This document shows positions 1-64,000 of a stretch of 64,000 bases of DNA, one piece after another. The translations under genes were made by a program, and so were the position numbers. The stretch is from Candidatus Omnitrophota bacterium (lineage in GTDB: Bacteria; Omnitrophota; Gorgyraeia; Zapsychrales; JANLHA01): the NCBI GenBank assembly GCA_963662715.1, contig OY759724.1, positions 2,266,662 through 2,330,661 of the forward strand. Direction: 5' to 3'. The notes under the pieces are model-generated. The model worked only from the letters and a program-made list of their open reading frames with translations. It made no database searches and had not been told where the DNA came from. How positions within the stretch are numbered: position 1 is the stretch's first letter; each line of letters opens with the position of its first letter.

Positions 1-3
1 CGG

Positions 4-1137
4 GTGTCTGCGGAAGTGTATCACAAAGTCATCGAAGAAAAAGGCACCTGGATTGACCGGGCTTTTGTTGTCACGGACTGGTATCTTACAGCGTATGAGC
101 CGATCAAGGATATCCGGGGCAAGATTATCGGGATCCTTTATGTCGGTATTTTGGAAAAACCTTTTCTTGCGATTCAGCAGCGGATGTTTTTAAGTCTTGT
201 GACGATTATTCTTTTGACGGCATTGCCGACCCTGGGGGTCGCGTTTCTGCTGTCGAATGTCATGATCCGTCCCTTGACCGCTTTGGCGAAAAAAAGCAAA
301 AAGATCGCCCAGGGAGATATGAAAACTTCGGTCAGCGTTGACTCTCTTATCAGGGAAATAAAGACACTGACCGTGACTTTTGATGATATGATCGAAAAAC
401 TTTCCGAACGGGAACAGACGCTCGCAGTCACCAATGACAAACTGGCGGTATTGAATAAACGTTATCTGGACCTGATCGGATTCGTGTCACATGAATTGAA
501 AGGTATTTTATCGTCGATTGTGCTTAATACCTATTTGCTGCAAAAAGGCATCCCGGGGCCGGTAAACGCAAAGCAGCAACGGGTCTTAACGTCGATGGCC
601 CGGAATCTGGACTACCTTGCCGTGACAGTTAAGAATTTTTTGAACCTCAGCCGCATTGAGAAAGATGAAATGCGGGTCGATAAACAGGATATCCTGTTCA
701 AGGAGCATGTCCTGGACACCGCCCTGGATACGTTCCAACAGCAAATTGAAGAAAAAAAGATGCGGATGGTCTGTGACGTTCCCGACAATCTGGTTATTCA
801 CGCTGATCCCGGACTTATGCAAATCGTCGTTAACAATTTGCTGAGCAATGCCTTAAAATACGGTAAGGAAGGCGGAGAAATCCGCATACGGGCGCAGGGC
901 GGTGATAAAGGGGTGGAGGCTACAGTCTATAACGACGGAATACCTATCGCCGAAGTCGACAGACAGAAGCTTTTTAAGAAATTTTCGCGCATCGTGTACC
1001 GGGGGATGGAAAAAGTCAAAGGGACTGGAATCGGGCTGTTTATCACGAAAGAAATTATTCAACGACACGGCGGGACTTTGACCGTAGAACCGGGGCTGGA
1101 AGGGAATCAGTTCCGGTTTACGATCCCTCCGGCATAA
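4..1137 (+). CDS. Sensor histidine kinase, 5'-partial. It carries the end of a Cache-like extracytoplasmic domain, a TM segment, a HAMP-like linker, HisKA and HATPase_c.
   Basis: The ORF runs in from the window edge. A hydrophobic segment (FLSLVTIILLTALPTLGVAFLL) is followed by the H-box 'FVSHELKGIL', then the N/G-box region 'NNLLSNALKYG' and 'GTGIGLFITKEIIQRHGG'. Confidence 0.85.
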   Translation: MSAEVYHKVIEEKGTWIDRAFVVTDWYLTAYEPIKDIRGKIIGILYVGILEKPFLAIQQRMFLSLVTIILLTALPTLGVAFLLSNVMIRPLTALAKKSKKIAQGDMKTSVSVDSLIREIKTLTVTFDDMIEKLSEREQTLAVTNDKLAVLNKRYLDLIGFVSHELKGILSSIVLNTYLLQKGIPGPVNAKQQRVLTSMARNLDYLAVTVKNFLNLSRIEKDEMRVDKQDILFKEHVLDTALDTFQQQIEEKKMRMVCDVPDNLVIHADPGLMQIVVNNLLSNALKYGKEGGEIRIRAQGGDKGVEATVYNDGIPIAEVDRQKLFKKFSRIVYRGMEKVKGTGIGLFITKEIIQRHGGTLTVEPGLEGNQFRFTIPPA

Positions 1138-1146
1138 AAAACATGG

Positions 1147-2040
1147 ATGAGGATTGTTATGAAAAACAAAATTTTGCTTATTGATGACGATCAGGATTTT
1201 CTTGAAGCGACGACGTTGCTTTTAGATGCTAGCGGTTACGAGGTGATCTCGGCGACAAACGGGCTGGAAGGGTTTAAGAAGGTCAAAAATGACTCTCCGG
1301 ACCTTATCCTGCTGGACATGATGATGACCTATGAAACCGAAGGCGCAGAGACGGCCAAGGCTTTTGCCGAGGACGCGACGCTTCATGATATACCGGTGGT
1401 TATGATTACCGGAGCAAAGCGCGATAAAAGCTTTCCGGTGGAATTAAGGCCGGACCAGAAGAATTTGCCGGTAAAAATGGTGTTGGAAAAACCCGTGAAC
1501 CCCGAGCGTCTGCTGAAAGTCGTGCAGATGTTTATCCGCCGTTCCGGCAATGAACACCGTCAGTTCGTAGGGGGGATTTCCGACATTGCTGCCAAATGGA
1601 AAGAGATGGACGGGAATCTTATTATGATCCTGCATGAAATTCAGAACACGTACGGTTATGTCCCCCGGGATGTTTCCTTTGAATTGAGCCGTATCCTGGA
1701 TGTGCCCCTGGCCCGGATTTATGAGGTGATCACTTTTTATAATTATTTTAAGTTAGAGCCTCCGGGGAAACATATGATCTCCGTATGCATGGGGACGGCC
1801 TGTTATCTTAAGGGCGGGGCCGAGATCCTGGAGGAGCTGAAAAATGTCCTGCATGTCGAGGAAGGCGAAACAACAAAAGACGGGTTTTTCCTCGTGCAGT
1901 CTGTCCGCTGCCTGGGGTGTTGCGGACTGGCTCCGGTGATGATGATTGACGAAAAGATATACGGGAAAGTTCAAAAGAAAGATATCGTCGATATCTTGTC
2001 ACAATATACGAATAAGGCTGATGTTCCAGCAGAAAGGTAA
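1147..2040 (+). CDS. hydC: Fusion of an N-terminal receiver (REC) domain to a NuoE-like thioredoxin-fold [2Fe-2S] subunit, the HydC subunit of the trimeric [FeFe] hydrogenase.
   Basis: N-terminus: 'ILLIDDDQDF...PDLILLDMMM...VVMITG...EKPV', with the acid pocket, phospho-acceptor Asp, and conserved Thr and Lys all present. C-terminus: 'CMGTACYLKGG...VRCLGCCGLAPVM', the NuoE/HndA four-Cys 2Fe-2S motif. Confidence 0.8.
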   Translation: MRIVMKNKILLIDDDQDFLEATTLLLDASGYEVISATNGLEGFKKVKNDSPDLILLDMMMTYETEGAETAKAFAEDATLHDIPVVMITGAKRDKSFPVELRPDQKNLPVKMVLEKPVNPERLLKVVQMFIRRSGNEHRQFVGGISDIAAKWKEMDGNLIMILHEIQNTYGYVPRDVSFELSRILDVPLARIYEVITFYNYFKLEPPGKHMISVCMGTACYLKGGAEILEELKNVLHVEEGETTKDGFFLVQSVRCLGCCGLAPVMMIDEKIYGKVQKKDIVDILSQYTNKADVPAER

Positions 2041-2045
2041 ATGAT

Positions 2046-3845
2046 ATGAAATTTTCTGTCCGTTCTGCGGGTTTGCAAACCGCAAAGAACAAAAAAATAA
2101 ACCGCATTGCCGTCGGCCTGAGTTCCTGCGGGATTGCCGCGGGAGCCAGAGAGGTGTTCCAGGCCCTGGAGCAAGAGGTTGCCTCGAAAGGTCTCGAGGT
2201 TTCTTTGACGCAATGCGGATGTGTCGGGATGTGTTATGCTGAACCGCTCATGGAAGTTTTTACCGCAGACGGTGCAAGCGTGTTATACGGGGGGGTCAAT
2301 GCGGCGGCGGCCCGGGAGATTTTACAGAGGCATATTGTCGAAGCAAATCCCTCTCACGAGGCGATCAAAAAATATGTCATAGAAATTCCTTCTAAACAGG
2401 TGCGTATCGTTCTACGAAATTGCGGGGTGATCGATCCGGAAGATATCACGGATTATATGGATCACAACGGTTATGCCGCGATTAAGAAGATATTGAAAGA
2501 TTATTCTCCCGATAAGGTTATTGAAGAATTGAAAATAAGCGGCTTGCGGGGGCGGGGAGGCGGCGGGTTCCCGACATGGATGAAATGGAATTTTGCCAGA
2601 CAGGTCTCATCAGACCAGAAGTATGTTATCTGTAACGGCGATGAAGGCGATCCGGGTGCTTATATGGACCGTAGTGTTCTTGAGGGGGATCCGCATTCCG
2701 TTTTGGAAGGCATGATGATTGCCGGATATACCATCGGAGCCAGCAAGGGGTTTCTTTATATCCGGGCGGAATATCCCCTGGCGATTGAACGCATTAATAA
2801 AGCCATCGACCAGGCCCGGCAGAGCCATTTGCTGGGAGAGAACATTATGGGAACAGATTTTTCCTTTGATCTGGAAGTCCGTCTGGGCGCGGGAGCTTTT
2901 GTCTGCGGGGAAGAGACGGCGCTTATTGCTTCGATTGAGGGCAGACGGGGATGTCCGGTTCCCCGCCCTCCGTATCCGTCGGTCAAGGGGCTGTGGGGAA
3001 AACCGACCGTTATCAATAACGTTGAGACGCTGGCCAATATTCCGGCTATTCTTGATCAGGGCGGGAACTGGTTTTCCTCCATCGGAACCGAACAGTCCAA
3101 AGGGACAAAGGTTTTCGCCCTGACCGGCAAAGTCAAGAATACCGGTCTTATTGAAGTGCCTATGGGGACGACTTTGAGAGAAATTGTTTATGATATCGGC
3201 GGAGGAATTTTGAATGACAGGAAAATCAAGGCGGTGCAGACCGGAGGTCCTTCGGGAGGCGTGATCCCGCAGGATTTCTTGGATACCCCGGTGGATTACG
3301 AAAATCTCCAAAAGCTTGGTTCCATTATGGGGTCCGGCGGGATGATCGTTATGGATGAAGATGACTGTATGATCGATATCGCGAAATTTTATTTGGGTTT
3401 TTGTGTCGATGAGTCCTGCGGGAAGTGCGCCCCTTGCCGCATCGGGGGCACACAGATGCTCAGGATACTTACAGAAATTTCTGAAGGAAAAGCTGACGAG
3501 GAAGATATCGCTAAGCTGCGCCAGCTTTCTTTGGCCATGCAGAAGGCCTCGCTTTGCGGGCTCGGCCAGACAGCCGCCAATCCTGTCTTATCGACTCTGA
3601 AGTATTTTAAAGACGAGTATGACCGTCATGTGCATGATAAAACCTGTCCGGCCGGTAAATGCCGGGGACTTTATCATTACGTTATATCCCAGGAGCGTTG
3701 CAAGCGCTGCGGGTTATGTTTGCGTCATTGTCCGACACAGGCGATCACGGGGAGCCGGGATGAGCCGTATTTGATTCACCAGGAAAAATGTATCCAATGC
3801 GGGCAGTGTTTTGAGGTTTGTAAATTTAAAGCGATTGATCGATAA
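2046..3845 (+). CDS. hydB: NuoF-like flavoprotein subunit of the [FeFe] hydrogenase, HydB. It has an N-terminal 2Fe-2S domain, FMN/NADH-binding core, a 4Fe-4S site and a C-terminal 2x[4Fe-4S] ferredoxin.
   Basis: 'CGCVGMCYAEP' (N-terminal 2Fe-2S), 'GRGGGGFPTWMKW' (NuoF FMN site), 'ESCGKCAPCR' (4Fe-4S), and 'CKRCGLCLRHCP...CIQCGQCFEVC' (two CxxCxxCxxxCP ferredoxin motifs). Confidence 0.9.
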   Translation: MKFSVRSAGLQTAKNKKINRIAVGLSSCGIAAGAREVFQALEQEVASKGLEVSLTQCGCVGMCYAEPLMEVFTADGASVLYGGVNAAAAREILQRHIVEANPSHEAIKKYVIEIPSKQVRIVLRNCGVIDPEDITDYMDHNGYAAIKKILKDYSPDKVIEELKISGLRGRGGGGFPTWMKWNFARQVSSDQKYVICNGDEGDPGAYMDRSVLEGDPHSVLEGMMIAGYTIGASKGFLYIRAEYPLAIERINKAIDQARQSHLLGENIMGTDFSFDLEVRLGAGAFVCGEETALIASIEGRRGCPVPRPPYPSVKGLWGKPTVINNVETLANIPAILDQGGNWFSSIGTEQSKGTKVFALTGKVKNTGLIEVPMGTTLREIVYDIGGGILNDRKIKAVQTGGPSGGVIPQDFLDTPVDYENLQKLGSIMGSGGMIVMDEDDCMIDIAKFYLGFCVDESCGKCAPCRIGGTQMLRILTEISEGKADEEDIAKLRQLSLAMQKASLCGLGQTAANPVLSTLKYFKDEYDRHVHDKTCPAGKCRGLYHYVISQERCKRCGLCLRHCPTQAITGSRDEPYLIHQEKCIQCGQCFEVCKFKAIDR

Positions 3846-3874
3846 ACCTGAAACTTCAGGTAGAAGGAGTTATT

Positions 3875-5620
3875 ATGGGAAAAGCAATTATTAACGATAT
3901 TCCGGTTGAGTTTGATCCGGGGATGACAATCCTGGAGGCCGCCGAGAAAGTACAGGTTAAGATCCCGAGGTTATGCTATCATCCTGACGTCAAGCCGACG
4001 GCCGCCTGCGGTATTTGTATTGTCAAATTGAAGGGGTCATCCAAGATGTTGCGGTCGTGTTGCACGCCTATTGAAGAAGGGATGGATATCATCACCCATG
4101 ATCCGCAGATCGTCGCCGTGCGCCGCACGGTGGTTGAAATGATCCTGTCCAATCATCCTAACGACTGTCTGACCTGCGGACGTAACAATAACTGTGAATT
4201 GCAGACGATCATGGCGGATTTCGGGATCCGGGAGGAAACGTTTGATAAAATTGTCCGTGATCTGCCCAAAGATACCAGCACCGGCACCATCGTCTTGGAG
4301 CCGAGTAAATGTATTAAATGCGGGCGTTGTGTCACCGTCTGCCAGGAGACCCAGAACGTCTGGGCTTTATCGTTTTTAGAGCGGGGGGTCAACACCCGTT
4401 TTGCCCCGGCCGGGGATATTTCGCTCGGTGACTCGCCGTGTGTCCGGTGCGGACAATGTTCCGCTCATTGTCCGACCGGCGCCATATTTGAATATGACCA
4501 GACACCCCGGGTCTGGGATGCTCTGCAGGACCCGGATAAAATCTGCATCGTCCAGATTGCCCCTTCGGTTCGGGTGGCCCTGGGAGAAGGTTTTGGTTTC
4601 CCTCCCGGCACAAATCTGACAAAGAAAATTTATGCCCTCCTGCGGCGTATGGGCTTCCAGGCGGTCTTTGACACCAATTTTTCCGCGGATGTCACGATTA
4701 TGGAAGAGGCGAGTGAATTTGTGGAAAGGTTTATTTACAAGAAAGGGCCTTTGCCGCTTATCACCACCTGTTGCCCGTCGTGGGTGGATTTTATGGAAAA
4801 ATTCCAGACCGACATGATCGAGCATTTCTCTTCGGCCAAATCGCCTCAGGCCATGCTGGGGGCCCTGGCTAAAACGTATTATCCGCAGAAGGAAGGCCTT
4901 GATGCGTCCAAGATTTTTATGGTCTCCATTATGCCGTGCACGGCTAAAAAATATGAAATCAACCGCAGCGACGATATGTTCTCTTCCGGGTTTCAGGATA
5001 CGGATATGGTTTTAACCACCCGGGAATTAATCCGTATGATTAAGCAGATGGGGATTGATTTTAACGAGCTGCCGGAAGAAGAACCGGACCATTTGATGGG
5101 AGACTACTCCGGAGCCGGGGTGATTTTCGGGGCTACCGGCGGGGTGATGGAAGCGGCTTTGCGCACCGCCTATTATCTGGTGACCAAAGAGAATTTGAAA
5201 GATGTGAACTTCCGTAATGTCCGGGGGTTAAAAGGGGTGAAGGAAACCTCCGTGACCATTCACGGGACGGAAATCAGAATCGCCGTGGCTCATGGACTGG
5301 TTAATGTGGAATACGTTTTGCAGAAAGTTAGAACGGCCAAAGAGAACGGAGAGCCGCTCCCTTATCATTTTATTGAAGTTATGGCCTGCCCCGGGGGATG
5401 TGTCGGCGGCGGCGGTCAGCCGTATGGCGTTAATGATGATGTGCGCAGGGCAAGAGCTCAGGGGTTGTATGAGGATGACGAGCAGAATACGGTGCGTTAC
5501 AGCCATGAAAATCCCTATATTAAGACGCTGTATGCGGAGTTCCTGGAAGAGCCTTTGAGTGAGAAGGCTCACCATCTGCTGCACACCAAATATATTCCGA
5601 GGCCAGAATATAAAAAGTAA
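3875..5620 (+). CDS. hydA: [FeFe] hydrogenase catalytic subunit HydA, of the multi-domain bifurcating (A3-like) type.
   Basis: N-terminal 2Fe-2S ferredoxin fold (CYHPDVKPTAACGIC). H-cluster motifs L1 'TTCCPSWV', L2 'MPCTAKKYE' and L3 'EVMACPGGCVGGGGQP'. C-terminal 'ENPYIKTLYAEFLEEPLSEKAHHLLHTKY' tail. Confidence 0.92.
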   Translation: MGKAIINDIPVEFDPGMTILEAAEKVQVKIPRLCYHPDVKPTAACGICIVKLKGSSKMLRSCCTPIEEGMDIITHDPQIVAVRRTVVEMILSNHPNDCLTCGRNNNCELQTIMADFGIREETFDKIVRDLPKDTSTGTIVLEPSKCIKCGRCVTVCQETQNVWALSFLERGVNTRFAPAGDISLGDSPCVRCGQCSAHCPTGAIFEYDQTPRVWDALQDPDKICIVQIAPSVRVALGEGFGFPPGTNLTKKIYALLRRMGFQAVFDTNFSADVTIMEEASEFVERFIYKKGPLPLITTCCPSWVDFMEKFQTDMIEHFSSAKSPQAMLGALAKTYYPQKEGLDASKIFMVSIMPCTAKKYEINRSDDMFSSGFQDTDMVLTTRELIRMIKQMGIDFNELPEEEPDHLMGDYSGAGVIFGATGGVMEAALRTAYYLVTKENLKDVNFRNVRGLKGVKETSVTIHGTEIRIAVAHGLVNVEYVLQKVRTAKENGEPLPYHFIEVMACPGGCVGGGGQPYGVNDDVRRARAQGLYEDDEQNTVRYSHENPYIKTLYAEFLEEPLSEKAHHLLHTKYIPRPEYKK

Positions 5621-5639
5621 CCATAAGAAGGAGGGGGTA

Positions 5640-6023
5640 ATGACAAAGAAAATATTAATGGTGGATGATGATCAGGATTTTGCCCAGGCTGTAACCGATT
5701 TGGTCGAGACTCAAGGATACACGCTGGTGTATGCGATAAACGGTGAGTCAGGTTTTCAGAAAGCAAAAGAGGACAAGCCGGACCTCATTCTTCTGGACGT
5801 TATGATGACCCATGAAACAGAAGGTTTTGATATTTCGCGCAAACTGCATGAAGAAGAAACGACGAAGAATATCCCTGTGATTGTGGTCACCGGAATCCGC
5901 AAGGAAACGGGGGTGCCGTTTAAGTATGAACCGGATGAAGTCTGGCTGCCGGTCAAGGCCGTGATTGAGAAGCCCATTGACCCGGAGAAATTTTTAAAAG
6001 TTATTGAAGAACAGCTGAAATAG
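5640..6023 (+). CDS. Stand-alone single-domain response-regulator receiver protein, a paralogue of the REC domain fused to HydC.
   Basis: 'ILMVDDDQDF...PDLILLDVMMTHETEGFD...IPVIVVTG...EKPI'. Start placed at the ATG at 5640, preceded by 'AAGGAGGGGG'. The track ORF from 5559 overlaps the end of hydA. Confidence 0.8.
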   Translation: MTKKILMVDDDQDFAQAVTDLVETQGYTLVYAINGESGFQKAKEDKPDLILLDVMMTHETEGFDISRKLHEEETTKNIPVIVVTGIRKETGVPFKYEPDEVWLPVKAVIEKPIDPEKFLKVIEEQLK

Positions 6024-6109
6024 GCTAAAAGCCGCCTGTTTCGATATCTGTCAAAAGGACAAAGCCATGAAAGGGACACCGAAATCTTTAAGATTGCCGT
6101 TGAGGTTAT

Positions 6110-7141
6110 TTGGCCGGACAAACGCCGGGAAGTCCAGTTGATGTCATGAAACAACCGGATATTTATAAAATATTATCGGCTGAAGACCCCTTGCCGGAAA
6201 TCCTGCACCGTGCAGACGCTGAACGCCAGCAACATTGCGGAGAGGATATCGTGATCCGGGGGCTTGTGGAGTTTTCCAGCCATTGTTGTTGGCAATGCCA
6301 GTACTGCGGGCTTCGGAAAGATAATTCTGACCTGGCCCGTTACCGGATGAGCTTGACAGAAATGATTGCCGCGTCACAGCAGGTTTTGGATGAGGGGATA
6401 GAAACAGTTGTTCTGCAGTCAGGGGATGATTTCGCGTTTACGCGTGAAGACGTCGGGCTGGTTATCCGGTCGATAAAGAAAAGAATGCCGAATGTGGCGG
6501 TGACGCTTTGTCTCGGGGAACGTCCGCTGGATGATTATCAGTCTTTTTTTGACAGCGGCGCCGACCGTTATCTGCTGAAATTTGAAACAGCCAATCCTTT
6601 ATTGTATCGTAAAATTCACCCTGGGCAGAATTTGATAAAACGGCTTGCGCTGTTGGAACATCTCCGCAAGATCGGATACCAGGTCGGAACAGGCGACATT
6701 GTGGGGTTGCCGGGACAAACTATAGCGGATATTGTCCAGGATCTGGAATATTTGCGGGATTTTCAGCCGGAAATGATCGGTTTGGGACCTTTTATCCCTC
6801 AGCAGCAAACTCCTTTTGCGGACTATCCTGCGCCGCCTTCGGAATTGGTCTTAAAAGTTTTGGCCCTGGCCAGGATTTTTGTCCCTAACGCGCATGTCCC
6901 TGCCACAACAGCTTTGGCGACGCTGGGAGGCGATGATCTGCAGGCCCGGGCGCTGCAAGCGGGGGCTAATGTTCTGATGGTGAATTTTTCTCCCGGCGTG
7001 CATAAAGGGCTTTACCGTTTGTATGACAATAAGGCCAGCGTTGACTTCAGCACAGCGAAGAAAATTGCTGTTTCATTGAACCGGCCATTGTCTCTGGCGC
7101 GAAATGATGCCTTGTGCCGCATGGCCGGCCAGTCTTTTTAA
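6110..7141 (+). CDS. hydE: [FeFe] hydrogenase maturase HydE (radical SAM). The start could instead be the ATG at 6146.
   Basis: 'CCWQCQYCGLRKDN...RYRM' (CX3CX2C), plus 'VTLCLGE', 'ADRYLLKFETANP', 'GLPGQTIADIV' and 'IPATTA', which match the HydE family pattern closely. Confidence 0.85.
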   Translation: MAGQTPGSPVDVMKQPDIYKILSAEDPLPEILHRADAERQQHCGEDIVIRGLVEFSSHCCWQCQYCGLRKDNSDLARYRMSLTEMIAASQQVLDEGIETVVLQSGDDFAFTREDVGLVIRSIKKRMPNVAVTLCLGERPLDDYQSFFDSGADRYLLKFETANPLLYRKIHPGQNLIKRLALLEHLRKIGYQVGTGDIVGLPGQTIADIVQDLEYLRDFQPEMIGLGPFIPQQQTPFADYPAPPSELVLKVLALARIFVPNAHVPATTALATLGGDDLQARALQAGANVLMVNFSPGVHKGLYRLYDNKASVDFSTAKKIAVSLNRPLSLARNDALCRMAGQSF

Positions 7142-7201
7142 GCGCTTCTCCCGATACTGTGGAGAAAGCTTGTCAGGGTTGGTGTCTAAGTATTTTCTTG
7201 G

Positions 7202-7230
7202 TTGACAGGGGAGATGATTTAAGGTAAAAT
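7202..7230 (+). promoter_or_regulatory. Sigma70-like promoter (TTGACA, 17-nt spacer, TAAAAT) upstream of rplS, followed by a leader of about 115 nt.
   Basis: TTGACA at 7202-7207 and TAAAAT at 7225-7230. The leader contains the hairpin 'gcgtgggaacgcac'. Confidence 0.5.
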
Positions 7231-7347
7231 TTCTCTTTACTATTCTATTGTTTTATATCATGGGAACACAATAAGTTATTGATGCGTGGGAACGCACGGG
7301 AAGCCTGGTTGAATATCTGTCCTCCAGCGAGGACATTATAAGGAGGG

Positions 7348-7704
7348 ATGAAGGTGAATAAAGGAGAAATTATTGCTCAAATTGAAAAGAAATATTTAAG
7401 ATCGGATCTGCCTAAGCTGGAAGTGGGAGATACGATCAAGATGCGGATAAAGGTCGTCGAAGCCGATAAGGAACGCATTCATCCTTTCGAAGGTTTTATT
7501 ATCCGCAAGACAGGCAGAGGGTTAAAAGGGACGTTTACTGTCCGTAAGATTTCTTATGGCGAAGGGATCGAAAGGACATTTCCCATCCATTCCCCGGTCA
7601 TTGAAAGTATTAAGGTCATAGCTAAAGGCGACGTACGGAGAGCAAAATTATACTACCTCCGTGACCGTATCGGTAAGAAAGCGCGAGTGAAAAAGAAAGT
7701 ATAA
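7348..7704 (+). CDS. rplS: 50S ribosomal protein L19.
   Basis: 118 aa with a typical L19 sequence ('FEGFIIRKTGRGLKGTFTVRKISYGEGIERTFPIHSP'). Confidence 0.93.
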   Translation: MKVNKGEIIAQIEKKYLRSDLPKLEVGDTIKMRIKVVEADKERIHPFEGFIIRKTGRGLKGTFTVRKISYGEGIERTFPIHSPVIESIKVIAKGDVRRAKLYYLRDRIGKKARVKKKV

Positions 7705-7736
7705 TATTATTTTGCCGAAGATACGATCCTGTATTT

Positions 7737-8393
7737 ATGAAATTTTCTGATATCTGCACGGCAGATATGTTCCAATTCGAAAACGAGGCTAAACACAAAG
7801 GGTTTAGCCTCGTTTTGGGTTTAGATGAAGCCGGACGCGGGCCGCTGGCCGGCCCGGTTGTCGCGGCGGCCGTGGCATTAAAATTTTTCCGGTTTACGCA
7901 AGTCATTCGTGATTCCAAGAAAATGACCCCCTTGCAACGAACACGCGCCTTTCACGACATTTATGAGAATGGATATGTCGGGGTGGGGATTGTCAGCAAG
8001 GCCGTGATCGATACGATCAATATTTCCCAGGCAACGTTCTGCGCTATGGCGAACGCGGTTTATCAATTGATTTCTTATCTCCCTGCCCCTTTGGCCCGTC
8101 CGGCTGCGCTGAAAAAGAATATGTGTCTGCTCGTTGACGGGAACCGTTTTCAGACAGATTTGCCGTATGCCTATCGGACAATTGTTTCCGGAGACGCCCG
8201 CAGCATTTCTATCGCCTGTGCTTCCGTTGTGGCCAAAGTTGTCAGAGACCGGATTCTCCTGACCTATGACCGGATTTATCCCCAGTACGGATTTAAGCAG
8301 CATAAAGGCTACCCCACGGAACAACACCGGAAAGCGCTTAAGCGTCATGGCCCTTCCCCGATCCATCGCTTGACCTATCAGAGTGGTCTATGA
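7737..8393 (+). CDS. rnhB: Ribonuclease HII.
   Basis: 'LVLGLDEAGRGPLAGPVVAAAV', the RNase HII active-site N-terminus. Confidence 0.9.
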   Translation: MKFSDICTADMFQFENEAKHKGFSLVLGLDEAGRGPLAGPVVAAAVALKFFRFTQVIRDSKKMTPLQRTRAFHDIYENGYVGVGIVSKAVIDTINISQATFCAMANAVYQLISYLPAPLARPAALKKNMCLLVDGNRFQTDLPYAYRTIVSGDARSISIACASVVAKVVRDRILLTYDRIYPQYGFKQHKGYPTEQHRKALKRHGPSPIHRLTYQSGL

Positions 8394-8770
8394 AACGAAT
8401 GAAATCTTCATCGCATTTAGGAGCCTGGGGGGAAACCCTGGCTGCGGAGTATCTTCAGGAACAGGGGTATCGTATCCTGTGCCGCAATTACCGGACAAAA
8501 TTAGGGGAGATCGATCTTGTCGCCCGGGAGAGGAACGTTATCTGCTTTGTAGAGGTGAAGACGCGTGCCAGCCGTATGTACGGAAGCCCGATGGAATCTG
8601 TCTCCCGCGCGAAGCAGAGGAAGCTGACGCAGATGGCCCAATGCTATTTAGGCGCGTTTAATTTGGAGAAAGCCGTATGCCGGTTTGATGTCGTAGCCAT
8701 TATGAAGCAGCCGGACGGAGGCCATTCGCTTGAACTGCTGCGGGATGCTTTTGAAGCGTCCGGAAATTAA
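8390..8770 (+). CDS. yraN: YraN-family (UPF0102) endonuclease.
   Basis: 'GAWGETLAAEYLQEQGYRILCRNYR...GEIDLVARE...FVEVKTR'. There is a 4-nt overlap with rnhB. Confidence 0.85.
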   Translation: MKRMKSSSHLGAWGETLAAEYLQEQGYRILCRNYRTKLGEIDLVARERNVICFVEVKTRASRMYGSPMESVSRAKQRKLTQMAQCYLGAFNLEKAVCRFDVVAIMKQPDGGHSLELLRDAFEASGN

Positions 8771-9000
8771 GAATGAAAAAAGCATTTCATGTATTGCAAA
8801 AAAAAATTGTTTACGTTATGATAATTCCGTAATACATAAACTTCGGAGTCGTCCCGTCCAAATTAGTAGATTGTTTCATGAGTAAATAGTCAAACATATT
8901 TATTAAGGAACAATCACTTATGCCGCATTTAACTCGTCATTCATTTTAAAAGTGCGGTATTAGGCGAACCTCAAGACTATCAATTCATTATTTTAGAACC

Positions 9001-9492
9001 ATGGAAAAAAAATATATCGGTCAAAGTCTCAAAGCATATTTAGAACAACTGTCTGCCCGGACGCCTGTTCCCGGAGGGGGCTCGGCGGCAGCCTTAACGG
9101 CGGCCTTGGGGGCCGCTCTTATTTCCATGGCGGCGCGTTATGCTTTACGGAAAGATTTGCCGAAAGCCGATGAAAGACTTTTGAAAGAGGTTTTAAAACA
9201 GAGTGAGCGCATCAGAAAAAGGCTGCAGGTTTTGGTCGACCTGGATGCTCAGGCTTATGCCCGGGTTGTTGCCACCCGTAAATCCCGGGCCTCTGCCCAA
9301 AAAGCGGCGTTGCGGCGGGCCCGCAGGGTCCCTTTGGAAGTCGCACAATTGTGCTACGCAGCTCTGGATTTGACCCCGCCTTTGGTGGAAAAAGGCAGCC
9401 CGTATTTATTGAGTGATGTAGCCGTGGCTGCTGAATTCCTGTTCGCCGCTTTCAAGTCGGCCATGATGAACGTGCAGGTCAATCAGGAATGA
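9001..9492 (+). CDS. Protein of the cyclodeaminase/cyclohydrolase family (FTCD C-terminal domain), FchA-like methenyl-THF cyclohydrolase.
   Basis: 'PVPGGGSAAALTAALGAALISMAARYA' is characteristic of the FTCD_C cyclodeaminase domain. The gene sits immediately upstream of folD. Confidence 0.7.
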   Translation: MEKKYIGQSLKAYLEQLSARTPVPGGGSAAALTAALGAALISMAARYALRKDLPKADERLLKEVLKQSERIRKRLQVLVDLDAQAYARVVATRKSRASAQKAALRRARRVPLEVAQLCYAALDLTPPLVEKGSPYLLSDVAVAAEFLFAAFKSAMMNVQVNQE

Positions 9493-9496
9493 CGGA

Positions 9497-10375
9497 ATGG
9501 ATCCTATGACGACAGAAGCGAAAATGCTGGATGGCCGGTTGCTGGCCCAAAAGATCGGGGGGCAGATTCAGGCGGAAGTTCAAGCGCTCCGGCAGTCAAA
9601 CGGGAAAGTCCCGCGGTTGATCAATATTATGTTGGGTGATGATCCCGGATCCTGCGCTTATGCGCGGTCTCAGAACAGGGTCGCGCAACAGGTCGGTATC
9701 CAGTATGACCTGTTGACTTTGCCCAGGGAGACGAGCCAGGAAGAGCTGGAAGCCCGGATCAAACAACTCAATGACGATGTTCAAGTCAACGGGGTCATGA
9801 TCCATAAGCCGCTGCCGGAACATATCAATTATCAGAAAGCCGCCAATTGTCTGAGCGTCATGAAAGATCTCGAGGGCATCAATGTCGCGAATATCGGGAA
9901 GATGCTGCTCGGAGAGACCCGTTTGATCCCTTGTACGCCGGCCGCGGTCATGGAGCATTTAAAAGCTACGGGCGAGGATCTCCGAGGCAAGGAAGCCGTG
10001 GTTGTCGGGGCTTCTCATATCGTTGGCAAGCCTTTGAGTCTTTTGTTGCTTGAAGAGATGGCGACGGTCACTATTTGCCATATCGCTACCAGCGAAGCCG
10101 GCCATCTTCCGGAGCACGTCAGCCGCGCGGAAATACTTATTGTGGCCGTCGGCAAGGCCGGGGTTATCAAGGGCGACTGGATCAGAGAGGGCGCCATTGT
10201 TATTGATGTGGGGATCAATCAGGTCGGCTCTCAGATTGTCGGAGATGTGGAGTTCTCCCGCGCCAGAAACAGGGCGGCTTTTATTACTCCCGTGCCCGGC
10301 GGCGTCGGTCCGGTAACGGTTATGATGCTTATGCGCAATGGATTAGAAGCTTTTAAACTGCAAATGAAATTATAG
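9497..10375 (+). CDS. folD: Bifunctional methylene-THF dehydrogenase / methenyl-THF cyclohydrolase.
   Basis: 'LDGRLLAQKI...', 'GASHIVGKPLSLLLL' (Rossmann) and 'ITPVPGGVGPVTVMML' (FolD C-terminus). Confidence 0.9.
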   Translation: MDPMTTEAKMLDGRLLAQKIGGQIQAEVQALRQSNGKVPRLINIMLGDDPGSCAYARSQNRVAQQVGIQYDLLTLPRETSQEELEARIKQLNDDVQVNGVMIHKPLPEHINYQKAANCLSVMKDLEGINVANIGKMLLGETRLIPCTPAAVMEHLKATGEDLRGKEAVVVGASHIVGKPLSLLLLEEMATVTICHIATSEAGHLPEHVSRAEILIVAVGKAGVIKGDWIREGAIVIDVGINQVGSQIVGDVEFSRARNRAAFITPVPGGVGPVTVMMLMRNGLEAFKLQMKL

Positions 10376-10388
10376 ACAGGTTATTTTC

Positions 10389-11675
10389 ATGCAAGAGAAA
10401 CAAATCGTTATATTGGGGAATTCACCGGCGGCATTTCAATGCGTCGAGACTTTGCGTCAAGAAGGTTTCTCCGGGGACATTGTTATGCTGGTAAGCGACG
10501 GGGAATATCCCTATTGCCGGGTGTGTCTGCCGGATGTTTTGTCGAAGGACATCCCTTTGGGGAAGATGTTTTGTGCTTCGGCCGAGGATTTTGAAAAGAG
10601 ACATAAAATCCGGCTGGTGACACAGAAAATTTCCCGAATAAATTTTAAAAGACGTCGCGTGACGACGGAAGACAAACAAGTTATCCCTTTTGATTATTGC
10701 TTGCTCGATGAATACGGATGGCTCTACCCGGAAAACAGCAAAGGGACGAATAAAAGCGGTGCGTATCTCTTGAACCGCATGGATCACATGAAGGCTGCCT
10801 TGAAAGAACTCCTTTTTGCCGAAACGGTCATTGTGCAGTCCGATAGTTTTTCCGGGCTAAGAGCGGTTTATGCCCTGGCACAGGAGAAGAGGGAAGTGAT
10901 TTGGATCTGCCCGGGGAAGTATCTTTTGTCTTCCGTCCTGGACCGGGAAATATCCGGTCGCATTCAAGCAGAGTTGGAGCGAAAAGGGATCCGGGTTATT
11001 TTTGAGAATACCGTTACGGAACTTTTAGGGGACAACACTGTCAAGGCTGTCAGGTTAAGCTCCGGGAAGGTTATCGCCGGCCAGATGGTGTTTTTTGAGG
11101 CCGGTCAGCCCGACTTCCGTATATTTAAAGAAACCGATCTCCAGATAGACGGTAAGATTGTGACCCGTGAGAGGCATGTGACAGCTTATGGATATGTTTT
11201 TGCCGTGGGTGGCGTCAGCCAGGCGACGGATACAAATTTGGCATCTTATGCTTGTTATGATGATGTCTTAAGGAGACAAGGCCAGTCCGTTGCGCTGGAT
11301 ATCCTTCAGAAAAGTTCCGGTCAGCAAACTTTTGTGCCGTATGCGGATTTTAAATGGCCTGATTTTCAATTGACAGTGCTCGGCCGGACACAGCCGGGTT
11401 GTTTCGATACGGTTTATGAAAAAAGTCATGCTGATAGCCGGTCACTGCAAAAACTCTATATCCGTAAGGGGGGTGCTGTAGGAGCCGTACTTGTTAATTC
11501 CGAAACGTTTCGGGAAAATATACTTTCTTTTATTCATCTTCGAAAGGCCCTTTCAGAAGAGGAGTTGTCTTCCCTGGGGTTCCATCTGCAAACGTCCCCT
11601 GTCCAGCCTTTTACGGAAGGCGATGCCCCTGAAACCGCCTTTTGTGGGGCGGGCCAGCCGTCTGAAAGTGTCTGA
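10389..11675 (+). CDS. Pyridine-nucleotide-disulfide / FAD-dependent oxidoreductase-like protein with a degenerate dinucleotide motif.
   Basis: N-terminal 'IVILGNSPAAFQCVETL', where GxGxxG is degraded to GNSPAA. Overall layout resembles the NirB/rubredoxin-reductase family. Confidence 0.45.
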   Translation: MQEKQIVILGNSPAAFQCVETLRQEGFSGDIVMLVSDGEYPYCRVCLPDVLSKDIPLGKMFCASAEDFEKRHKIRLVTQKISRINFKRRRVTTEDKQVIPFDYCLLDEYGWLYPENSKGTNKSGAYLLNRMDHMKAALKELLFAETVIVQSDSFSGLRAVYALAQEKREVIWICPGKYLLSSVLDREISGRIQAELERKGIRVIFENTVTELLGDNTVKAVRLSSGKVIAGQMVFFEAGQPDFRIFKETDLQIDGKIVTRERHVTAYGYVFAVGGVSQATDTNLASYACYDDVLRRQGQSVALDILQKSSGQQTFVPYADFKWPDFQLTVLGRTQPGCFDTVYEKSHADSRSLQKLYIRKGGAVGAVLVNSETFRENILSFIHLRKALSEEELSSLGFHLQTSPVQPFTEGDAPETAFCGAGQPSESV

Positions 11676-11752
11676 AATCCTTAAGAGGCGCTGATTTCCG
11701 GCCCGGACAGTTTTTTTTTGAATGTAATATTTTACTTGCAAAAAGACAGAAT

Positions 11753-12601
11753 ATGTATTATCCTTACCCTAAGAAAGCGTTAGGAAAAGCCAGTTGGAGA
11801 TTATCCGCACTTCTTCTCATATCCTTATTAACCTTTCAAACACGTATTTTCGCCAATAATAGAGAATTCTCCGCACAAGACTACCGTGCTCAAGGATACG
11901 ATGAACAGAAGAAAGGCAATCTTGACAAAGCTTTAGCGTTTTATTCTGAAGCCTTGTCCCTCGGATTAGAAAGTGAAGTCCTTTATAATGATATTGGGGT
12001 TGTGTATGAACAGCAGGGTGATTGGCAAAAGGCAAGAATATATTATCTGAAGGCCATAAGGTATAATCCTGATTATTTACCCCCTTATACGAATCTAGCA
12101 TATCTGTATCAAACACTAGGCGATATTCAGAACGCGGAACACTATTTTCAAGAGCGTTACTGGCGGGCCAAGGACGGAGATCCTTGGAAAGAAGCCGTCA
12201 GAGAAGAATTGGTTAAAATTAACCCTCGTTTTAAAAAGAAACTTCTTCAGGAGAAAGTCGAAGACTTTACCGAAGAGTTGGTCCGACAGGCCCGGGAAGA
12301 GTTCTCCCTGCAGATACAGCGTTCAGAGAATCATTATCAAAAAGGGAGCCAATACCTCCAGGAGAAAAAATATAAAGAGGCGCTTCAGGAATTTGATCGG
12401 GCTCTCCTGCTGACACCCGATAATCCTAAGATGATGAAGGCAAAACAACAGGTTCTTTTCTCACAGAAGATAGATATGGTTAAAGAAAAGGTTTATGTTG
12501 CGGTGAAACATTTGGACGCGGGGGATGTCCAATCTGCCAACGACATGTTTCAGGAAATACTCACCTTGCTCCCTGAACAACCAGTTCAAAATTTTGAATA
12601 A
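11753..12601 (+). CDS. Secreted tetratricopeptide-repeat protein.
   Basis: Signal-like N-terminus, then repeated 'A..Y..AL..P.Y..A..NLA.LY' TPR-like units. Confidence 0.7.
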   Translation: MYYPYPKKALGKASWRLSALLLISLLTFQTRIFANNREFSAQDYRAQGYDEQKKGNLDKALAFYSEALSLGLESEVLYNDIGVVYEQQGDWQKARIYYLKAIRYNPDYLPPYTNLAYLYQTLGDIQNAEHYFQERYWRAKDGDPWKEAVREELVKINPRFKKKLLQEKVEDFTEELVRQAREEFSLQIQRSENHYQKGSQYLQEKKYKEALQEFDRALLLTPDNPKMMKAKQQVLFSQKIDMVKEKVYVAVKHLDAGDVQSANDMFQEILTLLPEQPVQNFE

Positions 12602-12644
12602 ATATTTCATAGAATGCAATCGACACGAGACAACTGATTAACCC

Positions 12645-15242
12645 ATGGTTACGACGGAACTTTTTTTGATTGATGCGCATGCGCTTTGCTATAGGTCTTT
12701 TTATGCTATTAAAGGGTTAGCAAACAGCCAGGGCCAGAAGACAAACGCTGTGTTCGGTTTTGTCAATACGTTGCGGAAGTTGCTCCGGGAATACCGTCCC
12801 TTATATATGGCTGTTTGTTTTGACTCCCCGGCGAAGACGCACCGGCAGAAGAAATTTGCTGATTACAAGATACAACGGCCGAGCATGCCGGACGATTTGA
12901 TCTCGCAAATTCCGATCATCAAAGAAATCGTAGGTTGTTACCGCGTGCCCTCTTTGGAATTTGAGGGCTATGAAGCGGATGATATCATTGCCAGCATCAC
13001 CCGGAAGTTTGCATCACCTCAACTGAAGGTGATTATCGTCAGCGATGACAAAGACATGTTTCAGCTTGTCGGGCATAATGTCCGCGTGTTAAGCCTTAGA
13101 AAAGACAAGCTGATTGACCCGGAAGGGGTGAGGGAGATTATGGGCCTGGCGCCGGATTATATGACGGATTTTATCGCTTTAGCCGGAGACAGTGTGGACA
13201 ATATCCCGGGGGTCAAGGGGATTGGCGAAGTTTCGGCCCGGCAGTTGATTTCCCGATACGGGCCTATCGAGGAGATTTTCCGTCATTTGGATGATATCCA
13301 GCCGGTTTCTATTAAGAATCGCTTGGCATCACAGAGGGAAGAAGCTTTCCTGTCCAAGGAACTGGCTGTTTTAAATGAAGATATCCCTTTGGATTTTTGT
13401 GTCGAAGATATGAAAGTGACAGCCCCGGATCATGAAATGCTGATCAAAATTTTTTCTGATCTGGAATTTAAACGGCTCGTGTTTGAGCTTATGGAACAGC
13501 ATCCTTCCAAGGCCGTTACGAATATTCAGAAGATTCAGGCGGAAGAGGAGTTGAAAGATGTCCTGGCCGCTATTGAGACGGCCGGAGAGTTTTCCTTTTT
13601 GTTTGATGAAAATGTGGAAGCAGACATCTGGCTGGCCGGGACTTTGGTCGTTACCTGTCAGGAAAATCCTGTCTGGCAGATTCCGCAGGAATTTATCCCG
13701 GGGATGAAAGACGTTTTTGGGCAGAAGGATATCCGCAAGAACACCTATGATTACAAGCATGCTTTAAAGCATCTTGACAGATTCGGCCTGACATTAAAAG
13801 GAGAGGTTTTTGATGTTAAGCTGGCGGCGTATCTTTTGTCTCCTGCCCGGACAGCCGCGCAGATTTTTGATTTGGGCTGGCAGTATTTAAAAATTCCGCC
13901 GCAGAACACGCAGGAAGCTTCCGGACAGATCCGGATCGTTCACCGGCTGTCTGAATGCCTGAGGACGGAACTTCGGACGTTTGACCTGCTGTCCCTTTGT
14001 TCGGAGGTGGAAATCCCCTTATCCATGGTTTTGTGGGCCATGGAACGGGAGGGGGTCAGTATAGACGTGGGCCTTTTGAAGAATTTATCGAAAGAGTGTG
14101 AAGCGAAGATCACTCAGCTTCATGCGGAATTGTTTGAACTGGCCGGGGAAGAATTCAATTTGAATTCTCCGAAACAGCTCAGCCGGGTGTTATTTGACAA
14201 ACTTAATCTGCCGGTCATTAAGCGGACGAAAACCGGGTTTTCCACGAATGAAGAGGTTTTAACGCGCCTGGCAAGCTTGCATCCGCTCCCGGCTTTGATT
14301 CTTGATTACCGGCAGCTGGCTAAGCTGAAATCCACATATATTGATGCTTTGCCGAAACTGGTGGACCCGCAGACACAAAGGATCCATGCAACGTTTAACC
14401 AGACGGGAACGGAAACGGGCCGTTTGAGTTCTTATAACCCCAATCTGCAGAATATCCCGATACGGACAGAGATGGGCCGGCGCATTCGCAAGGCCTTTGT
14501 CCCGTCTGCGCAAGACCGGATCATTATCTCTGCGGATTATTCCCAGATTGAGCTCCGTATCTTGGCTCATTTGTCAAAAGACGAAAACCTGCTTTTTGCG
14601 TTTCAGAAAGACGAAGATATTCATACGTTTACAGCCGCGCAAGTTTTTGATGTCCCGGAGAAAGACGTTACGCAAGAAATGCGGATTTCGGCCAAAAGGG
14701 TGAATTTCGGTATTATTTACGGGATGAGCGCCTTTGGGTTGGCTAAAGATTTGAATATCTCGCAGGGAGAGGCCGCTGAATTTATTGACAGGTATTTTTT
14801 AAGATATCCCCGCGTGAAAGATTTTATGGATGCGCAGATTAAAGAATGCGAAGCCAACGGATATGTGACCACGCTTCTTCACCGCAGGCGCTATATCCCT
14901 GATATCCAAAGCAGCAGTTTGTCGATCAGGCAGTTCGCTCAAAGGCAGGCGATCAACACTCCGGTTCAGGGGACCGCCGCGGACCTTATTAAGCTGGCCA
15001 TGATCCGGATTTATGAGGCCATAAATAAAAATGATTTGCGTTCAAAGATGATTATCACCGTTCATGATGAGCTTGTCTTTGATGCGCTGCAGGATGAAAA
15101 GGACAGGCTTATCTCCCTGATTAAAGACCATATGGAGCATACCTTGACCCTGGACGTGCCTATCAAAGTCAGTATTAAGACGGGGAAAAACTGGTTAGAG
15201 ACCAAGAAAGTCAACGAAGCAGAGATCCCTTTGAAAAGCTGA
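12645..15242 (+). CDS. polA: DNA polymerase I.
   Basis: N-terminal 5'-3' exonuclease. Polymerase motifs 'DYSQIELRILAHLS' (A), 'RRxAKxxNFGxxYG' (B) and 'VHDELVFD' (C). The exo II-like 'KNTYDYKH' is present, but exo I/III acidic residues are not obvious. Confidence 0.93.
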   Translation: MVTTELFLIDAHALCYRSFYAIKGLANSQGQKTNAVFGFVNTLRKLLREYRPLYMAVCFDSPAKTHRQKKFADYKIQRPSMPDDLISQIPIIKEIVGCYRVPSLEFEGYEADDIIASITRKFASPQLKVIIVSDDKDMFQLVGHNVRVLSLRKDKLIDPEGVREIMGLAPDYMTDFIALAGDSVDNIPGVKGIGEVSARQLISRYGPIEEIFRHLDDIQPVSIKNRLASQREEAFLSKELAVLNEDIPLDFCVEDMKVTAPDHEMLIKIFSDLEFKRLVFELMEQHPSKAVTNIQKIQAEEELKDVLAAIETAGEFSFLFDENVEADIWLAGTLVVTCQENPVWQIPQEFIPGMKDVFGQKDIRKNTYDYKHALKHLDRFGLTLKGEVFDVKLAAYLLSPARTAAQIFDLGWQYLKIPPQNTQEASGQIRIVHRLSECLRTELRTFDLLSLCSEVEIPLSMVLWAMEREGVSIDVGLLKNLSKECEAKITQLHAELFELAGEEFNLNSPKQLSRVLFDKLNLPVIKRTKTGFSTNEEVLTRLASLHPLPALILDYRQLAKLKSTYIDALPKLVDPQTQRIHATFNQTGTETGRLSSYNPNLQNIPIRTEMGRRIRKAFVPSAQDRIIISADYSQIELRILAHLSKDENLLFAFQKDEDIHTFTAAQVFDVPEKDVTQEMRISAKRVNFGIIYGMSAFGLAKDLNISQGEAAEFIDRYFLRYPRVKDFMDAQIKECEANGYVTTLLHRRRYIPDIQSSSLSIRQFAQRQAINTPVQGTAADLIKLAMIRIYEAINKNDLRSKMIITVHDELVFDALQDEKDRLISLIKDHMEHTLTLDVPIKVSIKTGKNWLETKKVNEAEIPLKS

Positions 15243-15246
15243 AGAT

Positions 15247-15912
15247 ATGACGGGGAAATTTTTCCCTGAATTGTTTCGTCCAGGCTGTTTAAAATATGCT
15301 CGGATAAAGGAAAAAATGATTTTGATCGGCGTTACAGGGAGTTATGGGACGGGAAAGTCAACGGTGGCGGAATTTTTTAAGCGATTGGGAGCCAGGGTGA
15401 TCGATGCCGATAAAATCGTCCACGATTTGTTTAGGCCCCGGACGCTTTGTTGCAAGAAAATTGTTAAGACTTTCGGGCCGGGAATTTTGACAGAGACGGG
15501 AGCTGTCGACCGAGGGAAATTGTCCGGACTGGTTTTTGATTCCCCGAAGCGGCTGAAAACCTTGGAATCCCTGATTCATCCGGAAGTGATCCGGCAGATC
15601 AAAGGGCTTATCGCACAATATAGAAAAAATAAGAATGTCCGGGCGGTGGTCGTTGATGTCCCTTTGCTTTATGAGTCGGGGCTGAATGAACTTATGGATA
15701 TTAATATTGTGGTTCGAGCCACTCAAAAGGATCAGTTGTCGCGGACAGCCTCAAGACCTGCCATGTCCCGGGCCGCGAAACTCAAAAGGATCAGGGCGCA
15801 GATACCTTTACTTAAAAAAATGGCCTGGGCGGATATTATCATTGATAACCGAGGGGCCCTTAAAGACACACAGCGTCAGGTCCGGAAGGTTTGGCAGGAA
15901 TATATAAAATAA
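15247..15912 (+). CDS. coaE: Dephospho-CoA kinase.
   Basis: 'ILIGVTGSYGTGKSTVAEFF...VIDADKIVH'. Confidence 0.88.
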   Translation: MTGKFFPELFRPGCLKYARIKEKMILIGVTGSYGTGKSTVAEFFKRLGARVIDADKIVHDLFRPRTLCCKKIVKTFGPGILTETGAVDRGKLSGLVFDSPKRLKTLESLIHPEVIRQIKGLIAQYRKNKNVRAVVVDVPLLYESGLNELMDINIVVRATQKDQLSRTASRPAMSRAAKLKRIRAQIPLLKKMAWADIIIDNRGALKDTQRQVRKVWQEYIK

Positions 15913-16076
15913 ACGGCCGTTATGAAATTTTTGTGTAAAGGAACGGTCAACAGAAGACACCGGTATCATTTATGCCCGGGAGGGGAAGCTTTCTCGAGGA
16001 TATGGATGAAACAATGTCGTGGAAGAATCCAAAACCGAAAAGAAGAAATTAATAATACGATGAGGGGGTAAAGAGT

Positions 16077-17414
16077 ATGCAGAGAACATCAGCAAAATCA
16101 GGGGAGAAGGTCAAGCGGAAGGATGCCGCAGAAGAGAGTAAGCATTCCGCGGATCAGAATGAACAGCTTGATATCGGGAAGTTAAAGGATATGAAAGTAT
16201 CAGAACTGAGCAAGCTGGCGCGGGAGATGTCCATAAACGGTATCAGCGGCAGTAAGAAACAGGATCTGATCTTTAAAATTTTACAAAAGAAGGCGGAAAA
16301 GGCCGGCCTGATGTACGGAGAAGGAACCCTGGAGATCCTTTCGGAAGGTTTTGGCTTTCTCAGAAGCGCCAATTACAACTATCTGCCCTGTCCGGACGAC
16401 ATTTATATTTCTCCGTCCCAGATCAGGCGGTTTGATCTGAAGACCGGGGATATCGTCAGCGGACATATCCGGCCGCCCAAGGAAGGCGAGAAATACTTCG
16501 CTCTTCTAAAGGTGGAAGCGGTCAATTATGAAAACCCTGAGAAATGCAAAGACAAAATCTTTTTTGATAATTTAACGCCTCTTTATCCTCATGAACGTAT
16601 TCATTTAGAGACAGAACCCAAGGAGATTTCCATGCGGATTATGGATTTGCTGACCCCTATCGGAAAAGGCCAGCGGGCCCTGATCGTTGCGCCTCCTTAT
16701 AGCGGGAAAACGGTTCTGCTGCAGAAGATCGCGAATTCCATTACCAAATCGAATCCGGATGTCATTCTGATCGTTCTTTTAATCGATGAGCGGCCGGAGG
16801 AAGTTACGGATATGCAGCGAAGCGTAAAAGGAGAAGTGATCGCCTCGACATTTGATGAACCCGCTGAACGCCATGTGCAGATCGCAGAGATTGTTTTGGA
16901 GAAAGCTAAAAGACTGGTCGAACATAAGCGGGATGTGGTAATATTATTGGATAGTATCACCCGCTTAGCCCGGGCTTATAATACCGTTGTGCCGCATAGC
17001 GGGAAGATCCTCTCTGGCGGTGTGGATTCTAATGCTTTGCATAAACCCAAACGCTTTTTCGGGGCTGCCAGGGCGCTTGATGAGGGAGGCAGTCTGACGA
17101 TTATTTCGACAGCCCTTGTTGATACGGGCAGCCGCATGGACGAAGTTATTTTTGAAGAGTTTAAGGGCACGGGAAATATGGAGCTCCAGCTAGACCGGAA
17201 CCTGTTTCAGCGGCGTATTTACCCGGCTATTGATATTAAGCGTTCTAATACGCGTCATGAAGAGTTGCTTTTGCCGGAAGATGTCCTGCAGAGGATATGG
17301 CTTCTGCGCAAAGCGATCAATGACCTGAATTCCGCTGAATCCATGGAATTGTTGATTGAGAAGATATCAAAGTTTAAAACCAATGAGGAATTTCTGCAGA
17401 ATATGAACAAATAA
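16077..17414 (+). CDS. rho: Transcription termination factor Rho.
   Basis: N-terminal RNA-binding region with 'GFGFLR', Walker A '[10 protein letters not shown]', the ATPase core and the C-terminal 'RRIYPAIDI' region. Confidence 0.95.
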
Positions 17415-17515
17415 ACCAGGGAGCGTGTCCTGTAGGCCGTCCGGCCCAAGATGGGCCGGCGATAAACGGAAGAATAGAAAGGCCGCATGATACCATTGAA
17501 GGAGGAAAAAGGAAA

Positions 17516-17722
17516 ATGAAAGAGAAGATTCACCCGGAATACCATGAAACGACTGTCACGTGTGCTTGTGGCGAAGTGATCCATACGCGTTCAACAAAAA
17601 AGAATATTCGCGTCGAGATCTGTTCTCAATGCCATCCTTTCTTTACCGGTGAGAAGAAGTATGTTGACTCTGCCGGCCGAATCGAGCGTTTTAAGCAACG
17701 TTATAAAAAATTTAATAAGTAA
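17516..17722 (+). CDS. rpmE: 50S ribosomal protein L31.
   Basis: '[20 protein letters not shown]...[10 protein letters not shown]', the CxxC...CxxC L31 signature. Confidence 0.93.
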
Positions 17723-17763
17723 ATACACTTCCAAGGTCTTCAAACAAAACCCGGGTTCCAGGA

Positions 17764-18840
17764 GTGTATCCTATGCAAGAGAAACTGAAAAAGATTGTTC
17801 AACGTTACCAGGAGTTAGAACAATTATTGGGGGATCCTGATATTATCGCTGAACAGAGCCGGTATCAGAAAATCGCCAAGGAATTTTCTGATATCACTCC
17901 GCTGGTGGAAGCGCATCGCCTTCATTCCGATATCGCCCGGCAGATGACCGATCTGGAACATTTGCTTCAGGAAAAACATGATGCGGAATTTGAAGAACTG
18001 GCCCGGGCCGAACTGAAAGATTTGCGTGTCCGGCTGGAGGAATGTGAGACGAACCTGGATGAACTGCTCAATCCCCGCAAGGAGGAGGCTGACCGGGATT
18101 TAATCATAGAAATCCGGGCCGGGACAGGAGGCCAGGAGGCCAGTCTTTTTGCCGCAGATCTCTACCGCATGTATACAAAATATGCGGAGAAAAAGGGATG
18201 GAAACTGGAGCCGATGAGCTCGCATGAATCCGAGACAGGAGGCTTTAAAGAAGTCGTTTTCGGTATCAGCGGAAAAGGCGCCTCAAAATTGTTGAAGTTT
18301 GAAAGCGGCGCCCATCGCGTGCAGCGGGTTCCGGTGACAGAGGCCTCAGGCCGTATTCATACTTCGGCGGCGACAGTCGCTGTCCTTTTTGAGCCGCAGG
18401 AAGTGGAAGCTCAGATTGATCCTAAAGATTTAAAGATTGATGTCTTCCGCTCATCCGGTCCCGGAGGCCAAAGCGTTAACACGACAGATTCAGCCATCCG
18501 CATTACGCATATCCCGAGCGGGATCGTGGTCATCTGTCAGGACGAACGTTCGCAGCTGAAGAATAAAATGAAGGCTATGCGAGTGTTGCGCGCCCGGCTT
18601 TTAGATAAGATTCAAAGGGAGAATATGGAGAAAGAAACCCAGGACCGGAAAGCCAAAGTCGGGACCGGAGACCGCAGTGAAAAAATCAGAACGTATAATT
18701 ATCCGGACCGCCGGGTCACGGACCACCGCATCGGATTCACGATTCATCAGCTGCCGAATGTGATGGATGGTGATTTGGACGCGATTCTTGACGCCCTGAT
18801 CAAGGCCGAAGCTGATCTGGAAGGAGCAAGCCGTGAATGA
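17764..18840 (+). CDS. prfA: Peptide chain release factor 1.
   Basis: GGQ motif '[23 protein letters not shown]' and the RF1-type tripeptide region '[14 protein letters not shown]'. Confidence 0.92.
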
Positions 18841-19636
18841 ACTGGAATTCATGAAGACATCCATTCTCGGCTGCCGCCGCATTGATCTTTATATGGATCC
18901 TCCTGTCATGTCTCCGGAGCAGAAAACGCTGCTGGAACGCATGAAACAGCGGCGGCTGAACGGAGAGCCGTTGCAATACATCCTGGGAGAAAGTCATTTT
19001 ATGGGATTGAATTTGAACGTCACCCCGAATGTGTTAATTCCCCGCCCGGAAACGGAAATATTAGTTGAAACGGCCTTAGTGATGGCCAAGAGGATATCCC
19101 GCCGGCCGCTTCATATCTTGGACCTGGGAACAGGATCGGGCAATATCGCTGTCAGTTGTGCGGTCTTCCTGGATGATTGTCTGATCGACAGTGTGGATAT
19201 CTCTCCGGAAGCCCTCCGGGTTGCCCTTTATAATGCCGAGCGCCATCAGGTTGAACAGAAGATTTGTTTTATGCACAAGGATATGTTTCTTGTCCTGGGG
19301 AGTGAAGATTTCCAAAGGACATATGATATCGTGATCGCCAACCCGCCGTACATTCCCAGGTCTGCGCTTTCGTCTTTGCCTCCGGATGTCCGGCATGAAC
19401 CGCTCAGGGCTTTAGATGGAGGGGAGGACGGTTTGTCTTATTTGAAGTTTATTATTGAAAACAGTCCGGCCCATATTAAAGAAGGCGGGCTGTTATTGCT
19501 GGAAATAGGAGACGGGCAGTCTAAAATCCTTGAAAAATACCTTGAAATGAATGGACAATTTTGCGACTATGAATTTAAAAAAGACTACAGAAGGACCGAC
19601 AGAATTCTGGTCGCCCGTAGGAATAATTATTCATAA
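18833..19636 (+). CDS. prmC: Release-factor glutamine N5-methyltransferase.
   Basis: '[12 protein letters not shown]' (SAM-binding) and 'IVIANPPYI' (NPPY). It overlaps the end of prfA by 8 nt. Confidence 0.9.
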
Positions 19637-19660
19637 GCCGGAAATTTTGGGAAGACATTT

Positions 19661-20923
19661 ATGGAAAAGTTTATTATTGAGGGAAACAGGCCTTTAAAAG
19701 GCGAAGTCCGCATCAGCGGTTCAAAGAATGCGACTCTACCGGTGCTGGCGGCAACCTTGTTGACCGATGAACCCTGTGTGATCAAAAATGTCCCGTGTCT
19801 CAGGGACACCCTGACGATGATTAAGCTTTTGAAAAGTCTGGGGAAGGACGTCAGCTTTTCAAACAATATCTTGACGATCAAAACGGCGGAGCCGTGTCAG
19901 GGGTTTGCCGATTATGCTCTTGTTTCAACCATGCGGGGATCATTTTGTGTCTTGGGCCCGCTTCTCGCAAAACTTAAAGAAGCCAAAGTGTCCCTGCCGG
20001 GGGGATGTGTTATAGGAGTCAGGCCGGTTGACCTGCATCTGAAAGGGTTGAAGAGTCTGGGGGCTAAAATTGCCATTGAAAACGGTTATGTGTGTGCTCA
20101 AACCAAAGAGCTGCAGGGCCAGCATATTTATCTGGGAGGGGATTTCGGGCCGTCGGTTTTAGCCACGGCTAATGTTATGATGGCCGCGACTCTGGCCAAA
20201 GGCGAGACGGTTATCGCTTCGTCCGCCTGTGAACCGGAAATGGAAGATTTGGCCAACTGCCTTATAGCTATGGGGGCGGATATTACCGGTGTGGGATCCC
20301 CTCGTCTGACCATCAGAGGCGTCAATCAACTGCACGGCGTTGAATATGAAATTATTCCTGACCGCATTGAAGCCGGAACCTACATGCTTCTGGCGGCCGC
20401 GACCAAAGGCAACCTGAGACTCCTTAATGTTAATGCGAGTCATCTTTTGGCTCTGATTGATAAACTCACCGAAGTGGGGGTGAAGTTTAAGATAGAAGGG
20501 GACTCGGTCTGGATCAGAAGCACGACATCTTACGAGCCGACCTCTGTTACCACATATCCTTATCCGGGATTCCCGACAGATCTGCAGGCTCAGTTTATGA
20601 CCTTGATGGCTTTGACGCACGGGGTGAGTATCATTACGGACAAGGTTTTCCCTGACCGGTTTATTCACATCGCGGAATTAAACCGGATGGGGGCGAATAT
20701 CCGCCGGGACGGCAATACGGCTATTATCGAAGGCGTTAAAACCTTGTACGGGGCTCCGGTTATGGCGTCCGACTTGCGGGCTTCGGCCGCTTTGGTCATC
20801 GCGGGGCTGGCCGCTAAAGGGAAGACAGAAATTCACCGCATCTATCACCTGGACCGCGGATATGAAGACCTGGATCAGAAACTGTTGAATTTGGGAGCCA
20901 AAGTCTACCGCCAGCAGGATTAA
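19661..20923 (+). CDS. murA: UDP-N-acetylglucosamine 1-carboxyvinyltransferase.
   Basis: 'ISGSKNATLPVLAATLL', plus an EPSP-synthase-fold gene of the expected length (420 aa). Confidence 0.92.
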   Translation: MEKFIIEGNRPLKGEVRISGSKNATLPVLAATLLTDEPCVIKNVPCLRDTLTMIKLLKSLGKDVSFSNNILTIKTAEPCQGFADYALVSTMRGSFCVLGPLLAKLKEAKVSLPGGCVIGVRPVDLHLKGLKSLGAKIAIENGYVCAQTKELQGQHIYLGGDFGPSVLATANVMMAATLAKGETVIASSACEPEMEDLANCLIAMGADITGVGSPRLTIRGVNQLHGVEYEIIPDRIEAGTYMLLAAATKGNLRLLNVNASHLLALIDKLTEVGVKFKIEGDSVWIRSTTSYEPTSVTTYPYPGFPTDLQAQFMTLMALTHGVSIITDKVFPDRFIHIAELNRMGANIRRDGNTAIIEGVKTLYGAPVMASDLRASAALVIAGLAAKGKTEIHRIYHLDRGYEDLDQKLLNLGAKVYRQQD

Positions 20924-20942
20924 TCAAACAGGGGATTATCAG

Positions 20943-21515
20943 ATGGTTTTAGTGATCGACAATTACGATTCCTTTACATATAACCTTGTACAGTATCTGG
21001 GGGCTTTAAAGACAAAGCTGGCCGTTCATCGGAATGATGCGTTGACGCTTGCCAGGATCAAAAAGATGAAACCGGAGAAGATCGTGATTTCTCCGGGACC
21101 TGGCCGGCCGGAAGATGCCGGTATTTCTGTTGATGTCATTAAAGAATTCGCGGAGCAGATCCCGATTTTAGGTGTTTGTCTGGGGCATCAGGCGATCGGT
21201 TATGCCTACGGGGGAAAGATTATCCGGGCGAAAAGCCTGATGCACGGAAAGACCTCAAGTATTACGCACAACGGGGAAGGGCTATTCAGAGATGTGGAAA
21301 ACCCTTTTGAGGCGACACGTTATCATTCTCTCGTTATTGATCCAAAATCATTCCCTGCTTGCCTGGAGATTACGGCCTGGTCTAAAGACCGGGACAAGGA
21401 AATCATGGCCTTGCGGCATAAGAAATTCCCGTTATGGGGCGTTCAGTTTCATCCGGAATCGATTTTGACCCAGTCCGGGAAACAAATATTAGCCAATTTC
21501 TTGAAAATCAAATGA
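20943..21515 (+). CDS. trpG: Anthranilate synthase component II / PABA-synthase-type glutamine amidotransferase.
   Basis: 'MVLVIDNYDSFTYNLVQYLG', the 'GVCLGHQAIG' catalytic Cys, and 'HPES'. Confidence 0.9.
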   Translation: MVLVIDNYDSFTYNLVQYLGALKTKLAVHRNDALTLARIKKMKPEKIVISPGPGRPEDAGISVDVIKEFAEQIPILGVCLGHQAIGYAYGGKIIRAKSLMHGKTSSITHNGEGLFRDVENPFEATRYHSLVIDPKSFPACLEITAWSKDRDKEIMALRHKKFPLWGVQFHPESILTQSGKQILANFLKIK

Positions 21516-22522
21516 AAGAATATATTGAAAAAATCCGCAGGAACGAAAATCTGAGCAGCCGGGAAATTGAAGCCGTCATGGGCCGTATTATGTCGGGAGA
21601 AGCTCCGGACAATCTGGTGGCGGATCTGCTCCTGGCCCTGAATCTGAAAGGCCCTACCATTGATGAAATCACCGGGGCGGCCCGTCTGCTGCAGAAGTTT
21701 TATCTGCCGGTCAAAACAAAACATCCTTTAGTCCTGGATACCTGCGGCACGGGAGGAGATAAAAAGAATACTTTTAACATCTCTACGATTACGGCTTTTG
21801 TCGTTGCCGGGGCGGGGGTTATCGTTGCGAAACACGGCAACCGTTCGGTTTCCAGTAAATGCGGGAGTGCCGATATCCTGGAAGCTTTGGGGGTCAACCT
21901 GGACGTTCAGCATGACCGGTTAGGGACATGTCTGGATGAGGTCGGAATCGCCTTCCTGTTTGCTCAGAAACTGCACCCGGCCATGAAGAACGTGGCGTCC
22001 GTTCGTAAAACGTTGGGGGTTGAGACGATTTTTAATATTTTAGGGCCGCTTATCAACCCTGCCCGGGCGACGCATCAGCTTATGGGGGTCTATTCCCGGG
22101 ACCTTGTTGAACCGCTTGCCAATGTCCTGAGAAATTTAGGTTTAAAAAAGGCGCTGGTGGTTCATGGCCATGACGGTCTGGATGAAGTTTCGACGACGGG
22201 ACAGACCTTTGTCGCGGAGTGGAACGGCCGGGACATCCTGTCCTATGATATCTCTCCCGAAGATTTCGGGATACCCTTATCCAAAGATGAGGATTTAAAA
22301 GGAGGCGACCTTAAGACGAATCTGTTTATTGCTAAAGAAATTCTGGATGGGGTGGGCGGTCCCAGACGGGATGTCGTTGTCTTTAATGCCGCCTATGCTC
22401 TCTATGCGGCGGAGAAAGTCCAAGATATTTCCGAAGGAATTGCTTTAGCTGCGGAATCATTGGATTCCAGGAAAGCCAAGGCTAAATTAGAGACCTTGAT
22501 CGAGTTTACGCAGAAACCGTGA
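21512..22522 (+). CDS. trpD: Anthranilate phosphoribosyltransferase.
   Basis: Start at the ATG at 21512, overlapping the trpG stop as ATGA. 'DTCGTGGDKKNTFNISTITAFVVAGAGVIVAKHGNRSVSS'. Confidence 0.9.
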   Translation: MKEYIEKIRRNENLSSREIEAVMGRIMSGEAPDNLVADLLLALNLKGPTIDEITGAARLLQKFYLPVKTKHPLVLDTCGTGGDKKNTFNISTITAFVVAGAGVIVAKHGNRSVSSKCGSADILEALGVNLDVQHDRLGTCLDEVGIAFLFAQKLHPAMKNVASVRKTLGVETIFNILGPLINPARATHQLMGVYSRDLVEPLANVLRNLGLKKALVVHGHDGLDEVSTTGQTFVAEWNGRDILSYDISPEDFGIPLSKDEDLKGGDLKTNLFIAKEILDGVGGPRRDVVVFNAAYALYAAEKVQDISEGIALAAESLDSRKAKAKLETLIEFTQKP

Positions 22523-22567
22523 GTGTGCCCCGGAAGGTATTTCCCGGGAAGGGTGAAGGGCTAAAGA

Positions 22568-23356
22568 TTGAATGATTTTTTAGAAAAAATTGTCTTACAT
22601 AAAAGAAGTCTTCTGCGGCGCAAGAAGGCTTTTTTTGATGTTTTAAAAGCCAATGTCGGTTCTGCGAAGATGAACCGCTACGGATTATTTAAAGAACGGA
22701 TTGCCCGGCCCGGACAAATCAACCTCATCGCCGAGATTAAGAAAGCATCGCCGTCCCAGGGGCTGATTCGTACGGATTTTAATGTCACTGAACTGGCGCG
22801 TATTTATGCGGCCCAGGGGGCTGCCGCCATTTCCGTGTTAACGGAAGATAAATATTTTCTGGGTCACCCCCGGTATGTGCGTCTTGTCAGTGAAAATTTT
22901 CCTGTCCCGGTCCTGACGAAAGATTTTATTATTGATGACGTGCAGATTTACGAGGCATTTTTAAGCGGTACCAGCGCAATATTGCTGATTGTTGCCATAT
23001 TGGAGGATGACCAGCTGGTGCGTCTCCAGAATGTGGCCGTGGAACTTGACCTGGATTGTTTGGTCGAAGTTCACAATCAGCAGGAGCTGGACAGGGCCCT
23101 GCAGGCCGGTGCCCAGATTGTCGGAATCAATCATCGCGACCTGCATACGTTTGAAGTTGATCTGGGCGTCAGCCGGGAACTGGTGCCTCAAATTCCCGAT
23201 CACTGTGTCATTGTGGCCGAGAGCGGTGTCCGGACACATGAACATATCAAGATGCTGGAAGCTCTCGGTGTTCACGCTGTTTTGATCGGGGAGACCTTTA
23301 TGCGGGCGGATGATGTCGGCGCCAAAATCAGGGAGGTTATGACAGGGGCAGCATGA
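22568..23356 (+). CDS. trpC: Indole-3-glycerol-phosphate synthase.
   Basis: 'LIAEIKKASPSQGLIR' and a C-terminal 'LIGETFM' region. Confidence 0.9.
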   Translation: MNDFLEKIVLHKRSLLRRKKAFFDVLKANVGSAKMNRYGLFKERIARPGQINLIAEIKKASPSQGLIRTDFNVTELARIYAAQGAAAISVLTEDKYFLGHPRYVRLVSENFPVPVLTKDFIIDDVQIYEAFLSGTSAILLIVAILEDDQLVRLQNVAVELDLDCLVEVHNQQELDRALQAGAQIVGINHRDLHTFEVDLGVSRELVPQIPDHCVIVAESGVRTHEHIKMLEALGVHAVLIGETFMRADDVGAKIREVMTGAA

Positions 23357-23420
23357 TATCCTCCTGCGGTGCTCAAAGTCGAGGGGGGGAAGGGTTATAA
23401 TTTCAGAGGGGAGAGATAAG

Positions 23421-24041
23421 ATGGTCCGAATTAAAATTTGTGGCATGACGAATTCAAAAGATGCCCTCCAGGCCGCTTCTTGCGGGGCCTGGGCCGTGGG
23501 TTTTATTTTTTACAAGAAAAGTCCCCGCTGCGTCGGAGCTTTTAAAGCGCAGAGAATTATTGATCAACTGCCGCCTTTTGTGACGCCTGTGGGGGTTTTC
23601 GTAAATCAGAAAGAGGGGGCGGTTAAAGAGATCGCCCAATTTTGCGGAATTAAAACCCTGCAGTTCCACGGGGACGAAACGCCTGAATACTGCCGAAGGT
23701 TCAAGAAGGGATATAAAATTATTAAGGCCGTCCGGCTCGGAAATCAAATAGACTTGGATAACCTGAAAAAATATTCCGTTGACGCTCTTTTGTTTGATAC
23801 TTACCAGGAAAAGACCTACGGAGGAACAGGCCAGACTTTCCCTTGGCGGTTAGCTAAGAAAGCCAAAGTTCTGGGTCTGCCGATTATTTTGTCCGGTGGG
23901 CTTGCCCCCCAGAATATCAGAGAAGCCATCGAAGACGTCAAGCCTTATGCGGTCGATGTCTGCAGCGGTGTCGAAAAAAGCCCTGGTCAGAAAAATAAAC
24001 ACGCCTTACAGGAATTTATTGATTTGGTCAAGCTGGCATAA
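23421..24041 (+). CDS. trpF: Phosphoribosylanthranilate isomerase.
   Basis: 'VRIKICGMTNSKDALQAASCGAWAVGFIF' and 'LLFDTYQEKTYGGTGQTF'. Confidence 0.88.
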   Translation: MVRIKICGMTNSKDALQAASCGAWAVGFIFYKKSPRCVGAFKAQRIIDQLPPFVTPVGVFVNQKEGAVKEIAQFCGIKTLQFHGDETPEYCRRFKKGYKIIKAVRLGNQIDLDNLKKYSVDALLFDTYQEKTYGGTGQTFPWRLAKKAKVLGLPIILSGGLAPQNIREAIEDVKPYAVDVCSGVEKSPGQKNKHALQEFIDLVKLA

Positions 24042-24074
24042 CGGACTGACGCTTAAAATTCATCCGTAAAAAAG

Positions 24075-24305
24075 CTATTTAATATAAACTCTAGCCAGTA
24101 AAGAACAGGCTAATATTTTAATAAAGCCATCCTTTTGTTTTAGGGCTTCACAGATTTTAATAGCTTCTGTCTTCGTGTAGTCGCTTTTATCCGGTAATCC
24201 CAAGGAATCAATAATTTCTTTAATAAGTTTTTGGGCGCCTTCAATCCCGATGCCTTGAGCATAGGCATTTACGAGTTCATTTTTTGTTAATGTCGGTTCA
24301 TTCAT
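24075..24305 (-). CDS. Small hypothetical protein (76 aa), co-oriented and immediately downstream of the FIST gene.
   Basis: An ORF with no recognisable motifs; the gap to the FIST gene is 21 nt. Confidence 0.4.
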   Translation of the reverse strand: MNEPTLTKNELVNAYAQGIGIEGAQKLIKEIIDSLGLPDKSDYTKTEAIKICEALKQKDGFIKILACSLLARVYIK

Positions 24306-24326
24306 AAATAGATCTCCGGGACCGAA

Positions 24327-25517
24327 TTATTCAGGTATTAATAACACAACGGTCGTAGTATTGTGAAAGCCGCTTAATTGTCCGGGTATTAAGCCGATTT
24401 CCCCGTAAGTTTCAAACCCTATGATGGGAACGTCGCCAATAACGTTTTTGACGGCTTTCACCCCTTCAAAGAAATCCTCTCCCAGAATCAAAGAACGGCA
24501 GACACAGTCAAAAACAAAAGCCCCGGCCAATTTTGCTCCTCCGCTGGATTTTAGCGCCAGTTCAGCGGCTATCTTGGCTGACTGAATCTGGTCCTCTTTC
24601 GGGCTTTTGCAGATCCTCAGCACAGATCCTTCAATCATCGTGCAGGCAAAATTAAGCGATCCGTCTTCATTGATTGATAAAGGCACGCGTATTTTGTAGT
24701 CGCTGCCGGTTTCTAGGCCTGCTTCAAAACGAATAAGAAACGCGCCAATGTCTTCAGCCGTTTTGAGTTGATCGACATCAACGCCGATTTTTTTCGCTTC
24801 TTCTTTCACGGATTCTTTCCAGACATCAAAAGCTTTTCTCCCGTCGACTTCATAAACCACGTTCCCTTTGGCCTTTGTAATGGTCAGCGGTTCAGAGACC
24901 GGAGAGTGCCCGTGTTTGACTCCGATAGCGACAGGAGTTTTGGACGACACCATACAGACCGTCAGGGCATCGGTCACCGCTTGCTGATTGAGAAAGACTT
25001 TGGTCTCCTTGAATTGCAGGTCATCCCCGGCAGCACCCCCGCTTAACGTGACATCCGCTCCCAGTTCCGATAAGGCCGCCAGAGAAGCTTCTTCGCCGTT
25101 GCCGGCGAGCCCGTCAACATGAAGAATGGCCGATTTGTGGGGGAAGTCATCCGCTGCTTCCGAAAAAGAGGCTTTGGCTTTGCGGATAGCTTCAAGTTGG
25201 TCTTCCTTGAGCCCGGTTCCAAGTCCAGCCGAAAATTTATGCGTATCAGAAGAAATCAGGCCGCAGACAATGCTTTCTTTGTCAGCTTTGGCTTCATTGA
25301 ATTCTCCCGCCGAAGAACTTCCGATCAGGAGAGCATCTCCGACGACTTCTTTGACCCCTTTTAACACATTGTTATAGTTGTATTTGCTGGAAGCATAAAC
25401 AACAGCTAAATCAATTTTGTCTGTCCCCAATTTGTCCAAGGCTTGCTGAGCGACTTGTTTACCGACCGTATAGCTTTCTTCCCCTTTTGCGATCGCAGTA
25501 GAAAATTTGGTGCCCAT
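24327..25517 (-). CDS. FIST-domain sensor protein (FIST N + C), stand-alone with no output domain.
   Basis: 'DLAVVYASSKYNYNNVLKGVKEVVG...LIGSSSAGEF', the FIST_N pattern. The C-terminal half has the FIST_C-like 'GFETYGEIGLIP'. Confidence 0.7.
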   Translation of the reverse strand: MGTKFSTAIAKGEESYTVGKQVAQQALDKLGTDKIDLAVVYASSKYNYNNVLKGVKEVVGDALLIGSSSAGEFNEAKADKESIVCGLISSDTHKFSAGLGTGLKEDQLEAIRKAKASFSEAADDFPHKSAILHVDGLAGNGEEASLAALSELGADVTLSGGAAGDDLQFKETKVFLNQQAVTDALTVCMVSSKTPVAIGVKHGHSPVSEPLTITKAKGNVVYEVDGRKAFDVWKESVKEEAKKIGVDVDQLKTAEDIGAFLIRFEAGLETGSDYKIRVPLSINEDGSLNFACTMIEGSVLRICKSPKEDQIQSAKIAAELALKSSGGAKLAGAFVFDCVCRSLILGEDFFEGVKAVKNVIGDVPIIGFETYGEIGLIPGQLSGFHNTTTVVLLIPE

Positions 25518-25873
25518 GTAGTTCTCCTTGTAATAATTTGAAAATAAACGGATATCCTTCCTTTATTTTAGTAGATTCCTTTAAAAATAAAATATTTAAT
25601 TGAATTATTTCTCGCGAATCCCGGGAGGGGGGAGGACGTTTTCTGCCAGCGGGAAGGATATGTTCCAAGGCCTGCCTGAAATTGAAAGAATTTAATATTT
25701 GCGATAGTTCTTCAGAAAATGAGTTGCTATTCTTATTCTCGAATGATTTAATAAACATTTAAGTCTTTGCCTGCCCAGAATGCGCATGCCGTATTTAAAC
25801 ATAAGTTTCGGCTTGTCCCGTCATGATTGCATGAGGAGATGAGACGGCCGTCTTTATGAGGAGATGAACAAAA

Positions 25874-27376
25874 ATGAGTTCTTTTAACGTTATATGCCAG
25901 CGAGTTGACAGTTTCTTGAGAGATAAGACTTGTCATAAACTCATTATCCTTGCAGGGATATTTTTCCGTTTGACCCAATATTTTTATAACCGCTCCTTAT
26001 GGTTTGACGAAGCTTATGTCGCCAATAAGCTCATAAAATTTTCTCTTTCAGAATTAATCCAGGGGCCTTTCCCGGAGAAATCCTTGGCTTACCCTTTTGG
26101 CTTTTCCTTTATAGAAAAAATAATGGTTGTTTTGTTCGGGAGCCACGAATATGTTTTTCGTTTTTTTCCTTTGTTTTACGGGGTGATATCCCTGATCCTT
26201 TTTTATGCCCTTATTATCCACGTCCTATCTCCCAGAGCCAGATTTGTTGCCTTATGCCTGTTTGCTTTTTCCCCTTCATTAATTCTGTATTCGACAGAGT
26301 TGAAACCTTATTCGGGGGATGTCGCCTTTGTGTTAATGTTTATGGTGGCTATAAAATGGTTCCTTGATAACAAATTAACAAAACGATCGGTGTCGTTCGT
26401 GAGCCTTTTAGGCGGTATTCTCATATGGTTCTCTCATCCCATAATATTTGTTTTGGCGGGGGCAGGGATAGTTCTGTCCATTATTAAAATAAAAGAGAGG
26501 AAGGAGCCGTTGTGGCGTCCTTTGGCCTTTGTCCTTTTTTCCTGGATGTCCAGTTTTGCCCTGAATTATTTCTTTGTCCTGAGGGTTTTCTCCCGGGGGG
26601 AGTATCTTACGGATTATTGGGCGAAGTTTTTTTTGCCCGTGTTTCCGGTAAAACTGGTCAACCTGATTTTTCATTACACCATTTTTCTTGATGTGTTCCG
26701 TTATCCGGTCAGCGCGAAATTCCCCTTTTTGTGTAGTATTTTATTTCTTGCCGGTTGTGTGAAAATGTTTTACCGTGAACGGCGGGACTTTTTCCTTCTC
26801 ATCAGCCCTATCGTGATCACTCTATTGGCATCGGTTCTGCACATATATCCTTTCTTTGAACGTTTAATATTGTTCCTTGTCCCTTTTTATATCCTCTTTG
26901 TTGCGGAAGGGGCTGACGGTGTTATCGAAAGAATTAAATATAAAAATATTTGCCCTCTGCTCATGTTGCTCTTTGTCCTGCCGGCATTTTTTACCGAATG
27001 TTCACGTGTGGGAGACCCTTCTTTTTATCGTTATGAGGAAAGCCGAGAGGTGGTCCGGTATATGGTGGAACATAAACAAGCGGGGGATTATTTTATTTTG
27101 CCGGATAAATCCCAAGCGGCTTTTCGATTTTATTCTGGCCGAATGAATTTCGTCCCGTCCGCCAGCGGCATTAAGGTGTTGTCCTGCACGCATGAACTGC
27201 AATCCGTAATTAAGTCTGTATCCGGCAGAGACCGCTTCTGGTTGTTTTTGGCCCATGTGGGCAAAAAGGATAAAGAATTTATGCTGGAGATGATGCATCA
27301 TCATGCCGAACTTGTTGATTCCTTTTTTCAGTCGGGTGCCCGAGCTTACCTTTTTCAGATAGAACCCGATCCGTAA
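25874..27376 (+). CDS. Polytopic membrane protein, putative GT-C-fold glycosyltransferase (ArnT/PMT-like).
   Basis: About 12 hydrophobic segments, and an N-terminal region like the first extracytoplasmic loop of GT39/83 ('NRSLWFDEAYVANK'). Confidence 0.55.
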   Translation: MSSFNVICQRVDSFLRDKTCHKLIILAGIFFRLTQYFYNRSLWFDEAYVANKLIKFSLSELIQGPFPEKSLAYPFGFSFIEKIMVVLFGSHEYVFRFFPLFYGVISLILFYALIIHVLSPRARFVALCLFAFSPSLILYSTELKPYSGDVAFVLMFMVAIKWFLDNKLTKRSVSFVSLLGGILIWFSHPIIFVLAGAGIVLSIIKIKERKEPLWRPLAFVLFSWMSSFALNYFFVLRVFSRGEYLTDYWAKFFLPVFPVKLVNLIFHYTIFLDVFRYPVSAKFPFLCSILFLAGCVKMFYRERRDFFLLISPIVITLLASVLHIYPFFERLILFLVPFYILFVAEGADGVIERIKYKNICPLLMLLFVLPAFFTECSRVGDPSFYRYEESREVVRYMVEHKQAGDYFILPDKSQAAFRFYSGRMNFVPSASGIKVLSCTHELQSVIKSVSGRDRFWLFLAHVGKKDKEFMLEMMHHHAELVDSFFQSGARAYLFQIEPDP

Positions 27377-27454
27377 TATTATCTGAGCGTTACGAATCAG
27401 CAGGTTTGAGAGTGCCCCGGCGTCTTGTCTCGGCCGGCATTATATGTTATATTT

Positions 27455-27698
27455 CAAGTAAGCCGATAAAGGTAAACTTGAGGAAACTCGAGGACACAAA
27501 ACTCCAGACCTAAGTTATTCGAGAACCGGGAGGGCCCTGAAGTTCGGGGCAGGCGTAGACGGTGTGTGGTTATTAGGATGATAAGGTGGCTGAGTTGCCG
27601 TGAGCTGGTTGTGGGGTTAACATCCCGTCTTTATCGGCTTGTTTTCTTTAATACCAACCCTTATTGTTAAAACTCCGTTAACAGTAAGGGTTTTTTTT
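27455..27698 (+). ncRNA. Candidate structured small RNA of about 240 nt, class unknown. It has a 12-bp long-range closing helix and ends in a canonical intrinsic terminator.
   Basis: 27460-27471 'aagccgataaag' pairs perfectly with 27628-27639 'ctttatcggctt'. An inner helix pairs 'ggatg' (27556) with 'catcc' (27621). The terminator at 27658-27698 has a 12/13-bp stem followed by T8. Confidence 0.3.
27658..27698 (+). terminator. Rho-independent terminator.
   Basis: 'cccttattgttaa-aactccg-ttaacagtaaggg' followed by 'tttttttt'. Confidence 0.75.
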
Positions 27699-27921
27699 AT
27701 CCCGGATCCGCAAGGATTGAAGACGTCCGGGCATCAAAGGCGTGCTCTCGCTTCCATGGCAAACCCGTTGAATAACTTTGAGATAAGCCGTTTTTACGGG
27801 CGCCTGTCCTGTCCTCTGCCCGGCACCCGGACGCCATCACGGAGCAAAGACAAGACTTTTTCGTCCAATCGTTAATGAAATCCTATCATATATAAAAAAA
27901 TATGTTATAATATCACCTCAA

Positions 27922-28227
27922 ATGAGCCAACAAAAACTAATACGAGTTTATCAAGATCTCGATTTGAAAGATATAAAAGAGCATCTGCTTATTTACGGGG
28001 ACTTGTCCGGGGCCTGCGCTAACTGCCAAACTGTTGATATCAAATTGAACCAGGCCAAGTGTCCCGATTGCCAAACGGAATTCAAGTATATTGCCTTCCG
28101 AAACATTAAGAATCATTATCCTAAAGTCCATCATATAAAGACAGAGCGCCCGGATATCCTGATTGTTGATCATGATGACTACAAGCGTATGATGGGAGCT
28201 TTGAAAGCCGAGGAGTTTTTGAAATGA
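27922..28227 (+). CDS. Small zinc-ribbon protein (CxxC...CxxC), translationally coupled to the M20 peptidase gene.
   Basis: 'CANCQTV...CPDCQTEF'. Its stop overlaps the next gene's start as ATGA. Confidence 0.6.
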   Translation: MSQQKLIRVYQDLDLKDIKEHLLIYGDLSGACANCQTVDIKLNQAKCPDCQTEFKYIAFRNIKNHYPKVHHIKTERPDILIVDHDDYKRMMGALKAEEFLK

Positions 28228-29369
28228 TTCATAAGGACCGGTTGGTCACGTTAACTCAAAAGGTCATAAGCATTAATTCTGAAAATCCCCCTGGGCGGGA
28301 ACAAAAGTTGGCCAAATTTATCGCCCAGGATATGAAATCATTGGGCCTGCAGGTTAAATGTGTGTCTTTTGCCTCCAAACGGCCTAACATCATTGCGACT
28401 TTGAAGGGAACCTGGCCGAGAAAAAAGGCCCGGCAGAAAGCCCTGCTTATCACGCCGCATTTTGATACGGTGCCTATCGGCCAGGGATGGACGCAGGATC
28501 CGCTGGGGGGGCGCATTATCCGTGGCCGGATTTATGGCCGGGGAGCCACGGACGATAAAGGGAACTTGGCGTGCTGTATGGAAGTCATGCGCAGTCTGGT
28601 CGAGGACCGTGTTAAGCTGAACCGGGATCTGGTCATGGCGGCAACGGTTGACGAAGAAACGGGCAGCCATCAGGGTATCGTGCCGCTGCTGGACAAGAAG
28701 ATCCTTCAGCCGCATACGGCCGTGATCCTGGATTCTGATGACTTTAACACCATTATTGCTCAGAAGGGGTTGTTGCATTGCCGGGTGCAGATTTTCGGGA
28801 AAAAGGCGCACGGGGCGTATAACTGGCAGGGAATCAATGCGATCGAGGTCGCCGCCAGAATTATTGTTAAGTTGAAAAAACACAAATTCAAATTTTCCAA
28901 GCATGTTCTGCTTCAGCCCCCGACTGTGAATGTCGGAACGATCAGGGGCGGGGATAAAGTCAATATGGTCGCCGATCATTGTGAGTTGAGCCTGGATGTC
29001 CGTTTCCTCCCGGGCATGAAAAGCGCCGTGTTGTTGCAAGATATAAGGCACATGATACAGACGGAAACGAAACGGTTTAAAATTGTCGTGGACGACCTTC
29101 AGCAGCCCTATGAAATTGATGCCGCGCATCCTCTGGTAGATACGTATGTGCAGACCGCCCGTTCTTTGGGCATCCGCACGTCCCTTAAGGGCAGTGAAGG
29201 AGCCACCGTGATTACGTTTTTTAAGAAACATAACATTCCGGCTTTCGCAACAGGGTACGGAGCTCAGGGGACAGCGCACACAACGGATGAGTACGCCAGA
29301 GTATCCACCCTCCATAAAGGGGCCCGCCTGCTGGAAAAATTTATAAAGGACTTTGACCAGAAATTATGA
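28224..29369 (+). CDS. M20-family metallopeptidase (ArgE/DapE-like deacylase).
   Basis: 'ITPHFDTVPIG', 'GRGATDDKGNLA' (metal-binding Asp) and 'DEETGS', the M20 signature triad. Confidence 0.85.
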   Translation: MIHKDRLVTLTQKVISINSENPPGREQKLAKFIAQDMKSLGLQVKCVSFASKRPNIIATLKGTWPRKKARQKALLITPHFDTVPIGQGWTQDPLGGRIIRGRIYGRGATDDKGNLACCMEVMRSLVEDRVKLNRDLVMAATVDEETGSHQGIVPLLDKKILQPHTAVILDSDDFNTIIAQKGLLHCRVQIFGKKAHGAYNWQGINAIEVAARIIVKLKKHKFKFSKHVLLQPPTVNVGTIRGGDKVNMVADHCELSLDVRFLPGMKSAVLLQDIRHMIQTETKRFKIVVDDLQQPYEIDAAHPLVDTYVQTARSLGIRTSLKGSEGATVITFFKKHNIPAFATGYGAQGTAHTTDEYARVSTLHKGARLLEKFIKDFDQKL

Positions 29370-30100
29370 TAAAAAGATATGAAATAATTTTCGGCGCACT
29401 GTTGCTGTTGATGCTTTTTAACCCGGGTTACGGACGGGGCGAAACGATGAAACCACTCCCTTTTAAGACGGGTGAAGAAATAAGATATAACGTTAAGAAA
29501 TTTGGCGTCAAGGCCGGCACCGCGACATTGCGTTTCGAAGGGCAGACACAGTTGAACGGAAAGAGCGCCTATTTGATCGTTTTCACGGTCAAGGGCTTGA
29601 ACTTTTTTGATGAGGAACGGATCTATGTCGATCCTTACAGCTTTTTGCCGATACAGGTGGACAGGGATGTTAATGTCTTCGGGAAAGAGGAAAAGATCAC
29701 CGAGGTTTATGATCATCAGGCAGGACAGGTTGTTTTAACAAAAAAGAAAGGCGACAGGGAAGTTCAGGAGACGATAGAAAAACAGGGTAAGATTGAGAAT
29801 ATTTACGGTTTTATCTACCGGTACAGAAGAGATGGTTCGTTCGGCGAAGGAGAGACAATAAAGTTATCTCTCCCCACGAAGGATATGTCTTTTCAACTGG
29901 AAGGCAAAGAGAAAATTTCGTTAGGGCGGAAACAATATGAGGCCTATATTATGGAGAGCCATCCCAGACAATTCCGGGTTTGGTTTGATGAAAGCCCCAA
30001 GAAGATTCCGTTAAGAATTGACGGGGCCATGGGGTTTGGCCAAACATCAATGGTTTTGGCTCAGTATGATGAAAGCCGGCCTGAACAGGTTAAAGAATAA
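29366..30100 (+). CDS. Secreted DUF3108-like protein.
   Basis: Signal peptide, then 'GEEIRYNVKKFGVKAGTATLRF', reminiscent of DUF3108. The start overlaps the M20 gene's stop by 4 nt. Confidence 0.45.
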   Translation: MIKRYEIIFGALLLLMLFNPGYGRGETMKPLPFKTGEEIRYNVKKFGVKAGTATLRFEGQTQLNGKSAYLIVFTVKGLNFFDEERIYVDPYSFLPIQVDRDVNVFGKEEKITEVYDHQAGQVVLTKKKGDREVQETIEKQGKIENIYGFIYRYRRDGSFGEGETIKLSLPTKDMSFQLEGKEKISLGRKQYEAYIMESHPRQFRVWFDESPKKIPLRIDGAMGFGQTSMVLAQYDESRPEQVKE

Positions 30101-30112
30101 AAGGAGAAGAAA

Positions 30113-31036
30113 ATGGATTTAAAAGGGACGATTGTTTTTTCTTCTGGCAAATCGGGGGATTACGATATCTTTACCTTGGACTTGGATTCCCAAAGAGTGG
30201 ACCAGCTGACGACAGGGGATTGCTGGAACGATTGTCCCAAATGGTCTCCGGACGGCCAGCATATTGTTTTTATCTCCAACCGGACCGGCACTCCGGAAAT
30301 CTGGGTCATGGATGCCGAAGGGAAGGATGAACGGCGTATCACGCAACAGGACCGTTGGCATAACACCCCGGCCTGGTCACCGGACGGCAGGAAGATTGTT
30401 TTTTGCGCGAATTATGACGGCAATGTCAATATTTATACGATGAGCCTGGACGGTTCGGAACGCCGGCAGATTACAAATTATGAAGCGATGGATTATACGC
30501 CGCAATTTTCTCCCGACGGCAGTAAAATTATCTTCACGTCAAAGAAATCCGGGAGCGCCGACATTTGGGCCTATCATTGTCCCTCCGGCCAGATCGATCA
30601 GCTGACGTCTTATGAAGGCCGTGATTATGCCCCGACGTATTCGCCTGACGGGACAAGAATCGCTTTCATATCCGGCTTGCTGGGGGAGCAGGGAGAGGAA
30701 AATTTGGAAGTTTACCTTATGGACGCTCAAGGCGAAAACGTGCAGCGTATTACCCGGAATCTCGGTTCCGAGCGTCACGTGACATGGTCCCCCTGTGGAA
30801 ACTATCTCATTTATACCTCCAGCAAGAAGACATCTGCCGCAGAACGTCTTATGGTGGTTGATCTGGAGAAGATGAAAACCGAAGCTCTGAAATTCGACCG
30901 GGCAGAACTGGAAGCAGAAATTAAGTCCCCGCCGTTAGCCTACGGGATTTTTTCTTTATTGCCCGAGGGGATCCGGAGGAAATTCTACCCGGATTACTAT
31001 TTCGGTTCAGAGCGTTTTCCTGATTGGAAATATTAG
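30113..31036 (+). CDS. Protein with TolB-like / PD40 beta-propeller repeats.
   Basis: Six or more repeats of the '(W/F)SPDG..I(V/A)F.S' pattern. Confidence 0.8.
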   Translation: MDLKGTIVFSSGKSGDYDIFTLDLDSQRVDQLTTGDCWNDCPKWSPDGQHIVFISNRTGTPEIWVMDAEGKDERRITQQDRWHNTPAWSPDGRKIVFCANYDGNVNIYTMSLDGSERRQITNYEAMDYTPQFSPDGSKIIFTSKKSGSADIWAYHCPSGQIDQLTSYEGRDYAPTYSPDGTRIAFISGLLGEQGEENLEVYLMDAQGENVQRITRNLGSERHVTWSPCGNYLIYTSSKKTSAAERLMVVDLEKMKTEALKFDRAELEAEIKSPPLAYGIFSLLPEGIRRKFYPDYYFGSERFPDWKY

Positions 31037-31080
31037 TCGTGTAAATAATTTATTATCAGGGTTGTGAACATAAGGAGAAT

Positions 31081-31617
31081 ATGATGGCTAATTTTAATCA
31101 AATTTTTCAGAAATTGAATGAAGATTATAACGTGACCATGCAGAAAGACAGCGGCAATGCCTATAGCAAATTATCAACTATTTTTGAGGAATTAGACGCT
31201 TTCCTGCGGGAGTATGTCCAGGATTTAACCATGGACCAGATGAAAGCTATTGTCAAGAAACTGGAAAGCGGCGAGACCCTGAGTCCTGATGAAAAAGAAC
31301 AGATCCGTTTATGGATTGTCGGCGACGCGGACTATTATGCCAAAATGGAGAATAATGTGGAAGACTGGAAACAAGAGCTCAAAAGAATCATGGGAGAGAT
31401 TGGTGCTCTACAAACCGAGAATCCGGACATTGTTACAGCCTGTAAACTGCGGGGGTTGTTCCGGGACGGCGCCCGGGTCATCGCGGATTTGTTTTTTTAT
31501 GCCGAACAGCAGGACCGTTTGAACAAGTTTAACAACGCTATTCAGGAGATAGACACGGAAGAGCGCGGGCTTTTGATCGGTTTGCTGGAGCAAAAGATGA
31601 AGTCGCCGGATTTCTAG
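31081..31617 (+). CDS. Hypothetical protein (178 aa).
   Basis: An ORF with a coding-like composition and no recognisable motif. Confidence 0.5.
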   Translation: MMANFNQIFQKLNEDYNVTMQKDSGNAYSKLSTIFEELDAFLREYVQDLTMDQMKAIVKKLESGETLSPDEKEQIRLWIVGDADYYAKMENNVEDWKQELKRIMGEIGALQTENPDIVTACKLRGLFRDGARVIADLFFYAEQQDRLNKFNNAIQEIDTEERGLLIGLLEQKMKSPDF

Positions 31618-31662
31618 AGTCCTTCCTTTTAAAAATATAAAAAATTGTGAGCAGGACAAAAT

Positions 31663-32844
31663 ATGATGAAAAGCAAGACGAAAAAAGGATATTTTAATGC
31701 TTTCGGCGGGCAATATGTGCCGGAAACTTTAATGGCTTTGCTGGAGGATTTAGAGAAGACATACCGCCGTTTTAAAAAAGACCGGTCTTTTAAAAGAGAG
31801 TTTGCTTTTTTCTTGCGGGAATATGCCGGCCGGCCGACCAACCTCTACTATGCCCGGCGTTTGAGCGCTCATTTAAAAAAACTTAAAGTCTATCTCAAAC
31901 GGGAAGATCTCCTTCACACGGGCGCGCATAAAATCAATAACACTTTAGGGCAGATTCTGGTGGCCAAGGAGATGGGGAAGACCAGGATTATCGCCGAGAC
32001 CGGAGCCGGGCAGCACGGCGTTGCCACTGCGACGGCCTCAGCGCTTTTTGGATTGAAGTGCGAAATTTATATGGGGGTGGAAGATATCCAGCGCCAGGCC
32101 CTGAATGTCTTTCGTATGCGTTTGCTGGGCGCGCAGGTTAACCCGGTTACGAGCGGTTCCCAAACCCTTAAAGACGCCATGAACGAAGCTATACGTGATT
32201 GGGTGACCAATGTCCATGATACGTTTTATATCATTGGTTCCGTTGCCGGGCCGCATCCGTATCCTGTGATGGTGAGAGATTTTCAGGCGGTAATCGGGCG
32301 TGAAGCCAAGCGGCAGTTTTGCAGGATGGAACAGGGTTTGCCGGATTATGTTTTGGCCTGCGTGGGCGGGGGCAGTAACGCTATGGGCCTGTTTCATGCT
32401 TTTTTTAAGGATAAGTCTGTTAAAATGATCGGAGTGGAGGCTGCCGGCCTGGGTATCCATTCCGGGCAGCATGCGGCCCCGTTATCCGAAGGAGCGGTCG
32501 GTGTTTTGCACGGCAGCAAGAGCGCTTTGCTGCAAACGAAAGACGGACAGATCAAGATCGCCCATTCTATTGCGGCCGGGTTGGATTATCCCGGAGTCGG
32601 GCCGGAACATGCTTATTATCAAAGTATCGGCCGGGCGCGGTATGAGGCTGTCGATGACGCCAAGGCGATCAAGGGGTTGAAGCTGTTGTCAGAGACAGAG
32701 GGGATTATTCCTGCTCTGGAAACGGCTCATGCCATCGGATATCTGGAAACACTGGCGCGCCAGCAGAAAAAACAGGCGACCGTCATCGTATGTCTTTCCG
32801 GAAGAGGGGACAAGGATGTCGGGACAATTAAGGATCTTGTTTAG
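31663..32844 (+). CDS. trpB: Tryptophan synthase beta chain.
   Basis: '[12 protein letters not shown]' and 'HTGAHKINN' (PLP-Lys region), followed by 'GGGSNAMG'. Confidence 0.93.
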
Positions 32845-32871
32845 CCCCTGTTCGGGGTTGGAGTATTCGGA

Positions 32872-33678
32872 ATGAACAGAATTGACCTGAAATTTCAAGA
32901 GTTGAAAAGAAACAAACAGAAAGCCTTTATCGCTTTTGTAACGGCGGGAGATCCGCATTTAAAGATAACGGAACAGCTTGTTTATGCTTTGGAAGACAGC
33001 GGTGTGGATATGATTGAGCTGGGCGTCCCGTTCTCTGATCCTTTGGCAGACGGCCCGACCATTCAGGCCTCTTCGTACCGGTCCCTGCAGAAGGGCACGA
33101 CGTTGAAGGGGATTTTTCAGTGTGTGTCACAGATCAGGAAACGGTCCGCGATCCCGATCGCGTTGATGACCTACTACAATCCGGTCTTTCATTTTGGGGA
33201 AAAAGCGTGTGTTCGCGCTTGCCAGGAGGCCGGAGTCGATGGGCTGATTATTCCGGATCTTCCTCCTGAGGAAGCGGGCACTTTGCTCTCCGCGGCCCGT
33301 CCCGGCGGAATTTCAACGGTTTTTTTTGTCGCTCCGACCACTCGTCCGGAACGCATGCGTATGATTGCCAAGGTGTCTACCGGATTCATATATTATGTTT
33401 CTGTGGCCGGAGTGACCGGGGCCCGTCAAATGCTGCCGCGCGACCTTATTGCCCACGTTCAGGCTGTCAAACAGACCAGCTGGAAACCGGTTTGTGTGGG
33501 GTTCGGGATTTCAACGGCGCAGCAGGTCCGGCAGATAAGCCGGATAGCTGATGGCGTGATTGTGGGGAGTGCTATTATTAAAGAAGTTGAAAAACATCAG
33601 GGGAAAAAGGATCTTGTCCCCAGGGTCAGCCGGATGGTTGCCGGTCTTACCGCCCCATTAAGGATAAAAAGGAGATAA
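32872..33678 (+). CDS. trpA: Tryptophan synthase alpha chain.
   Basis: 'FVTAGDP', 'MIELGVPFSDPLADGP' and 'YYVSVAGVTG'. Confidence 0.92.
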   Translation: MNRIDLKFQELKRNKQKAFIAFVTAGDPHLKITEQLVYALEDSGVDMIELGVPFSDPLADGPTIQASSYRSLQKGTTLKGIFQCVSQIRKRSAIPIALMTYYNPVFHFGEKACVRACQEAGVDGLIIPDLPPEEAGTLLSAARPGGISTVFFVAPTTRPERMRMIAKVSTGFIYYVSVAGVTGARQMLPRDLIAHVQAVKQTSWKPVCVGFGISTAQQVRQISRIADGVIVGSAIIKEVEKHQGKKDLVPRVSRMVAGLTAPLRIKRR

Positions 33679-33685
33679 ATGAAAG

Positions 33686-34960
33686 ATGTATCAGAAGGAT
33701 GTCTTAAAAAATGGTATACGCATTGCGACGCATGAGATGAAAGACCGAGAGAGCCTTTCGATTGGGGTGTGGATCGGCGTTGGCGGCCGTTACGAAGAAG
33801 ATGCTGTTAAAGGGGCCGCGCATTTTTTGGAACATCTTGCGTTTAAGGGCAGCGCAGCTTATTCTTGCGAAGAAATCAAAGGGCGTATCGAGGGCGTCGG
33901 GGGGAGCCTGAACGCTTTTACGGCTGAAGAACAGACGTGTTACTATGCGAAAATTCCTGCCCGATACGTCGGCTCGACCCTGGATGTTCTCCTGGACATT
34001 GTCTTTCATCCCCGCATGAGAGCCCCGGATATCGAGCGGGAACGGACTGTCATCCTGGAAGAAATTAAGATGTACCGGGACCTGCCGCAGTATTTTGTCA
34101 TCGACTTGCTGGAGGGTATGATGTGGCCCGGGCATCCATTGGGGAAGAATCTGGCCGGCACCCCGGAATCGGTAACACAGATAACCCGTAAGCAACTTAG
34201 GGATTTTCATCGGCAACATTATGCCCCTTTGAATATCGTTGTCGCAGCCTGCGGAAAAGTTCAGCACGATTCTTTTGTCGATATGGTCCGGAAGAAACTT
34301 GCCTCCTGCCCTGAGGCGTCTAAAGTGCCCTGTTTAAAAGCTGAGGAGGGGCCGCGGCCTTCGGCGGTCACGTTCTTCGAACGGCCCATAGAGCAGATGC
34401 ATTTAGCGCTGGGGATGCCGGGGTATTGCGATCATCATAAAGATAAATACGTTCTTAATTTGTTGCATGTGATTCTCGGAGGGAACATGTCGAGCCGTCT
34501 TTTTAATGAGGTGAGGGAAAAAAGAGGCTTGGCGTATTCGATATCGACGTCCGTTAAGACGCTTTCGGATACAGGAATGTTTATGGTCAGGGCCGGGGTT
34601 GACACCCAGAAACTCGTACAGGCTGTGAAGCTGATCGTCAGCGAGCTGGATAAATTGCGCCGCCGGGGCGTGTCTTTGCCCGAATTCCAGAGGGCCAAGG
34701 ATTATTACAAAGGTCAGGTTCTGATCGGCCTGGAAGATACTCTGGACCACATGATTTGGCTGGGGGAATCGGTTTGTACGCGTAACCGTATCCGGACGTT
34801 AAACGAAATTATGCGTAAGATCAATCGAATTAAGCCTGAAGACGTTAACCGCATTGCCAAAGATGTTCTAAATAAGCAGTCTTATAACCTGGCTTTGGTC
34901 GGCCCTATTTCAGAAGGACAAAAAGGGGAAATTACTCATATCATCGGTCCGGCTGTCTGA
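33686..34960 (+). CDS. M16-family zinc peptidase (pitrilysin-like).
   Basis: The inverted zinc motif 'HFLEHLAFKG' (HxxEH), at the length expected for M16B. Confidence 0.85.
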   Translation: MYQKDVLKNGIRIATHEMKDRESLSIGVWIGVGGRYEEDAVKGAAHFLEHLAFKGSAAYSCEEIKGRIEGVGGSLNAFTAEEQTCYYAKIPARYVGSTLDVLLDIVFHPRMRAPDIERERTVILEEIKMYRDLPQYFVIDLLEGMMWPGHPLGKNLAGTPESVTQITRKQLRDFHRQHYAPLNIVVAACGKVQHDSFVDMVRKKLASCPEASKVPCLKAEEGPRPSAVTFFERPIEQMHLALGMPGYCDHHKDKYVLNLLHVILGGNMSSRLFNEVREKRGLAYSISTSVKTLSDTGMFMVRAGVDTQKLVQAVKLIVSELDKLRRRGVSLPEFQRAKDYYKGQVLIGLEDTLDHMIWLGESVCTRNRIRTLNEIMRKINRIKPEDVNRIAKDVLNKQSYNLALVGPISEGQKGEITHIIGPAV

Positions 34961-35027
34961 AGCAGAAGGAATGCGGAGCCTTGATTGCGAGTTATCGTCC
35001 GGAGAAAGGGAAAAATCTTTTTTTGAT

Positions 35028-35056
35028 TTGACAACTTTTGTATTATCGGTTAGACT
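35028..35056 (+). promoter_or_regulatory. Sigma70-like promoter (TTGACA, 17-nt spacer, TAGACT).
   Basis: TTGACA at 35028-35033 and TAGACT at 35051-35056. It sits about 40 nt upstream of the SD 'AAGGAGG' and the ATG at 35098. Confidence 0.5.
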
Positions 35057-35097
35057 CATTCTAATTCTTAAACGTTACTAATTCCAAGGAGGTCAGC

Positions 35098-35271
35098 ATG
35101 GAAGAATTGTCTTTCTATGATGTCAAAACAAAGACGAAATTCACTTCAAATGAGTATGATATTCGTGAGAAGAGCGGAAAATTCTTCGCCGTGACAAAAT
35201 CCAAAGCCGGAACTCATGAATGCTGGCGTGTTCTTGGGAAAGACCAGGCTGAGAAGCTGAAGAATCAATAA
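35098..35271 (+). CDS. Small hypothetical protein (57 aa), missing from the ORF track because it falls below 60 aa.
   Basis: Strong SD 'CCAAGGAGGTCAGC' before the ATG. Its own promoter lies upstream. Sequence: 'MEELSFYDVKTKTKFTSNEYDIREKSGKFFAVTKSKAGTHECWRVLGKDQAEKLKNQ'. Confidence 0.55.
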   Translation: MEELSFYDVKTKTKFTSNEYDIREKSGKFFAVTKSKAGTHECWRVLGKDQAEKLKNQ

Positions 35272-35315
35272 AAGACAGCTTTGAGGTCCTTTGGAGCTTT
35301 ATTAGAAAAGATATT

Positions 35316-35660
35316 GTGACACCTTTGAAATTAGCTAAGACAGTCGCGGATTTGGCTTCTGATAAAAAAGCAGAGGATACGGTTATCCTCAATATGCGGA
35401 AAGTGGCGAATTTCTGCGATTTTTTTGTCATCTGTACTGGCAATTCAGACAGGCACGTTAAAGCTATTGCAGACGGAATTGATGATGGTCTTCATTTGCG
35501 GGGTATTAAAACAAGACGTGCCTCTGGCCGAAAAGATTCTAAATGGGTGATTCTTGATTTAGGCCATGTTGTGGTTCATATATTTGATCAAGATGCCCGT
35601 GAGTTTTATGGGTTGGATTATCTTTGGCACGAAGCGACATCTGTTCCCTGGCCAGAATAG
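35316..35660 (+). CDS. rsfS: Ribosomal silencing factor RsfS (Iojap).
   Basis: 'EDTVILNMRKVANFCDFFVICTGNSDRHVKAIADGI...WVILDLGHVVVHIF'. Confidence 0.88.
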   Translation: MTPLKLAKTVADLASDKKAEDTVILNMRKVANFCDFFVICTGNSDRHVKAIADGIDDGLHLRGIKTRRASGRKDSKWVILDLGHVVVHIFDQDAREFYGLDYLWHEATSVPWPE

Positions 35661-35766
35661 TATACCCTCCTTAATATCCCATTCTTCTTTTGTTTGTTCA
35701 AATGAGTTACCGTATTGAATGAAAAGATTTAATATAAGAACAATATCTTTACCATATTCATAAAAA

Positions 35767-37446
35767 ATGTTACAGAACGTCAAAGAATGTATTGTTCAAT
35801 GCGTCGCGGACAGCGTGAAATCATATTTCTCTGAGCAGGCGATGATCCCTTCCATTGAACTTGAAATTCCGCAAGATAAAAACCATGGCAATTTTTCTAC
35901 AAATATCGCTCTCAAATCTGCCCGCGTTTTAAAGAAATCTCCTATGACACTGGCGCAGATGTTCACTGACGCGATTCAGCAGCAGTATGGGACCAGCGAA
36001 TTAAGGGAAAAGATTGCCCGGATGGAAGTTAAAGCTCCGGGATTTATCAATTTCTTCCTTTCCGAAGAAGCCTACTACGATATTCTGGAACAGGTTTTTG
36101 TTCAGGGAGAAGATTACGGCCGCTCCGACATCGGAGGCGGTCGGCGCATTCAGATCGAATTCGTTTCCGCAAACCCCACCGGCCCTTTGAGTGTTGCTCA
36201 TGCCCGGCAGGCTGCGGTCGGCGATTGTCTGGGAAATATTCTTAAACATATTGGTTTTGAGGTTGTCAAAGAGTACTACGTTAATGATGAAGGCAACCAG
36301 ATCAATATTTTAGGGCGTTCTATCCAGGGCCGGGCCCGCGAAATTTTAGGGGATCCGGATGTTGTTTTCCCGGAAGAGGGGTACCAGGGAGAATATGTGC
36401 GGGATATGGCGCGTGTTTTTTTAGAGCAGGAGGGCGTAGGCACGTTGGCAGAGGCCATGGCCCTGCCTGCAGAGAGCTATTCCCAGTTTGGAGTGGATAC
36501 TCTTATGGCCATTATACAGAAGGAACTGGCCGACTTCGGGGTGTGTTTCGACCATTGGTCCTATCAGTCGCAAGTCGCATCTGATGCGCAGGTGCAGCAG
36601 ACCCTGGAATTCTTGAAAAGTAAAGACTATTTATATGATAAAGACGGGGCTTTGTGGTTTCGTTCAACCCGGTTCGGAGACGATAAGGACCGGGTTTTGA
36701 GAAAACGGGACGGCACGTATACGTATTTTGCCCCGGACATCGCTTATCACCGGAATAAATATCAGCGGGGCTTTCATAAAATTATTAATATTTGGGGGCC
36801 GGACCATCACGGGTATATCCCGCGTATCACCGCGGCTGTTGAGGCTGTAGGGGAATCCCGGGAATCCTTTAAAGTCCTTATCGTTCAACTGGCCACAATA
36901 TACCGGGACGGCCAACCCGTGTCCATGTCGACAAGGCGGGGGCAGTATATATCCCTGCAGGAGGTTATGGATGAAGTCGGGGTGGATGCCGCAAGGTTTT
37001 TTTTCCTCATGCGCAGTATCAAGGCCCATTTGGATTTTGACCTGGAGCTGGCCAAAAAAGAAACGCCGGAGAACCCTGTATACTATATTCAGTATGCGCA
37101 TGCCCGCATACATAGTATCGTTGCCAAAGCCCGGGAAGCCGGCCTGCAGGCTCAGAAACAGGGATTTCAAGCCTTGGTTCAAGACGAAGAGCAGATTCTT
37201 ATGGAAATGATCGGCCGGTTCCCTGAGGTCTTATTCCTCTGTCATGAGCAATGGGATGTTTTTGCCCTCATCAGTTATTTGCTGGAACTTGCCACGGCTT
37301 TTCACCGTTTTTATGATAAACACCGCGTCGTTGATCCCGATGCCCCTTCATTATCTTCAGAGAGGCTTGCTTTGATTGATGCCGTGCGCATCGTGATAGG
37401 CAATGGCTTGCGTCTGGTGGGAGTGAGCGCCCCTACAAGAATGTGA
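35767..37446 (+). CDS. argS: Arginine--tRNA ligase.
   Basis: 'EFVSANPTGPLSVAHARQAAVGD' (HIGH-class region of ArgS) and the C-terminal anticodon-binding DALR-type domain. Confidence 0.92.
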   Translation: MLQNVKECIVQCVADSVKSYFSEQAMIPSIELEIPQDKNHGNFSTNIALKSARVLKKSPMTLAQMFTDAIQQQYGTSELREKIARMEVKAPGFINFFLSEEAYYDILEQVFVQGEDYGRSDIGGGRRIQIEFVSANPTGPLSVAHARQAAVGDCLGNILKHIGFEVVKEYYVNDEGNQINILGRSIQGRAREILGDPDVVFPEEGYQGEYVRDMARVFLEQEGVGTLAEAMALPAESYSQFGVDTLMAIIQKELADFGVCFDHWSYQSQVASDAQVQQTLEFLKSKDYLYDKDGALWFRSTRFGDDKDRVLRKRDGTYTYFAPDIAYHRNKYQRGFHKIINIWGPDHHGYIPRITAAVEAVGESRESFKVLIVQLATIYRDGQPVSMSTRRGQYISLQEVMDEVGVDAARFFFLMRSIKAHLDFDLELAKKETPENPVYYIQYAHARIHSIVAKAREAGLQAQKQGFQALVQDEEQILMEMIGRFPEVLFLCHEQWDVFALISYLLELATAFHRFYDKHRVVDPDAPSLSSERLALIDAVRIVIGNGLRLVGVSAPTRM

Positions 37447-37542
37447 TGTTTGTCCCTGCGCGCTTTCTTTCTTGCAGCTTAGGGAAAGGCGTAGCCATTT
37501 TATTTTTTCAGAGGATTTTTTCAACAGGCTAAAGGAAATGCA

Positions 37543-39243
37543 ATGCCGCAAATGATTTCGTCCAAACAGTGGAATATCCGTCATCCTGACTTGGCCAAAC
37601 AAGACTGGCTGCGCAGCGAGTTGACCATAGATCCTATTATCGCCCAGCTTCTCCTGAACCGGGGCATAGAGGATGTGCCCGAAGCAGATCAGTTCTTACA
37701 CGCGGACCTGCAAAAGGTTCACGACCCGTTCCTTTTGAAAGATATGGATAAGGCTCTGGCCCGCATTTCCCAGGCGCGGCGGAATAAAGAACGGATTCTG
37801 ATTTTCGGAGATTATGATGTCGACGGCGTTACTTCCACGGCTTTGCTGCACAAGGTTTTTAAAGAGGAGGGGATAGATGTTGTCACCCATATCCCTCACA
37901 GGATCAATGAGGGGTACGGCCTGAATGAACAGGCCGGACAGATAGCCAGGGACAAAAACGCTTCCCTTGTTATTTCGGTGGATTGCGGTATCACCGCTTT
38001 CCGGGAAGTTGAGCTGCTTAAGCAAGACGGCTTGGATTGTATTATTATTGACCATCATGAGCCCGCAGAACGAGGCCTTCCGGAAGCTTTAGCCGTTATT
38101 GATCCCAAACGGAAAGATTGCCCGTATCCTTTTAAACACCTGGCCGCCGTGGGGCTTGTGGCTAAGTTGTCTCATGCCCTGTCGGGCAGGGTCCGTGAGG
38201 AGGACTTGGATTTGGTGGCTTTGGGGACTATTGCCGATGTCGTCCAGCTGAGAGGAGAGAACCGCATTTTTGTTAAAGCCGGATTGCCCCGGATCGGGGC
38301 AACGAAAAATAAAGGTTTATCGGCCTTAATGGAGGTTTCGCGGATTAAAGGCAAGAAAATGAAGCCTTACCACGCGGGATTTATCCTGGGGCCGAGGATT
38401 AATGCCACGGGACGCATGGGGTCGGCTCAGAAATCCCTGGATCTTCTTCTGAGTGACGATTCTTATGTTGCGCAAAGTCTGGCCCGATCCTTGGAGGATT
38501 TGAATAATGAAAGGCAGCGTTTACAGCGGAATGTTGTGCAGGAAGCCTTGACACTGGTCGAACGGGAGGTTAACTTCCAAAACCATAAAATCATTGTGAT
38601 CAGCAAGGAAGGCTGGCATAAGGGCGTTTTGGGCATTGTCGCCTCGAGGCTCGCGGAAACCTACTATCGTCCCACGATTGTCATTTCTTTAAAAGACGGC
38701 GTCGGCACCGCCTCCGCCAGATCCATCGCTGGATTTCATTTGCATGAAGCCCTGGAATCGTGCTCGGAGATGCTTGAGAACTTCGGCGGCCATAAGCTGG
38801 CTGCGGGGCTGACGATTTTGGAACAGAATATCGAAAAGTTTAAGAAATCTATTAATGAATTTGCGCATAAATGTATTCCTGTCCCCAGGCTTGTCCCGAC
38901 TCTCGAGATTGATCAGGAAATTCCTTTGTCGAGCCTCAGTCTTGAGCTCATCGAAACGATTGACCTTTTGGAGCCTTACGGGGAGGGGAATCCTGAGCCG
39001 GTTTTCTGTGCCAGAAATCTTATTGTGAAGAATCCCCCTGTTGTCCTTGGCCGGGAAACGTTGAAATTCTGGGTTACGGACGGAAGGGTGACCCTTTCGG
39101 CCGTGGGTTTTGGCTTAGCCAGGTTCCGGGACATTGTTGTCCCCGGAGGACGCATTGATATAGCTTTTCAGCCTATCGTTGATGACTGGAATAAAGCCCC
39201 GATGGTTCAGCTCAAGATTAAGGATTTGAAAACAAGTCAATGA
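37543..39243 (+). CDS. recJ: Single-stranded-DNA-specific exonuclease RecJ.
   Basis: DHH motifs 'ILIFGDYDVDGVTS' and 'IIIDHHEP', plus the DHHA1 region 'GGHKLAAG'. Confidence 0.92.
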   Translation: MPQMISSKQWNIRHPDLAKQDWLRSELTIDPIIAQLLLNRGIEDVPEADQFLHADLQKVHDPFLLKDMDKALARISQARRNKERILIFGDYDVDGVTSTALLHKVFKEEGIDVVTHIPHRINEGYGLNEQAGQIARDKNASLVISVDCGITAFREVELLKQDGLDCIIIDHHEPAERGLPEALAVIDPKRKDCPYPFKHLAAVGLVAKLSHALSGRVREEDLDLVALGTIADVVQLRGENRIFVKAGLPRIGATKNKGLSALMEVSRIKGKKMKPYHAGFILGPRINATGRMGSAQKSLDLLLSDDSYVAQSLARSLEDLNNERQRLQRNVVQEALTLVEREVNFQNHKIIVISKEGWHKGVLGIVASRLAETYYRPTIVISLKDGVGTASARSIAGFHLHEALESCSEMLENFGGHKLAAGLTILEQNIEKFKKSINEFAHKCIPVPRLVPTLEIDQEIPLSSLSLELIETIDLLEPYGEGNPEPVFCARNLIVKNPPVVLGRETLKFWVTDGRVTLSAVGFGLARFRDIVVPGGRIDIAFQPIVDDWNKAPMVQLKIKDLKTSQ

Positions 39244-39307
39244 TGGGAGACGAAGAGTATGCCCGGCCGTTGTGGTGAAGTCCGTGTAAGAGTTTTGGAG
39301 ACGGTGC

Positions 39308-39535
39308 TTAGGCTTTTGTGATCTTGTCGGCTTTTAAGCACTTTGTGCAGACGTGAATCTTTTTGGGTGTTCCCTTGAGAAGCACTTTGACTTTTTGAAG
39401 GTTAGGAAGAAATAAACGGGCAGACTTTCCTACGATTTTGGACCCGGCACCACCTTTGCGGCGGATCATACCACGTCTTTTATATTTTCGTCCTGCAACA
39501 GGACCTTTTCCGCAGATTTCGCATACTTTTGACAT
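39308..39535 (-). CDS. rpmB: 50S ribosomal protein L28.
   Basis: 'MSKVCEICGK...RLFLPNLQKVKV', an L28-like sequence of 75 aa. Confidence 0.85.
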   Translation of the reverse strand: MSKVCEICGKGPVAGRKYKRRGMIRRKGGAGSKIVGKSARLFLPNLQKVKVLLKGTPKKIHVCTKCLKADKITKA

Positions 39536-39665
39536 GATTTTAACCTGAATAATGGATGATGATTAATAAACTATTTTACGTGTAATTGAAAGATTAGTAT
39601 ATCGAATTTGACATATTTGTCAAGAATAATATTTTTTGGAAATTTAAATAAAAGAGGTCGTATTT

Positions 39666-41393
39666 ATGGAACAGACATTAATTGATTTTCGGACTCTTCC
39701 TTTTTATCAGGAGCGTCGCTTCATTCCCAAGGATGTGGATTTGCAGTCTCCCCAATGCGTGCAGGAAATTTGTCATGCATTGCTGACCCAGGATATTCAT
39801 TCCCCGGAAGACCTGGAAAAATGGATCCTGGCCCGGTCTGAATTGGAGGCGGCTTTAGATCAGGAAGCCGCTGTCCTGTATATCCGCATGACATGTTATA
39901 CGGATCATGAAGATTTCGCGAAAGCCTATAAGAATTTCATCGAAAACGTCGCTCCTGTTGTTAAACAGGCACAGCATGATTTGAACGTAAAGGCTTTACA
40001 GCAATGGGCTTTGTTCCCTTTTCCTGAACAGGGATATTCGGTCTATCAGAGGGCTGTCCAGGCGGACGTCGAGATATTCAGGAAAGAAAATATCGCTTTG
40101 TCAACCCAGGTTGAATTGCTGTCTCAGGAATATCAGTCGATATGCGGGGCGATGACGGTCCACTTTGACGGGGAAGAAATGACCCTCCCGCAGATGAATC
40201 GCTATTTGTATGAACCTGACCGTCAGTTGCGGGAGAGGGCCTGGAAAGCGGTGGCGCAAAGACGTCTGCAGGAGAAAGACCGGTTCAATGATGTGTTCCA
40301 GACGATGTTGAAACTGCGGCATCAGAAAGCCCGAAATGCCGGCTTTAAAAAATTTACGGAATATCAGTTTAAGGCGTATCATCGTTTTGATTATGCCCCG
40401 CAGCAATGCAAAGACTATCATTGTATGGTGCAAAAGATTGTTGTCCCGGTATGGGAGAAAATCCTTCTCCGCCGGAAGAGCCGTATGTCATTGGATTCAT
40501 TGCGGCCGTGGGACACGGAGGTCGATCCGTATCATCGCCCGGCATTGAAACCTTTTACAGAGGTGAGTCAATTGTTGGAAGGCGTTGCGCGTATTATGGG
40601 CCGGATCCATGATGATTTTAGCCGGGCCTTCCGGATGATGATAGAGCAGGGATTGTTGGACCTGTCAAGCCGTAAAGGGAAAGCCCCGGGAGGATATCAA
40701 CAGACGTTGGCCGAGTCGCGCAAACCTTTTATTTTTATGAACGCCGTTGGTTTGGATGGGGATGTCTGGACATTGCTTCATGAGGCCGGGCATTCTTTCC
40801 ATGCCCTGGCATGCGCTCATCATGAATTGTACCCTTACCGTCATGCCCCTATGGAGTTTTGTGAAGTGGCTTCTATGAGCATGGAATTGTTGGGGGGGAC
40901 GTACCTGTCAGAGTTTTATAAAGATGCCGATCAGCAACGGGCCCACCAAAAACACCTGGAAAGCATTGTTTATGTCCTGCTCTGGGTGGCTACGGTCGAC
41001 GCATTTCAGCATTGGATTTACGAACATCCCGATCATTCGCCGCAAGAACGGAGTCAAGCCTGGCTCGAAACCCATAACCGTTTCGGAGGGTATCTGCTTG
41101 ATTGGCAGGGCCTGGAGCCGTTGCGGGAAATTTTATGGCAGAGGCAGTTGCACATTTTTGAAGTGCCCTTCTACTATATTGAATATGCGATTGCCCAGAT
41201 TGGGGCTCTGCAGATTTGGCTGAACTTCCGGAAGGATCCTGCGCGGACTTTACAGGCCTTTCAGTCAGCCCTGGCATTAGGGGGATCGAAGCCGTTGCCG
41301 GAACTTTTCCGGGCAGCGGGATTGAACTTTGACTTTACGTCGGTAACATTGACGCCGCTGATGGAAGAGATAGAACGAGAATTGGACTTGTGA
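39666..41393 (+). CDS. pepF: M3B-family oligoendopeptidase (PepF-like).
   Basis: Zinc motif 'HEAGHSFH' with the downstream 'E' ligand region, at 575 aa. Confidence 0.85.
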   Translation: MEQTLIDFRTLPFYQERRFIPKDVDLQSPQCVQEICHALLTQDIHSPEDLEKWILARSELEAALDQEAAVLYIRMTCYTDHEDFAKAYKNFIENVAPVVKQAQHDLNVKALQQWALFPFPEQGYSVYQRAVQADVEIFRKENIALSTQVELLSQEYQSICGAMTVHFDGEEMTLPQMNRYLYEPDRQLRERAWKAVAQRRLQEKDRFNDVFQTMLKLRHQKARNAGFKKFTEYQFKAYHRFDYAPQQCKDYHCMVQKIVVPVWEKILLRRKSRMSLDSLRPWDTEVDPYHRPALKPFTEVSQLLEGVARIMGRIHDDFSRAFRMMIEQGLLDLSSRKGKAPGGYQQTLAESRKPFIFMNAVGLDGDVWTLLHEAGHSFHALACAHHELYPYRHAPMEFCEVASMSMELLGGTYLSEFYKDADQQRAHQKHLESIVYVLLWVATVDAFQHWIYEHPDHSPQERSQAWLETHNRFGGYLLDWQGLEPLREILWQRQLHIFEVPFYYIEYAIAQIGALQIWLNFRKDPARTLQAFQSALALGGSKPLPELFRAAGLNFDFTSVTLTPLMEEIERELDL

Positions 41394-41502
41394 AGGATTT
41401 AGGATAAGAGAGTCTGAATAAAGACTTGTCCATTATATAAATTGTGGTTAAAATATTAAGAAAAGTCATGGGAGTTGCCTAAAACGAATACGGAGGATTT
41501 TA

Positions 41503-42108
41503 ATGAAAAGGATTTTTTTTACAGCTGTGTTTTGTGTGTTTTTCATTTTAGGTTTAACGGTCTTAATATCCGCGGATGAGTATACGGATCAGAAAATCGC
41601 CCAGATAGAAGCCAAGGTTGCGGCTTTAGAGCAGTATATGGAAGACCTGGCCCCGCGACTGAACAACTTCTCGAAAGATCTCTATGATACAGTCGATCAG
41701 CGGATGAGATTCTCTTCGGATAAGGTTGTTGTTCTGAACCCTATTTCCAAAAAGTTTGCCAAGATTGAAACCAATGCGGGCGATTTTTTGATTGCCGTGG
41801 AGAACATGACAAAAATTCGCAATGGGTATCGCTTAACATTCCGTATCGGTAATCCCAACGCCGCGACGTTCTCGAACATTAAGCTGAAACTTCTTTGGGG
41901 GCGCCGGTGGAATCCCAAGAACGTCAAGCCGACGTATGAAGACTGGCGGAAATCCCTTGTGGGGGCAGAGTATAATTTTAACGGTGCGCTTGCCCCGAAC
42001 CGCTGGACCCAGGTGAGCGTTGATGCCACTCCCGCGAATATCCGTCAATTTGATCACTTAGAATGTGAGTTGTCTATTGGGGCGGTGGAACTGCTGTCTG
42101 ATGAATAA
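41503..42108 (+). CDS. Secreted hypothetical protein (201 aa).
   Basis: N-terminal signal peptide 'MKRIFFTAVFCVFFILGLTVLISA'. Confidence 0.5.
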   Translation: MKRIFFTAVFCVFFILGLTVLISADEYTDQKIAQIEAKVAALEQYMEDLAPRLNNFSKDLYDTVDQRMRFSSDKVVVLNPISKKFAKIETNAGDFLIAVENMTKIRNGYRLTFRIGNPNAATFSNIKLKLLWGRRWNPKNVKPTYEDWRKSLVGAEYNFNGALAPNRWTQVSVDATPANIRQFDHLECELSIGAVELLSDE

Positions 42109-42150
42109 TCTTAAAGGCTGCCGGATTTTCCCGGTGTTTGGGGAAACATT

Positions 42151-42465
42151 ATGACGAAATATGTTCTTGTTTTAATTCTTGCGGGTATCTTGATTCTGAC
42201 TTGCGGAGCTTCCACGTCATTTGCGAGGGAAATCTTTTTGGGTTTAGACAGCAATACATACTATGATATTTACATCGGGGGACCCAATGAGAATACCAGT
42301 GTTATTAAAAACGTGCAAATCGTCGATATCCGGGAACATGAAGACATCACATTTTTGATTATCCGGGCCGCCAGTTTCGGCGGGAAAGGGTCGGAGGGAT
42401 TGGTCGTCCTTGAAAATATCAAAGCCATTTTGCCATCCCATAAATTTATTATGACTCAAGGTTAG
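42151..42465 (+). CDS. Small secreted hypothetical protein (104 aa).
   Basis: Signal peptide 'MTKYVLVLILAGILILTCGASTSFA'. Confidence 0.45.
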   Translation: MTKYVLVLILAGILILTCGASTSFAREIFLGLDSNTYYDIYIGGPNENTSVIKNVQIVDIREHEDITFLIIRAASFGGKGSEGLVVLENIKAILPSHKFIMTQG

Positions 42466-42479
42466 CTTGCCCATCTTCA

Positions 42480-43043
42480 GTGAAGGATCTGTTCTTGATA
42501 TTAAAAAACCACCCCAAGGAAAAGATTTTAAAAGCCGGCCGGTATATCCATTTGCTTGTCCGGGACAGCTGGGAGTATGCCAGACGGATCAACTGCAGCG
42601 GCATTGTGGTGATCCTGGCCCAGACAGAGGATGCCCGTGTTATCTTTACCGAGCAGTACCGGGTTCCTGTCGGGAGGCCTGTCATTGAACTTCCGGCGGG
42701 ATTGGTCAATGATCGCCCTGGAAAACGACGCGAAAGTTTTTCTGCCGCGGCCAAGCGTGAGTTATGGGAAGAAACGGGTTACCGGGCCAGAAAGATGGTC
42801 AAGCTCGTTGAGGGACCGGTGGCCTCCGGGTCTTCTGCCGATATGATGGTGTTTTTTAGAGCAGAAGGGTTGCGTAAAACCGGAGAGGGCGGGGGAGATG
42901 CTACCGAGCAGATATTTGTTCATGAAATTGCCCGGGATCAAGTTGAGTCCTGGCTGAGGCAGAAGCGTAAACAGGGGCGTTATATCGATCCCAAAATTTA
43001 TGCTGGACTTTATTTTCTAAATCCATATAATAATCCCCAATAA
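42480..43043 (+). CDS. Nudix hydrolase (ADP-ribose pyrophosphatase-like).
   Basis: Nudix box 'GLVNDRPGKRRESFSAAAKRELWEETGY' (GX5EX7REUXEEXGU). Confidence 0.85.
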   Translation: MKDLFLILKNHPKEKILKAGRYIHLLVRDSWEYARRINCSGIVVILAQTEDARVIFTEQYRVPVGRPVIELPAGLVNDRPGKRRESFSAAAKRELWEETGYRARKMVKLVEGPVASGSSADMMVFFRAEGLRKTGEGGGDATEQIFVHEIARDQVESWLRQKRKQGRYIDPKIYAGLYFLNPYNNPQ

Positions 43044-43080
43044 TTGAAATTTCCATTTAGAATTTCTATAACTTAAGGAG

Positions 43081-44094
43081 TTGAAGATGGTATCGTACAA
43101 AGAATTGGGTTTCGTTAATACGCGGGAGATGTTTCAAAAGGCCATTGGCGGCCAGTACGCTGTCCCGGCGTATAATTTCAATAATATGGAACAGCTTCAG
43201 GCTATCATCACCGCTTGTCTGGAAACCCAGTCTCCGGTTATCCTGCAGGTTTCGAGCGGCGCCAGAAAATATGCCGACCAAACGTTGCTGCGATATTTGG
43301 GCCAGGGAGCCGTGGCCATGATGAAGGAGCATGCCAAACAGAAAGGGTTGAAGGAAATTCCTGTCTCCCTGCACCTTGATCACGGCGATACGTTTGAATT
43401 ATGTAAATCCTGTATCGAATCGGGATTCTCGTCCGTCATGATCGACGGTTCGCATCACCCTTACGATAAAAATGTTGAACTGACAAAACAGGTGGTGGAT
43501 TATGCTCATCAGTTTGATGTGACGGTGGAGGGAGAACTGGGTGTGCTGGCGGGCATCGAAGATGATGTCGTGGCTGAAAAATCGACATATACCCAGCCGG
43601 AGGAAGTTGAAGATTTTGTTAAAAAGACCGGGGTGGATTCCTTGGCTATTTCTATCGGCACGTCGCACGGGGCCAATAAATTTAAGCCGGAGCAATGTAC
43701 AAGAAACGCGGACGGCGTTCTGATTCCCCCTGAACTGCGTTTTGATATCCTCGAAGAGATCGAAAAACGTATCCCGGGCTTTTCCATCGTTCTTCACGGA
43801 TCTTCTTCAGTGCCGGTCGAGGCTGTGAAAATTATTAATGAAAACGGAGGGGCTTTGAAAGACTCCATCGGCATCCCGGAGGACCAGCTGCGCAAAGCCA
43901 CAAAATCGGCGGTTTGCAAGGTGAACATTGATTCCGACGGGAGACTTTGGATGACGGCGGCTGTTCGCAAGCATTTTAATGAGCATCCGGCTGATTTTGA
44001 CCCGAGGAAATATTTAGGGCCGGCTCGTCAGGCTTTAATCGAAATGTATAAACATAAGAATGAGAATGTTCTCGGATCGGCCGGAAAGGCTTGA
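43081..44094 (+). CDS. fba: Class II fructose-bisphosphate aldolase.
   Basis: 'GQYAVPAYNFNNMEQLQAII', 'SLHLDHGDT' and 'VEGELGVLAG'. Confidence 0.9.
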   Translation: MKMVSYKELGFVNTREMFQKAIGGQYAVPAYNFNNMEQLQAIITACLETQSPVILQVSSGARKYADQTLLRYLGQGAVAMMKEHAKQKGLKEIPVSLHLDHGDTFELCKSCIESGFSSVMIDGSHHPYDKNVELTKQVVDYAHQFDVTVEGELGVLAGIEDDVVAEKSTYTQPEEVEDFVKKTGVDSLAISIGTSHGANKFKPEQCTRNADGVLIPPELRFDILEEIEKRIPGFSIVLHGSSSVPVEAVKIINENGGALKDSIGIPEDQLRKATKSAVCKVNIDSDGRLWMTAAVRKHFNEHPADFDPRKYLGPARQALIEMYKHKNENVLGSAGKA

Positions 44095-44160
44095 TCCCGG
44101 AACGGTTTCGTTCGGAGTCATAAAAAGGACTTCTGCGGTCAGGAATGACGGTGAGTCCAT

Positions 44161-45126
44161 ATGAGGAGACATATCATGTACCGGGAACAGATTAAAGTAT
44201 TGGATTGCACGATTCGTGACGGAGGGTTGATTAATAATCATCAGTTTGATGAACGGTTTGTCCGTGCGGTTTTTCAGGCCGTATCATCCGCAGGCGTCGA
44301 TTACATGGAGATCGGCTACAAAAATTCTCCGGAATTGTTTTCTCCTCAGGAATATGGCCTATGGAAATTCTGTGATGACGATGCGATCCGCCGCATCGTC
44401 GAGGGGACAGAAACTCAGACAAAACTTTCCGTCATGGTCGATGTCGGACGGGTGAACCTCGATGACGTGAAACCTAAGGACGAGAGCCCGTTAGACATGA
44501 TCCGGGTCGCCTCTTATGTCAAGGATATTGATAAAGCCATCTTGATGGTGAATCATTTCCATGATAAAGGTTATGAAACGACAATCAATATCATGGCGAT
44601 TTCCCGTGACCAGGGCACGGAACTGGAGGAGGCGCTTCACCAAATCGAAAGCGAGAGTAAGGCGGCCGTCGTCTATATCGTTGACAGTTACGGCAACCTT
44701 TATCAGGAAACCGTGGAATATCTCGTGAAATTGTTTAGAGGGATCCTGAAAACGAAAGAAGTCGGGTATCACGGGCATAATCATCAGCAGCTGGCTTTCG
44801 GCAACACGATTGAGGCTATTATTCATGATGCGAATTATCTTGACGCCACGGTTTACGGTATCGGACGGGCGGCGGGCAACTGTCCTCTGGAGCTTTTGAT
44901 CGGTTTCCTGAAAAATCCTAAATTTGATCTGCGCCCTGTTCTTGATTTGATCTCCCGGGAATTTATCCCTCTCCGGGAAAAAATCGAATGGGGATACATC
45001 ATCCCTTATGCCATCGCCGGAATGTTAAATGAACATCCCCGGGCAGCCATGGCCCTTCGTAAGAGCGAGAAAAAAGAAGACTATCGCGAATTTTACGAAA
45101 GTCTCGTCAACACAGAACTCGAATAA
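44161..45126 (+). CDS. DRE-TIM metallolyase (HMGL-like / pyruvate-carboxyltransferase fold) aldolase-family protein.
   Basis: 'IKVLDCTIRDGG' (the DxxxRDG motif) and 'GYHGHNHQQLAFGNT' (the HxH metal site). Confidence 0.6.
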   Translation: MRRHIMYREQIKVLDCTIRDGGLINNHQFDERFVRAVFQAVSSAGVDYMEIGYKNSPELFSPQEYGLWKFCDDDAIRRIVEGTETQTKLSVMVDVGRVNLDDVKPKDESPLDMIRVASYVKDIDKAILMVNHFHDKGYETTINIMAISRDQGTELEEALHQIESESKAAVVYIVDSYGNLYQETVEYLVKLFRGILKTKEVGYHGHNHQQLAFGNTIEAIIHDANYLDATVYGIGRAAGNCPLELLIGFLKNPKFDLRPVLDLISREFIPLREKIEWGYIIPYAIAGMLNEHPRAAMALRKSEKKEDYREFYESLVNTELE

Positions 45127-45130
45127 ATTT

Positions 45131-45787
45131 ATGGATATTCAGCAATTTCAGCGACTCCCGGTCATGGGGATTTTGCGGGGCGTACGGAAGGACATCCTTT
45201 CGTCATTAACCGAGACCGTGATCAGGGCGGGATTGAAGACCGTTGAAATCACGATGAATACCCCGTCTGCCGGGGATTTGATCCGGAGCATGACCGATAT
45301 CTCCGGGGGACGACTTGCGGTCGGAGCCGGAACGGTTTTGAGCGTGGACAGCCTTGAAGCCGCCTGTGACGCGGGCGCGACTTTTATTGTCTGTCCGACG
45401 ATGATTGAGGATGTTGTCGCCTGTTGTGTGTCCCGCCGGATCCCTGTTTTTCCGGGAGCTCTGACTCCGCAGGAAATCTACCGGGCTTGGCAGGCCGGGG
45501 CCACGATGGTTAAGGTCTTCCCGGCAAAGTTTTTCGGCCCGGCCTATTTCAAGGAAATCCGGGGGCCTTTCTCGGATATTAAGCTTTTAGCTTGCGGCGG
45601 TGTCACCCCGGACAATATTCAGACCTATTTTAAAAACGGGGCTGCGGCCGTGGCTTTCGGCGGCAGTATTTTCCGCCAGGAATGGCTTACGGAATCAGGA
45701 CTGTCATCCATTGAGCAGGAAATACGCCGTCTTGTTCAGGCGGGTTCCTTGCCCTCCGAAGGGCAGAAGGCGAAAGCTGACGAGTAA
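45131..45787 (+). CDS. eda: KDPG / 4-hydroxy-2-oxoglutarate aldolase.
   Basis: Start at the ATG at 45131. 'LPVMGILRG', 'GAGTVL', 'FIVCP', 'FPGALTPQEI' and 'MVKVFPA'. Confidence 0.85.
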   Translation: MDIQQFQRLPVMGILRGVRKDILSSLTETVIRAGLKTVEITMNTPSAGDLIRSMTDISGGRLAVGAGTVLSVDSLEAACDAGATFIVCPTMIEDVVACCVSRRIPVFPGALTPQEIYRAWQAGATMVKVFPAKFFGPAYFKEIRGPFSDIKLLACGGVTPDNIQTYFKNGAAAVAFGGSIFRQEWLTESGLSSIEQEIRRLVQAGSLPSEGQKAKADE

Positions 45788-45939
45788 AATGCCGCGGTTT
45801 GTTAGAGAATGTTTTGCAGCACATCCGGGCAAGTCCCCGGGACGGGTTCAGGTGGGGCGTTAGAGGAGGATTTGGGATGCAAGAGGATTATTAATATTTG
45901 CGGGAGATAAAGTTAGGTAAGAAAAATTGAATAATTGTA

Positions 45940-45969
45940 TTGACAAACCGTCTTTCCCAAAGCTACAAT
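45940..45969 (+). promoter_or_regulatory. Sigma70-like promoter (TTGACA, 18-nt spacer, TACAAT).
   Basis: TTGACA at 45940-45945 and TACAAT at 45964-45969, followed by the SD 'GAGGAGG' and the ATG at 45996. Confidence 0.55.
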
Positions 45970-45995
45970 AATTTAACCAATGTGAGGAGGTTAAC

Positions 45996-46277
45996 ATGTC
46001 AAACATCAACAACGTAGATGTGGAAAGATTATTAAGTGATAAACGTGTTATAGCGGAAATAGAGCGTCACCTATGGTTAGAAAGCGAGAAGGTCGGTTAT
46101 GATATCGGGTATGAACGAGCGCAGGAAGAATGGCTGAAGAATTTCTCGAGTGCCTGGATGAAATATCACGGTGATGATTTTATTAACGCTCAGAAGGCTG
46201 CCAGGCGGGCATCGTCACCTTCCAAAACCTCCAAAAAGAATTCCGTCAAGAGACGTCGCGCCAAGTCGTACATTTAA
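45996..46277 (+). CDS. Small hypothetical protein (93 aa) with a basic C-terminal tail. It forms a monocistronic unit with its own promoter and terminator.
   Basis: Flanked by a consensus promoter and a strong terminator. 'HLWLESEKVGYDIGYERAQEEWLKNF', then the K/R-rich tail. Confidence 0.55.
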   Translation: MSNINNVDVERLLSDKRVIAEIERHLWLESEKVGYDIGYERAQEEWLKNFSSAWMKYHGDDFINAQKAARRASSPSKTSKKNSVKRRRAKSYI

Positions 46278-46300
46278 TTGCAAAAAATTTGAAAATCTTT

Positions 46301-46337
46301 CCGGCCGCCCCTGATATCCCGGGGGCGGTTTTGTTTT
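46301..46337 (+). terminator. Rho-independent terminator.
   Basis: 'ccggccgcccc-tgatatcc-cgggggcgg' followed by 'ttttgtttt'. Confidence 0.8.
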
Positions 46338-46341
46338 AGAT

Positions 46342-46390
46342 CCCAGCATTACAAAAAAATATTTTTAAATGCTGGTTTTTTGTGTACAAT
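46342..46390 (+). promoter_or_regulatory. Second hairpin-plus-T-tract, running into an extended -10 (TGnTACAAT) upstream of gpmI. It could be a terminator/attenuator plus promoter.
   Basis: 'ccagcatt...aatgctgg' followed by 'tttttt', then 'tgtgtacaat' at 46381-46390. Confidence 0.4.
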
Positions 46391-46546
46391 GAACACCTGC
46401 TGTTTGGAATCCCCAAAGACCTCCTTGTGGGGGCAGGAATTTGTGCGTAAGAAAAAGAGCACCGGCAGGACTAACTGGTGCGGAGAGGCGGTAAAATTTA
46501 GGGAAGAAGGATCAATATCGAAGGGTTTGTTTTTAGAGACTATTTT

Positions 46547-48193
46547 TTGCAGAAAGGGAAGATCATGGCTTATCAGTTAAAAAAATTAGAGGGGTTCTCC
46601 GGACGCCCGGGGCCCTTGTTGCTCATTATTATGGACGGGGTCGGGCTTGGGAAACAGGATGAAAGCGATGGCGTCTTCATGGCTAAAACGCCGCATTTAG
46701 ACAAACTTTTTAAGAGCGAACTTTATACGACGCTGCAGGCCCATGGGACGGCTGTCGGTATGCCGTCTGACGAAGATATGGGGAACAGTGAAGTGGGGCA
46801 CAATGCCCTGGGGGCGGGACGGATTTTTGCCCAGGGAGCCGCTCTTGTTAACCAATCTATCTCATCCGGAAATATTTTCAAGACGGACACGTGGGCCGCT
46901 TTGGTCAGCCGGGCCAAGAAGGGGCAGCAGAGTTTTCATTTGATCGGCTTGCTTTCGGACGGTAATGTCCATTCGCATATTCAGCACGTGTTGGCTTTGT
47001 TGACTCGTCTTGCGGAAGAAGGGGTCAAGACTGTCCGGCTGCATGCGCTTTTGGACGGGCGGGATGTGTATGAAAAATCAGCCCTGACATACATCGACAA
47101 GACGGAAGAGCATTTAAAACAGTTAAATGAGAGGTATGGGGCCGATTACCGAATCGCCTCTGGCGGCGGACGCATGGTGACGACCATGGACCGCTACAAT
47201 GCGGACTGGACGGTTGTTAAGCGTGGCTGGGATGCTCATGTCCTCGGGAAGGCCCGGTTATTCTCCTCCGCTCGGGAGGCTGTTTCAACGTACTATGAAG
47301 AAGACCCCGGCAGCACCGATCAATATCTCGATGCCTTCGTCATCGCCGAGGAAGGCCGGCCGGTCGGAACCATTCAAGACGGGGATTCTGTGGTGTTTTA
47401 TAATTTCCGGGGAGACAGGGCCATTGAGTTGTCCCGCGCTTTTGATGAAAAGGATTTTAAAGAGTTTGATCGGGAAAGATGTCCGGATGTCCTTTATGCC
47501 GGGATGATGGAATACGACGGGGATCTTCATATCCCTAAGCATTATTTGGTGAACCCCCCGGAGATTGACCGGCCGATCAGCGTGTATCTCTGTGACAGCG
47601 GCGTGACCTCGTTTGCGATTTCGGAAACTCAAAAGTTCGGACACGTGACGTACTTTTGGAACGGCAACAACTCCGGTTACATTAATGAGAACATGGAAAA
47701 GTACGATGAAGTCCCGTCCGATAAGGTCCGTTTTGACACAGCCCCGAAGATGAAAGCCTGCGAAATAACGGATTTGACGATTCAGTACCTGCGTAGCGGT
47801 CGGTATAAATTCGGCCGTATTAATTTTGCCAACGGAGATATGGTCGGGCATACCGGTATCCCTTCAGCTATTATCACGGCGGTGGAAACGGTTGATGAAT
47901 GTGTGGGGAGGCTGATCGATGTTGTTGCGGAGCTGTCCGGGATTGTTGTCATAACCGCTGATCATGGGAACGCCGATGAAATGTTTACGGTAAAGAAGGG
48001 ACAAAAAAGCGTCAGCACAGCGCATTCTCTTAATCGGGTCCCTTTTGTAATTGTTGACAAAAACTTTAAAAATGAATATAATATAGCTGAACCATCTAAG
48101 TTCGGCTTGTCTAACGTGGCGGCAACTTTGCTGAATTTGCTTGGCTACGAGAAACCGGAAGATTATAATTCTTCACTTATTACATTTAAGTAA
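46547..48193 (+). CDS. gpmI: 2,3-bisphosphoglycerate-independent phosphoglycerate mutase.
   Basis: 'LLLIIMDGVGLG' and 'SEVGHNALGAGR', followed by the metal-binding alkaline-phosphatase-like C-terminus 'ITADHGNADEM'. Confidence 0.92.
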   Translation: MQKGKIMAYQLKKLEGFSGRPGPLLLIIMDGVGLGKQDESDGVFMAKTPHLDKLFKSELYTTLQAHGTAVGMPSDEDMGNSEVGHNALGAGRIFAQGAALVNQSISSGNIFKTDTWAALVSRAKKGQQSFHLIGLLSDGNVHSHIQHVLALLTRLAEEGVKTVRLHALLDGRDVYEKSALTYIDKTEEHLKQLNERYGADYRIASGGGRMVTTMDRYNADWTVVKRGWDAHVLGKARLFSSAREAVSTYYEEDPGSTDQYLDAFVIAEEGRPVGTIQDGDSVVFYNFRGDRAIELSRAFDEKDFKEFDRERCPDVLYAGMMEYDGDLHIPKHYLVNPPEIDRPISVYLCDSGVTSFAISETQKFGHVTYFWNGNNSGYINENMEKYDEVPSDKVRFDTAPKMKACEITDLTIQYLRSGRYKFGRINFANGDMVGHTGIPSAIITAVETVDECVGRLIDVVAELSGIVVITADHGNADEMFTVKKGQKSVSTAHSLNRVPFVIVDKNFKNEYNIAEPSKFGLSNVAATLLNLLGYEKPEDYNSSLITFK

Positions 48194-48645
48194 CGTTATG
48201 AGATACGAGTTAATTGAGAGATGGTTGGGCGGCTTATGAAATCCATTTTCCCCTATTTTCTTCTGAATTTTCTAATCCCATACCAAAAATGAGAGGTATG
48301 GGATTTTTTATTATATATGATTTTGGGGGGGAGAAGAGGTCTTAGAGTGTTTTTTGCTGTTAAAGTTGCTAAAATGTATCTCTTTTTCTCTGCTGTGTTT
48401 TTCTTTTGTAGTGCAATCACAATGAAAAATTTGCGGCAAACCATTATGTCCGCTATAGCTTATATTGATTGAACCTGAGTAATGGTTTGTAAAACTTTGT
48501 GCGCTAAAAATACTTTTGTCCCACACAATGAGTTTTTTAGTGGTGAATTTTTGCGTGCGCTTTCAGTCAATAGAAGGGGTTGATATTGATTGACGTATAT
48601 GATATTATTTATAAGTCTAAAAATATATAATAAAGATTAGGTCTT

Positions 48646-51600
48646 TTGTATATAGATATCCTCAGTAATCCAAAAAGGAGTGGTCAAATGTTCCAAATAA
48701 TTCCTAAAACGGCTCAAAAAATGTTTTCACTAGTTCTTGTAGGGATTTTCTGTGTTTATCTTGTTTTCCCTCCAATCCTAAGCGCAGAGCTATTGAAATT
48801 GCCCGATCCGGGAACAACAATTTCTTTTAGCCCGGGATATCAGCCCGCTGTCATTGCCGGGGTGGTCGTGAATTCGGAAGATCCCCTTATGTTTGATTTC
48901 ATCATTGACAGGGGGGATTCCGGTCTTCTGGGCGCGGAATTGGAAGCAGAAACGAACAAGCTTGTAAAATATTTTCTTGCTGCTTTGACAATCCCTGAGG
49001 AAGAAGTCTGGGTGAACCTTTCTCCCTATGAAAGAGAGTTGATGATTCCGTTTGCTTTGGGTATTACGGAAATGGGAAAGGATATGTTGGCCCAGGATTA
49101 TTTGCTAAAACAGATGACCGCATCCTTGACACACCCGGAATCAGAAGTGGGGAAGAAATTCTGGGAAAAAGTTTATGAGAAAGCCTATAAACTTTACGGA
49201 ACCACGGAGATCCCGATTAATACCTTCAGTAAAGTCTGGATTGTCCCGAACAATGCTGTGGTTTTGGAAAAAGACGGAACGGCTTACGTGGTTGAGAATA
49301 CCTTGAAAGTCATGTTGGAAGAGGATTATTTGGCTATTGAAAAGAACTTGGATAATACAGAAATTGGAACAGACCAGCTTACTAAGGAACGTGTGGAATA
49401 TATAAATAATTTGTCGGCAGAGATTGTTAACGAAATTATTTTGCCCGAGTTATCCACAGAAGTGAATGAGGGCAAAAATTTTGGATTAGTCCGGCAGGTA
49501 TATAATTCCGTCATCCTTGCGACATGGTATAAAGACCGGCTAAAAGAAACACTGTTAGGCCGGATTTATGTAGATCGAAACAAGGTGGCGGGGGTTGATG
49601 TCTCAGACAAGACGATAAAAGAAAAGATTTATACCCAGTACATGGATGCGCTTCGTCAAGGTGTTTACAACTTTATTAAGGAAGATGTGGCTCCGGGAAC
49701 GAACGAAACCCTTCAGCGAAGATATTTTTCCGGAGGGATCGAGTTTGCTATTAATGTTAATAAGACCAGCAGTCCGATTCTTTTGGGGCAGAAAGCTCAA
49801 AAGAATTGGAAATCCATGAGTTCTGGAATTGCTACACGGGAAAAATCTTTTGATAATGTGGAGCGATATGTCAGAGCCAGGGTTGGCCTGAATACGACAT
49901 TGCCTATTTTAACCAATACTCAGCATGTCGCTAAAACTGTTTTGCCGAATTTGAGTTATTCAGCTGTTAATGCGGCTATAGATAACTCAACCAACATCCC
50001 GGATGACAGAAAATTAGAGTTAAAGAAAGAATTTATGGCGGCTTCTCAGGAATCCAAGAGAACCGGACGCCCGATTCAGTTAAGCCAGGTGCCGGAAATG
50101 GTGAAGGAAATTGAGTTGGGAGGAGCGAGCGGCCTGACCGAAAATTTGACCGGGGTGTTGCCTACGGTAAGTCAGGATGTCGCGGTCAGTCAAGTTGACT
50201 TTGCAAAGAATGTCGTCCCTAACCTTTCGGTTCCTATGGTCAATCAAATGATTGATCAGTCCAATCTTTCAGATAATGAAAGAGTTGTTTTAAAGGCCGA
50301 ATTTAAACAAGCCAGTGATATTGCTTTGGCGGAAAAGAAACCGATACGTCTCAGTTCTCTTCCTCAATTAGTTGGGGCTTTGGACAATATAGAAAGCGGT
50401 CTGGCTGTAGAAATAAGCCGGTCCCTGCCATCTCAGAGGCCCGATGTTGTTCAGACTCAGGTGAATGTGGCCAAACAGATCATTCCGAGCGTGAGTTCCC
50501 CGCTTATTACGCAAGCGATCGAAGGATCGAATATATCGCCGGAGAGAAAAGACACGTTAAGAAAAGAGGTGCAGGCCGAGATCAGCAAAGCCACCAGCGA
50601 GAACCGGCCGATCTCATTAGCGAACATTCCGAACCTGGCGATGGACTTAGAGAAGCCGGAGACGGGGATCGCCGCCGGCATCAGCCGTGTCCTGCCGACG
50701 TCCAGTCCGCTCGTGGAAACGGAACAGGTCTCGATGGCCAAACAGATGATCCCGAGCGTGACTCCGCAGGTTATCACGCAGGCGATCACAGGCTCGAACG
50801 TAGCACCGGAGAGGAAGGATACGTTAAGAAGAGAAGTACAGGCCGAGGTGAGCAGAGCGACCAGCGAGAACCGGCCGATCTCATTAGCGAATATTCCGAA
50901 TCTGGCGATGGATTTGGAGAAACCGGAAACAGGGATCGCTGCCGGCATCAGCCGTGTAGCGCCGAAAGCAGGCCCTGAGATGAAGGCCGGTGAAGTGAAT
51001 ATAGCGAAACAGATCCTGCCTAGCCTGACGGAAGCGGTTATCACGCAGGCGATCACAGGCTCGAACGTAGCACCGGAGAGGAAGGACACGTTAAGGAGAG
51101 AAGTCGCGGCCGAGGTGAGCAGAGCGACCAGCGAGAACCGGCCGGTCTCATTAGCGAATATTCCGAACCTGGCGATGGATTTAGAGAAACCGGAAACGGG
51201 AATCGCCGCTGGAATCAGCCGTGTTTTACCTGCCTCCAGCCCTCTCGTAGAAACGGAACAGGTCACGATGGCCAAGCAGATCATTCCGAGCGTGACTCCG
51301 CAGGTTATCACGCAGGCGATCGAAGGCTCGAACGTAGCGCCAGAGAGAAAAGACACGTTAAGGAGAGAAGTGCAGGCCGAGGTGAGCAGAGCGACCAGCG
51401 AGAACCGGCCGATCTCATTAGCGAACATCCCGAATCTGGCGATGGATTTGGAGAAACCGGAAACAGGGATCGCCGCCGGCATCAGCCAGGTAGCGCCGTC
51501 CGCAAGACCTGATACAGCAGCTGCTGAAGTGAATATAGCGAAACAGATCCTGCCGAGCGTGACTCCGCAGATTATCACACAGGCGATTGAAGGCTCGAAT

Positions 51601-54600
51601 GTCGCACCGGAGAGAAAGGATACGTTAAGAAGAGAAGTGGCGGCCGAGGTGAGCAAAGCAACCAGCGAGAACCGGCCGGTCTCATTAACGAACATCCCGA
51701 ATCTGGCGATGGATTTGGAGAAACCGGAAACAGGTATCGCCGCCGGTATCAGCCGTGTTTTACCCGCGTCCAGTCCGCTCGTAGAGACGGAACAGGTCAC
51801 GATGGCCAAACAGATTATTCCAAGTGTGACTCCGCAGGTTATCACGCAGGCGATCGAAGGCTCGAACGTAGCGCCAGAGAGAAAAGACACGTTAAGGAGA
51901 GAAGTACAGGCCGAGGTGAGCAGAGCAACCAGCGAGAACCGGCCAATCTCATTAGCGAACATTCCGAATTTGGCGATGGATTTGGAGAAACCGGAGACGG
52001 GGATAGCCGCCGGCATCAGCCGGGTGGCTCCGAAAGCAGGCCCTGAAATGAAGGCCGGTGAAGTGAATATAGCGAAACAGATCCTGCCCAGCCTGACGGA
52101 AGCGGTTATCACGCAGGCGATCACAGGCTCAAACGTAGCGCCGGAGAGAAAAGACACGTTAAGGAGAGAAGTAGCGGCCGAGGTGAGCAAAGCGACCAGC
52201 GAGAACCGGCCGATTTCATTAGCGAATATTCCGAATCTGACGATGGATTTGGAGAAACCGGAGACAGGTATCGCCGCCGGTATCAGCCGTGTTCTGCCGA
52301 CGTCCAGTCCGCTCGTAGAGACGGAACAGGTCACGATGGCCAAGAATATCATCCCGAGCGTGAGTCCGCAGGTTATCACACAGGCGATTGAAACCGCGAA
52401 TGTGACACCGCAAAGAAAAGACACGTTAAGGAGAGAAGTGGCGGCCGAGGTGAGCAAAGCAACCAGCGAGAACCGGCCGGTCTCATTAGCGAACATCCCG
52501 AATCTGACCATGGATTTGGAGAAACCGGAAACAGGGATCGCCGCCGGCATCAGCCGTGTTTTACCCGCGTCCAGTCCGCTCGTAGAGACGGAACAGGTAG
52601 CGATGGCCAAACAGATCATTCCGAGCGTGACTCCGCAGGTTATCACGCAGGCGATCGAAGGCTCGAACGTAGCGCCGGAGAGAAAGGACACGTTAAGGAG
52701 AGAAGTGGCGGCTGAGGTGAGCAGAGCGACCAGCGAAAACCGGCCGGTCTCATTAGCGAACATCCCGAACCTGGCGATGGATTTAGAGAAACCGGAGACG
52801 GGGATCGCCGCCGGAATCAGCCGGGTAGCGCCGAAAGCAGGCCCGGTGACAGCAGCCGGTGAAGTGAATATAGCAAAACAGATCCTGCCCAGCCTGACGG
52901 AAGCGGTAATTACTCAGGCGATCTCAGGATCGAACGTAGCGCCGCAGAGAAAAGACACGTTAAGGAGAGAAGTGGCGGCCGAGGTGAGCAAAGCGACCAG
53001 CGAGAACCGGCCGATCTCATTAGCGAATATTCCGAATTTGACGATGGATTTAGAGAAACCGGAAACGGGGATAGCCGCCGGCATCAGCCGTGTTATGCCG
53101 ACGTCCAGTCCGCTCGTAGAGACGGAACAGATCACGATGGCCAAACAGATCATTCCAAGCGTGACTCCGCAGGTTATCACGCAGGCGATCGAAGGCTCGA
53201 ACGTAGCACCACAGAGAAAGGACACGTTAAGGAGAGAAGTAGCGGCCGAGGTGAGCAGAGCAACCAGCGAGAACCGGCCGGTCTCATTAGCGAATATTCC
53301 GAATTTGGCGATGGATTTAGAGAAGCCGGAAACGGGAATAGCCGCCGGAATCAGCCGTGTTCTGCCAACGTCCAGTCCGCTCGTAGAGACGGAACAGGTC
53401 ACGATGGCCAAGCAGATCATTCCGAGCGTGACTCCGCAGGTTATCACGCAGGCGATCGAAGGCTCGAACGTAGCGCCGGAAAGAAAAGACACGTTAAGGA
53501 GAGAAGTAGCGGCCGAGGTGAGCAGAGCGACCAGCGAGAACCGGCCGGTCTCATTAGCGAACATCCCGAATCTGGCGATGGATCTGGAGAAACCGGAGAC
53601 GGGGATTGCCGCCGGGATCAGCCGGGTAGCGCCGTCCGCCAGACCTGACACGGCAGCCGGTGAAGTGAATATAGCAAAACAAATCCTGCCCAGCCTGACG
53701 GAAGCGGTAATCACGCAGGCGATTTCAGGCTCGAATGTTGCGCCGGAGAGAAAAGACACGTTAAGAAGAGAAGTCGCGGCCGAGGTGAGCAAAGCGACCA
53801 GCGAGAACCGGCCGGTCTCATTAGCGAATATTCCGAACCTGGCGATGGATTTAGAGAAACCGGAGACGGGGATAGCCGCCGGCATCAGCCGGGTTTTACC
53901 TGCGTCCAGTCCGCTCGTAGCGACGGAACAGATCACGATGGCCAAACAGATCATTCCGAGCGTGAGTCCGCAGGTTATCACGCAGGCGATCGAAGGCTCG
54001 AACATAGCGCCGGAGAGAAAGGACACGTTAAGGAGAGAAGTCGCGGCCGAGGTGAGCAAAGCGACCAGCGAGAACCGGCCGGTCTCATTAGCGAACATCC
54101 CGAATCTGGCGATGGATCTGGAGAAACCGGAGACGGGGATAGCCGCCGGCATCAGCCGTGTTATGCCGACGTCCAGTCCGCTCGTAGAGACGGAACAGAT
54201 CACGATGGCCAAACAGATCATTCCAAGCGTGACTCCGCAGGTTATCACGCAGGCGATCGAAGGCTCGAACGTAGCACCACAGAGAAAGGACACGTTAAGG
54301 AGAGAAGTAGCGGCCGAGGTGAGCAGAGCGACCAGCGAGAACCGGCCGATCTCATTAGCGAACGTCCCGAATCTGGCGATGGATTTAGAGAAACCGGAGA
54401 CGGGGATCGCCGCCGGAATCAGCCGGGTAGCTCCGAAAGCAGGCCCGGTGACAGCAGCCGGTGAAGTGAATATAGCAAAACAGATCCTGCCCAGCCTGAC
54501 GGAAGCGGTAATTACGCAGACGATTTCAGGCTCGAACGTAGCACCGGAGAGAAAAGACACGTTAAGGAGAGAAGTGGCGGCCGAGGTGAGCAAAGCGACC

Positions 54601-57600
54601 AGCGAGAACCGGCCGATCTCATTAGCGAACATCCCGAATCTGGTGATGGATTTGGAGAAACCGGAGACGGGGATCGCCGCCGGAATCAGCCGTGTTCTGC
54701 CGACGTCCAGTCCGCTCGTAGAGACGGAACAGGTCACGATGGCCAAGCAGATCATTCCGAGCGTGAGTCCGCAGATTATCACGCAGGCGATCTCGGGCTC
54801 GAATGTTGCACCACAGAGAAAAGACACGTTAAGGAGAGAAGTGGCGGCCGAGGTGAGCAGAGCGACCAGCGAGAACCGGCCGATCTCACTAGCGAACATC
54901 CCGAATCTGGCGATGGATCTGGAGAAACCGGAGACGGGGATAGCCGCCGGAATCAGCCGTGTTATGCCGACATCCAGTCCGCTCGTAGAGACGGAACAGG
55001 TAGCGATGGCCAAACAGATCATTCCGAGCGTGACTCCGCAGATTATCACTCAGGCGATCGAAGGCTCGAACGTAGCACCACAGAGAAAGGACACGTTAAG
55101 GAGAGAAGTACAGGCCGAGGTGAGCAGAGCAACCAGCGAGAACCGGCCGATTTCATTAGCGAACATCCCGAATCTGGCGATGGATTTAGAGAAACCGGAA
55201 ACGGGGATAGCTGCCGGGATCAGCCGGATAGCTCCGAAAGCAGGCCCTGAGACGAAAGCCGGGGAAGTGAATATAGCAAAACAAATCCTGCCCAGCCTGA
55301 CGGAAGCGGTTATCACGCAGGCGATTTCAGGCTCGAACGTAGCGCCGGAAAGAAAGGACACGTTAAGGAGAGAAGTACAGGCCGAGGTGAGCAGAGCGAC
55401 CAGCGAGAACCGGCCGATCTCATTAGCGAACATCCCGAATCTGGCGATGGATTTGGAGAAACCGGAAACAGGGATCGCCGCCGGAATCAGCCGTGTTATG
55501 CCGACGTCCAGTCCGCTCGTAGAGACGGAACAGGTCACGATGGCCAAACAGATCATTCCGAGCGTGACTCCGCAGGTTATCACGCAGGCGATCGAAGGCT
55601 CGAACGTAGCGCCGGAAAGAAAGGATACGTTAAGGAGAGAGGTGCAGGCCGAGGTGAGCAGAGCGACCAGCGAGAACCGGCCGGTCTCATTAGCGAACAT
55701 CCCGAATCTGGCGATGGATTTGGAGAAACCGGAGACGGGGATCGCCGCCGGCATCAGCCGGGTGGCGCCGTCCGCAAGACCAGATACAGCAGCTGCTGAA
55801 GTGAATATAGCAAAACAGATTCTGCCCAGCCTGACGGAAGCCGTGATTACGCAGGCGATCTCAGGCTCGAACGTTGCACCACAGAGAAAAGACACGTTAA
55901 GGAGAGAAGTACAGGCCGAGGTGAGTAAAGCGACCAGCGAGAACCGGCCGATCTCATTAGCGAACATCCCGAATCTGGCGATGGATTTAGAGAAACCGGA
56001 AACGGGGATCGCCGCCGGCATCAGCCGTGTTATGCCGACGTCCAGTCCGCTCGTAGAGACGGAACAGGTCACGATGGCCAAACAGATCATTCCAAGCGTG
56101 ACTCCGCAGATTATCACGCAGGCGATCGAAGGCTCGAACGTAGCGCCGGAAAGAAAAGACACGTTAAGGAGAGAAGTGGCGGCCGAGGTGAGCAAAGCGA
56201 CCAGCGAGAACCGGCCGGTCTCATTAGCGAACATCCCGAACCTGGCGATGGATCTGGAGAAACCAGAAACAGGGATCGCTGCCGGCATCAGCCGGGTAGC
56301 GCCGAAAGCAGGCCCTGAGATGAAAGCCGGTGAAGTGAATATAGCAAAACAGATCCTGCCCAGCCTGACGGAAGCGGTAATTACGCAGGCGATTTCAGGC
56401 TCGAATGTTGCGCCGGAGAGAAAAGACACGTTAAGAAGAGAAGTACAGGCCGAGGTGAGCAAAGCGACCAGCGAGAACCGGCCGATCTCATTAGCGAACA
56501 TCCCGAACCTGGCGATGGATTTAGAGAAACCGGAGACAGGGATCGCCGCCGGCATCAGCCGTGTTCTGCCGACGTCCAGTCCGCTCGTAGAGACGGAGCA
56601 GGTCACGGTGGCCAAACAGATCATTCCGAGCGTGAGTCCGCAGATTATCACGCAGGCGATCGAAGGCTCGAACGTAGCACCACAGAGAAAAGACACGTTA
56701 AGGAGAGAAGTGGCGGCCGAGGTGAGCAAAGCGACCAGCGAGAACCGGCCGATCTCATTAGCGAACGTCCCGAATCTGGCGATGGATTTAGAGAAACCGG
56801 AGACGGGGATCGCCGCCGGCATCAGCCGGGTCGTCCCTGCATTAACTTCTCAAGTTTCTTCAGAACGTATTTCAACTGCACAGGATATGGTTCCTAACCT
56901 CAGCCCGGCTATTATTGCAGACGCAATCAATACTGCCTCGTTGCCGGAAGCTGCTCGTCGGGAATTGCAGCAGGAATTTGAGCCTGTGAGCCGGAAAGCT
57001 TTATCAGAAGGCAAAACGGTTGAGATGAAGAATTTGCCTAAATTGGCAGCTGCTATTAATAATCCCACAACGAGGATAGCTGAAAATTTATTGAGAAATG
57101 TTCCTGCAACACCTTCGGTGGAAACTCAGGCGATGCAAATTGAATCAGTTAAAGCGATCCTGCCTCAACTTTCATCACCGATAGTCGCTCAGGCGATCAG
57201 TGAATCCAATCTTTCGGAACAAGAGCAGGTCGATTTGATCGGTAAATTTACGGTCGCAAGTAATTTGGCCGAGAAAACCGGACGTTTCGTTGACATTAAT
57301 GCGATCCCCGGGCTTGTTCAGGCCATTGAAAAACCGGATACCGGATTAGCTCTTCAATTAGCCAAAGCCGTTCCTACCAAATTGGAATCCGCCGTGAATA
57401 AGCAGAATTTAAAAGTGAATACGCTTTCTTCTTTAGCCAATCAGACGAGAGAGCTTGATGCTTTATTCAGAAAAGCGCCTGATATTGGAGCCAGGGAAAG
57501 AGAGCAGCTTATTCAGGAGATTCAGCAGCTCAAGAGAACAGGCGGTCTGTCGGATATTAAGAAATTCCGTTCACAAGCATCACCGGAACTTTTAGCCCGG

Positions 57601-57864
57601 GTAACCAAACCTCCGATCGGCCCAGAGCTGGAAAGAGTCGGTGGTATTAATTTGAACGCCAAGCTCTTTGATTTTCAAATTAATAAGGAGGGGAAGGGCA
57701 TTGATATCCCTATCGCTCTAAAAGATGGTCAGGAAATCAATTTTGGCGGTCTGGAGCCGTTTGTCATCGAAGTTGTTCCGGCGACGCCAGAATCTATTCC
57801 ATTCAATGAATCCAGTACTGATACAGCTGTGAAAGATGATCCTTTGAGAATTTCGAAATACTAG
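48646..57864 (+). CDS. Giant secreted/membrane-anchored repeat protein (3,072 aa by the track, 3,058 aa if the start is the ATG at 48688). It has an N-terminal signal anchor, a unique domain of about 400 aa, about 24 near-identical 89-aa tandem repeats flanked by degenerate copies, and a unique C-terminal domain of about 330 aa.
   Basis: A single 9.2-kb open frame. SD 'AAAGGAG' before the ATG at 48688 (MFQIIPKTAQKMFSLVLVGIFCVYLVFPPILSA). Repeat unit: 'VAPERKDTLRREVAAEVSKATSENRPISLANIPNLAMDLEKPETGIAAGISRVLPTSSPLVETEQVTMAKQIIPSVTPQVITQAIEGSN'. Confidence 0.85.
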   Translation: MYIDILSNPKRSGQMFQIIPKTAQKMFSLVLVGIFCVYLVFPPILSAELLKLPDPGTTISFSPGYQPAVIAGVVVNSEDPLMFDFIIDRGDSGLLGAELEAETNKLVKYFLAALTIPEEEVWVNLSPYERELMIPFALGITEMGKDMLAQDYLLKQMTASLTHPESEVGKKFWEKVYEKAYKLYGTTEIPINTFSKVWIVPNNAVVLEKDGTAYVVENTLKVMLEEDYLAIEKNLDNTEIGTDQLTKERVEYINNLSAEIVNEIILPELSTEVNEGKNFGLVRQVYNSVILATWYKDRLKETLLGRIYVDRNKVAGVDVSDKTIKEKIYTQYMDALRQGVYNFIKEDVAPGTNETLQRRYFSGGIEFAINVNKTSSPILLGQKAQKNWKSMSSGIATREKSFDNVERYVRARVGLNTTLPILTNTQHVAKTVLPNLSYSAVNAAIDNSTNIPDDRKLELKKEFMAASQESKRTGRPIQLSQVPEMVKEIELGGASGLTENLTGVLPTVSQDVAVSQVDFAKNVVPNLSVPMVNQMIDQSNLSDNERVVLKAEFKQASDIALAEKKPIRLSSLPQLVGALDNIESGLAVEISRSLPSQRPDVVQTQVNVAKQIIPSVSSPLITQAIEGSNISPERKDTLRKEVQAEISKATSENRPISLANIPNLAMDLEKPETGIAAGISRVLPTSSPLVETEQVSMAKQMIPSVTPQVITQAITGSNVAPERKDTLRREVQAEVSRATSENRPISLANIPNLAMDLEKPETGIAAGISRVAPKAGPEMKAGEVNIAKQILPSLTEAVITQAITGSNVAPERKDTLRREVAAEVSRATSENRPVSLANIPNLAMDLEKPETGIAAGISRVLPASSPLVETEQVTMAKQIIPSVTPQVITQAIEGSNVAPERKDTLRREVQAEVSRATSENRPISLANIPNLAMDLEKPETGIAAGISQVAPSARPDTAAAEVNIAKQILPSVTPQIITQAIEGSNVAPERKDTLRREVAAEVSKATSENRPVSLTNIPNLAMDLEKPETGIAAGISRVLPASSPLVETEQVTMAKQIIPSVTPQVITQAIEGSNVAPERKDTLRREVQAEVSRATSENRPISLANIPNLAMDLEKPETGIAAGISRVAPKAGPEMKAGEVNIAKQILPSLTEAVITQAITGSNVAPERKDTLRREVAAEVSKATSENRPISLANIPNLTMDLEKPETGIAAGISRVLPTSSPLVETEQVTMAKNIIPSVSPQVITQAIETANVTPQRKDTLRREVAAEVSKATSENRPVSLANIPNLTMDLEKPETGIAAGISRVLPASSPLVETEQVAMAKQIIPSVTPQVITQAIEGSNVAPERKDTLRREVAAEVSRATSENRPVSLANIPNLAMDLEKPETGIAAGISRVAPKAGPVTAAGEVNIAKQILPSLTEAVITQAISGSNVAPQRKDTLRREVAAEVSKATSENRPISLANIPNLTMDLEKPETGIAAGISRVMPTSSPLVETEQITMAKQIIPSVTPQVITQAIEGSNVAPQRKDTLRREVAAEVSRATSENRPVSLANIPNLAMDLEKPETGIAAGISRVLPTSSPLVETEQVTMAKQIIPSVTPQVITQAIEGSNVAPERKDTLRREVAAEVSRATSENRPVSLANIPNLAMDLEKPETGIAAGISRVAPSARPDTAAGEVNIAKQILPSLTEAVITQAISGSNVAPERKDTLRREVAAEVSKATSENRPVSLANIPNLAMDLEKPETGIAAGISRVLPASSPLVATEQITMAKQIIPSVSPQVITQAIEGSNIAPERKDTLRREVAAEVSKATSENRPVSLANIPNLAMDLEKPETGIAAGISRVMPTSSPLVETEQITMAKQIIPSVTPQVITQAIEGSNVAPQRKDTLRREVAAEVSRATSENRPISLANVPNLAMDLEKPETGIAAGISRVAPKAGPVTAAGEVNIAKQILPSLTEAVITQTISGSNVAPERKDTLRREVAAEVSKATSENRPISLANIPNLVMDLEKPETGIAAGISRVLPTSSPLVETEQVTMAKQIIPSVSPQIITQAISGSNVAPQRKDTLRREVAAEVSRATSENRPISLANIPNLAMDLEKPETGIAAGISRVMPTSSPLVETEQVAMAKQIIPSVTPQIITQAIEGSNVAPQRKDTLRREVQAEVSRATSENRPISLANIPNLAMDLEKPETGIAAGISRIAPKAGPETKAGEVNIAKQILPSLTEAVITQAISGSNVAPERKDTLRREVQAEVSRATSENRPISLANIPNLAMDLEKPETGIAAGISRVMPTSSPLVETEQVTMAKQIIPSVTPQVITQAIEGSNVAPERKDTLRREVQAEVSRATSENRPVSLANIPNLAMDLEKPETGIAAGISRVAPSARPDTAAAEVNIAKQILPSLTEAVITQAISGSNVAPQRKDTLRREVQAEVSKATSENRPISLANIPNLAMDLEKPETGIAAGISRVMPTSSPLVETEQVTMAKQIIPSVTPQIITQAIEGSNVAPERKDTLRREVAAEVSKATSENRPVSLANIPNLAMDLEKPETGIAAGISRVAPKAGPEMKAGEVNIAKQILPSLTEAVITQAISGSNVAPERKDTLRREVQAEVSKATSENRPISLANIPNLAMDLEKPETGIAAGISRVLPTSSPLVETEQVTVAKQIIPSVSPQIITQAIEGSNVAPQRKDTLRREVAAEVSKATSENRPISLANVPNLAMDLEKPETGIAAGISRVVPALTSQVSSERISTAQDMVPNLSPAIIADAINTASLPEAARRELQQEFEPVSRKALSEGKTVEMKNLPKLAAAINNPTTRIAENLLRNVPATPSVETQAMQIESVKAILPQLSSPIVAQAISESNLSEQEQVDLIGKFTVASNLAEKTGRFVDINAIPGLVQAIEKPDTGLALQLAKAVPTKLESAVNKQNLKVNTLSSLANQTRELDALFRKAPDIGAREREQLIQEIQQLKRTGGLSDIKKFRSQASPELLARVTKPPIGPELERVGGINLNAKLFDFQINKEGKGIDIPIALKDGQEINFGGLEPFVIEVVPATPESIPFNESSTDTAVKDDPLRISKY
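50410..56850 (+). repeat. Tandem array of about 24 copies of a 267-bp unit, roughly 90-97% identical at the nucleotide level, inside the giant gene. Three unit subtypes are interspersed.
   Basis: The 267-bp periodicity is visible directly: 'atcagccgtgt...' recurs at 50680, 50947, 51214 and onward. Confidence 0.9.
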
Positions 57865-57888
57865 TATTCATTGACACGGTATTGAAAA

Positions 57889-57920
57889 GGCGGGAATCAT
57901 GATTGATTCCCGCCTTTTTG
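57889..57920 (+). terminator. Rho-independent terminator of the giant gene.
   Basis: 'ggcgggaatca-tgat-tgattcccgcc' followed by 'tttttg'. Confidence 0.8.
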
Positions 57921-57929
57921 TTATCGCGA

Positions 57930-58480
57930 AAAAACCACGGCCATGAGGCCGTGGATGAAGCGTTTCCGAGGTCTTGGTTGCGTATGATACAATGGGTGCA
58001 TGAGATATTTGAAGCAAGGACACACAGTTTACTATGCCAGATACCATATTGTCATTTGTACAAGATATAGGCGAAAGATATTGCGATGGGGTTCGGCGGA
58101 GTATGTCAAAAGATGCGTTTTGGGAGTGATGAGACGGTATCCTGAGATCATCATTGAAAAAGTAAATACAGATTTAGATCATATGCATCTTTTGGCATCA
58201 ATTCCGCCGAAGATGGCTGTAAGTCATGCAGTAAATCTGATTAAGAGTAACACAGCAAAGCTGATGAGGCGGCGATATAAGTTTTTAGACAAGATGTATG
58301 TGAAAAAGGCAGGGATATGGTCAGCAGGGTATTTTGTGTCAACGGTTGGAGCCGACGAAGAATCGATAAAGCGATACATCGAATATCAAGGCCGGGAAGA
58401 CCGAGGACAAACGCAGATAGAATTTTAGCTGCGTTTGCACAGTCAAAATAGTTAAGAAACCACGGCCGTGAGGCCGTGGA
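57930..58480 (+). mobile_element. IS200/IS605-family insertion sequence carrying tnpA only, bracketed by identical 20-bp palindromes.
   Basis: The palindrome 'ccacggcc(a/g)tgaggccgtgg' occurs at 57935-57954 and again at 58460-58479 in the same orientation, flanking a Y1-transposase ORF. Confidence 0.75.
58000..58428 (+). CDS. tnpA: IS200-type Y1 (HuH) transposase TnpA.
   Basis: 'YYARYHIVICTRYRRKIL', 'DHMHLLASIPPK' (the HuH motif) and 'WSAGYFVSTVG' (catalytic Tyr), at 142 aa. Confidence 0.85.
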   Translation: MRYLKQGHTVYYARYHIVICTRYRRKILRWGSAEYVKRCVLGVMRRYPEIIIEKVNTDLDHMHLLASIPPKMAVSHAVNLIKSNTAKLMRRRYKFLDKMYVKKAGIWSAGYFVSTVGADEESIKRYIEYQGREDRGQTQIEF

Positions 58481-58748
58481 GTTTCATTGTGCCAATCATA
58501 AATGGCCAGAAAATGATTTAAAGCATTGATTTCCCCTTCAAATATCTATATAGTTTAGAAGTAAGTTTTGTTCCTGTTTGGGCCCGTTGCGAGGTTGAAC
58601 ATTCCCCTCTTTGCGCTATGAGTGTCCTCCTCTTGATTGAGGCGTGCCTGGTTGGGTTTTTAATAAATTCATATTTTATATGATCTCGTCGTTTTTTATC
58701 CTTTTCAATATCACGCAAAACTGTTGCGGGCTTATCATAAGAAAAGAC

Positions 58749-59519
58749 ATGACGTCTTGTTTGCATATCCCTACGGTGGCTTCCGGGATTGTCAGTGGCT
58801 TGATTCTTCTGTTCATCGTTGTTCTCCTGTTCATCATCATATTGTTTTGTTTTTGTGTTTTTTTTGACCAGGCTGTCTTCATCCGAAAAGGGACTTTTTT
58901 CTGCGCTCCTAATCATGGAAAAAGGGTTGCTTTAACTTTTGATGACGGCCCTTCTCCGCGCTGGACTCCCCAAATATTGGATGAGTTGTCCAAAGCAGGC
59001 ATCAAGGCGACTTTTTTTATGATCGGTTATCATGTGAGCAAATATCCCGAGATCGCCCGACGAGTCGCCGAAGAGGGCCATTTAATAGGGAACCACGGCT
59101 ATGCGCATAGTGTGCTGTTTTATTATAAGCCTGCCGAAATAGAAGAGGAAATCAAATACACGGAAGAAGTGATTAGACAGGTGACAGGTCAGGTGACACG
59201 ATACTTCCGCCCGCCGAAAGCGTGGCTGAGACATTCCATTAAGGATATTATCCATTCTATGGGCTACAAGGTCGTTCTGTGGTCCTTGAATTCTAAGGAT
59301 TGGGTCACGTTTAACCACCGGTCTATCGTCCGTTTTATCGTAAGACGAATTAAGAATGGAGATGTTTTGTTGTTTCATGACAGCGGGAGCATTTTCGGGA
59401 TAGAAGGAGGAGACCGTACTCAGACCGTGGCTACAATACCATTATTGGTTCAAAAGTTAAAAGAAAAGGGGTATCAATTTGTTACCATTGACGAACTATT
59501 TTCTGATGAAGAATGCTAG
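58749..59519 (+). CDS. Polysaccharide deacetylase (NodB/CE4 domain) with an N-terminal TM anchor.
   Basis: 'RVALTFDDGPSPRWTPQILDEL...ATFFMIGYHV...EGHLIGNHGYAHS', the CE4 motifs TFDDG and H-x4-H. Start placed at the ATG at 58749 (TM segment). Confidence 0.85.
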   Translation: MTSCLHIPTVASGIVSGLILLFIVVLLFIIILFCFCVFFDQAVFIRKGTFFCAPNHGKRVALTFDDGPSPRWTPQILDELSKAGIKATFFMIGYHVSKYPEIARRVAEEGHLIGNHGYAHSVLFYYKPAEIEEEIKYTEEVIRQVTGQVTRYFRPPKAWLRHSIKDIIHSMGYKVVLWSLNSKDWVTFNHRSIVRFIVRRIKNGDVLLFHDSGSIFGIEGGDRTQTVATIPLLVQKLKEKGYQFVTIDELFSDEEC

Positions 59520-61200
59520 TCATTTCAAATTAAATGTTTTCTTGCTCGTCATTGGATATGTCTTTCTCATGATGGGGAACGGCCTGGTGCCGTTGACACA
59601 TCCGGACGAGGTTTTTTACGCCCAGACAGCCAAAGAAATGATAGCCCATGACAGTTGGTTAACTCCGAGGCTTTTTGACCAGCCGCAATTTGAAAAGCCG
59701 ATCCTCTTTTACTGGATGACGGCTGTCTTGATGAAAGGGGCCGGTTTAAATGCTTTTACAGCACGTTTTTGGCCGGCATTTTTTGGTGTCCTGGGAATGC
59801 TTGTCGTCTATTGGATGGCGTGGATGTTCTTTGAAAGAAAAGACGTCGCTTTTTTATCCGGTCTGATCCTGGGGACATCTACTCTCCATATCTCTTTGTC
59901 CAGGGCCGTATTAACAGATATGATGTTTTCGATGTGGGTCATCTTGTCTTTGCTGTCTTTTTATTTTGCTTATCGCTATCAAAAATATAAATTTTGGGGG
60001 ATCCTGAGTTGCTTTTCCTTTATGGGCTTAGCTGTCCTGACGAAAGGTTTGTTGGGGATGTGTTTCCCGGCCGGAACTATTGGCATTTTCCTTTTATTGA
60101 AAAAAGACCTGCGGTTTTTAGCTCATAAGTCTGTGGTCATTGGGTTCCTTATTTTTTGGGGGATTGCCCTCCCGTGGCATATCTTCATGACGGCCCGGTA
60201 CGGAGATTCGTTTTATCAGGAGTACATTCATAATGTGCATGTCCGGCGTTTGTTTGTCTCGGAACATGACAAATGCAATACCTGGTACTTTTATCTTTTA
60301 ACGGTTGTGGTCGGACTTTTTCCTTGGACCTTTATTTTCGTGCCGACGGCGCGTTTCCTTTCAAAAATTCGGAAAAAGACGGAAAAAGAGAAACAGTCAT
60401 TTTTATTTATTTTGTCTTGGGTGTGCGGCGTGCTTTTGTTTATTCAACCGGCTCAGTCAAAATTGGCAAGTTATGTTTTTCCGGCTTTTCCGGCCTTTGC
60501 GATATTGGCTGCCTTTTGTTTGACACTCTTTCTGGAACAAACAGGAGAGGGAGAGAGCCGGGGCGTCAAAGCTGTCCAACTGAGTATGTGCGTGTTCGGT
60601 GCGGTCCTGGCTGTGGTGAGTGTGGGGGCTATTTTTGCCAGAGCCTTTTACCGCTCTTTTGTCCCGCATCCCTTACCGGTCTACGTTATGGCTTTGCTTT
60701 TTTTATCTTTAGCTGCGGGCCTTTTCCTCTCGGCTTATCGAAAACAATTCCAAAGGATTCCGGTTCTTTTGCCCCTGTTCCCTTTATTTCTTATCTTGTC
60801 ATTCCTGATGTTTCGGCCTTTAGCCGAACCCTGGATTTCGTGCCGGAAGATTGCGGATATTTTTAACAGTATCGATCAGTCCGACACAACTGTTGTCGCC
60901 AGTAAATTCTATGTCCGCGGGATAAGATTCTTCACCGACCGGGATGTCGCGACGATTGATGTTTGGGGCAAAGGGTTTTTCAGCCCCCATCCCATTCCTT
61001 TTCTTGACACGGATAAGAAAGCCATGGATTTCTTTAAGCAGCAACCCGAGACCTACGCTATTGTTAAAGAAAATGATGTCTCAGATATCAAAAGAATCTG
61101 CCAATTAAGCGGATGTTCTGTCCGTTATATGGGGGGGCTGGGTGGCAAATATATCTTGAAGGTTCAGTCTGGAATTCCCAAGAAAGAAGTTGTAGACTAA
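59479..61200 (+). CDS. GT-C-fold glycosyltransferase of the ArnT/PMT type (GT39/GT83-like), with at least 12 TM segments.
   Basis: 'PLTHPDEVFYAQTAKEMIAHDSWLTPRLFDQPQFEKPILFYWM', the conserved first periplasmic loop of ArnT-like enzymes. Confidence 0.8.
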   Translation: MLPLTNYFLMKNASHFKLNVFLLVIGYVFLMMGNGLVPLTHPDEVFYAQTAKEMIAHDSWLTPRLFDQPQFEKPILFYWMTAVLMKGAGLNAFTARFWPAFFGVLGMLVVYWMAWMFFERKDVAFLSGLILGTSTLHISLSRAVLTDMMFSMWVILSLLSFYFAYRYQKYKFWGILSCFSFMGLAVLTKGLLGMCFPAGTIGIFLLLKKDLRFLAHKSVVIGFLIFWGIALPWHIFMTARYGDSFYQEYIHNVHVRRLFVSEHDKCNTWYFYLLTVVVGLFPWTFIFVPTARFLSKIRKKTEKEKQSFLFILSWVCGVLLFIQPAQSKLASYVFPAFPAFAILAAFCLTLFLEQTGEGESRGVKAVQLSMCVFGAVLAVVSVGAIFARAFYRSFVPHPLPVYVMALLFLSLAAGLFLSAYRKQFQRIPVLLPLFPLFLILSFLMFRPLAEPWISCRKIADIFNSIDQSDTTVVASKFYVRGIRFFTDRDVATIDVWGKGFFSPHPIPFLDTDKKAMDFFKQQPETYAIVKENDVSDIKRICQLSGCSVRYMGGLGGKYILKVQSGIPKKEVVD

Positions 61201-61254
61201 TTTCGGCTTTTGTATAATCTTATTAAGTTTTAATAACAGATCATAAGGGAGATT

Positions 61255-62244
61255 ATGACCCAGTCTAAATACCAGGAATATAAATATTTATTTGATTGTT
61301 GCCCTACGGCCATTTTAGAAGTCGATTATTTTCCGCTGATTAAATTACGTAAACAGCTGCAGGCGCAAACGGTCACGCAGATCAAACAATATTTAACCGA
61401 ACATCAAAGCCTTGTTAGAAAAGCCTTTCATAATATCAAGATTGCGGAAGCCAATGCGGCTGCACTGACGCTGTTTCATGCCAAAAGTAAGAAGGATTTA
61501 ACGCAACAGTTTATCAGGGTCTTTACGGTATATGCTTTAGATTTGCTGATTGATGAATTCGATGCTTTGTTGAAGGGAGAATTGACATTTAGAGGAGAAT
61601 TTAAATGTCAGATTGTGAAAAGGCATTATGTCGATTTATTCATGAGCCTGACGGTCCCGTTAAAGAGCCGGCGTGATTTGACGGCAGTTATTGTTTCTCT
61701 AAACGATATTTCACATTTTAAAAAAATAGAACGGCAATTGAGAAAACGGGCGCAGTTAGACGGTCTTACCAGCTTGCTTAACCACATCACTATTATGCAG
61801 AGGCTGGATCAGGAACTGATGAGGGCTAAGCGCTACGGACTCAGTTTGAGTTGTCTTATGATTGATCTTGACCATTTTAAAGTGATCAATGACCGTCTTG
61901 GGCATCCTCGCGGGGATGCCTTGTTGAAGAAAGTGGCGCATATGATCAAAAATTGTATCCGTAAATCCGACATTATCGGACGTTACGGCGGTGATGAGTT
62001 TTTAATTATTCTTCCGGAAACAACAGCCCAGAATGCCATTCATGTGGCTTCCAGAATACAGAAACTGTCTTTGTCCAGGATCATCCGGGATAAGAAAATC
62101 AGGCAATTTTATCTGTCGCTTAGTATAGGCATAGCCGGCTACCCTTCTAAAAGAATTAAGGACTGCAAGGACTTTATCGCTTTGGCTGATAAAGCCATGT
62201 ATGATGCTAAAAAGGCGGGGAGAAACCGTGTCTCTGTAGCTTAG
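61255..62244 (+). CDS. Diguanylate cyclase with an N-terminal PAS-like domain and a GGDEF domain, with the I-site present.
   Basis: 'RKSDIIGRYGGDEFLIIL' (RxxD I-site plus GGDEF) and 'LMIDLDHFKVINDRLGH'. Confidence 0.88.
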   Translation: MTQSKYQEYKYLFDCCPTAILEVDYFPLIKLRKQLQAQTVTQIKQYLTEHQSLVRKAFHNIKIAEANAAALTLFHAKSKKDLTQQFIRVFTVYALDLLIDEFDALLKGELTFRGEFKCQIVKRHYVDLFMSLTVPLKSRRDLTAVIVSLNDISHFKKIERQLRKRAQLDGLTSLLNHITIMQRLDQELMRAKRYGLSLSCLMIDLDHFKVINDRLGHPRGDALLKKVAHMIKNCIRKSDIIGRYGGDEFLIILPETTAQNAIHVASRIQKLSLSRIIRDKKIRQFYLSLSIGIAGYPSKRIKDCKDFIALADKAMYDAKKAGRNRVSVA

Positions 62245-62274
62245 AGGTTCTTCTGGATTGGAATATAATATTAT

Positions 62275-62298
62275 GCCTGTCAGGTGACAGGCTTTTTT
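62275..62298 (+). terminator. Rho-independent terminator after the GGDEF gene.
   Basis: 'gcctgtc-aggt-gacaggc' followed by 'tttttt'. Confidence 0.75.
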
Positions 62299-62302
62299 AA
62301 AT

Positions 62303-62555
62303 GAGTCCCAAACTTGCGGAGCGCCAGCGAGGCAAGTTTGCTGGAGGAATTAATCCCGCTGTCCGAGGTTGGGCGGGGAATGAGTCCCAAACTTGCGGAG
62401 CGCCAGCGAGGCAAGTTTGCTGGAGGAATTAATCCCGCTGTCTGAAGTTGGGCGGGAAATGAGTCCCAAACTTGCGGAGCGCCAGCGAGGCAAGTTTGTT
62501 GGAGGAATTAATCCCGCTGTCCGAGGTTGGGCGGGAAATGAGTCCCAAACTTAGC
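62303..62555 (+). repeat. Tandem array of 3.2 copies of a 79-bp unit. Each unit contains two hairpins.
   Basis: The unit 'gagtcccaaacttgcggagcgccagcgaggcaagtttgctggaggaattaatcccgctgtccgaggttgggcggg(g)aat' starts at 62303, 62382, 62461 and 62540 (the last truncated). Stem 1 is 'caaacttgc/gcaagtttg'; stem 2 is 'cccgc/gcggg'. Confidence 0.85.
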
Positions 62556-62591
62556 TGTAAAATAGCCTGATTTTTCGCCGGAGGTTTTTTT

Positions 62592-63467
62592 GTGGGAAAT
62601 AATACGTCCCGGACATATGTTGAGGTGTGTTTAGGTCCTTTCCCGGTGTCATCCGGTGAAGCTGAAATCATGTCGACCGTTTTGGCCCGGTACGGCATTC
62701 CTCGGGAGCAGGTTGTTGAACTTGTTACGGGGGGGCTTATGTCTTTGCTGTTTTATGTCGAAGATATGCGGGAGGCTCAGCAAATTAAATCCCGGATCAT
62801 TTCATTGAGCCTTCCCGGAGTGGACATCCGGTTGAATATTTTAGTCCCTGAAGCGTGGCAGGAGACCTGGAAGGACCAGATAAGGCCGTTTCAGCTAACG
62901 GAGCGTTTTGATGTTGTGCCTCTATGGCAGAAATCCCATTATAAGAAAGGGCGACGAATCCCTATTTATATTGATACCACACTGTCTTTCGGCACAGGCC
63001 TGCATGAAACCACGCAACTTATGGCGCTTTTGATTGAGAAATGTGAAGGGCGGTTCCGTTCTTTCCTGGATGTCGGGACCGGAACGGGAATTCTGTCCGT
63101 TATCGCTCATTACTGCGGTGCCGGAGGAATTGATTTTATTGATATCAATGAAGACTGTATTATGACGGCAAAAAATAACATGAAGCATAATCATATCGTT
63201 CATTATCAGGCCTCCGTTTGTCCGGTGGAGATGTTCTCCCCCCGTCAACAGTATGATCTTCTTGCGGCTAATTTGACGTCTAAGGATCTGGTCCGTTGCT
63301 CGTCGAAAATTGTCGGCCTGGCCCGGCAGGGAGGGTATATGGCTTTATCGGGTATAGCTTTGGAAAACCTTGCTGAAGTTAAGGGGTCTTTCAAGAGATT
63401 CTCTGTCCGGTGCGTTAGGATATTGAAGGCTGAATCCTGGGGCGCCCTGTTGTTTAGGAAAATATAG
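62592..63467 (+). CDS. prmA: Ribosomal protein L11 methyltransferase.
   Basis: 'FLDVGTGTGILSVIA' (SAM-binding) within the PrmA layout. The start codon is a GTG. Confidence 0.8.
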   Translation: MGNNTSRTYVEVCLGPFPVSSGEAEIMSTVLARYGIPREQVVELVTGGLMSLLFYVEDMREAQQIKSRIISLSLPGVDIRLNILVPEAWQETWKDQIRPFQLTERFDVVPLWQKSHYKKGRRIPIYIDTTLSFGTGLHETTQLMALLIEKCEGRFRSFLDVGTGTGILSVIAHYCGAGGIDFIDINEDCIMTAKNNMKHNHIVHYQASVCPVEMFSPRQQYDLLAANLTSKDLVRCSSKIVGLARQGGYMALSGIALENLAEVKGSFKRFSVRCVRILKAESWGALLFRKI

Positions 63468-63477
63468 GATTTCTTAT

Positions 63478-63909
63478 ATGCCGTTAAAATTTAATTTAAA
63501 AGAACAGCGAAAGGCCTTAAAGGCAAGAATGCGTTCTTTAGCTATTTTTGAAAAGGATCTGGACGAGCAATTTGTGAGATCTTCGGGGAAAGGAGGCCAG
63601 AACGTTAATAAGGTTTCAACGTGTGTTGTCCTTTATCACCGGTTGACCAGGATAAGGGTGAAATGTCAGAAGGAGAGAACCCAGGCCCTGAACCGTCTGC
63701 TTGCCCGGGAATTGTTGTGCTGTAAGGTTGAAAGGCAGATAAAGGAAAAGCGTGAGCAAGAGACGAGAGAAAAAGAGAAAGCCCTTCGGCAGAAGCGGAA
63801 GAAGCCTGCCCGGATAAAAGAAGCCATCCTGGAAGATAAACGGCGGCAGTCCCTCAAAAAACAGAACCGCCAGCGGATCAGTACGCGCAAATTTTTTCAA
63901 GAGGCATAA
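63478..63909 (+). CDS. arfB: Alternative ribosome-rescue factor ArfB-type peptidyl-tRNA hydrolase (GGQ domain plus basic tail).
   Basis: 'SSGKGGQNVNKVSTCVVLYH' and a Lys/Arg-rich C-terminal tail, at 143 aa. Confidence 0.8.
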   Translation: MPLKFNLKEQRKALKARMRSLAIFEKDLDEQFVRSSGKGGQNVNKVSTCVVLYHRLTRIRVKCQKERTQALNRLLARELLCCKVERQIKEKREQETREKEKALRQKRKKPARIKEAILEDKRRQSLKKQNRQRISTRKFFQEA

Positions 63910-64000
63910 GAATGGATCTTATGAGAAGGGGGGAGCCGTAAGTCATATCCTTTCCCCGGAAGAAGGTTTTACGTGAGGGGCCCTGGCTTGCCAAGAATAA

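Follow-up and report, generated by a model that had tools for sequence, protein, structure and literature searches.

A bifurcating-type [FeFe]-hydrogenase operon of an Omnitrophota bacterium encodes a HydC subunit with a fused receiver domain and an adjacent Cache histidine kinase, pointing to possible post-translational control of H2 metabolism

A HydABC operon with its own histidine kinase and two receivers

The window (the whole 64-kb stretch of DNA analyzed here) carries six genes at positions 1 to 7141, all on the + strand, and their positions as obtained from open reading frames (ORFs), Pfam, and NCBIfam agree with those in the preliminary description of this DNA. The features are as follows.

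1..1137, + strand: sensor histidine kinase, 3' two-thirds of the gene (Pfam sCache_3_3, HAMP, HisKA, HATPase_c)
1159..2040, + strand: REC::HydC fusion, 293 aa (PF00072 and PF01257 in one ORF)
1159..1542, + strand: receiver domain of the fusion, aa 1-128 (acceptor set D10, D11, D53, T84, K111)
1501..1599, + strand: continuous helix, aa 115-147 (DSSP on the AlphaFold2 model)
1570..2019, + strand: NuoE/HydC-like domain, aa 138-287 (phmmer against the PDB, Foldseek)
2046..3845, + strand: HydB, NuoF-like, FMN/NADH (Pfam, NCBIfam)
3875..5620, + strand: HydA, catalytic [FeFe]-hydrogenase subunit (NF040763, Fe_hyd_lg_C, Fe_hyd_SSU)
5640..6023, + strand: REC2, stand-alone receiver, 127 aa (Pfam, ribosome-binding site [RBS] and start codon)
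6110 (or ATG at 6146)..7141, + strand: HydE radical-SAM maturase (TIGR03956)

The operon is tight, with intergenic gaps of 5 to 86 nt, and there is no further receiver gene, kinase gene, or HydA-like ORF anywhere in the 64-kb window. A promoter and terminator scan of positions 1 to 8000 gave counts near the shuffled expectation; its best promoter-like site, at 7202, precedes rplS.

HydA scored 794 bits on the NCBIfam model FeFe_hydrog_A6 (NF040763; cut-off, 765) and contains the domains PF02906, PF02256, PF13510, and PF10588; its H-cluster motifs L1 to L3 read TTCCPSW, MPCTAKKYE, and EVMACPGGCVGGGGQP in the translation. HydB combines a NuoF core (PF01512), an SLBB domain (PF10531), and an NADH_4Fe-4S domain (PF10589) with a C-terminal 2x[4Fe-4S] ferredoxin domain (Fer4 at 545-596), and its N terminus gave a weak thioredoxin-like match. 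BfuB has been defined by a NuoF FMN domain, an SLBB domain, a NuoF 4Fe-4S domain, and a ferredoxin-type 4Fe-4S domain (PMC9304861), and HydB fits this definition. The HydC part fits a BfuC-type NuoE-like subunit with a [2Fe-2S] site, and HydE scored 307.6 bits on TIGR03956 (cut-off, 254.6). By these sequence features, the enzyme appears to be a group A3 (Bfu-type) HydABC [FeFe] hydrogenase, and bifurcating activity is predicted.

The kinase gene begins upstream of the window, which contains the end of an extracytoplasmic Cache domain, the second transmembrane segment (TM2), and the HAMP, HisKA, and HATPase_c domains, the last two above their Pfam cut-offs. The translation shows an H-box (SHELK), an N-box (NNLLSNALKYG), and G-boxes (NDG and GTGIGL). 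For the DNA context upstream of the 5' edge we used an 88%-identical relative, L081 (loci of the survey are denoted L, and database proteins P). Its full 610-aa kinase matches that of the window with 730 bits and has a Cache region lying between two hydrophobic segments, one near residues 8-32 and the other near 294-318. That a Cache-domain histidine kinase sits immediately upstream of the hydrogenase genes, as noted before, is thus confirmed by Pfam, its stop codon lying 21 nt ahead of the REC::hydC start.

The NuoE-like subunit carries a complete receiver domain

The REC::HydC ORF spans 1147..2040, with a likely start at ATG 1159 behind GAGGA and an alternative ATG at 1147. The 293-aa product from ATG 1159 is identical to database protein P0001. 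Pfam places Response_reg at residues 9-126 (E value, 4e-17) and 2Fe-2S_thioredx (PF01257) at residues 145-287 (E value, 1e-48), in agreement with the earlier claim of a complete N-terminal receiver in this subunit, for which 297 aa had been given. Solved HydC/BfuC chains have 154 to 189 aa, showing that the extra length of the fusion is real and that the subunit was rightly described as longer than a typical HydC.

The best PDB matches of the HydC part are BfuC/HydC chains, headed in phmmer searches by 7T2R_C (E value, 6e-41) and including 8A6T_C, 7Q4V_C, and 7P5H_C; Foldseek TM-scores against solved chains, normalized to the target, were 0.80 to 0.87. These matches begin at query residues 138-141, corresponding to residues 10-36 of the solved chains. 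The [2Fe-2S] cysteines C210, C215, C251, and C255 are invariant in 120 sequences.

The fused receiver has a complete D-D-D-T-K acceptor set, and the quintet DDD[TS]K is found in 98 of 120 fusion family members (82%), among which K111 is invariant and L103, P104, and V105 are conserved at 88 to 94%. The place of alpha4 is taken by an irregular segment ending in a conserved LPVK. In the AlphaFold2 monomer model (mean pLDDT, 87), residues 85-106 are almost wholly non-helical (block pLDDT, 62 to 73), and receiver alpha5 runs on into the first helix of the HydC N-terminal bundle (aa 115-147). The alpha4 region is normally part of the receiver output face; here it is replaced and modeled at low confidence.

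The fusion is widespread in Omnitrophota

Proteins that contain both PF00072 and PF01257 form at least 120 clusters at 90% identity, and nearly all clusters with a named source come from Omnitrophota metagenome-assembled genomes (MAGs). A database entry from a 3.36-Mb contig has exactly the fusion protein of the window. That two genes were united by a frameshift error or by misassembly, which the preliminary description had named as a possible refutation, has practically no probability left. Other genomes do have split versions, in which hydC is a gene of its own behind a receiver gene, but the same single REC::hydC ORF with a conserved helical linker is shared by at least 120 clusters and by 34 contigs that are independent of each other and come from many different samples and assemblers, which excludes such an artifact.

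Fusions of a receiver to a NuoE-like subunit also occur in other phyla, with different receiver types and different NuoEF enzymes, so that placing a receiver on NuoE is a recurrent design; P0232, for example, has a degenerate receiver on a NuoE-like subunit in a formate-dehydrogenase cluster. P0172 and P0208, considered as NuoE-REC fusions in reverse order, were rejected, their sequences being tandem REC-REC proteins. Full-text searches of the literature, HydABC cryo-EM papers included, gave no description of a receiver on HydC or NuoE; it is undescribed in PMC8542988, PMC10066038, PMC3362086, PMC9304861, and the relevant passages of PMC11406978. In these same passages of PMC11406978 the name BfuD is neither defined nor tied to a receiver, and it was dropped as a lead.

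Kinase and acceptor aspartate are lost together

We surveyed the REC fusions for co-occurrence with an adjacent kinase, as had been proposed. Of the 23 loci whose fused receiver keeps the acceptor Asp, 21 have the same Cache kinase immediately upstream (the exceptions being L084 and L100), and none of the six fused loci in which this Asp is replaced has it (Fisher P = 6e-5, a value that overstates the support, as the loci are phylogenetically non-independent). Asp was lost in at least six separate groups, whose nearest relatives by the NuoE part keep it, and the kinase is missing in all five Asp-loss groups with visible context, which corresponds to at least five independent losses. These data support the view that kinase, fused receiver, and hydrogenase form one conserved unit, and adjacency and co-loss make kinase and fused receiver candidate cognate partners.

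An unlikely alternative gives the fused receiver a mainly structural or assembly role, in which it stabilizes or oligomerizes HydABC regardless of phosphorylation, with the kinase signaling chiefly to REC2 or to an unlinked regulator. This alternative would accommodate the persistence of the fusion in the at least six Asp-less groups and in kinase-less loci, the replaced alpha4 output face, and the degenerate receiver of P0232. Since the receiver persists after loss of both Asp and kinase, part of its role is phosphorylation independent. However, 82% of the family keep all five acceptor-site residues, K111 without exception, and the kinase is lost exactly where Asp is lost, as expected if the fused receiver is the kinase substrate. 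Three of the Asp replacements are, moreover, Glu, the classical phosphomimetic, suggesting that the activated state matters.

REC2 belongs to a receiver subfamily associated with hydrogenase genes

The true coordinates of REC2 are 5640..6023, with the RBS AAGGAGGGGG; a longer ORF from 5559 overlaps the end of hydA. The 127-aa protein has a single PF00072 match and no output domain, a complete acceptor set (D10, D11, D53, T84, and K111), and 49% identity to the fused receiver in an ungapped alignment of 123 aa, so a paralogous stand-alone receiver does lie between hydA and hydE, as had been described. Its best PDB matches are RR468 (E value, 2e-17) and DivK (E value, 1e-13), and with 79.6 bits against a cut-off of 160 it falls outside the NCBIfam family DVU0259_DivK.

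REC2 orthologues follow hydA in eight loci (L002, L008, L009, L013, L081, L085, L096, and L150), in the last of them without a fused receiver and without an adjacent kinase. Sampling of REC2 homologues from three MAGs with different labels placed each of them in an [FeFe]-hydrogenase or hydEFG cluster (L167 to L169), and one of these clusters contains the same Cache kinase; two of these clusters (L167 and L168) are, like L150, without a fused receiver. The orthologues form a clade of their own, with a mean identity of 56% within it and 41% to fused receivers. This clade, together with the occurrence of REC2 in L150 and in the L167-L169 clusters, weakens the earlier suggestion that REC2 is a mere phosphate sink or competitor.

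In unfused relatives, a receiver gene from the alpha4-less subfamily of the fused receivers adjoins hydC or comes after hydA. A separate gene of this kind lies directly upstream of hydC in L006, L013, L022, L024, L095, L104, L108, L128, and L130 and directly downstream in L013, L022, L024, and L128. Such separate receivers beside hydC may be read as Rosetta-stone evidence for a link between receiver and hydrogenase.

REC2 is also central to a second alternative, to which we assign the same low probability as to a structural module: the redox state of the HydC [2Fe-2S] cluster would modulate the fused receiver (as sink or gate), and the real output would be phosphorylated REC2 acting on HydF/E/G maturation or elsewhere. 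Consistent with this, REC2 usually lies between hydA and hydF, hydE, or hydG, forms a distinct orthologous group nearest to RR468 and DivK, and occurs without a fused receiver in L150, L167, and L168. On the other hand, only 7 of the 15 fused loci with a kinase contain REC2, showing that the module works without it, and in nine loci the unfused receivers adjoin hydC and not the maturases. We know of no precedent for a NuoE domain as a sensor input.

Probable Rex-type transcriptional control in relatives

Neither the operon of the window nor that of L081 encodes a DNA-binding response regulator (Pfam). The rex gene lies directly upstream in the relatives L081, L086, L004, L006, and L150; a perfect Rex box (TTGTGA-N6-TCACAA) is found in L004 and a box with one mismatch in L081. 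Rex-controlled hydrogenase operons are known from Firmicutes and Thermotogae. The preliminary description had set this locus against hydrogenases normally controlled at the transcriptional level or through HydS. This needs qualifying with respect to transcription, because rex and a Rex-box-like palindrome lie upstream in relatives; the two-component link is probably accompanied by Rex-type transcriptional redox control.

Ordinary transcriptional control by a two-component system is still less likely than the two alternatives above. Here, the DNA-binding partner would be encoded elsewhere, the operon receivers would be side branches, and adjacency would reflect co-regulation. Our view covers 64 kb of a 3.36-Mb contig, and L152 has, upstream of hydC, a kinase gene and behind it the gene for a 460-aa protein with a receiver, like a classical regulator pair. 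Against this, none of the 21 kinase-bearing fused loci contains an output-domain regulator within the flanks examined, relatives already have Rex as a dedicated transcription factor, and the joint loss of the kinase and the fused-receiver Asp is left unexplained.

A possible phosphorylation switch on the bifurcation gate

The sequence data establish the gene content, the fusion, the intact catalytic and acceptor residues, and the co-inheritance of kinase and Asp. We give about even chances to the reading that the operon encodes a group A3 (Bfu-type) HydABC together with a two-component module of its own that acts post-translationally on H2 metabolism. With the kinase encoded next door and the receiver on the electron-gating subunit, the arrangement suggests that the target of an external signal is the enzyme and not the gene. 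HydC has been proposed, from cryo-EM and simulation, to be the mobile conformational gate of bifurcation (PMC10021017, PMC9304861). The membrane kinase would detect an external ligand with its extracytoplasmic Cache sensor and phosphorylate Asp53 of the receiver at the HydC N terminus. The resulting change in the receiver might be passed through the continuous alpha5 helix to the HydC N-terminal bundle, or might alter docking on HydB or HydC, and HydC would thereby be biased between "in" and "out," so that electron flow via the FMN/C1/ferredoxin branch goes up or down. H2 production or uptake would in this way be controlled post-translationally. As a second, diffusible receiver from the same dedicated subfamily, REC2 might likewise act on the hydrogenase or on its maturation, and the upstream rex would add NADH-dependent transcriptional control in close relatives and probably here too. 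Phosphotransfer, signal target, and signal direction are what we infer in this scheme; direct control of the enzyme by phosphorylation is well motivated by gene order, residue conservation, and one monomer model. The specific version, in which phosphorylation of the HydC receiver, set off by an extracellular ligand, directly switches the bifurcating hydrogenase, for example, with the gate locked "in" or "out," is put forward tentatively.

The H2 balance of anaerobic communities is set by electron-bifurcating hydrogenases, and little is known about what switches these enzymes from producing H2 to consuming it and back. The mechanistic models of bifurcation now in use depend on a moving HydC domain, and a natural phosphorylation switch on HydC would be a handle to trap gate states and test the conformational-gating model. 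If the proposal is true, this would be the first two-component system with a bifurcation gating step as its output, alpha4-less receivers, fused or free like REC2, would be general hydrogenase regulators in Omnitrophota and neighboring lineages, and a chemical cue from outside would be coupled to cytoplasmic redox disposal in uncultured Omnitrophota. The joint loss of kinase and Asp and the existence of split and fused forms make the hypothesis directly testable with recombinant proteins.

Comparison with known systems

In its three subunits, their domains, and cofactor motifs, the enzyme is the same as the HydABC/Bfu hydrogenases of T. maritima (7P5H), A. woodii (7Q4V), and T. kivui (8A6T); the HydC part aligns over its whole length with the respective chains (E values, 1e-31 to 1e-38), and the co-located hydE is a further likeness to this family. 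Unlike any solved or described HydC, the protein here has about 137 extra N-terminal residues, made up of the receiver and a helical connector; the chains compared have lengths of 156 to 189 aa. Relatives of the operon also resemble Rex-controlled hydrogenase operons in having rex upstream (in the window's own genome, this region is outside the window), but Rex alone leaves the kinase and the receivers unexplained.

Regulation of HydABC by HydS with kinase/phosphatase proteins was reportedly proposed for Ruminococcus albus and Thermotoga by Zheng et al. in 2014, a study cited in PMC9304861. Common to both cases is phosphorylation-based signaling attached to a trimeric hydrogenase operon. However, Pfam and NCBIfam detected no group C PAS-containing sensory hydrogenase, Ser/Thr kinase, or PP2C phosphatase among the six proteins, and the sensor here is an extracytoplasmic Cache histidine kinase, with the phospho-acceptor part of the enzyme itself.

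Like CheB, PleD, and RpfG-type proteins and like CheY, DivK, and RR468, the system has a receiver with an attached or bound effector and no DNA binding, and REC2, a receiver only with an intact acceptor site, resembles the single-domain regulators CheY, DivK, and RR468. Unlike in CheB, PleD, and RpfG-type proteins, the receiver fused here is attached to the iron-sulfur subunit of a multi-subunit redox enzyme and not to a self-contained catalytic domain, and unlike all of these regulators, the receiver subfamily described here is without the canonical alpha4.

A receiver domain is fused to HydC in a compact hydrogenase operon

ORF listing and profile searches placed the hydrogenase genes of the window in a compact operon on the + strand, followed 3′ by rplS, rnhB, and further housekeeping genes.

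Genes of the hydrogenase operon in the window
1..1137, + strand, histidine kinase, 5′ end cut by the window edge
1159..2040, + strand, REC::HydC (receiver fused to the NuoE-like HydC subunit), 293 aa, GAGGA 5 nt before the ATG
2046..3845, + strand, HydB, 599 aa, from profile searches
3875..5620, + strand, HydA, 794 bits against a cut-off of 765 for NCBIfam "NADH-dependent [FeFe] hydrogenase, group A6"
from ATG 5640, + strand, REC2 (stand-alone receiver), 127 aa, the real start, behind AAGGAGGGGG
6110 or 6146..7141, + strand, HydE, from profile searches

In the profile searches, the kinase showed the end of an sCache_3_3 / Cache_3-Cache_2 region, a transmembrane segment, and HAMP, HisKA, and HATPase_c domains, and REC::HydC showed Response_reg (residues 9 to 126) and a NuoE-type thioredoxin-like [2Fe-2S] domain (residues 145 to 287). 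All three H-cluster motifs were found in HydA, and the fused receiver and REC2 align gap-free over 123 residues with 49% identity. Beyond the operon genes, no extra receiver, kinase, hydF, or hydG was found across the 64-kb window. ORFs and profiles bore out the gene-level observations of the preliminary description in every particular; its positions stood, apart from slight corrections to where REC2 lies and where the fusion probably starts.

After REC2, the window (6024-7347) holds only hydE and then rplS, while the 88%-identical relative L081 (14862-18667) has REC2-hydF-hydG-hydE. A thioredoxin-like [2Fe-2S] N terminus is joined to HydB in the window (2046-2400); in many relatives this part is a gene of its own of about 115 aa (e.g., L002, 8891-9241). 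Farther along (48646-57864, + strand) lies a single repetitive-looking ORF of 3072 aa, whose match to the PrkA C-terminal domain is fragmentary, with a summed 184 bits and no single stretch that passes.

The fusion was searched for in a collection of 5.8 billion proteins. The preliminary description had called for a survey of HydC/NuoE homologues with N-terminal receivers, and at least 120 clusters combine PF00072 with PF01257 in a single protein (274 to 317 aa). Among the fusion matches listed with a source name, nearly all came from Omnitrophota MAGs and one from "Aureabacteria"; one database protein (P0001), from a 3.36-Mb contig, is identical to the REC::HydC of the window. A set of 164 related loci (L-numbers), drawn from species-representative genomes and metagenomes, contained the single-ORF fusion on 34 independent contigs, and the connector joining the receiver to the NuoE domain is conserved in the alignment. 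Together, these clusters, contigs, and connector exclude a frameshift or chimera.

The fused receiver keeps its acceptor site and is modeled as continuous with the proposed gating subunit

An alignment of 120 fused receivers gave D10, D11, D53, T84, and K111 as the acceptor set (written below as five letters in this order). DDD[TS]K is present in 98 of the 120 and DDDTK in both receivers of the window; K111 is invariant, and 11 sequences have another residue in place of D53 (six His, three Asn, and two Glu). Residues 85 to 106, where helix alpha4 is expected, instead form an irregular segment that contains a conserved patch of aromatic residues or proline; LPVK, immediately before beta5, is almost invariant in these alpha4-less receivers. 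The AlphaFold2 model of REC::HydC (mean pLDDT of 87, pTM of 0.69) likewise has no proper helix at residues 85 to 106, with lower confidence there.

From about residue 138 onward, the HydC part matches the solved BfuC/HydC chains 7T2R_C (E value of 6e-41), 8A6T_C, 7Q4V_C, and 7P5H_C, which Foldseek also matched; unlike the HydC of the window, none of these chains has a receiver. Katsyv et al. (PMC10021017) place the N-terminal four-helix bundle of HydC near the HydB/HydA interface and describe a C-terminal [2Fe-2S] domain that moves between "HydC-in" and "HydC-out" positions and thereby gates the electron path linking FMN to the ferredoxin branch; the C1 cluster of BfuC has been called "the gate or switch" (Schut et al., PMC9304861). 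In the AlphaFold2 model, one helix (residues 115 to 147) joins receiver alpha5 to the N-terminal bundle of HydC. This continuity suggests that a phosphorylation-driven change in beta5-alpha5 could be mechanically coupled to the bifurcation-gating subunit: phosphorylation would shift the beta5-alpha5 side of the receiver, and the change would be passed to HydC.

The adjacent kinase is absent where the acceptor aspartate is replaced

ORFs were called in 165 sources and labeled by phmmer against the proteins of the window, and acceptor residues were read from an hmmalign alignment. Where the acceptor Asp is kept, 21 of 23 loci have a Cache/HAMP/HisKA kinase that ends 4 to 233 nt before the start of the fused gene; the two exceptions are L084 (NDDSK) and L100 (DDDAK). 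Where the Asp is replaced, the kinase is adjacent in none of six loci (L004, ADETK; L082, GDNTK; L098, DDNTK; L101, SDEVK; L102, SDSLK; and L103, NDSLK). Fisher's exact test gave a P value of 6e-5, which is only indicative because the loci are related. The co-occurrence of fusion and adjacent kinase that the preliminary description had proposed to examine was seen at all but two of the Asp-keeping loci. For L081, L082, and L084, gene tables from separate gene calls, labeled by Pfam, gave the same kinase result.

On the NuoE part alone, the nearest outside relatives of each degenerate group keep the Asp, and sequence comparison indicates that the residue has been lost at least six separate times. 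None of the five Asp-loss groups with visible context has the kinase; in L004 and L101, rex takes the place of the kinase directly upstream of the fused gene. Loss of the kinase together with the acceptor Asp is expected if the fused receiver is the kinase substrate.

Glu, the classical phosphomimetic of the acceptor Asp, replaces it in three of the independent losses (L004, L093, and L101; proteins P0035 and P0042), and such receivers may be fixed in an active form. The remaining losses are to Asn, Ser, or His.

The kinase orthologue of L081, whose fusion protein is 88% identical to that of the window, is full length (610 aa). Its Cache region spans roughly 260 residues between two hydrophobic segments (near residues 8 to 32 and 294 to 318), which indicates that the kinase senses something outside the cytoplasm; the HAMP, HisKA, and HATPase_c domains come next. 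The L081 operon reads rex-kinase-REC::hydC-hydB-hydA-REC2-hydF-hydG-hydE, where the stop codon of rex and the start of the kinase gene overlap. A Rex-box-like palindrome before rex is perfect in L004 (TTGTGAAAATATTCACAA) and has one mismatch in L081. By analogy, rex would lie just upstream of the window.

rex genes in two related loci
7458-8147, rex of L081
509-1222, rex of L004

Altogether, rex was seen directly upstream of the kinase, or of REC::hydC where the kinase is missing, in L081, L004, L086, L006, L150, and L101.

Separate receivers and other NuoE fusions

In relatives lacking the fusion, the alpha4-less receiver is encoded as a separate gene. It lies 8 to 123 nt upstream of hydC in L006, L013, L022, L024, L095, L104, L108, L128, and L130, and directly downstream of hydC in L013, L022, L024, and L128, the latter in another kind of cluster (long HydB-HydA-HydC-REC). 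Tandem hydrogenase clusters with the kinase in between occur in L006 (1136-12445), L104 (166-10259), and L095 (1-8974), in the order (rex-)REC-hydC-hydB (short, about 400 aa)-hydA (about 630 aa)-HK-REC::hydC-hydB-hydA, one kinase being common to both. The first HydB lacks the C-terminal part, so this cluster may be of a nonbifurcating type. A related hydCBA operon in L152 (2812-6438) follows genes for a kinase and for a 460-aa protein with a receiver; these two resemble a classical transcriptional two-component pair, not a fused receiver.

When 1.84 billion 50%-identity representatives were searched with a profile, more REC-NuoE fusions were found, whose receivers are of the ordinary type that contains alpha4 (P0129, P0139, P0145, P0165, P0189, P0232, P0243, P0156, P0201, and P0203); a receiver on a NuoE-type subunit is thus a recurrent design. 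Their named sources are Thermodesulfovibrionales, Dissulfurispiraceae, and Deltaproteobacteria or Pseudomonadota MAGs. P0232 neighbors genes for a NuoF-like protein, a formate dehydrogenase alpha subunit, and FdhD, and P0189 adjoins a NuoF-like gene. In L165 (7001-13568, a Dissulfurispiraceae MAG), a REC-NuoE whose receiver lacks the acceptor Asp heads a NuoF-like/formate dehydrogenase alpha/FdhD cluster; the design is thus not confined to hydrogenases. P0141 (578 aa) has a duplicated (REC-NuoE)x2 in one polypeptide, the first NuoE copy apparently without the cluster cysteines. The architecture is already present in databases, some fusions being auto-annotated by JGI as "NuoE / CheY-like"; no paper discussing it was found in the literature searched.

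REC2 is a hydrogenase-associated receiver

The preliminary description had cast REC2 as a phosphate sink or competitor. REC2-type genes were found in 7 of 15 kinase-bearing and 0 of 6 kinase-less fused loci (P = 0.06), and acceptor sets are intact in all post-hydA receivers. These receivers form a group of their own (on average 56% identical to one another and 41% to fused receivers), and they also occur at loci without the fusion; L150 (rex-hydC-hydB-hydA-REC) has neither fusion nor adjacent kinase, which weakens the sink proposal. Three REC2 homologues sampled from MAGs labeled Lentisphaerae, Planctomycetes, and WOR-3 all lay in [FeFe]-hydrogenase or hydEFG clusters, and L167 (1-8313, a MAG labeled Lentisphaerae) encodes the same Cache kinase, plain hydC, hydB, and hydA, and after them three consecutive stand-alone receivers. 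In L167, HydB (1026 aa) carries a fused module of the pyridine-nucleotide-disulfide-oxidoreductase type (Pyr_redox_2 / Fer4_20). Among solved structures, REC2 matches the single-domain regulators RR468 and DivK best. Its separate grouping, its occurrence without fusion or kinase, and its hydrogenase contexts mark REC2 as a hydrogenase-associated receiver in its own right, unlikely to be no more than a sink for the fused one.

Comparison with known systems

Co-inheritance of kinase and acceptor site, fusion and fission of the receiver, and the lack of a DNA-binding regulator in the operon strongly suggest a dedicated kinase-to-receiver link to the hydrogenase. The comparative data support the proposal that phosphorylation acts on the enzyme to this extent; that the receiver directly controls electron flow or assembly is well motivated, and we would give it about an even chance. 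The arrangement is a variant of receiver-controlled enzymes and of regulated HydABC, not a new category.

Follow-up and report, generated by a model that had tools for sequence, protein, structure and literature searches.

The tryptophan genes of this Candidatus Omnitrophota genome are separated by a run of unrelated genes, which raises the question of whether the separation is a recent insertion or an inherited arrangement, and of how the two halves are expressed. We analyzed a 64-kb stretch of the genome (the window). Pfam and NCBIfam assignments upheld the order proposed in the initial annotation, in which murA-trpG-trpD-trpC-trpF is followed by eight non-trp genes and then by trpB-trpA (Table 1). 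The trp genes are present in the canonical relative order, G-D-C-F...B-A, all on the plus strand, and trpF lies 7.6 kb from trpB, a distance that includes two minus-strand genes. The trpG/trpD overlap (ATGA, 21512-21515) and the 45-nt gap before trpB, from the hyp178 stop at 31617 to the trpB ATG at 31663, are as first described. Likewise, trpG adjoins murA, although the spacer is 19 nt rather than the 20 nt given previously (TAA ends at 20923, ATG at 20943).

This layout is not a whole-pathway trpEGDCFBA operon in one transcription unit, since the 64 kb contain no trpE and a gap separates trpF from trpB. The initial report that trpE is missing was borne out by tblastn searches with six TrpE proteins from other loci, which gave no match in the window; tblastn also found no trpE in the sampled Omnitrophota loci. 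Nor is it the classical split-pathway layout (EGDC + FBA, broken between trpC and trpF), as trpC and trpF adjoin with a gap of 64 nt and the break falls between trpF and trpB. The cluster had also been described as having no leader or attenuator. That description holds for the sequence ahead of trpG, whereas the split itself contains a riboswitch-type RNA with terminators. A c-di-GMP-I element at 27461-27602 is the sole Rfam match in the window, in which no T-box or other Trp-responsive leader was detected by Rfam.

Table 1. Features of the split trp region (window coordinates).
Feature	Position	Strand	Remarks
prfA	17764-18840	+	Pfam
prmC	18833-19636	+	Pfam
murA	19661-20923	+	EPSP_synthase, 333 bits
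trpG	20943-21515	+	GATase; TIGR00566, 265 bits
trpD	21512-22522	+	Pfam/NCBIfam
trpC	22568-23356	+	Pfam/NCBIfam
trpF	23421-24041	+	Pfam/NCBIfam
s76, 76-aa ORF	24075-24305	-	slot 1
FIST_N+FIST_C sensor-like protein	24327-25517	-	slot 1; NosP-like 118 bits, below cut-off
PMT_2-like (GT-C-like) polytopic membrane protein	25874-27376	+	PF13231, 20.6 bits, E 5.8e-4
Putative aptamer promoter	27425-27453	+	-35-like CTTGTC, 17-nt spacer, extended -10 TATGTTATATT
Aptamer RNA	27459-27641	+	Rfam span 27461-27602
Tandem intrinsic-terminator-like signals	27642-27700	+	T-rich tract TGTTTTCTTT right after P1, then hairpin + T8
Putative zn101 promoter, extended -10 box	27901-27912	+	TATGTTATAAT; 9 nt before ATG
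zn101, 101-aa CxxC...CxxC protein	27922-28227	+	
M20 ArgE/DapE-family deacylase	28224-29369	+	TIGR01910, general family
DUF3108	29366-30100	+	signal-peptide-like N-terminus
PD40/TolB-like propeller	30113-31036	+	
hyp178, 178-aa hypothetical	31081-31617	+	
trpB	31663-32844	+	TIGR00263, 622 bits
trpA	32872-33678	+	Pfam/NCBIfam
M16 peptidase	33686-34960	+	3' of trpA; then rsfS, argS, recJ

To estimate the age of the split, we compared the window with 37 related loci, chosen by similarity to it and extending down to about 50% TrpF identity. An uninterrupted trpF-trpB junction was found in none of them (L007 and L008 end before this region and are uninformative on the junction); because of the sampling by similarity to the window, contiguous trpF-trpB may exist in Omnitrophota lineages beyond the sample. 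The shared backbone reads rho-(rpmE)-prfA-prmC-murA-trpGDCF, a variable slot 1, zn101-M20, DUF3108 with or without other genes, and trpBA-M16-rsfS-argS-recJ. Its left part, with prfA-prmC-murA preceding trpG, is found likewise in L001-L004, L007, L008, L096 and L105-L108, and trpBA-M16-rsfS-argS is kept in L099-L107. In more distantly related Omnitrophota, contigs of up to 1.6 Mb retain trpGDCF...zn101-M20-...-trpBA-M16-rsfS-argS. L001 and L002 have the window's order minus the PMT_2-like gene, and these two, together with L094 and L099, carry the full s76-FIST...zn101-M20-DUF3108-PD40-hyp178 set at 63-81% amino-acid identity. All 19 metagenome loci found via the riboswitch pattern place it between trpF and zn101-M20-...-trpB where neighbors are present; L085 and L088 among them are short contigs without a mappable neighbor.

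Turnover is limited to two slots, one between trpF and zn101 and the other between M20 and trpB. The window's slot 1 holds the s76-FIST pair and the PMT_2-like gene, and its slot 2 holds DUF3108, PD40 and hyp178. Among relatives, the s76-FIST pair is common only to L001, L002, L083, L094 and L099; elsewhere slot 1 contains a PolB-exo-like gene, a PAS protein or a TPR protein, or is empty. The PMT_2-like gene, a weak call at 20.6 bits against the Pfam cut-off of 26.1, has no homologue in any locus compared and is the sole genome-specific gene of the block. In outgroup loci from many phyla, trp(E)GDCFBA is contiguous, with trpF and trpB adjacent, in most of L010-L080. Since trpF and trpB are adjacent in other phyla, the split is old. 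As had been proposed, an ancestral trpF-trpB junction has indeed taken up genes. Judged from these gene orders, the split is a vertically inherited arrangement of a large Candidatus Omnitrophota clade and not a recent insertion.

We next considered how the two halves might be transcribed. The prfA-prmC-murA genes form the head of a co-directional array that continues into trpG, and trpGDCF would be transcribed as the tail of this unit, given the short spacer and overlaps and the lack of a visible promoter or leader. On the other side of the split, the gaps from zn101 through M20, DUF3108 and PD40 to hyp178 are -4, -4, 12 and 44 nt, and those of hyp178-trpB, trpB-trpA and trpA-M16 are 45, 27 and 7 nt. 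The zn101/M20 overlap is ATGA in most loci, and in L005, L090, L106 and L107 DUF3108 overlaps or directly adjoins trpB. Because no gap from zn101 to trpA exceeds 45 nt and no strong terminator-like site was found at 27922-34960, we infer a zn101...trpBA operon, with trpBA probably forming the tail of the zn101-M20 unit. A TGTTATAAT/TGTTATACAAT box is conserved 7-10 nt before the zn101 ATG in most loci, and a Shine-Dalgarno sequence is absent from zn101. Exact matches to TATGTTATAWT number only two in the 64 kb, one before zn101 and one at 27443. The extended -10 is retained even where a giant gene parts the riboswitch from zn101 (L100, L108). This box is probably the promoter of a leaderless zn101 operon, from whose start trpBA would be transcribed as distal genes. 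With transcription units of this kind, neither half would be under tryptophan-specific control.

The RNA inside the split, listed in the initial annotation as a candidate sRNA, was identified by Rfam as a c-di-GMP-I (GEMM-I) riboswitch aptamer (RF01051; 63 bits, gathering score 35; orthologues 38.9-71.2 bits), and at least 28 distinct loci among the relatives have it in this genomic position. It carries an insert of about 58 nt, and a long-range closing helix, P1, pairs 27459-27472 with 27628-27641 in both the MFE fold and the RNAalifold consensus. The ten inner pairs of P1 are kept in 22-23 of 23 sequences and the two outermost in 17-22 of 23; because P1 is sequence-invariant, it is uninformative for covariation. 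Compensatory double changes were seen at 11 of the 37 consensus pairs in these 23 sequences, all in inner helices. Core positions that match the family's ligand contacts look canonical, and c-di-GMP binding is predicted.

The aptamer also appears to have its own transcription signals. A -35/extended -10 stands 7 nt ahead of P1, with TTG and TGTTAT...T (nearly) invariant in 23 orthologous sequences; the scan that identified it used a sigma-70 consensus, which may not suit this phylum. Directly after P1 there is a T-run (24 of 27 loci); about 21 of 27 also have, 30-80 nt downstream, a second hairpin with its own T-run (in the window, 15 bp at 27656-27692, then T8), which L005 lacks. The element thus resembles a merRNA-like RNA in having a putative promoter of its own and a terminator-like signal immediately after the aptamer. 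We found no conserved anti-terminator pairing between the P1 strands and the second terminator, whose sequence is unconserved and whose candidate pairings are mismatched. Elsewhere in the window, near matches to the P1 motif at 7441-7472 lack Rfam support for a second aptamer-like element, and a resemblance of 25636-25672 to the aptamer promoter (about 67% over 30 nt) was treated as chance. The arrangement suggests that P1 and its U-run would terminate the aptamer RNA, with the second hairpin as a back-up terminator, and that transcription from the aptamer promoter probably yields, for the most part, a discrete c-di-GMP-binding RNA of about 185-240 nt. Polymerases that read through would contribute c-di-GMP-dependent transcription of zn101...trpBA.

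Other explanations of the gap genes were weighed against this evidence. The initial annotation had suggested an accessory island or integration hotspot recently inserted between trpF and trpB. The strand switch at 24075-25517, the lower GC (0.41-0.45) across 24-28 kb and the varying contents of the two slots would fit such an event, as would the PMT_2-like gene, which no relative carries and whose codon use is slightly atypical (GC 0.42; synonymous-codon score about 2 SD under the window mean). However, this combination of deviant composition and absence from relatives holds for the PMT_2-like gene alone and not for the core. Core genes occur in the same order in relatives of only 50-80% amino-acid identity, with zn101-M20-(DUF3108) in every related locus that reaches far enough, and GC3 and codon use are host-like for most of the block, the M20, PD40, hyp178, DUF3108 and FIST genes all lying inside the range of the window's other genes. 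For the core, this is the pattern that the initial annotation had named as the sign of an ancient, stable arrangement. Comparison of 24042-24075 with 31618-31662 gave no att-like repeats beyond chance-level short matches, and direct or inverted repeats around the PMT_2-like gene were likewise at chance level. There is no integrase, recombinase or transposase domain in the ORFs of 24042-31662 (Pfam, NCBIfam), and the window is free of tRNA and tmRNA genes. A recent island is thus highly improbable, and the term hotspot applies only loosely, to two slots that gain and lose genes. It is also very unlikely, in our judgment, that zn101, the M20 deacylase and DUF3108 stay between trpF and trpB because they participate in or assist tryptophan metabolism, a role for genes inserted in trp operons that was raised as a possibility by Kagan et al. 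(2008; PMC2395257). Their linkage does survive deep divergence, even where trpGDCF lies more than 10 kb away (L103, L104), zn101 and M20 are translationally coupled, and a functional link may lie behind the lasting adjacency of zn101-M20-DUF3108 to trpBA. Against this, no known pathway step needs a deacylase, and the M20 protein matches only the general ArgE/DapE family (TIGR01910). The zn101 family, restricted to Omnitrophota, has no detectable structural relative, and the region as a whole is a one-strand array of assorted housekeeping genes. DUF3108 has a signal-peptide-like N-terminus, and its slot-2 neighbors in relatives are YdjM-like, LemA and M48 proteins; these slot neighbors, with the M16 peptidase and the PD40/TolB-like protein, seem envelope- or protease-related.

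The aptamer could alternatively be a working cis-regulator that gates zn101-M20-DUF3108-...-trpBA, from its own promoter or by read-through from trpF. P1 and the U-run would then act as a ligand-stabilized terminator, an OFF switch tying tryptophan synthase expression to c-di-GMP. Without exception the aptamer has the orientation of, and lies directly upstream of, zn101 or its replacement (L004, L005, L006, L081, L082, L100-102, L108), and the U-run 3' of P1 is conserved. In L005, the aptamer is followed, without the second terminator, by overlapping genes in the order mem147-DUF3108-trpB-trpA. In L108 the next ORF, a giant one, begins about 25 nt past the terminator and is hard to explain without read-through from the aptamer promoter, so that in this locus the RNA may truly regulate in cis. 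However, a perfect P1 of 12-14 bp should form irrespective of ligand, the second terminator varies in sequence with no conserved alternative pairing, and zn101 has its own putative promoter and no Shine-Dalgarno sequence, so that a longer transcript made by read-through would support little translation of it. We found no precedent in the literature tying c-di-GMP riboswitches to trp genes, and nothing relevant on riboswitches in Omnitrophota. A cis-regulatory role of this kind appears unlikely. More generally, the clade-wide aptamer RNA may be either a discrete merRNA-like sponge, with P1 doubling as terminator, or an internal c-di-GMP attenuator of zn101-M20-...-trp synthase, a tentative proposal whose chances we place slightly below even. 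Taken as a whole, an inherited split, the transcription units proposed above and a mostly discrete aptamer RNA together make the best explanation of the locus, and a likely one.

Together, these observations suggest that the clade has inherited its interrupted trp cluster as a stable signature, one unfit as a marker of islands or hotspots. In this poorly known phylum, the order rho-prfA-prmC-murA-trpGDCF...zn101-M20...trpBA-M16-rsfS-argS is a useful synteny marker. The lack of a linked trpE and of dedicated control bears on whether tryptophan synthesis in these bacteria starts at chorismate or only at a later intermediate. The most interesting part of the locus is the conserved c-di-GMP aptamer RNA, with a putative promoter and terminators of its own at a fixed genomic address. 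If either reading of it as sponge or attenuator is true, the GEMM-I fold would have a new use, in a phylum of nanobacteria that are for the most part uncultured and may depend on a host; if the sponge is true, the RNA would be a second merRNA-like case, and a far more widespread one.

A close parallel to this RNA is merRNA of Bdellovibrio bacteriovorus, a c-di-GMP riboswitch proposed to store or sponge c-di-GMP (Karunker et al. 2013, PLoS One 8:e61850, PMC3627812). That RNA is 445 nt long, with massive measured expression and no conserved downstream ORF, and its authors found no conservation outside the Bdellovibrio lineage (PMC3627812). Like merRNA, the Omnitrophota aptamer is apparently made as a discrete RNA and not as an ORF leader; unlike it, the Omnitrophota RNA is conserved across many Omnitrophota and has a conserved operon with its own putative promoter within 60-230 nt. 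It is a regular member of RF01051 in scoring well over gathering, in its P2/P3 compensatory changes and in a conserved core matching the consensus. It differs from typical members in the insert and extra hairpin ahead of the P1 3' strand, in a P1 that is a sequence-invariant long-range helix of 12-14 bp followed by a U-run, in the second terminator and separate promoter before the next ORF, and in its trp cluster context.

In the aromatic supraoperon of B. subtilis, trp genes are nested among aromatic-pathway genes and regulated by TRAP. The Omnitrophota trp genes similarly appear to sit in longer, mixed-function units; unlike those of B. subtilis, they are accompanied by genes for translation, the cell wall and the envelope and show no sign of trp-specific control. 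Trp operons of the split-pathway type, or with non-trp genes inserted, are also known (Xie et al. 2003, as relayed by Kagan et al. 2008, Genome Biol 9:R20, PMC2395257). The Omnitrophota cluster resembles them in its canonical order and orientation, in having unrelated genes between and conserved non-trp flanks, and in lacking a dedicated regulator. The classical split described there is EGDC/FBA; in Omnitrophota the break falls at trpF/trpB with trpE unlinked and 5-8 genes between, and, in contrast to the classical form, zn101 and M20 are kept clade-wide in the gap and a riboswitch-type RNA lies inside it. The trpF/trpB break with its conserved gap genes is thus a new variant among split trp operons.

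Gene identities in the window were assigned from the ORF listing together with Pfam and NCBIfam scans, and these supported the gene calls of the initial annotation. The tryptophan genes lie in two groups, with trpF separated from trpB-trpA by 7.6 kb. The ATGA overlap of trpG with trpD and the 45 nt between the 178-aa hypothetical ORF and trpB are as described previously, and the spacer between murA and trpG is 19 nt, not 20. Six TrpE queries from other loci found no homologue across the 64-kb window, in agreement with the reported absence of trpE, and the window contains no tRNA genes.

Tryptophan genes, their upstream neighbours and the features of the trpF-trpB gap in the window
Feature	Coordinates	Strand	Basis
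prfA	17764-18840	+	ORF listing, Pfam/NCBIfam
prmC	18833-19636	+	ORF listing, Pfam/NCBIfam
murA	19661-20923	+	ORF listing, Pfam/NCBIfam
trpG	20943-21515	+	ORF listing, Pfam/NCBIfam
trpD	21512-22522	+	ORF listing, Pfam/NCBIfam
trpC	22568-23356	+	ORF listing, Pfam/NCBIfam
trpF	23421-24041	+	ORF listing, Pfam/NCBIfam
s76, 76-aa ORF	24075-24305 (gap)	-	
FIST_N/FIST_C protein	24327-25517	-	Pfam/NCBIfam
PMT_2-like membrane protein	25874-27376 (gap)	+	weak match
c-di-GMP-I riboswitch aptamer	27461-27602		Rfam
Second hairpin, followed by T8	27656-27692		
zn101, 101-aa CxxC...CxxC protein	27922-28227	+	
M20 deacylase, ArgE/DapE family	28224-29369 (gap, after zn101)	+	
DUF3108 protein	gap, after M20	+	
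PD40/TolB-like propeller	gap, after DUF3108	+	
hyp178, 178-aa hypothetical	31081-31617 (gap, just before trpB)	+	
trpB	31663-32844	+	TIGR00263, 622 bits
trpA	32872-33678	+	ORF listing, Pfam/NCBIfam

A TrpF scan of species-representative genomes assigns the window to Candidatus Omnitrophota, with best matches at 73-76% identity and some MAGs mislabelled as Planctomycetales. We mapped all window proteins onto 80 fetched loci. The gene order of the window recurs in its two nearest relatives, L001 and L002: prfA-prmC-murA-trpGDCF, s76 and FIST on the minus strand, zn101-M20-DUF3108-PD40-hyp178 and trpB-trpA-M16, with 60-86% identity across most shared genes; the PMT_2-like gene is absent from both. 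In Desulfobacterota, Nitrospirota, Acidobacteriota, Bacillota, Bacteroidota and other phyla, trpF and trpB are mostly adjacent, usually inside trpEGDCFBA. Because the order in the nearest relatives matches the window whereas that in other phyla is mostly contiguous, the break between trpF and trpB is derived relative to those phyla and common within this lineage.

Three additional sets of loci show the arrangement too. A scan of metagenome contigs with an exact aptamer-derived pattern returned 19 loci, and in all those with mappable neighbours the aptamer follows trpF, with none, one or two genes in between, and precedes zn101-M20(-DUF3108(-PD40-hyp178))-trpB. Among contigs that carry members of the zn101 family, loci L100-L102 read murA-trpGDCF, a giant protein of 1878-2107 aa, zn101-M20, two ORFs and trpBA-M16-rsfS-argS-recJ, and L105 reads rho-rpmE-prfA-prmC-murA-trpGDCF, a PAS protein and zn101-M20-YdjM-DUF3108-DUF2059-LemA-M48-trpBA-M16-rsfS-argS. 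Three contigs of up to 1.6 Mb carrying TrpF at 56-63% identity (L106-L108) carry polA-GT-coaE-rho-rpmE-prfA-prmC-murA-trpGDCF, followed by a PolB-exo-like gene and/or a TPR or giant protein, and continue with zn101-M20-(YdjM-like)-DUF3108-(hyp177)-trpBA-M16. In L103 and L104, also zn101 contigs, the order is zn101-M20-DUF3108-trpBA-M16-rsfS-argS, with no trpF within 10 kb upstream. In the 37 related loci tabulated, trpF and trpB are nowhere contiguous, and every locus that reaches trpB has zn101-M20 ahead of it. Upstream of zn101 in Omnitrophica WOR_2 GWA2_47_8 (L103 1-6237, and L104), the place of trpGDCF is taken by an RHS/Tc-toxin-like giant protein, a PilZ protein and a PhdYeFM/ParE toxin-antitoxin pair; the trp cluster is broken further in this lineage.

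The initial annotation had proposed an insertion into an ancestral trpGDCFBA operon, or an integration hotspot. This proposal is partly supported: an ancient insertion into a contiguous ancestral order did take place, and variable intervals lie on either side of a fixed core. A recent insertion is not supported, since for the core of the block relatives share the intervening genes and composition is normal, the very outcome that the initial annotation had named as refuting it. The block as a whole has a GC content of 0.453 against 0.482 for the window. The M20, PD40, hyp178, DUF3108 and FIST genes fall within the spread of other genes in GC, GC3 and synonymous-codon scores; lower values were confined to s76 and zn101, both short, and to the PMT_2-like gene, which encodes a T-rich membrane protein. 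Most genes of the block are host-like in this respect. Nor was a mobile-element hotspot borne out, as the two block borders share no att-like repeats and Pfam and NCBIfam identified no mobile-element genes within the block. What is left of the recent-insertion idea concerns the PMT_2-like gene and, in a loose sense, gene turnover in the two variable intervals. The first of these, from trpF to the aptamer or zn101, holds nothing, exo223 (the PolB-exo-like gene), exo223 with TPR, PAS or s76 with FIST among the 37 loci, and s76-FIST-PMT_2 in the window only. The second, from M20 to trpB, contains DUF3108, by itself or accompanied by YdjM-like, hyp178, PD40 or DUF2059-LemA-M48 genes, or two unrelated ORFs.

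The element previously described as a candidate sRNA is indeed an RNA element; its identity is a c-di-GMP-I riboswitch aptamer, the sole Rfam match in the window (63 bits; gathering score, 35). Rfam also detects it after trpF in L001, L002, L004, L005, L006 and L106-L108, and a regular expression places it there in L100-L102, where an extra insert takes it below threshold. Since such inserts drop some copies below the gathering score, Rfam under-counts this family. The extra inserts, of 50-90 nt, occur in some orthologues (L100 3985-4215, L108 10697-10920, L089, L092 and L098) between P2 and the AAAAC junction and in a hairpin ahead of the P1 3' strand.

In an alignment of 23 distinct copies the promoter is conserved as cTTGtc-17 nt-TATGTTATATT, with its end roughly 7 nt ahead of the RNA, and the aptamer has an insert of about 58 nt. 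Compensatory changes occur in 11 of 37 pairs of the inner aptamer helices. The whole domain is closed by a long-range helix, P1, formed between an invariant 5' AAGCCGATAAAG and, about 165 nt further downstream, an invariant 3' CTTTATCGGCTT; its ten inner pairs are kept in 22-23 of the 23 copies and its two outermost in 17-22. A T-run follows P1 immediately in 24 of 27 loci, and a second hairpin of variable sequence with its own T-run lies 30-80 nt beyond in about 21. Elsewhere in the window, a 600-nt intergenic region contains two near matches to the invariant P1 motif AAGCCGATAAAGG (7441-7472, plus strand; two mismatches each, 19 nt apart), where Rfam at E<=1 gives only a chance snoRNA match.

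These sequence features suggest that the aptamer would be transcribed from its own promoter and that termination would mostly release a separate RNA, about 185-240 nt long, its ends clamped by P1. On this reading, transcripts would start at about 27459-27460 and at the zn101 ATG (27922), and 3' ends would fall at about 27645-27650 and about 27700. By analogy, the predicted RNA resembles the merRNA of Bdellovibrio (PMC3627812). Two observations argue for some read-through as well, and the aptamer may therefore have a cis-regulatory role: the second terminator is missing in L005, and an ORF begins about 25 nt past the terminator in L108. We found no conserved alternative pairing able to bypass the second terminator. 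Signalling-type proteins are frequent in the interval upstream of the aptamer or zn101, with FIST/NosP-like proteins in the window, L001 and L002 and PAS proteins in L105 (8435-9781) and L089; a PilZ gene lies a few kilobases upstream in L103 (5215-5553). These may reflect a local c-di-GMP signalling neighbourhood, or coincidence.

The zn101 family comprises 54 clusters, restricted to Omnitrophota, with lengths near 100 aa throughout and identities of 53% or more. In nearly all loci TGTTATAAT or TGTTATACAAT lies 7-10 nt upstream of the zn101 ATG, with no Shine-Dalgarno sequence ahead of the gene, and this box stays with zn101 even when a giant gene parts it from the aptamer (L100, L108). Exact TATGTTATAWT occurs in the window only at the aptamer promoter and this box, with one further one-mismatch match at 48075. 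We infer that zn101 begins a separate, probably leaderless operon. The protein has four invariant cysteines and probably partners the M20 deacylase, whose start overlaps the zn101 stop codon in most genomes. Its AlphaFold model is confident (pLDDT 93) and had no Foldseek match in the PDB; the fold appears to be an orphan.

Successive genes from zn101 through the M16 peptidase gene (27922-34960) are spaced by -4, -4, 12, 44, 45, 27 and 7 nt, and this stretch contains no strong terminator-like site. An AGGA Shine-Dalgarno sequence precedes trpB, which lacks a conserved promoter motif upstream and overlaps or abuts DUF3108 in L005, L090, L106 and L107. For these reasons trpBA are most simply read as distal genes of the zn101-M20 operon. 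With 19-nt gaps or overlaps after prfA-prmC-murA and, as previously noted, no leader ahead of trpG, trpGDCF would most simply form the end of that unit. The window yielded no tryptophan-specific control element. Strand bias is extreme: across 1-64000 the minus strand carries only two of some 45 probable genes, those at 24075-25517, and cumulative GC skew climbs monotonically. Co-orientation alone is therefore weak operon evidence in this genome.

A giant 3072-aa ORF (48646-57864, plus strand) has raised GC (0.53-0.58), strong A-over-T skew and only repetitive, low-complexity-type Pfam matches (PrkA at 184 bits, though no one stretch passes by itself). The skewed base composition probably gives rise to the long antisense ORFs at 50457-56822 as artefacts. 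Relatives have giant genes too, of 1.9-2.1k aa, which lie between the riboswitch and zn101 in L100-L102, L108 and L006.

Our literature search returned no paper tying c-di-GMP riboswitches to trp genes and none on riboswitches in Omnitrophota. Trp operons that are split, or that contain unrelated genes, are well documented (Kagan et al. 2008, PMC2395257, who cite Xie et al.). The window differs from known split operons in its break point, between trpF and trpB, and in its unlinked trpE, and the Omnitrophota arrangement differs in the clade-wide conservation of the intervening zn101-M20 pair and in the c-di-GMP aptamer RNA conserved at the junction.

Follow-up and report, generated by a model that had tools for sequence, protein, structure and literature searches.

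What is encoded in a gap of 545 nt (27377-27921) that carries a long perfect inverted repeat and an intrinsic terminator, and that lies between two genes on the same strand? The gap is bounded by open reading frames (ORFs) at 25874-27376 (+) and 27922-28227 (+), coordinates that bear out its initial description as non-coding, and belongs to a stretch of 64 kb that was analysed as a whole (the window). The upstream ORF encodes a 500-aa PMT_2-like glycosyltransferase. The downstream ORF encodes a 101-aa protein with four cysteines, the usual downstream neighbour of this RNA, and is followed by an M20 peptidase gene. In a homologue search, the relatives of the 101-aa protein are confined to Candidatus Omnitrophota MAGs, and it is on them that the assignment of the locus to the Omnitrophota is based. 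The confidently predicted fold of the protein has no Foldseek match to solved PDB structures.

A first-pass annotation had proposed that the gap holds a structured non-coding RNA closed by a long-range helix and ending at an intrinsic terminator, and had considered a 6S-like RNA, a novel sRNA or the termini of a MITE as its identity. The general outline is supported, for an RNA of approximately 180-240 nt. The perfect 12-bp inverted repeat (AAGCCGATAAAG / CTTTATCGGCTT) is located at 27460-27471 and 27629-27640, so that the repeat itself stands while its 3' arm, placed at 27628-27639 by the annotation, has to be moved by one base; 157 nt lie between the arms. When the 545-nt gap was shuffled 20000 times, 93 of the shuffled sequences contained a perfect 12-mer inverted repeat with arms at most 300 nt apart (approximately 0.005), and the original chance estimate of about 0.01 was therefore fair. 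Both the long helix and the terminator are part of the minimum free energy (MFE) structure computed for 27458-27702 (-83 kcal/mol, z = -3.6). The terminator, annotated at 27658-27698, is present together with its T8 run, but its stem comprises 15 pairs, starts at 27656 and lies 15 nt past the helix instead of 19. An inner helix between ggatg and catcc was a misreading: ggatg is found at 27576-27580, not at 27556, where it falls in the conserved 3' strand of P3, and catcc (27621-27625) belongs to the P4 hairpin. Pairing between the two would clash with both of these elements and is absent from the relatives.

Identity of the RNA

The Rfam covariance-model scan proposed in the annotation identifies a complete c-di-GMP-I aptamer (RF01051) at 27461-27602 (+), with 63 bits, where the gathering score is 35 (E = 6e-12), and with coverage of model positions 1-87 of 87. 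RF01051 is also the sole Rfam family matched in the 64-kb window. The earlier statement that the sequence fits no common riboswitch consensus was thus wrong, as the match runs from end to end. The c-di-GMP-I consensus is not recognisable by eye because an insertion of 58 nt with respect to the Rfam model sits in the loop of the second hairpin. Judged by the covariance model, the RNA at 27460-27640 is almost certainly a class-I cyclic-di-GMP riboswitch (GEMM-I, RF01051), in a form typical of the Omnitrophota. It belongs to a known riboswitch class, and the unusual part is in its lineage-specific details. An orphan-looking structured RNA would hence gain a known function, the sensing of c-di-GMP.

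A reading without any riboswitch, in which the locus holds mobile-element repeats, a 6S-like RNA or an unrelated new sRNA, would draw on the bare inverted repeat and the terminator only. It is refuted by the full-length Rfam match, by the absence of a 6S match and by the relatives, where the arms always surround the aptamer, and the chance that it is correct is vanishingly small. For 6S, tmRNA, RNase P and SRP there is no Rfam match in the 64-kb window at gathering scores, nor in 27300-28000 even at E ≤ 1, which disposes of the 6S-like option. The MITE option fails as well. Apart from the two arms themselves, the 64 kb contain no exact copy of the repeat; the arms lack a flanking target-site duplication, and they are found around the same aptamer in about 65 relatives; moreover, the helix ends exactly at the predicted transcription start, with the promoter fixed 7 nt upstream in the relatives. 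The suggestion of a novel sRNA holds in part, since the riboswitch may act as a free-standing transcript, but its class is already known.

The ligand can be specified further. The 3',3'-cGAMP riboswitches (GEMM-Ib) share the same fold, and their cGAMP-selective members carry an A at position 20. By contrast, the corresponding column holds an invariant G in 55 Omnitrophota relatives, which predicts selectivity for c-di-GMP. A literature search found no paper linking the Omnitrophota with c-di-GMP riboswitches.

Relatives in the Omnitrophota

Homologous regions in related genomes, a search for which had also been recommended, were collected in two ways. Around homologues of the 101-aa protein, 38 Omnitrophota genome loci were fetched, and 18 of these have a c-di-GMP-I match upstream of the gene and on the same strand; the relatives score between 35 and 71 bits. 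A metagenome scan with a pattern for the P2 hairpin, in which the arms were left unconstrained, raised the set to about 65 distinct relatives, all with one layout. It starts with a -35 element (TTGTC) and an extended -10 element (TGnTATAnT) that ends approximately 7 nt before (A/G)AGCCGAUAAAG. Then follow P2 with a GAAA loop, P3 with a tetraloop receptor and a conserved extension of 50-100 nt, and the tail UUGCCGAAG. The layout concludes with a small and variable P4 hairpin and the 3' arm CUUUAUCGGCU, behind which come a U-run and, in most cases, a classical terminator (T2). The c-di-GMP-I riboswitch is accordingly widespread in the Omnitrophota, a largely uncultured phylum.

The next gene lies on the same strand in nearly all loci. 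In the majority it encodes the 101-aa protein and is followed by an M20 peptidase gene; the other families are GH1 glycosidases, rsmE, a wzx-like flippase, and a small membrane protein plus csp. In one relative (L083) the next ORF, of 466 aa, is convergent. In the rsmE subclade the helix and the U-run constitute the sole stop signal before the gene, with neither T2 nor an intervening promoter, and another relative (L037) carries the helix and the U-run without a clear classical second terminator.

Architecture of the RNA

All elements described here are on the + strand. A promoter scan places a -35-like hexamer, TTGTCT, at 27425-27430, and TTGTC(T/C) recurs at the same spacing in the relatives. 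The extended -10 element TGTTATATT (27445-27453) corresponds to the TGnTATAnT located about 7 nt upstream of AGCCGAUAAAG in essentially all of them. The predicted +1, A27460, is the seventh base past the -10 element and opens the 5' strand of P1 (AAGCCG, 27460-27465). The following six bases (AUAAAG, 27466-27471) are the J1/2 pocket strand according to the Rfam alignment and at the same time the inner half of the 12-bp helix; among 55 relatives five of the six positions are invariant and the U is kept in at least 90%. The last base of J1/2, G27471, is equivalent to G20 of Vc2, the c-di-GMP-I aptamer of Vibrio cholerae.

The P2 hairpin (P1 in Rfam) occupies 27472-27497, with a stem formed by 27477-82 and 27487-92 and a GAAA tetraloop at 27483-86; its base pairs also include G72-C97 and U73-A96. 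Compensatory changes are seen at five of the six stem pairs in the 55 relatives, in which the GAAA loop is invariant. Directly after this hairpin, A27498 is the equivalent of A47 in the Rfam alignment. The 5' strand of P3 (27500-27519) contains one half of the tetraloop receptor (CCUAAG, 27509-14) and is paired by RNAalifold with the 3' strand at 27577-27596, where the Rfam alignment and RNAalifold locate the other half (UAAGG, 27582-86); the P3 pairs co-vary, e.g., UA in 14 and CG in 10 sequences. Between the two strands lies the lineage-specific extension of P3 (27520-27576), which appears as the 58-nt insertion in the Rfam alignment, at a point where the model has a loop of 3 nt, and which shows the conserved motif ACCGGGA(A/G)GGCCC...GGGCA...AGAC.

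The 3' tail, GCCGUG (27597-27602), includes C27598, the equivalent of the C92 that in Vc2 pairs with one guanine of the ligand (PMC5049679; PMC11705072); the CC of the tail is invariant in the 55 relatives. The G20 and C92 equivalents (G27471 and C27598) are invariant in the same set, and that of A47 nearly so. Between C92 and the 3' strand of P1 there is an extra small hairpin, P4 (27613-27626), with a stem of 27613-17 and 27622-26. Of 45 distinct relatives, 82% have a hairpin of this type (at least 4 bp, with its end 0-3 nt upstream of the 3' arm), and its stem sequence differs among them. The 3' arm itself is composed of CUUUAU (27629-27634), which forms the inner half of the helix and would sequester J1/2 through an arm pairing that is conserved among the relatives, and of the P1 3' strand CGGCUU (27635-27640), which can alternatively pair locally with 27602-27609. 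A U-rich run, GUUUUCUUU (27641-27649), adjoins the 3' end of the helix and forms with it a candidate terminator or pause site (T1). The classical intrinsic terminator T2 (27656-27698) has a stem of 27656-27670 and 27678-27692, in which 4 of the 15 pairs are G-C, a 7-nt loop and T8 at 27691-27698. Finally, an extended -10 element of the downstream gene, TGTTATAAT, is found at 27903-27911, 10 nt upstream of the ATG.

A closing helix predicted to cover part of the ligand pocket

In the alignment of 55 distinct relatives, from which all pair counts of the helix are taken, the 12 helix pairs are kept. In 44 of the 55, the base that precedes the predicted +1 has no partner, which puts the start of the helix at the 5' end of the transcript. 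The outermost pair co-varies (AU 24, GU 11, GC 6), as does the next (AU 44, GU 3, GC 1, UG 1), and one inner pair shows a swap from U-A to A-U in L083 and a U.G wobble in six sequences. The test for compensatory changes suggested by the first-pass annotation is thus positive for the two outer pairs and one inner pair, but the remaining pairs are invariant. In the core of 10 bp, which is invariant on both sides, complementarity is conserved largely without covariation, and this speaks neither for nor against pairing. Compensated variants also occur outside this alignment: AGGCCG/CGGUCU, GAGCCGAAAGG/CCUUUUGGCUC in L018, and L063, L095 and L135, in which an AUUGCCG arm pairs with CGGCAUU or CGGCGUU as U-A or U.G. 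RNAalifold recovers the long helix together with P2 and P3, and the unconstrained MFE fold contains it in 63 of 66 members.

In Vc2, P1 is closed by G14-C93, and the ligand is contacted by C15 and C17-G20 of the J1/2 strand together with C92 (PMC5049679 Table 1; PMC11705072). There, G20 pseudo-pairs with c-di-GMP, the other guanine has its partner in C92, and A47 intercalates (PMC5049679; PMC11705072). The outer 6 bp of the helix described here (27460-65 / 27635-40) occupy the place of P1, with a 3' strand that lies 36 nt beyond the C92 equivalent; in the canonical register next to C92 only 2 bp of P1 could form. The inner 6 bp (27466-71 / 27629-34) join AUAAAG with CUUUAU. As they pair the contact strand J1/2, the zipped helix and a c-di-GMP-bound pocket would be mutually exclusive. 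The 12-bp helix is thus likely to represent P1 together with an extension that sequesters the pocket.

The predicted price of freeing J1/2 from this helix is 8.8 kcal/mol in the window; over the family the median is 7.6 kcal/mol, and the outer P1 survives the opening in 50 of 66 members. The affinity of Vc2 for c-di-GMP is in the picomolar to nanomolar range; since the binding energy reported for Vc2 exceeds the opening cost, the ligand could pay for it. The competing helix would shift the response into the micromolar range, and such a design could account for the tuning of a picomolar aptamer to physiological levels of its ligand. No conserved trap was found that would occupy the 5' tail until transcription reaches the 3' arm: the median pairing probability of the tail is 0.33 and comes from a 3-bp local hairpin.

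Predicted stop signals and the downstream promoter

At least six U in the 9 nt that follow the 3' arm are found in 67% of 64 relatives, compared with 4% of background 9-mers (p = 5e-28). Owing to this enrichment, the helix and the U-run together look like a terminator or a pause site, T1. One clade of five relatives (L047, L052, L099, L125 and L137) is devoid of the U-run. Further downstream, a T2-like hairpin with its U-run is present 2-70 nt past the arm in about 50 of 66 relatives, and the stem sequences are unrelated to each other.

Complementarity between T2 and upstream RNA was assessed by comparing the duplex energies of native and swapped combinations, for each T2 strand against the upstream segments. 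No significant antiterminator was obtained with the linker plus P4, the arm plus spacer, the 5' tail, the whole upstream RNA or the aptamer body (p = 0.14-0.76), in a test that has little power for an antiterminator built from motifs common to the whole family. Among four focused tests of P4 against T2, one was marginal (P4 3' strand against T2 3' strand, p = 0.007, uncorrected). As no lineage-specific complementarity to T2 is seen, the terminator appears to be ligand-independent, i.e., constitutive, and the product would for this reason be mostly a discrete RNA of about 190-240 nt.

Beyond T2 lies TGTTATAAT, the one site in the 64-kb window with an exact TGNTATAAT. Its location 10 nt before the ATG implies a near-leaderless mRNA for the 101-aa gene. 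A -10 box of this kind, 7-10 nt before the ATG, is found with a strict pattern at 17 of 29 loci, and a few near-matches occur at the same spacing. Among long ORFs of the window, 5 of 68 have a loose -10 box 5-11 nt before the ATG, and none of these has the TG extension. Leaderless promoters as a genome-wide habit were rejected on this rarity (5 of 68 long ORFs in the window), and the near-leaderless arrangement is accordingly specific to genes that adjoin the c-di-GMP-I RNA.

Proposed mechanism and its alternatives

The best overall explanation of these features, and a reasonably probable one, is a c-di-GMP-I riboswitch with a pocket-zipping helix and regulation at T1. Transcription would start at about A27460 from the RNA's own extended -10 promoter. 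Without ligand, the continuous 12-bp stem and the U-run would act as an intrinsic terminator or a strong pause at T1, leaving an RNA of about 190 nt. When c-di-GMP is bound, J1/2 and C92 would be engaged in the pocket and the stem would shrink to 6 bp beneath a bulky four-way junction; the shortened stem would let the polymerase pass T1, so that the riboswitch would be an ON switch. At this locus T2 (27656-27698) would stop most of the read-through, so that transcription would yield mainly discrete non-coding RNAs, about 190 and 240 nt long, and the 101-aa gene downstream would rely on its own promoter.

Regulation of T1 with ON polarity is the tentative part of this model, and its sign is one that we infer. 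The candidate T1 itself is favoured by the enrichment of the U-run and by the rsmE subclade and L037, which carry the helix and the U-run without a clear classical second terminator. On the other side, the candidate terminator helix has a folded domain of 157 nt as its "loop," P1 persists in both states, so that T1 could fire in both or in neither, and a clade of five relatives has no U-run. Here, moreover, T2 and the separate promoter leave control at T1 without an obvious effect on the downstream gene. Stabilization of P1 by the ligand could equally argue for OFF polarity, in which P1 and the U-run would terminate only in the bound state and the 3' arm would otherwise be held in a local hairpin with the tail and linker (27602-09 / 27633-40). 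Such stabilization is a general rule of the class (PMC11705072; PMC5049679), and the local hairpin is predicted at -13 to -19 kcal/mol. However, an OFF switch leaves the perfect complementarity of the 3' arm to J1/2 unexplained, and the local hairpin also adjoins the U-run and would terminate too. As the 5' tail is predicted to be still available when the arm is transcribed, the 12-bp helix should form without ligand. Furthermore, complementarity between linker and arm is family-wide not above shuffled expectation (mean difference -0.4 ± 0.2 kcal/mol). The OFF switch is therefore improbable. A linker that mimics the 5' tail and pairs with the 3' arm is striking in the window and in L028, L038 and L071, but was rejected as a family feature since the effect across the family is unconvincing.

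Two further readings do without control of read-through. In one of them, promoter, aptamer and constitutive terminator make up a free-standing c-di-GMP-binding small RNA that is itself the product. Once CUUUAU and P4 are expelled by the ligand, or the 3' end is remodelled by it, the RNA would act in trans, buffer c-di-GMP or partner a protein such as the zinc-ribbon-like 101-aa neighbour. The strong T2 (15 pairs and U8) without a co-varying antiterminator is in line with this, as are the downstream gene's own consensus TGTTATAAT at 10 nt before the ATG, the convergent 466-aa ORF next to L083, and the conservation of both arms, which is far greater than pairing alone demands. Yet the next gene is normally on the same strand and comes from a few recurring families (101-aa protein, GH1, rsmE, wzx), a pattern typical of a cis-regulatory regulon, and both T2 and a second promoter are lacking in the rsmE subclade. 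A free-standing RNA is considered unlikely. A related version, also doubtful, holds that this is a phylum-wide autonomous small-RNA gene in which the pocket-covering helix is the terminator stem and c-di-GMP selects the 3' end at T1 or T2; the RNA would then act in trans or with the conserved 101-aa four-Cys protein. If true, a free-standing c-di-GMP-responsive RNA would be a new type of RNA effector in c-di-GMP signalling. The other reading confines the inner 6 bp to tuning affinity, bringing the effective Kd of a picomolar aptamer into the physiological range, and to protecting the 5' end, with the output elsewhere, e.g., in RNA stability or Rho. Given the affinity of Vc2, an opening cost of 7.6-8.8 kcal/mol would indeed lower the apparent affinity by some six orders of magnitude, and the helix starts flush with the 5' end. 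This role on its own is quite improbable, as it does not account for the conserved U-run right after the helix and as no alternative output element was found.

Comparison with known systems

The RNA resembles Vc2 in its two side-by-side hairpins, in the GAAA tetraloop with its receptor and in the 6-nt J1/2 between P1 and P2, and the equivalents of G20, A47 and C92 are G27471, A27498 and C27598. It differs in the position of the P1 3' strand, which lies 36 nt past C92 and beyond the extra P4, giving a four-way junction. The 3' arm runs six bases further and pairs with J1/2 itself, and P3 bears a conserved extension of about 57 nt.

In the pbuE adenine riboswitch, the shared strand is the P1 3' strand/P3 and is invaded by a downstream terminator strand. 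The mechanism proposed here would be similar to that of pbuE-type ON riboswitches, in which the ligand withdraws a strand that completes the terminator stem (design discussed in PMC7707468). By contrast, the shared strand would here be J1/2 at the 5' end, and the terminator stem an extension of P1.

Two terminators are also described for the Bc1 c-di-GMP-I riboswitch of Bacillus thuringiensis, in which T1 unfolds with ligand and T2 stays folded, masking the response so that the downstream genes do not follow c-di-GMP (PMC11218506). In both RNAs an aptamer of this class precedes two terminator-like signals that are separated by a few tens of nt. However, the terminators of Bc1 are local hairpins in a long leader that continues into the regulated gene and its RBS, whereas here the candidate T1 is the aptamer-closing helix and a separate promoter is located between T2 and the gene. 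The combination of a P1 that extends over the pocket strand (approximately 8 kcal/mol), an adjoining U-run, an apparently constitutive backstop terminator and a separate promoter would represent a compact variant of riboswitch logic.

Small RNAs derived from riboswitches include SreA and SreB of Listeria and, under the control of B12 riboswitches, Rli55/EutX. A ligand-independent terminator has been described for the SAM-II riboswitch of S. meliloti (cited in PMC11218506). In these cases, as at the present locus, an aptamer transcript ends at a terminator as a discrete RNA, a resemblance of layout only.

Structures Downstream of the Closing Helix

The part of the c-di-GMP riboswitch (GEMM-I) that follows the 3′ arm of its 12-bp closing helix takes different forms among the relatives found in Omnitrophota genomes and metagenomes. 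In the seven relatives located upstream of rsmE (L050, L062, L066, L078, L101, L104, and L106), the U-run directly after the 3′ arm and an A-run further downstream form a hairpin of ~17 bp (GGCUUUUUUCUUUUUGC/GCAAAAAGAAAAAAGCC), which overlaps the end of the 3′ arm and is followed by a second hairpin. This two-hairpin module is present in duplicate in L078, L101, and L104, and the region before the rsmE ATG contains no T2 (the classical intrinsic terminator downstream of the riboswitch), second promoter or Shine-Dalgarno sequence in any of the seven. A further clade (L047, L052, L099, L125, and L137) carries a −10-like box in place of the U-run (TGGTATAAT, TGGCATAAT, TGGAATAAT), with a GGGGCCC...GGGCCCC terminator located ~20 nt past it. 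The box could act as a sigma-dependent pause signal or else fold into a small hairpin (GGUAUAAUACC).

In L067, L071, L096, and L103, the GH1 or wzx gene that comes next has a promoter whose −35 box (TTGGGA) is apparently supplied by the 3′ strand of T2 (GUUGGGAU), so that terminator and promoter would overlap. The terminator hairpin of L026 (ACCCUUAAA...UUUAAGGGU) is interrupted in L024 (~2740-2975) by an insertion of ~230 nt, which has inverted repeats of its own (aaattttgcattac...gtgaatgcaaaattt) and may be a small mobile element within the terminator loop. The Omnitrophota locus L023 (1-126 and 2727-2838) has a group II intron domain (RF02001, 54.6 bits) immediately before the gene for a 101-aa protein, the usual downstream neighbor; the domain is ~2.6 kb downstream of a 5′-truncated riboswitch match.

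Variation within the Aptamer

The P3 hairpin bears a conserved extension (27520-27576 and relatives, alignment A3), which follows the pattern ACCGGGA(A/G)GGCCC - hairpin - GGGCA - AGAC - GGU..., is absent from the Rfam consensus, and possibly contacts P4, the small extra hairpin before the 3′ arm. One or two additional hairpins (e.g., GUCCCGUAAGGGAC) are inserted between P2 and P3 in L017, L024, and L026, whose aptamers are 181-188 nt long and score only 35-41 bits against the Rfam model, near the threshold.

L039, L081, and L109 belong to a different GEMM-I lineage. Part of their downstream terminator (e.g., CCUUUUC) is complementary to the 5′ tail (UGUUUCCGAAAAG), which includes the pocket strand J1/2. 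A pocket strand that pairs with the expression platform may therefore be more widespread in the c-di-GMP-I class.

Neighboring Genes and Sequences

The 101-aa protein (gene at 27922-28227; with its promoter element, 27903-28227) displays a four-Cys pattern, CxxC...CxxC, and has homologues only in Omnitrophota and no Pfam match. AlphaFold predicts its fold with confidence (pLDDT 92.8), and a Foldseek search of the model against the PDB returned no match better than E = 1. The only exact copy of TGNTATAAT in the 64-kb window lies 10 nt before the ATG of this gene, a position that implies a near-leaderless mRNA, probably with strong expression. An M20 peptidase gene (28224-29369) follows, its start overlapping the stop of the 101-aa gene.

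None of the seven scanned proteins flanking the riboswitch contains a GGDEF or EAL domain. A gene for a FIST_N/FIST_C sensor-domain protein is located ~2 kb upstream on the opposite strand (24327-25517, minus strand); FIST domains are frequently linked to signaling output domains.

Sequences resembling the riboswitch start or the 5′ arm also occur elsewhere in the window. Positions 27777-27790 (TTTGAGATAAGCCG) share 79% identity with the start of the riboswitch (TTTCAAGTAAGCCG, 27452-65), and two more copies of the 5′ arm with one mismatch are found at 7460-7471 (plus strand) and 60018-60029 (minus strand). All three are compatible with chance.

Follow-up and report, generated by a model that had tools for sequence, protein, structure and literature searches.

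A predicted exported tandem-repeat protein of Omnitrophota with an array homogenised by concerted evolution and conserved end modules

The gene at 48646–57864 (+) of the window, the whole 64-kb stretch of DNA analysed, encodes a very long tandem-repeat protein. Its array of 89-residue units is homogenised by concerted evolution or unequal recombination, as is shown directly by a full-length ortholog, P0121. The core units are under purifying selection. By sequence comparison, the protein stands at the repeat-only end of a large family, found almost exclusively in Omnitrophota, whose members are composed of a signal peptide, an N-terminal module (N-module), a variable passenger and a C-terminal module (C-module). 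The family is previously undescribed: no papers were found for its motifs in the searchable literature, and the N-module/C-module pair is absent from the available parts of two accounts of Omnitrophota giant proteins (bioRxiv 10.1101/2023.11.21.568195, 10.64898/2026.06.07.730766). The preferred reading, held with about even confidence, is that of an exported, elongated modular protein with two conserved end modules and a 28-unit helical stalk, which would act as a spacer or fibre of a length set by copy number.

The gene is a single uninterrupted open reading frame of 3072 aa, as initially annotated, when counted from a TTG codon. The true start is probably the in-frame ATG at 48688, judged from its position 7 nt past the Shine-Dalgarno sequence AAGGAG, and the product would then be 3,058 aa long. 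Orthologs P0001 and P0121 begin likewise, with MFQI or MFPI. The expression signals comprise this Shine-Dalgarno/ATG pair (48675–48690, +; AAGGAG at 48675–48680, ATG at 48688–48690), a promoter-like site and a strong terminator. The promoter-like site, TTGATA-17-TATTAT with TG upstream (48580–48608, +), was picked up in a consensus scan by match to consensus only and lies in an AT-rich intergenic region of about 490 bp. The stop codon occupies 57862–57864 (+). The intrinsic terminator (57884–57922, +), read 20 nt past it, has a 16-bp perfect stem, a 4-nt loop and a T-run; its RNA fold reaches −26.6 kcal/mol (z = −7.96), and 0 of 200 shuffles are equally stable.

Tandem Repeats Finder (TRF) detects one array only (50468–56828, period 267, 23.8 copies, score 8025, 82% matches). 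The period, the score and a frame intact over 6.4 kb place the array far beyond chance. In protein register, the core array (50425–56832, +) consists of 24 units of exactly 267 bp (89 aa) each, belonging to three subtypes in the order AABACABAABAACAABAABACABA. By unit alignment, it is preceded by two degenerate units, u-2 and u-1 (49891–50424, +; 89/90 aa), and followed by two more, d+1 and d+2 (56833–57366, +), all four with one-to-one orthologs in P0121, for a total of 28 units. The initial annotation had recognised about 24 units of this length, degenerate copies on both sides and the three interleaved subtypes in exactly this order. It had overstated their similarity in describing nucleotide copies that differ by only a few percent: besides the 82% of TRF, alignment of the 267-bp units, which it had recommended, gives a mean pairwise nucleotide identity of 84% (range 73–95.5%). 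No two units are identical, the closest pair differing at 12 of 267 nt. Type A is 78–79% identical to types B and C at the nucleotide level. In the array, 98% of 100-mers are unique and the longest exact repeat is 197 nt. The core array has a GC3 of 0.67.

Substitution among the core units amounts to dS 0.51 and dN 0.107 (dN/dS 0.21) overall, and to dS 0.30 and dN 0.04 within a subtype; within type A, dN/dS is 0.13. The units are under purifying selection because their differences are mostly synonymous (dN/dS 0.13–0.21). These ratios bear on the idea that the repeat is decaying or spreading selfishly and has no function at the protein level, which the restriction of the unit type to a very narrow lineage would suit. 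That idea is barely credible against selection of this strength, a frame intact over 9.2 kb and the retention of the same architecture in P0121 at a divergence where synonymous sites are saturated.

P0121 was recovered, together with the C-module family, by exhaustive HMMER search. It is a syntenic ortholog of 2,888 aa on a 584-kb contig and carries 26 units against 28 in the window protein, with a core of 22 units of equal unit length. Outside the cores the two proteins correspond one to one with 78–89% identity; the C-terminal region at nt 57367–57861 is 81% identical. Amino acid identity of the degenerate units to their counterparts is 78–81% for u-2 and u-1, 54% for d+1 and 78% for d+2. 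Core units share about 85% identity with others of their own array (86% in P0121) but 41% with those of the other array. Concerted evolution follows because the flanks are 78–89% identical, while the cores are 41% identical between arrays but about 85% within them. In substitution terms, the flanks differ by dN 0.08–0.18 with saturated synonymous sites (pS 0.67–0.89), whereas the two cores differ by dN 0.50 and dS is about 0.5 within each array. All four gametes are present at 66–83% of informative site pairs. The ongoing unequal recombination or concerted evolution proposed at first from the interleaved order is borne out by this flank/core contrast and by the four-gamete pairs.

The ortholog also bears on the assembly. 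It was cautioned initially that the true copy number is uncertain for near-identical units. The exact number does rest on the reads, but the concern is weaker than stated, the units being diverged and the P0121 array similar in size. It is very improbable that a shorter or different repeat was mis-assembled into this array or into this copy number. Two short-read (SPAdes-style) assemblies of one relative do end 612 aa into the gene, exactly at the start of the core array, and exact repeats of up to 197 nt occur. Against this, all 24 units are in frame and exactly 267 nt long, none is a copy of another (12 sites separate the closest two), 100-mers are almost all unique, and differences between units are biased to synonymous sites, a bias that mis-assembly would not yield. 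P0121 comes from an independent assembly, with a contig name in a format resembling that of a long-read assembler, and has the same unit length.

Structure prediction for the unit, another check proposed with the initial annotation, gives a small bundle of five helices (AF2, pLDDT about 78), with low confidence at unit junctions only, where the linkers are Pro-rich. The pTM of the two-unit model is low, at 0.46, and how the units are oriented to one another is therefore not predicted. The repeat has no match to a Pfam or NCBIfam family, in agreement with the first impression that it is no nameable domain. Several apparent matches were rejected. The C-terminal domain of PrkA (PrkA_C, PF06798) scores E=6e-54 against the whole protein as the sum of about 26 weak repeat matches, with 0 stretches passing; two units alone score 22.0 bits, under the Pfam gathering score of 25. 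The VapB antitoxin model (NF050181; E=3e-20, 72.5 bits) is likewise a sum over repeats with 0 stretches passing, and the architecture is incompatible with VapB, a single-domain protein of about 70 aa. CUE and Mx_ML matches are sums of many sub-threshold repeat scores, again with 0 stretches passing. Profile searches of PDB sequences, run for the repeat and for both end modules, returned low-complexity or chance matches only. Homology searches based on a word index gave no matches, whether the query was two core units or the last 168 aa. The search of metagenomes for the window-type unit that had been suggested was run at the DNA and protein levels and did not find it. Public assemblies gave no entry with a sequence exactly equal to the window protein.

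The N-terminus looks like a cleavable Sec-type signal peptide rather than the signal-anchor first described. The whole protein has one hydrophobic segment (aa 8–38, the only region with a 19-aa window of KD > 1.6). The putative signal peptide (48688–48786, +) is 33 aa long and reads MFQIIPKTAQK, then a hydrophobic core, then PPILSA, with predicted cleavage before E of the following ELLKLPDPG. This agrees with the family-wide pattern of a Sec-type signal followed by LPxPG within about 10 residues. A positively charged n-region is present in 70 of 71 homolog N-termini, and an AxA-like site stands directly before the conserved LPxPG in those N-termini displayed.

Both terminal domains, at first called unique, are conserved modules common to many other proteins. 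The N-module (48787–49737, +) is a conserved alpha/beta domain of about 320 aa reading LPxPG ... WVNLSPYE ... RRYFSGG. The window protein fits the family motifs WVNLSPYE, TEMG..L.QDY.LKQ, EVNEGKNF..RQ and RKYFSGG, and all 36 invariant columns of the module are present in its sequence. E-values range from 1e-216 to 1e-109 among the 120 homologs listed. No relative of the N-module was found in Pfam, NCBIfam or PDB. It is joined to the first repeat unit by a low-confidence linker (49738–49890, +), AF2 pLDDT being below 50 from residue 349 on. Downstream of the array, a pre-module region of about 90 aa (57367–57639, +) is conserved in the closest relatives; HMMER matches P0123–P0125 reach into it (query positions 194–340). 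The C-module, GGINLN...KEGKGIDIPIALKDGQEINFGGLEPFVIEVVPATPESIPF, with a short polar tail occupies 57640–57861 (+), as placed by motif location and alignment. It is about 55 aa long, with the motif GGI[DN]LN...GLxPxxI..xP (family form GGI[DN]xN...G.G...P......I.GL.P.I..I.P), and its GGINLN starts 74 residues before the C-terminus. In an alignment with 26 others, G23, I24, P45, G58, P61 and P68 are invariant. These 27 C-modules gave one chance match only against NCBIfam at E<=1 (a riboflavin kinase model), and the C-terminal 164 aa gave nothing relevant against Pfam.

Homologs of the N-module number more than 1253, and almost all carry the label Omnitrophota or Omnitrophica; a few are labelled as Heimdallarchaeota, Auribacterota or Planctomycetales MAGs. 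Reference MAGs contribute more than 579 loci, and the paralogs per genome number at least 5. The window holds one family copy only. The C-module is present in at least 47 of 69 complete family members from reference genomes and, conversely, the N-module in about 19 of 22 long C-module matches (Met start, >500 aa). Between the end modules, family members differ greatly and some contain enzyme domains: receiver, methyltransferase, GNAT, PPDK-like, NUDIX and PP2C passengers occur, and members with circularly permuted enolase and Glu/Ala dehydrogenase domains lack the C-module. Where the window protein has its stalk, other members have enzyme domains, so the family is not simply one of adhesins. 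Nothing specific favours the adhesin role named initially as an option for the window protein. The other option, an extended fibre with its length set by copy number, is plausible from the sequence and the unit model.

In the preferred reading, a Sec signal peptide would carry the protein over the cytoplasmic membrane and would probably be cleaved. The mature protein would consist of the N-module of about 320 aa, 28 tandem five-helix domains of 89 aa with short Pro-rich linkers, and the small C-module. The stalk may serve as a spacer or fibre that keeps the end modules a set distance apart, this distance following the number of units; at a rough guess it would measure about 0.1 micrometre if extended. 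Signal cleavage, extended shape and physical length are what we infer. The comparisons above show that the array evolves as its units undergo unequal exchange and gene conversion, and that selection keeps the protein sequence of the unit. The end modules probably interact with the cell envelope, with a pathway of export or sorting, or with a partner cell. Besides the low pTM of the two-unit model, two observations count against this reading. The passengers of relatives, which are normally cytoplasmic, fit an exported structural role poorly. A conserved neighbouring gene that would point to a dedicated secretion or anchoring partner was sought around 98 family genes and none was found; the top neighbour cluster, which occurs at 18 of 80 loci, looks like generic multidomain sensor proteins, as judged from one example sequence.

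The same passengers would suit a scaffold tethered to the cytoplasmic face of the membrane, with an uncleaved N-terminal anchor and a family that holds enzymes or spacers inside the cell, in the manner of smaller 'multi-enzyme' giants. Enolase, Glu/Ala dehydrogenase, PPDK-like, methyltransferase, GNAT, NUDIX, PP2C and receiver domains are typical of cytoplasmic enzymes and signalling, and multi-enzyme, membrane-anchored giant proteins are described for Omnitrophota in one account (10.64898/2026.06.07.730766). This arrangement is nevertheless distinctly unlikely. In addition to the 70 of 71 positive n-regions, the displayed N-termini show a helix-breaking Pro and the AxA-like site after the hydrophobic core; such a signal corresponds to the N-in/C-out topology of exported proteins, and no further hydrophobic segments follow.

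The position of the C-module raises another alternative. In about 60 proteins of 100–4763 aa it lies 54–101 aa from the C-terminus irrespective of passenger or length, and the passengers are highly diverse. The protein might then be released to the medium, a host or prey as the effector or cargo of a pathway dedicated to secretion or sorting, with the C-module and perhaps the N-module as the recognition signal; host-dependent or predatory life is reported for Omnitrophota (PMC10066038). Such a role is unlikely: the C-module has no match in NCBIfam, the expected home of known sorting-domain models, the whole protein has none in Pfam or NCBIfam, no conserved neighbour gene was found, and an inert helical stalk of 28 units would make an odd effector. 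A broader proposal, tentative and rather improbable as it stands, is that the N-module, as a new fold, and the C-module mark an undescribed, phylum-specific system of export, display or sorting that places arbitrary passengers outside the cytoplasm. If true, its passengers would range from inert helical stalks to methyltransferase, receiver and PPDK-like domains, and the window gene would be the spacer-only extreme, with copy number tuning reach.

The preferred reading, that of an exported stalk protein, has partial counterparts elsewhere. Staphylococcus aureus Ebh, built of FIVAR-GA modules, is a giant helical-repeat stalk protein of Gram-positive cocci. By analogy, the window protein resembles it as a very long exported protein of thousands of residues in which small all-helical domains, repeated in tandem tens of times, make up most of the length; in Ebh they are considered to form an extended rod. 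The window repeats have no match to the Pfam FIVAR and GA models. The streptococcal alpha C / Rib proteins are tandem-repeat surface proteins with concerted evolution and variable copy number. Shared features are an in-frame array of long units homogenised within the gene, a copy number that varies between lineages and edge units more diverged than the core. In those proteins the repeat is a beta-rich Rib domain whose DNA copies are often identical, whereas the window units are predicted to be helical, are 73–95% identical and show substantial synonymous divergence. The type IX secretion CTD and PEP-CTERM cargo proteins are similar, by analogy, in combining an N-terminal Sec signal with a small conserved C-terminal domain and unrelated passengers, but they have no counterpart of the second conserved module of about 320 aa at the N-terminus. 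No curated NCBIfam or Pfam match to known C-terminal sorting domains (T9SS CTD, PEP-CTERM, LPXTG and others) was obtained. An RTX or type I secreted giant adhesin, a type with Ig-like beta repeats and no Sec signal, was rejected: a Sec-type signal is present, the repeats are predicted to be helical, no HemolysinCabind/RTX match is found in Pfam, and GGINLN occurs once and not as a GGxGxD nonapeptide array.

Giant proteins of the same phylum include the Archaeovorin and Dockerin types (West-Roberts et al. 2023, bioRxiv 10.1101/2023.11.21.568195) and a 'tandem-repeat scaffold' class (Nielsen & Lui 2026, bioRxiv 10.64898/2026.06.07.730766). As described there, they are likewise long, mostly unannotated and predicted to be extracytoplasmic; the tandem-repeat scaffolds have repeat copies with accumulated synonymous changes, and the 'multi-enzyme' giants have enzyme passengers much like those of the window protein's relatives. 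These giants have at least 10,000 aa (at least 10,000–30,000 for the Archaeovorin and Dockerin types), many transmembrane helices and typically SecA-DEAD, C39 or dockerin/TSP3 domains. The window protein differs in having 3,058 aa and one hydrophobic segment, and a whole-protein Pfam scan (E<=1) finds no SecA-DEAD, C39 peptidase, dockerin or TSP3 domain.

The many huge unannotated proteins of Omnitrophota are an open puzzle, and the window gene with its complete ortholog is a clean, complete example of one class. Members of the phylum are abundant, uncultured and ultra-small, and are believed to be predators of other cells or to live on them. The gene shows how such a protein is built and how it evolves: a predicted helical stalk is homogenised independently in each lineage, with its protein sequence under selection. 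The conserved pair of end modules, for which there is no family model or structural relative, is common to more than 1,000 proteins with unrelated middles. The N- and C-modules give experimenters a defined handle and could help to explain how large Omnitrophota proteins are exported and deployed.

The gene under study is a single open frame on the plus strand (48646–57864), 3,072 codons long when counted from a TTG. The frame stands as the initial annotation described it; the product shortens to 3,058 aa from an ATG at 48688, which has AAGGAG 7 nt before it and is the likely true start. A promoter-like site lies upstream (48580–48608), and a hairpin with a perfect 16-bp stem and a T-run (−26.6 kcal/mol, z = −8) lies 20 nt past the stop. 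From these signals the giant gene looks like a stand-alone transcription unit.

Tandem Repeats Finder gives one array at 50468–56828 (period 267, 23.8 copies, 82% matches). In protein register, 24 core units of exactly 89 aa (50425–56832) are flanked by two degenerate units upstream (49891–50424) and two downstream (56833–57366), 28 units in total. Core units fall into three subtypes in the interleaved order AABACABAABAACAABAABACABA, exactly as first read from the DNA. Pairwise DNA identity among units is 84% on average (73–95.5%), and 78–79% for type A against types B/C. Even the most similar pair has 12 mismatches in 267 positions, so the earlier wording "near-identical" is too strong. Internal repeats occupy 92% of the protein's middle (median identity 83%). 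The repeat core shows a strong A>T skew (+0.3). The minus strand of the array (50457–56822) holds three long ORFs of 768, 711 and 590 aa; the simplest account is that a 267-bp unit free of stops in that reverse frame has been repeated.

Differences between units are chiefly synonymous: dS 0.51 and dN 0.107 for all units, dS 0.30 and dN 0.04 among type A units, dS 0.39 and dN 0.03 in the constant two-thirds of the unit. Neither mis-assembly, if the array were an artefact, nor decay, if it were a functionless repeat, would produce this bias. Exact repeats reach at most 197 nt, and 98% of 100-mers occur only once; the array is thus easier to resolve than was feared at first reading. Two short-read assemblies of a relative, P0001, nevertheless both stop 612 aa into the gene, precisely at the start of the core. 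Such arrays will be under-represented in short-read MAGs. The repeat feature is real, and the giant gene is intact and under selection.

P0121, an ortholog of 2,888 aa that matches the window protein end to end, came from an exhaustive HMMER search in which the query was the C-terminal 432 aa. It lies on a 584-kb contig, in a locus syntenic with the window (HMGL-like, KDPG aldolase, iPGM, giant gene, then PMT-like, GGDEF), and DNA flanking the giant gene is about 67–75% identical between the two. P0121 has 26 units, the window protein 28. Outside the cores, synonymous sites are saturated throughout: in the conserved N-terminal domain, or N-module (aa identity 89%, dN 0.08, pS 0.86); in the degenerate edge units u-2, u-1 and d+2, compared one-to-one (78–81%, dN 0.12–0.18, pS 0.67–0.85); in the C-terminal region (81%, dN 0.13, pS 0.75); and in the transition units c1/q1 (45%, dN 0.47, pS 0.85) and d+1 (54%, dN 0.32, pS 0.75). 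Core units share about 85–86% aa identity within one array (dN 0.08–0.11, dS about 0.5) but 41% (33–49%) between the arrays (dN 0.50, pS 0.68); expansion or homogenisation of each core thus long postdates the lineage split. At the protein level the cores diverge 3–6 times faster than the flanks. Four gametes occur at 66% of informative site pairs in the window array and at 83% within type A. Mosaic units are visible (unit 5 joins the head of type C to the middle of type A), and in the P0121 array blocks of four units have recently been duplicated, their copies up to 99.6% identical in nt. The array is under concerted evolution, and the original evolutionary reading, unequal recombination or concerted evolution, is borne out by the within-array and between-array identities. 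GC3 is 0.67–0.69 in both independently homogenised cores (window 50692–56832; the P0121 core), against 0.39–0.54 in the flanks of the same two genes and 0.45–0.57 in neighbour genes. GC-biased gene conversion in a frequently exchanging gene part would fit.

Downstream in the window lies an IS200-type Y1 transposase gene (58000–58428; PF01797, E=1.6e-28), which sits between two 20-nt palindromes that are nearly identical, CCACGGCCATGAGGCCGTGG (57935–57954) and CCACGGCCGTGAGGCCGTGG (58460–58479), and followed by a polysaccharide deacetylase ORF (58644–59519). Both the element and this ORF are absent from the P0121 locus, L083, where the PMT-like gene begins 411 nt after the giant gene. The fructose-bisphosphate aldolase gene, one 337-aa ORF in the window (43081–44094), is called as two ORFs (130 + 200 aa) in L083 (337–1345). 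This split could be an assembly indel error or a real pseudogene.

The sole hydrophobic segment of the window protein is aa 8–38. The n-region is positively charged in 70 of 71 complete homolog N-termini; in those displayed, a hydrophobic core comes next, then a Pro break, then an AxA-like site (YAQ, FAQ; LSA|E for the window protein) a few residues ahead of a conserved LPxPG. This arrangement is the textbook one for Sec signals recognised by signal peptidase I. By this pattern the segment looks like a cleavable Sec signal peptide, not the signal-anchor first proposed. The N-module comprises ~320 aa after the signal, with 36 invariant residues in 86 sequences. It is modelled as a mixed alpha/beta domain with moderate confidence (pLDDT 76.8, pTM 0.75). 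No relative was found in Pfam or among PDB sequences, and Foldseek gave no match at E ≤ 0.001 (TM ≤ 0.13). The C-module, ~55 aa at the C-terminus (GGINLN...KEGKGIDIP...INFGGLEPFVIEVVPATP), had no match in PDB sequences or NCBIfam. Both ends, initially called unique, are conserved modules common to many other proteins.

The window protein is modular and belongs to a family. N-module homologs exceed 1,253, almost all from Candidatus Omnitrophota and almost all annotated "hypothetical, partial"; family loci in reference genomes exceed 579. Single MAGs carry at least five paralogs, some in tandem. L077 and L048 each have three N-module ORFs in a stretch of ~20 kb, and L038 and L049 have two apiece, which suggests local duplication of whole genes besides that of internal units. 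The C-module lies 54–101 aa from the C-terminus in about 60 proteins of 100–4,763 aa, and about 19 of the 22 long ones (Met start, >500 aa) have the N-module at residues ~40–355. The 69 complete family genes in reference genomes encode 404 to 3,361 aa, at least 47 with the C-module; nine further genes exceed 3,700 aa. Middles are highly variable, more than 50% without any Pfam domain. In members that have both end modules, the middle holds a PPDK-like module, two methyltransferases, a receiver domain, HEAT/ARM repeats, or GNAT + DUF7790. Two members without the C-module (L049:9884–14599 and L027:4413–9056) contain housekeeping-enzyme domains in frame with the order permuted: Enolase_C (946–1260) ahead of Enolase_N (1279–1373), and a Glu-dehydrogenase module with AlaDh_PNT_C (1011–1151) after it and AlaDh_PNT_N (1176–1294) last. 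Internal repeats make up ≥30% of the middle in just 6 of 87 members, and in all six they are far more diverged than in the window protein. The 89-aa unit is confined to the window protein, P0121, P0122, P0001 and, weakly, P0003; it was not found in JGI metagenome contigs. No conserved neighbour gene accompanying the family was found. P0125 (1,608 aa, N-terminally truncated) is next-closest when judged by the C-terminal region, where it is 34% identical across about 220 aa. Its long stalk consists of helical-looking repeats of a different unit, longer than 89 aa; repeat stalks thus recur in the subfamily with different building blocks.

The window protein would be exported by Sec and its signal cleaved. 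The 28 predicted helical domains would then form an extended, segmented stalk between the end modules, its length set by copy number (28 and 26 units in the two lineages). Fully extended, the stalk would measure roughly 0.1 micrometre, as estimated from 3–4.5 nm per helical-bundle domain and not from coordinates. The protein might instead be a scaffold at the cytoplasmic face, or sorted or secreted cargo. For the exported stalk, a role as an adhesin is possible, though unsupported. That a genuinely new system for export or display is defined by these end modules is rather unlikely.

In its proposed way of working the window protein resembles the class of giant proteins with helical-repeat stalks, staphylococcal Ebh among them; in its way of evolving it resembles streptococcal repeat proteins of the alpha C/Rib type. 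The defining domains of both families were tested and are absent, which places the protein outside both. Omnitrophota giant proteins, as described in the accessible parts of two reports, have at least 10 kaa, many TM helices, and SecA, C39 or dockerin domains (10.1101/2023.11.21.568195; 10.64898/2026.06.07.730766), features that exclude the window protein; the phylum and a "tandem-repeat scaffold" logic are shared. Those parts contain no mention of the N-module/C-module pair, and the searchable literature returned zero papers on the motifs. The repeat array as such is fairly ordinary. What is added is a large, uncharacterised family, almost confined to Omnitrophota and marked by two conserved end modules without structural or family-level relatives, of which the window protein is the repeat-only member.
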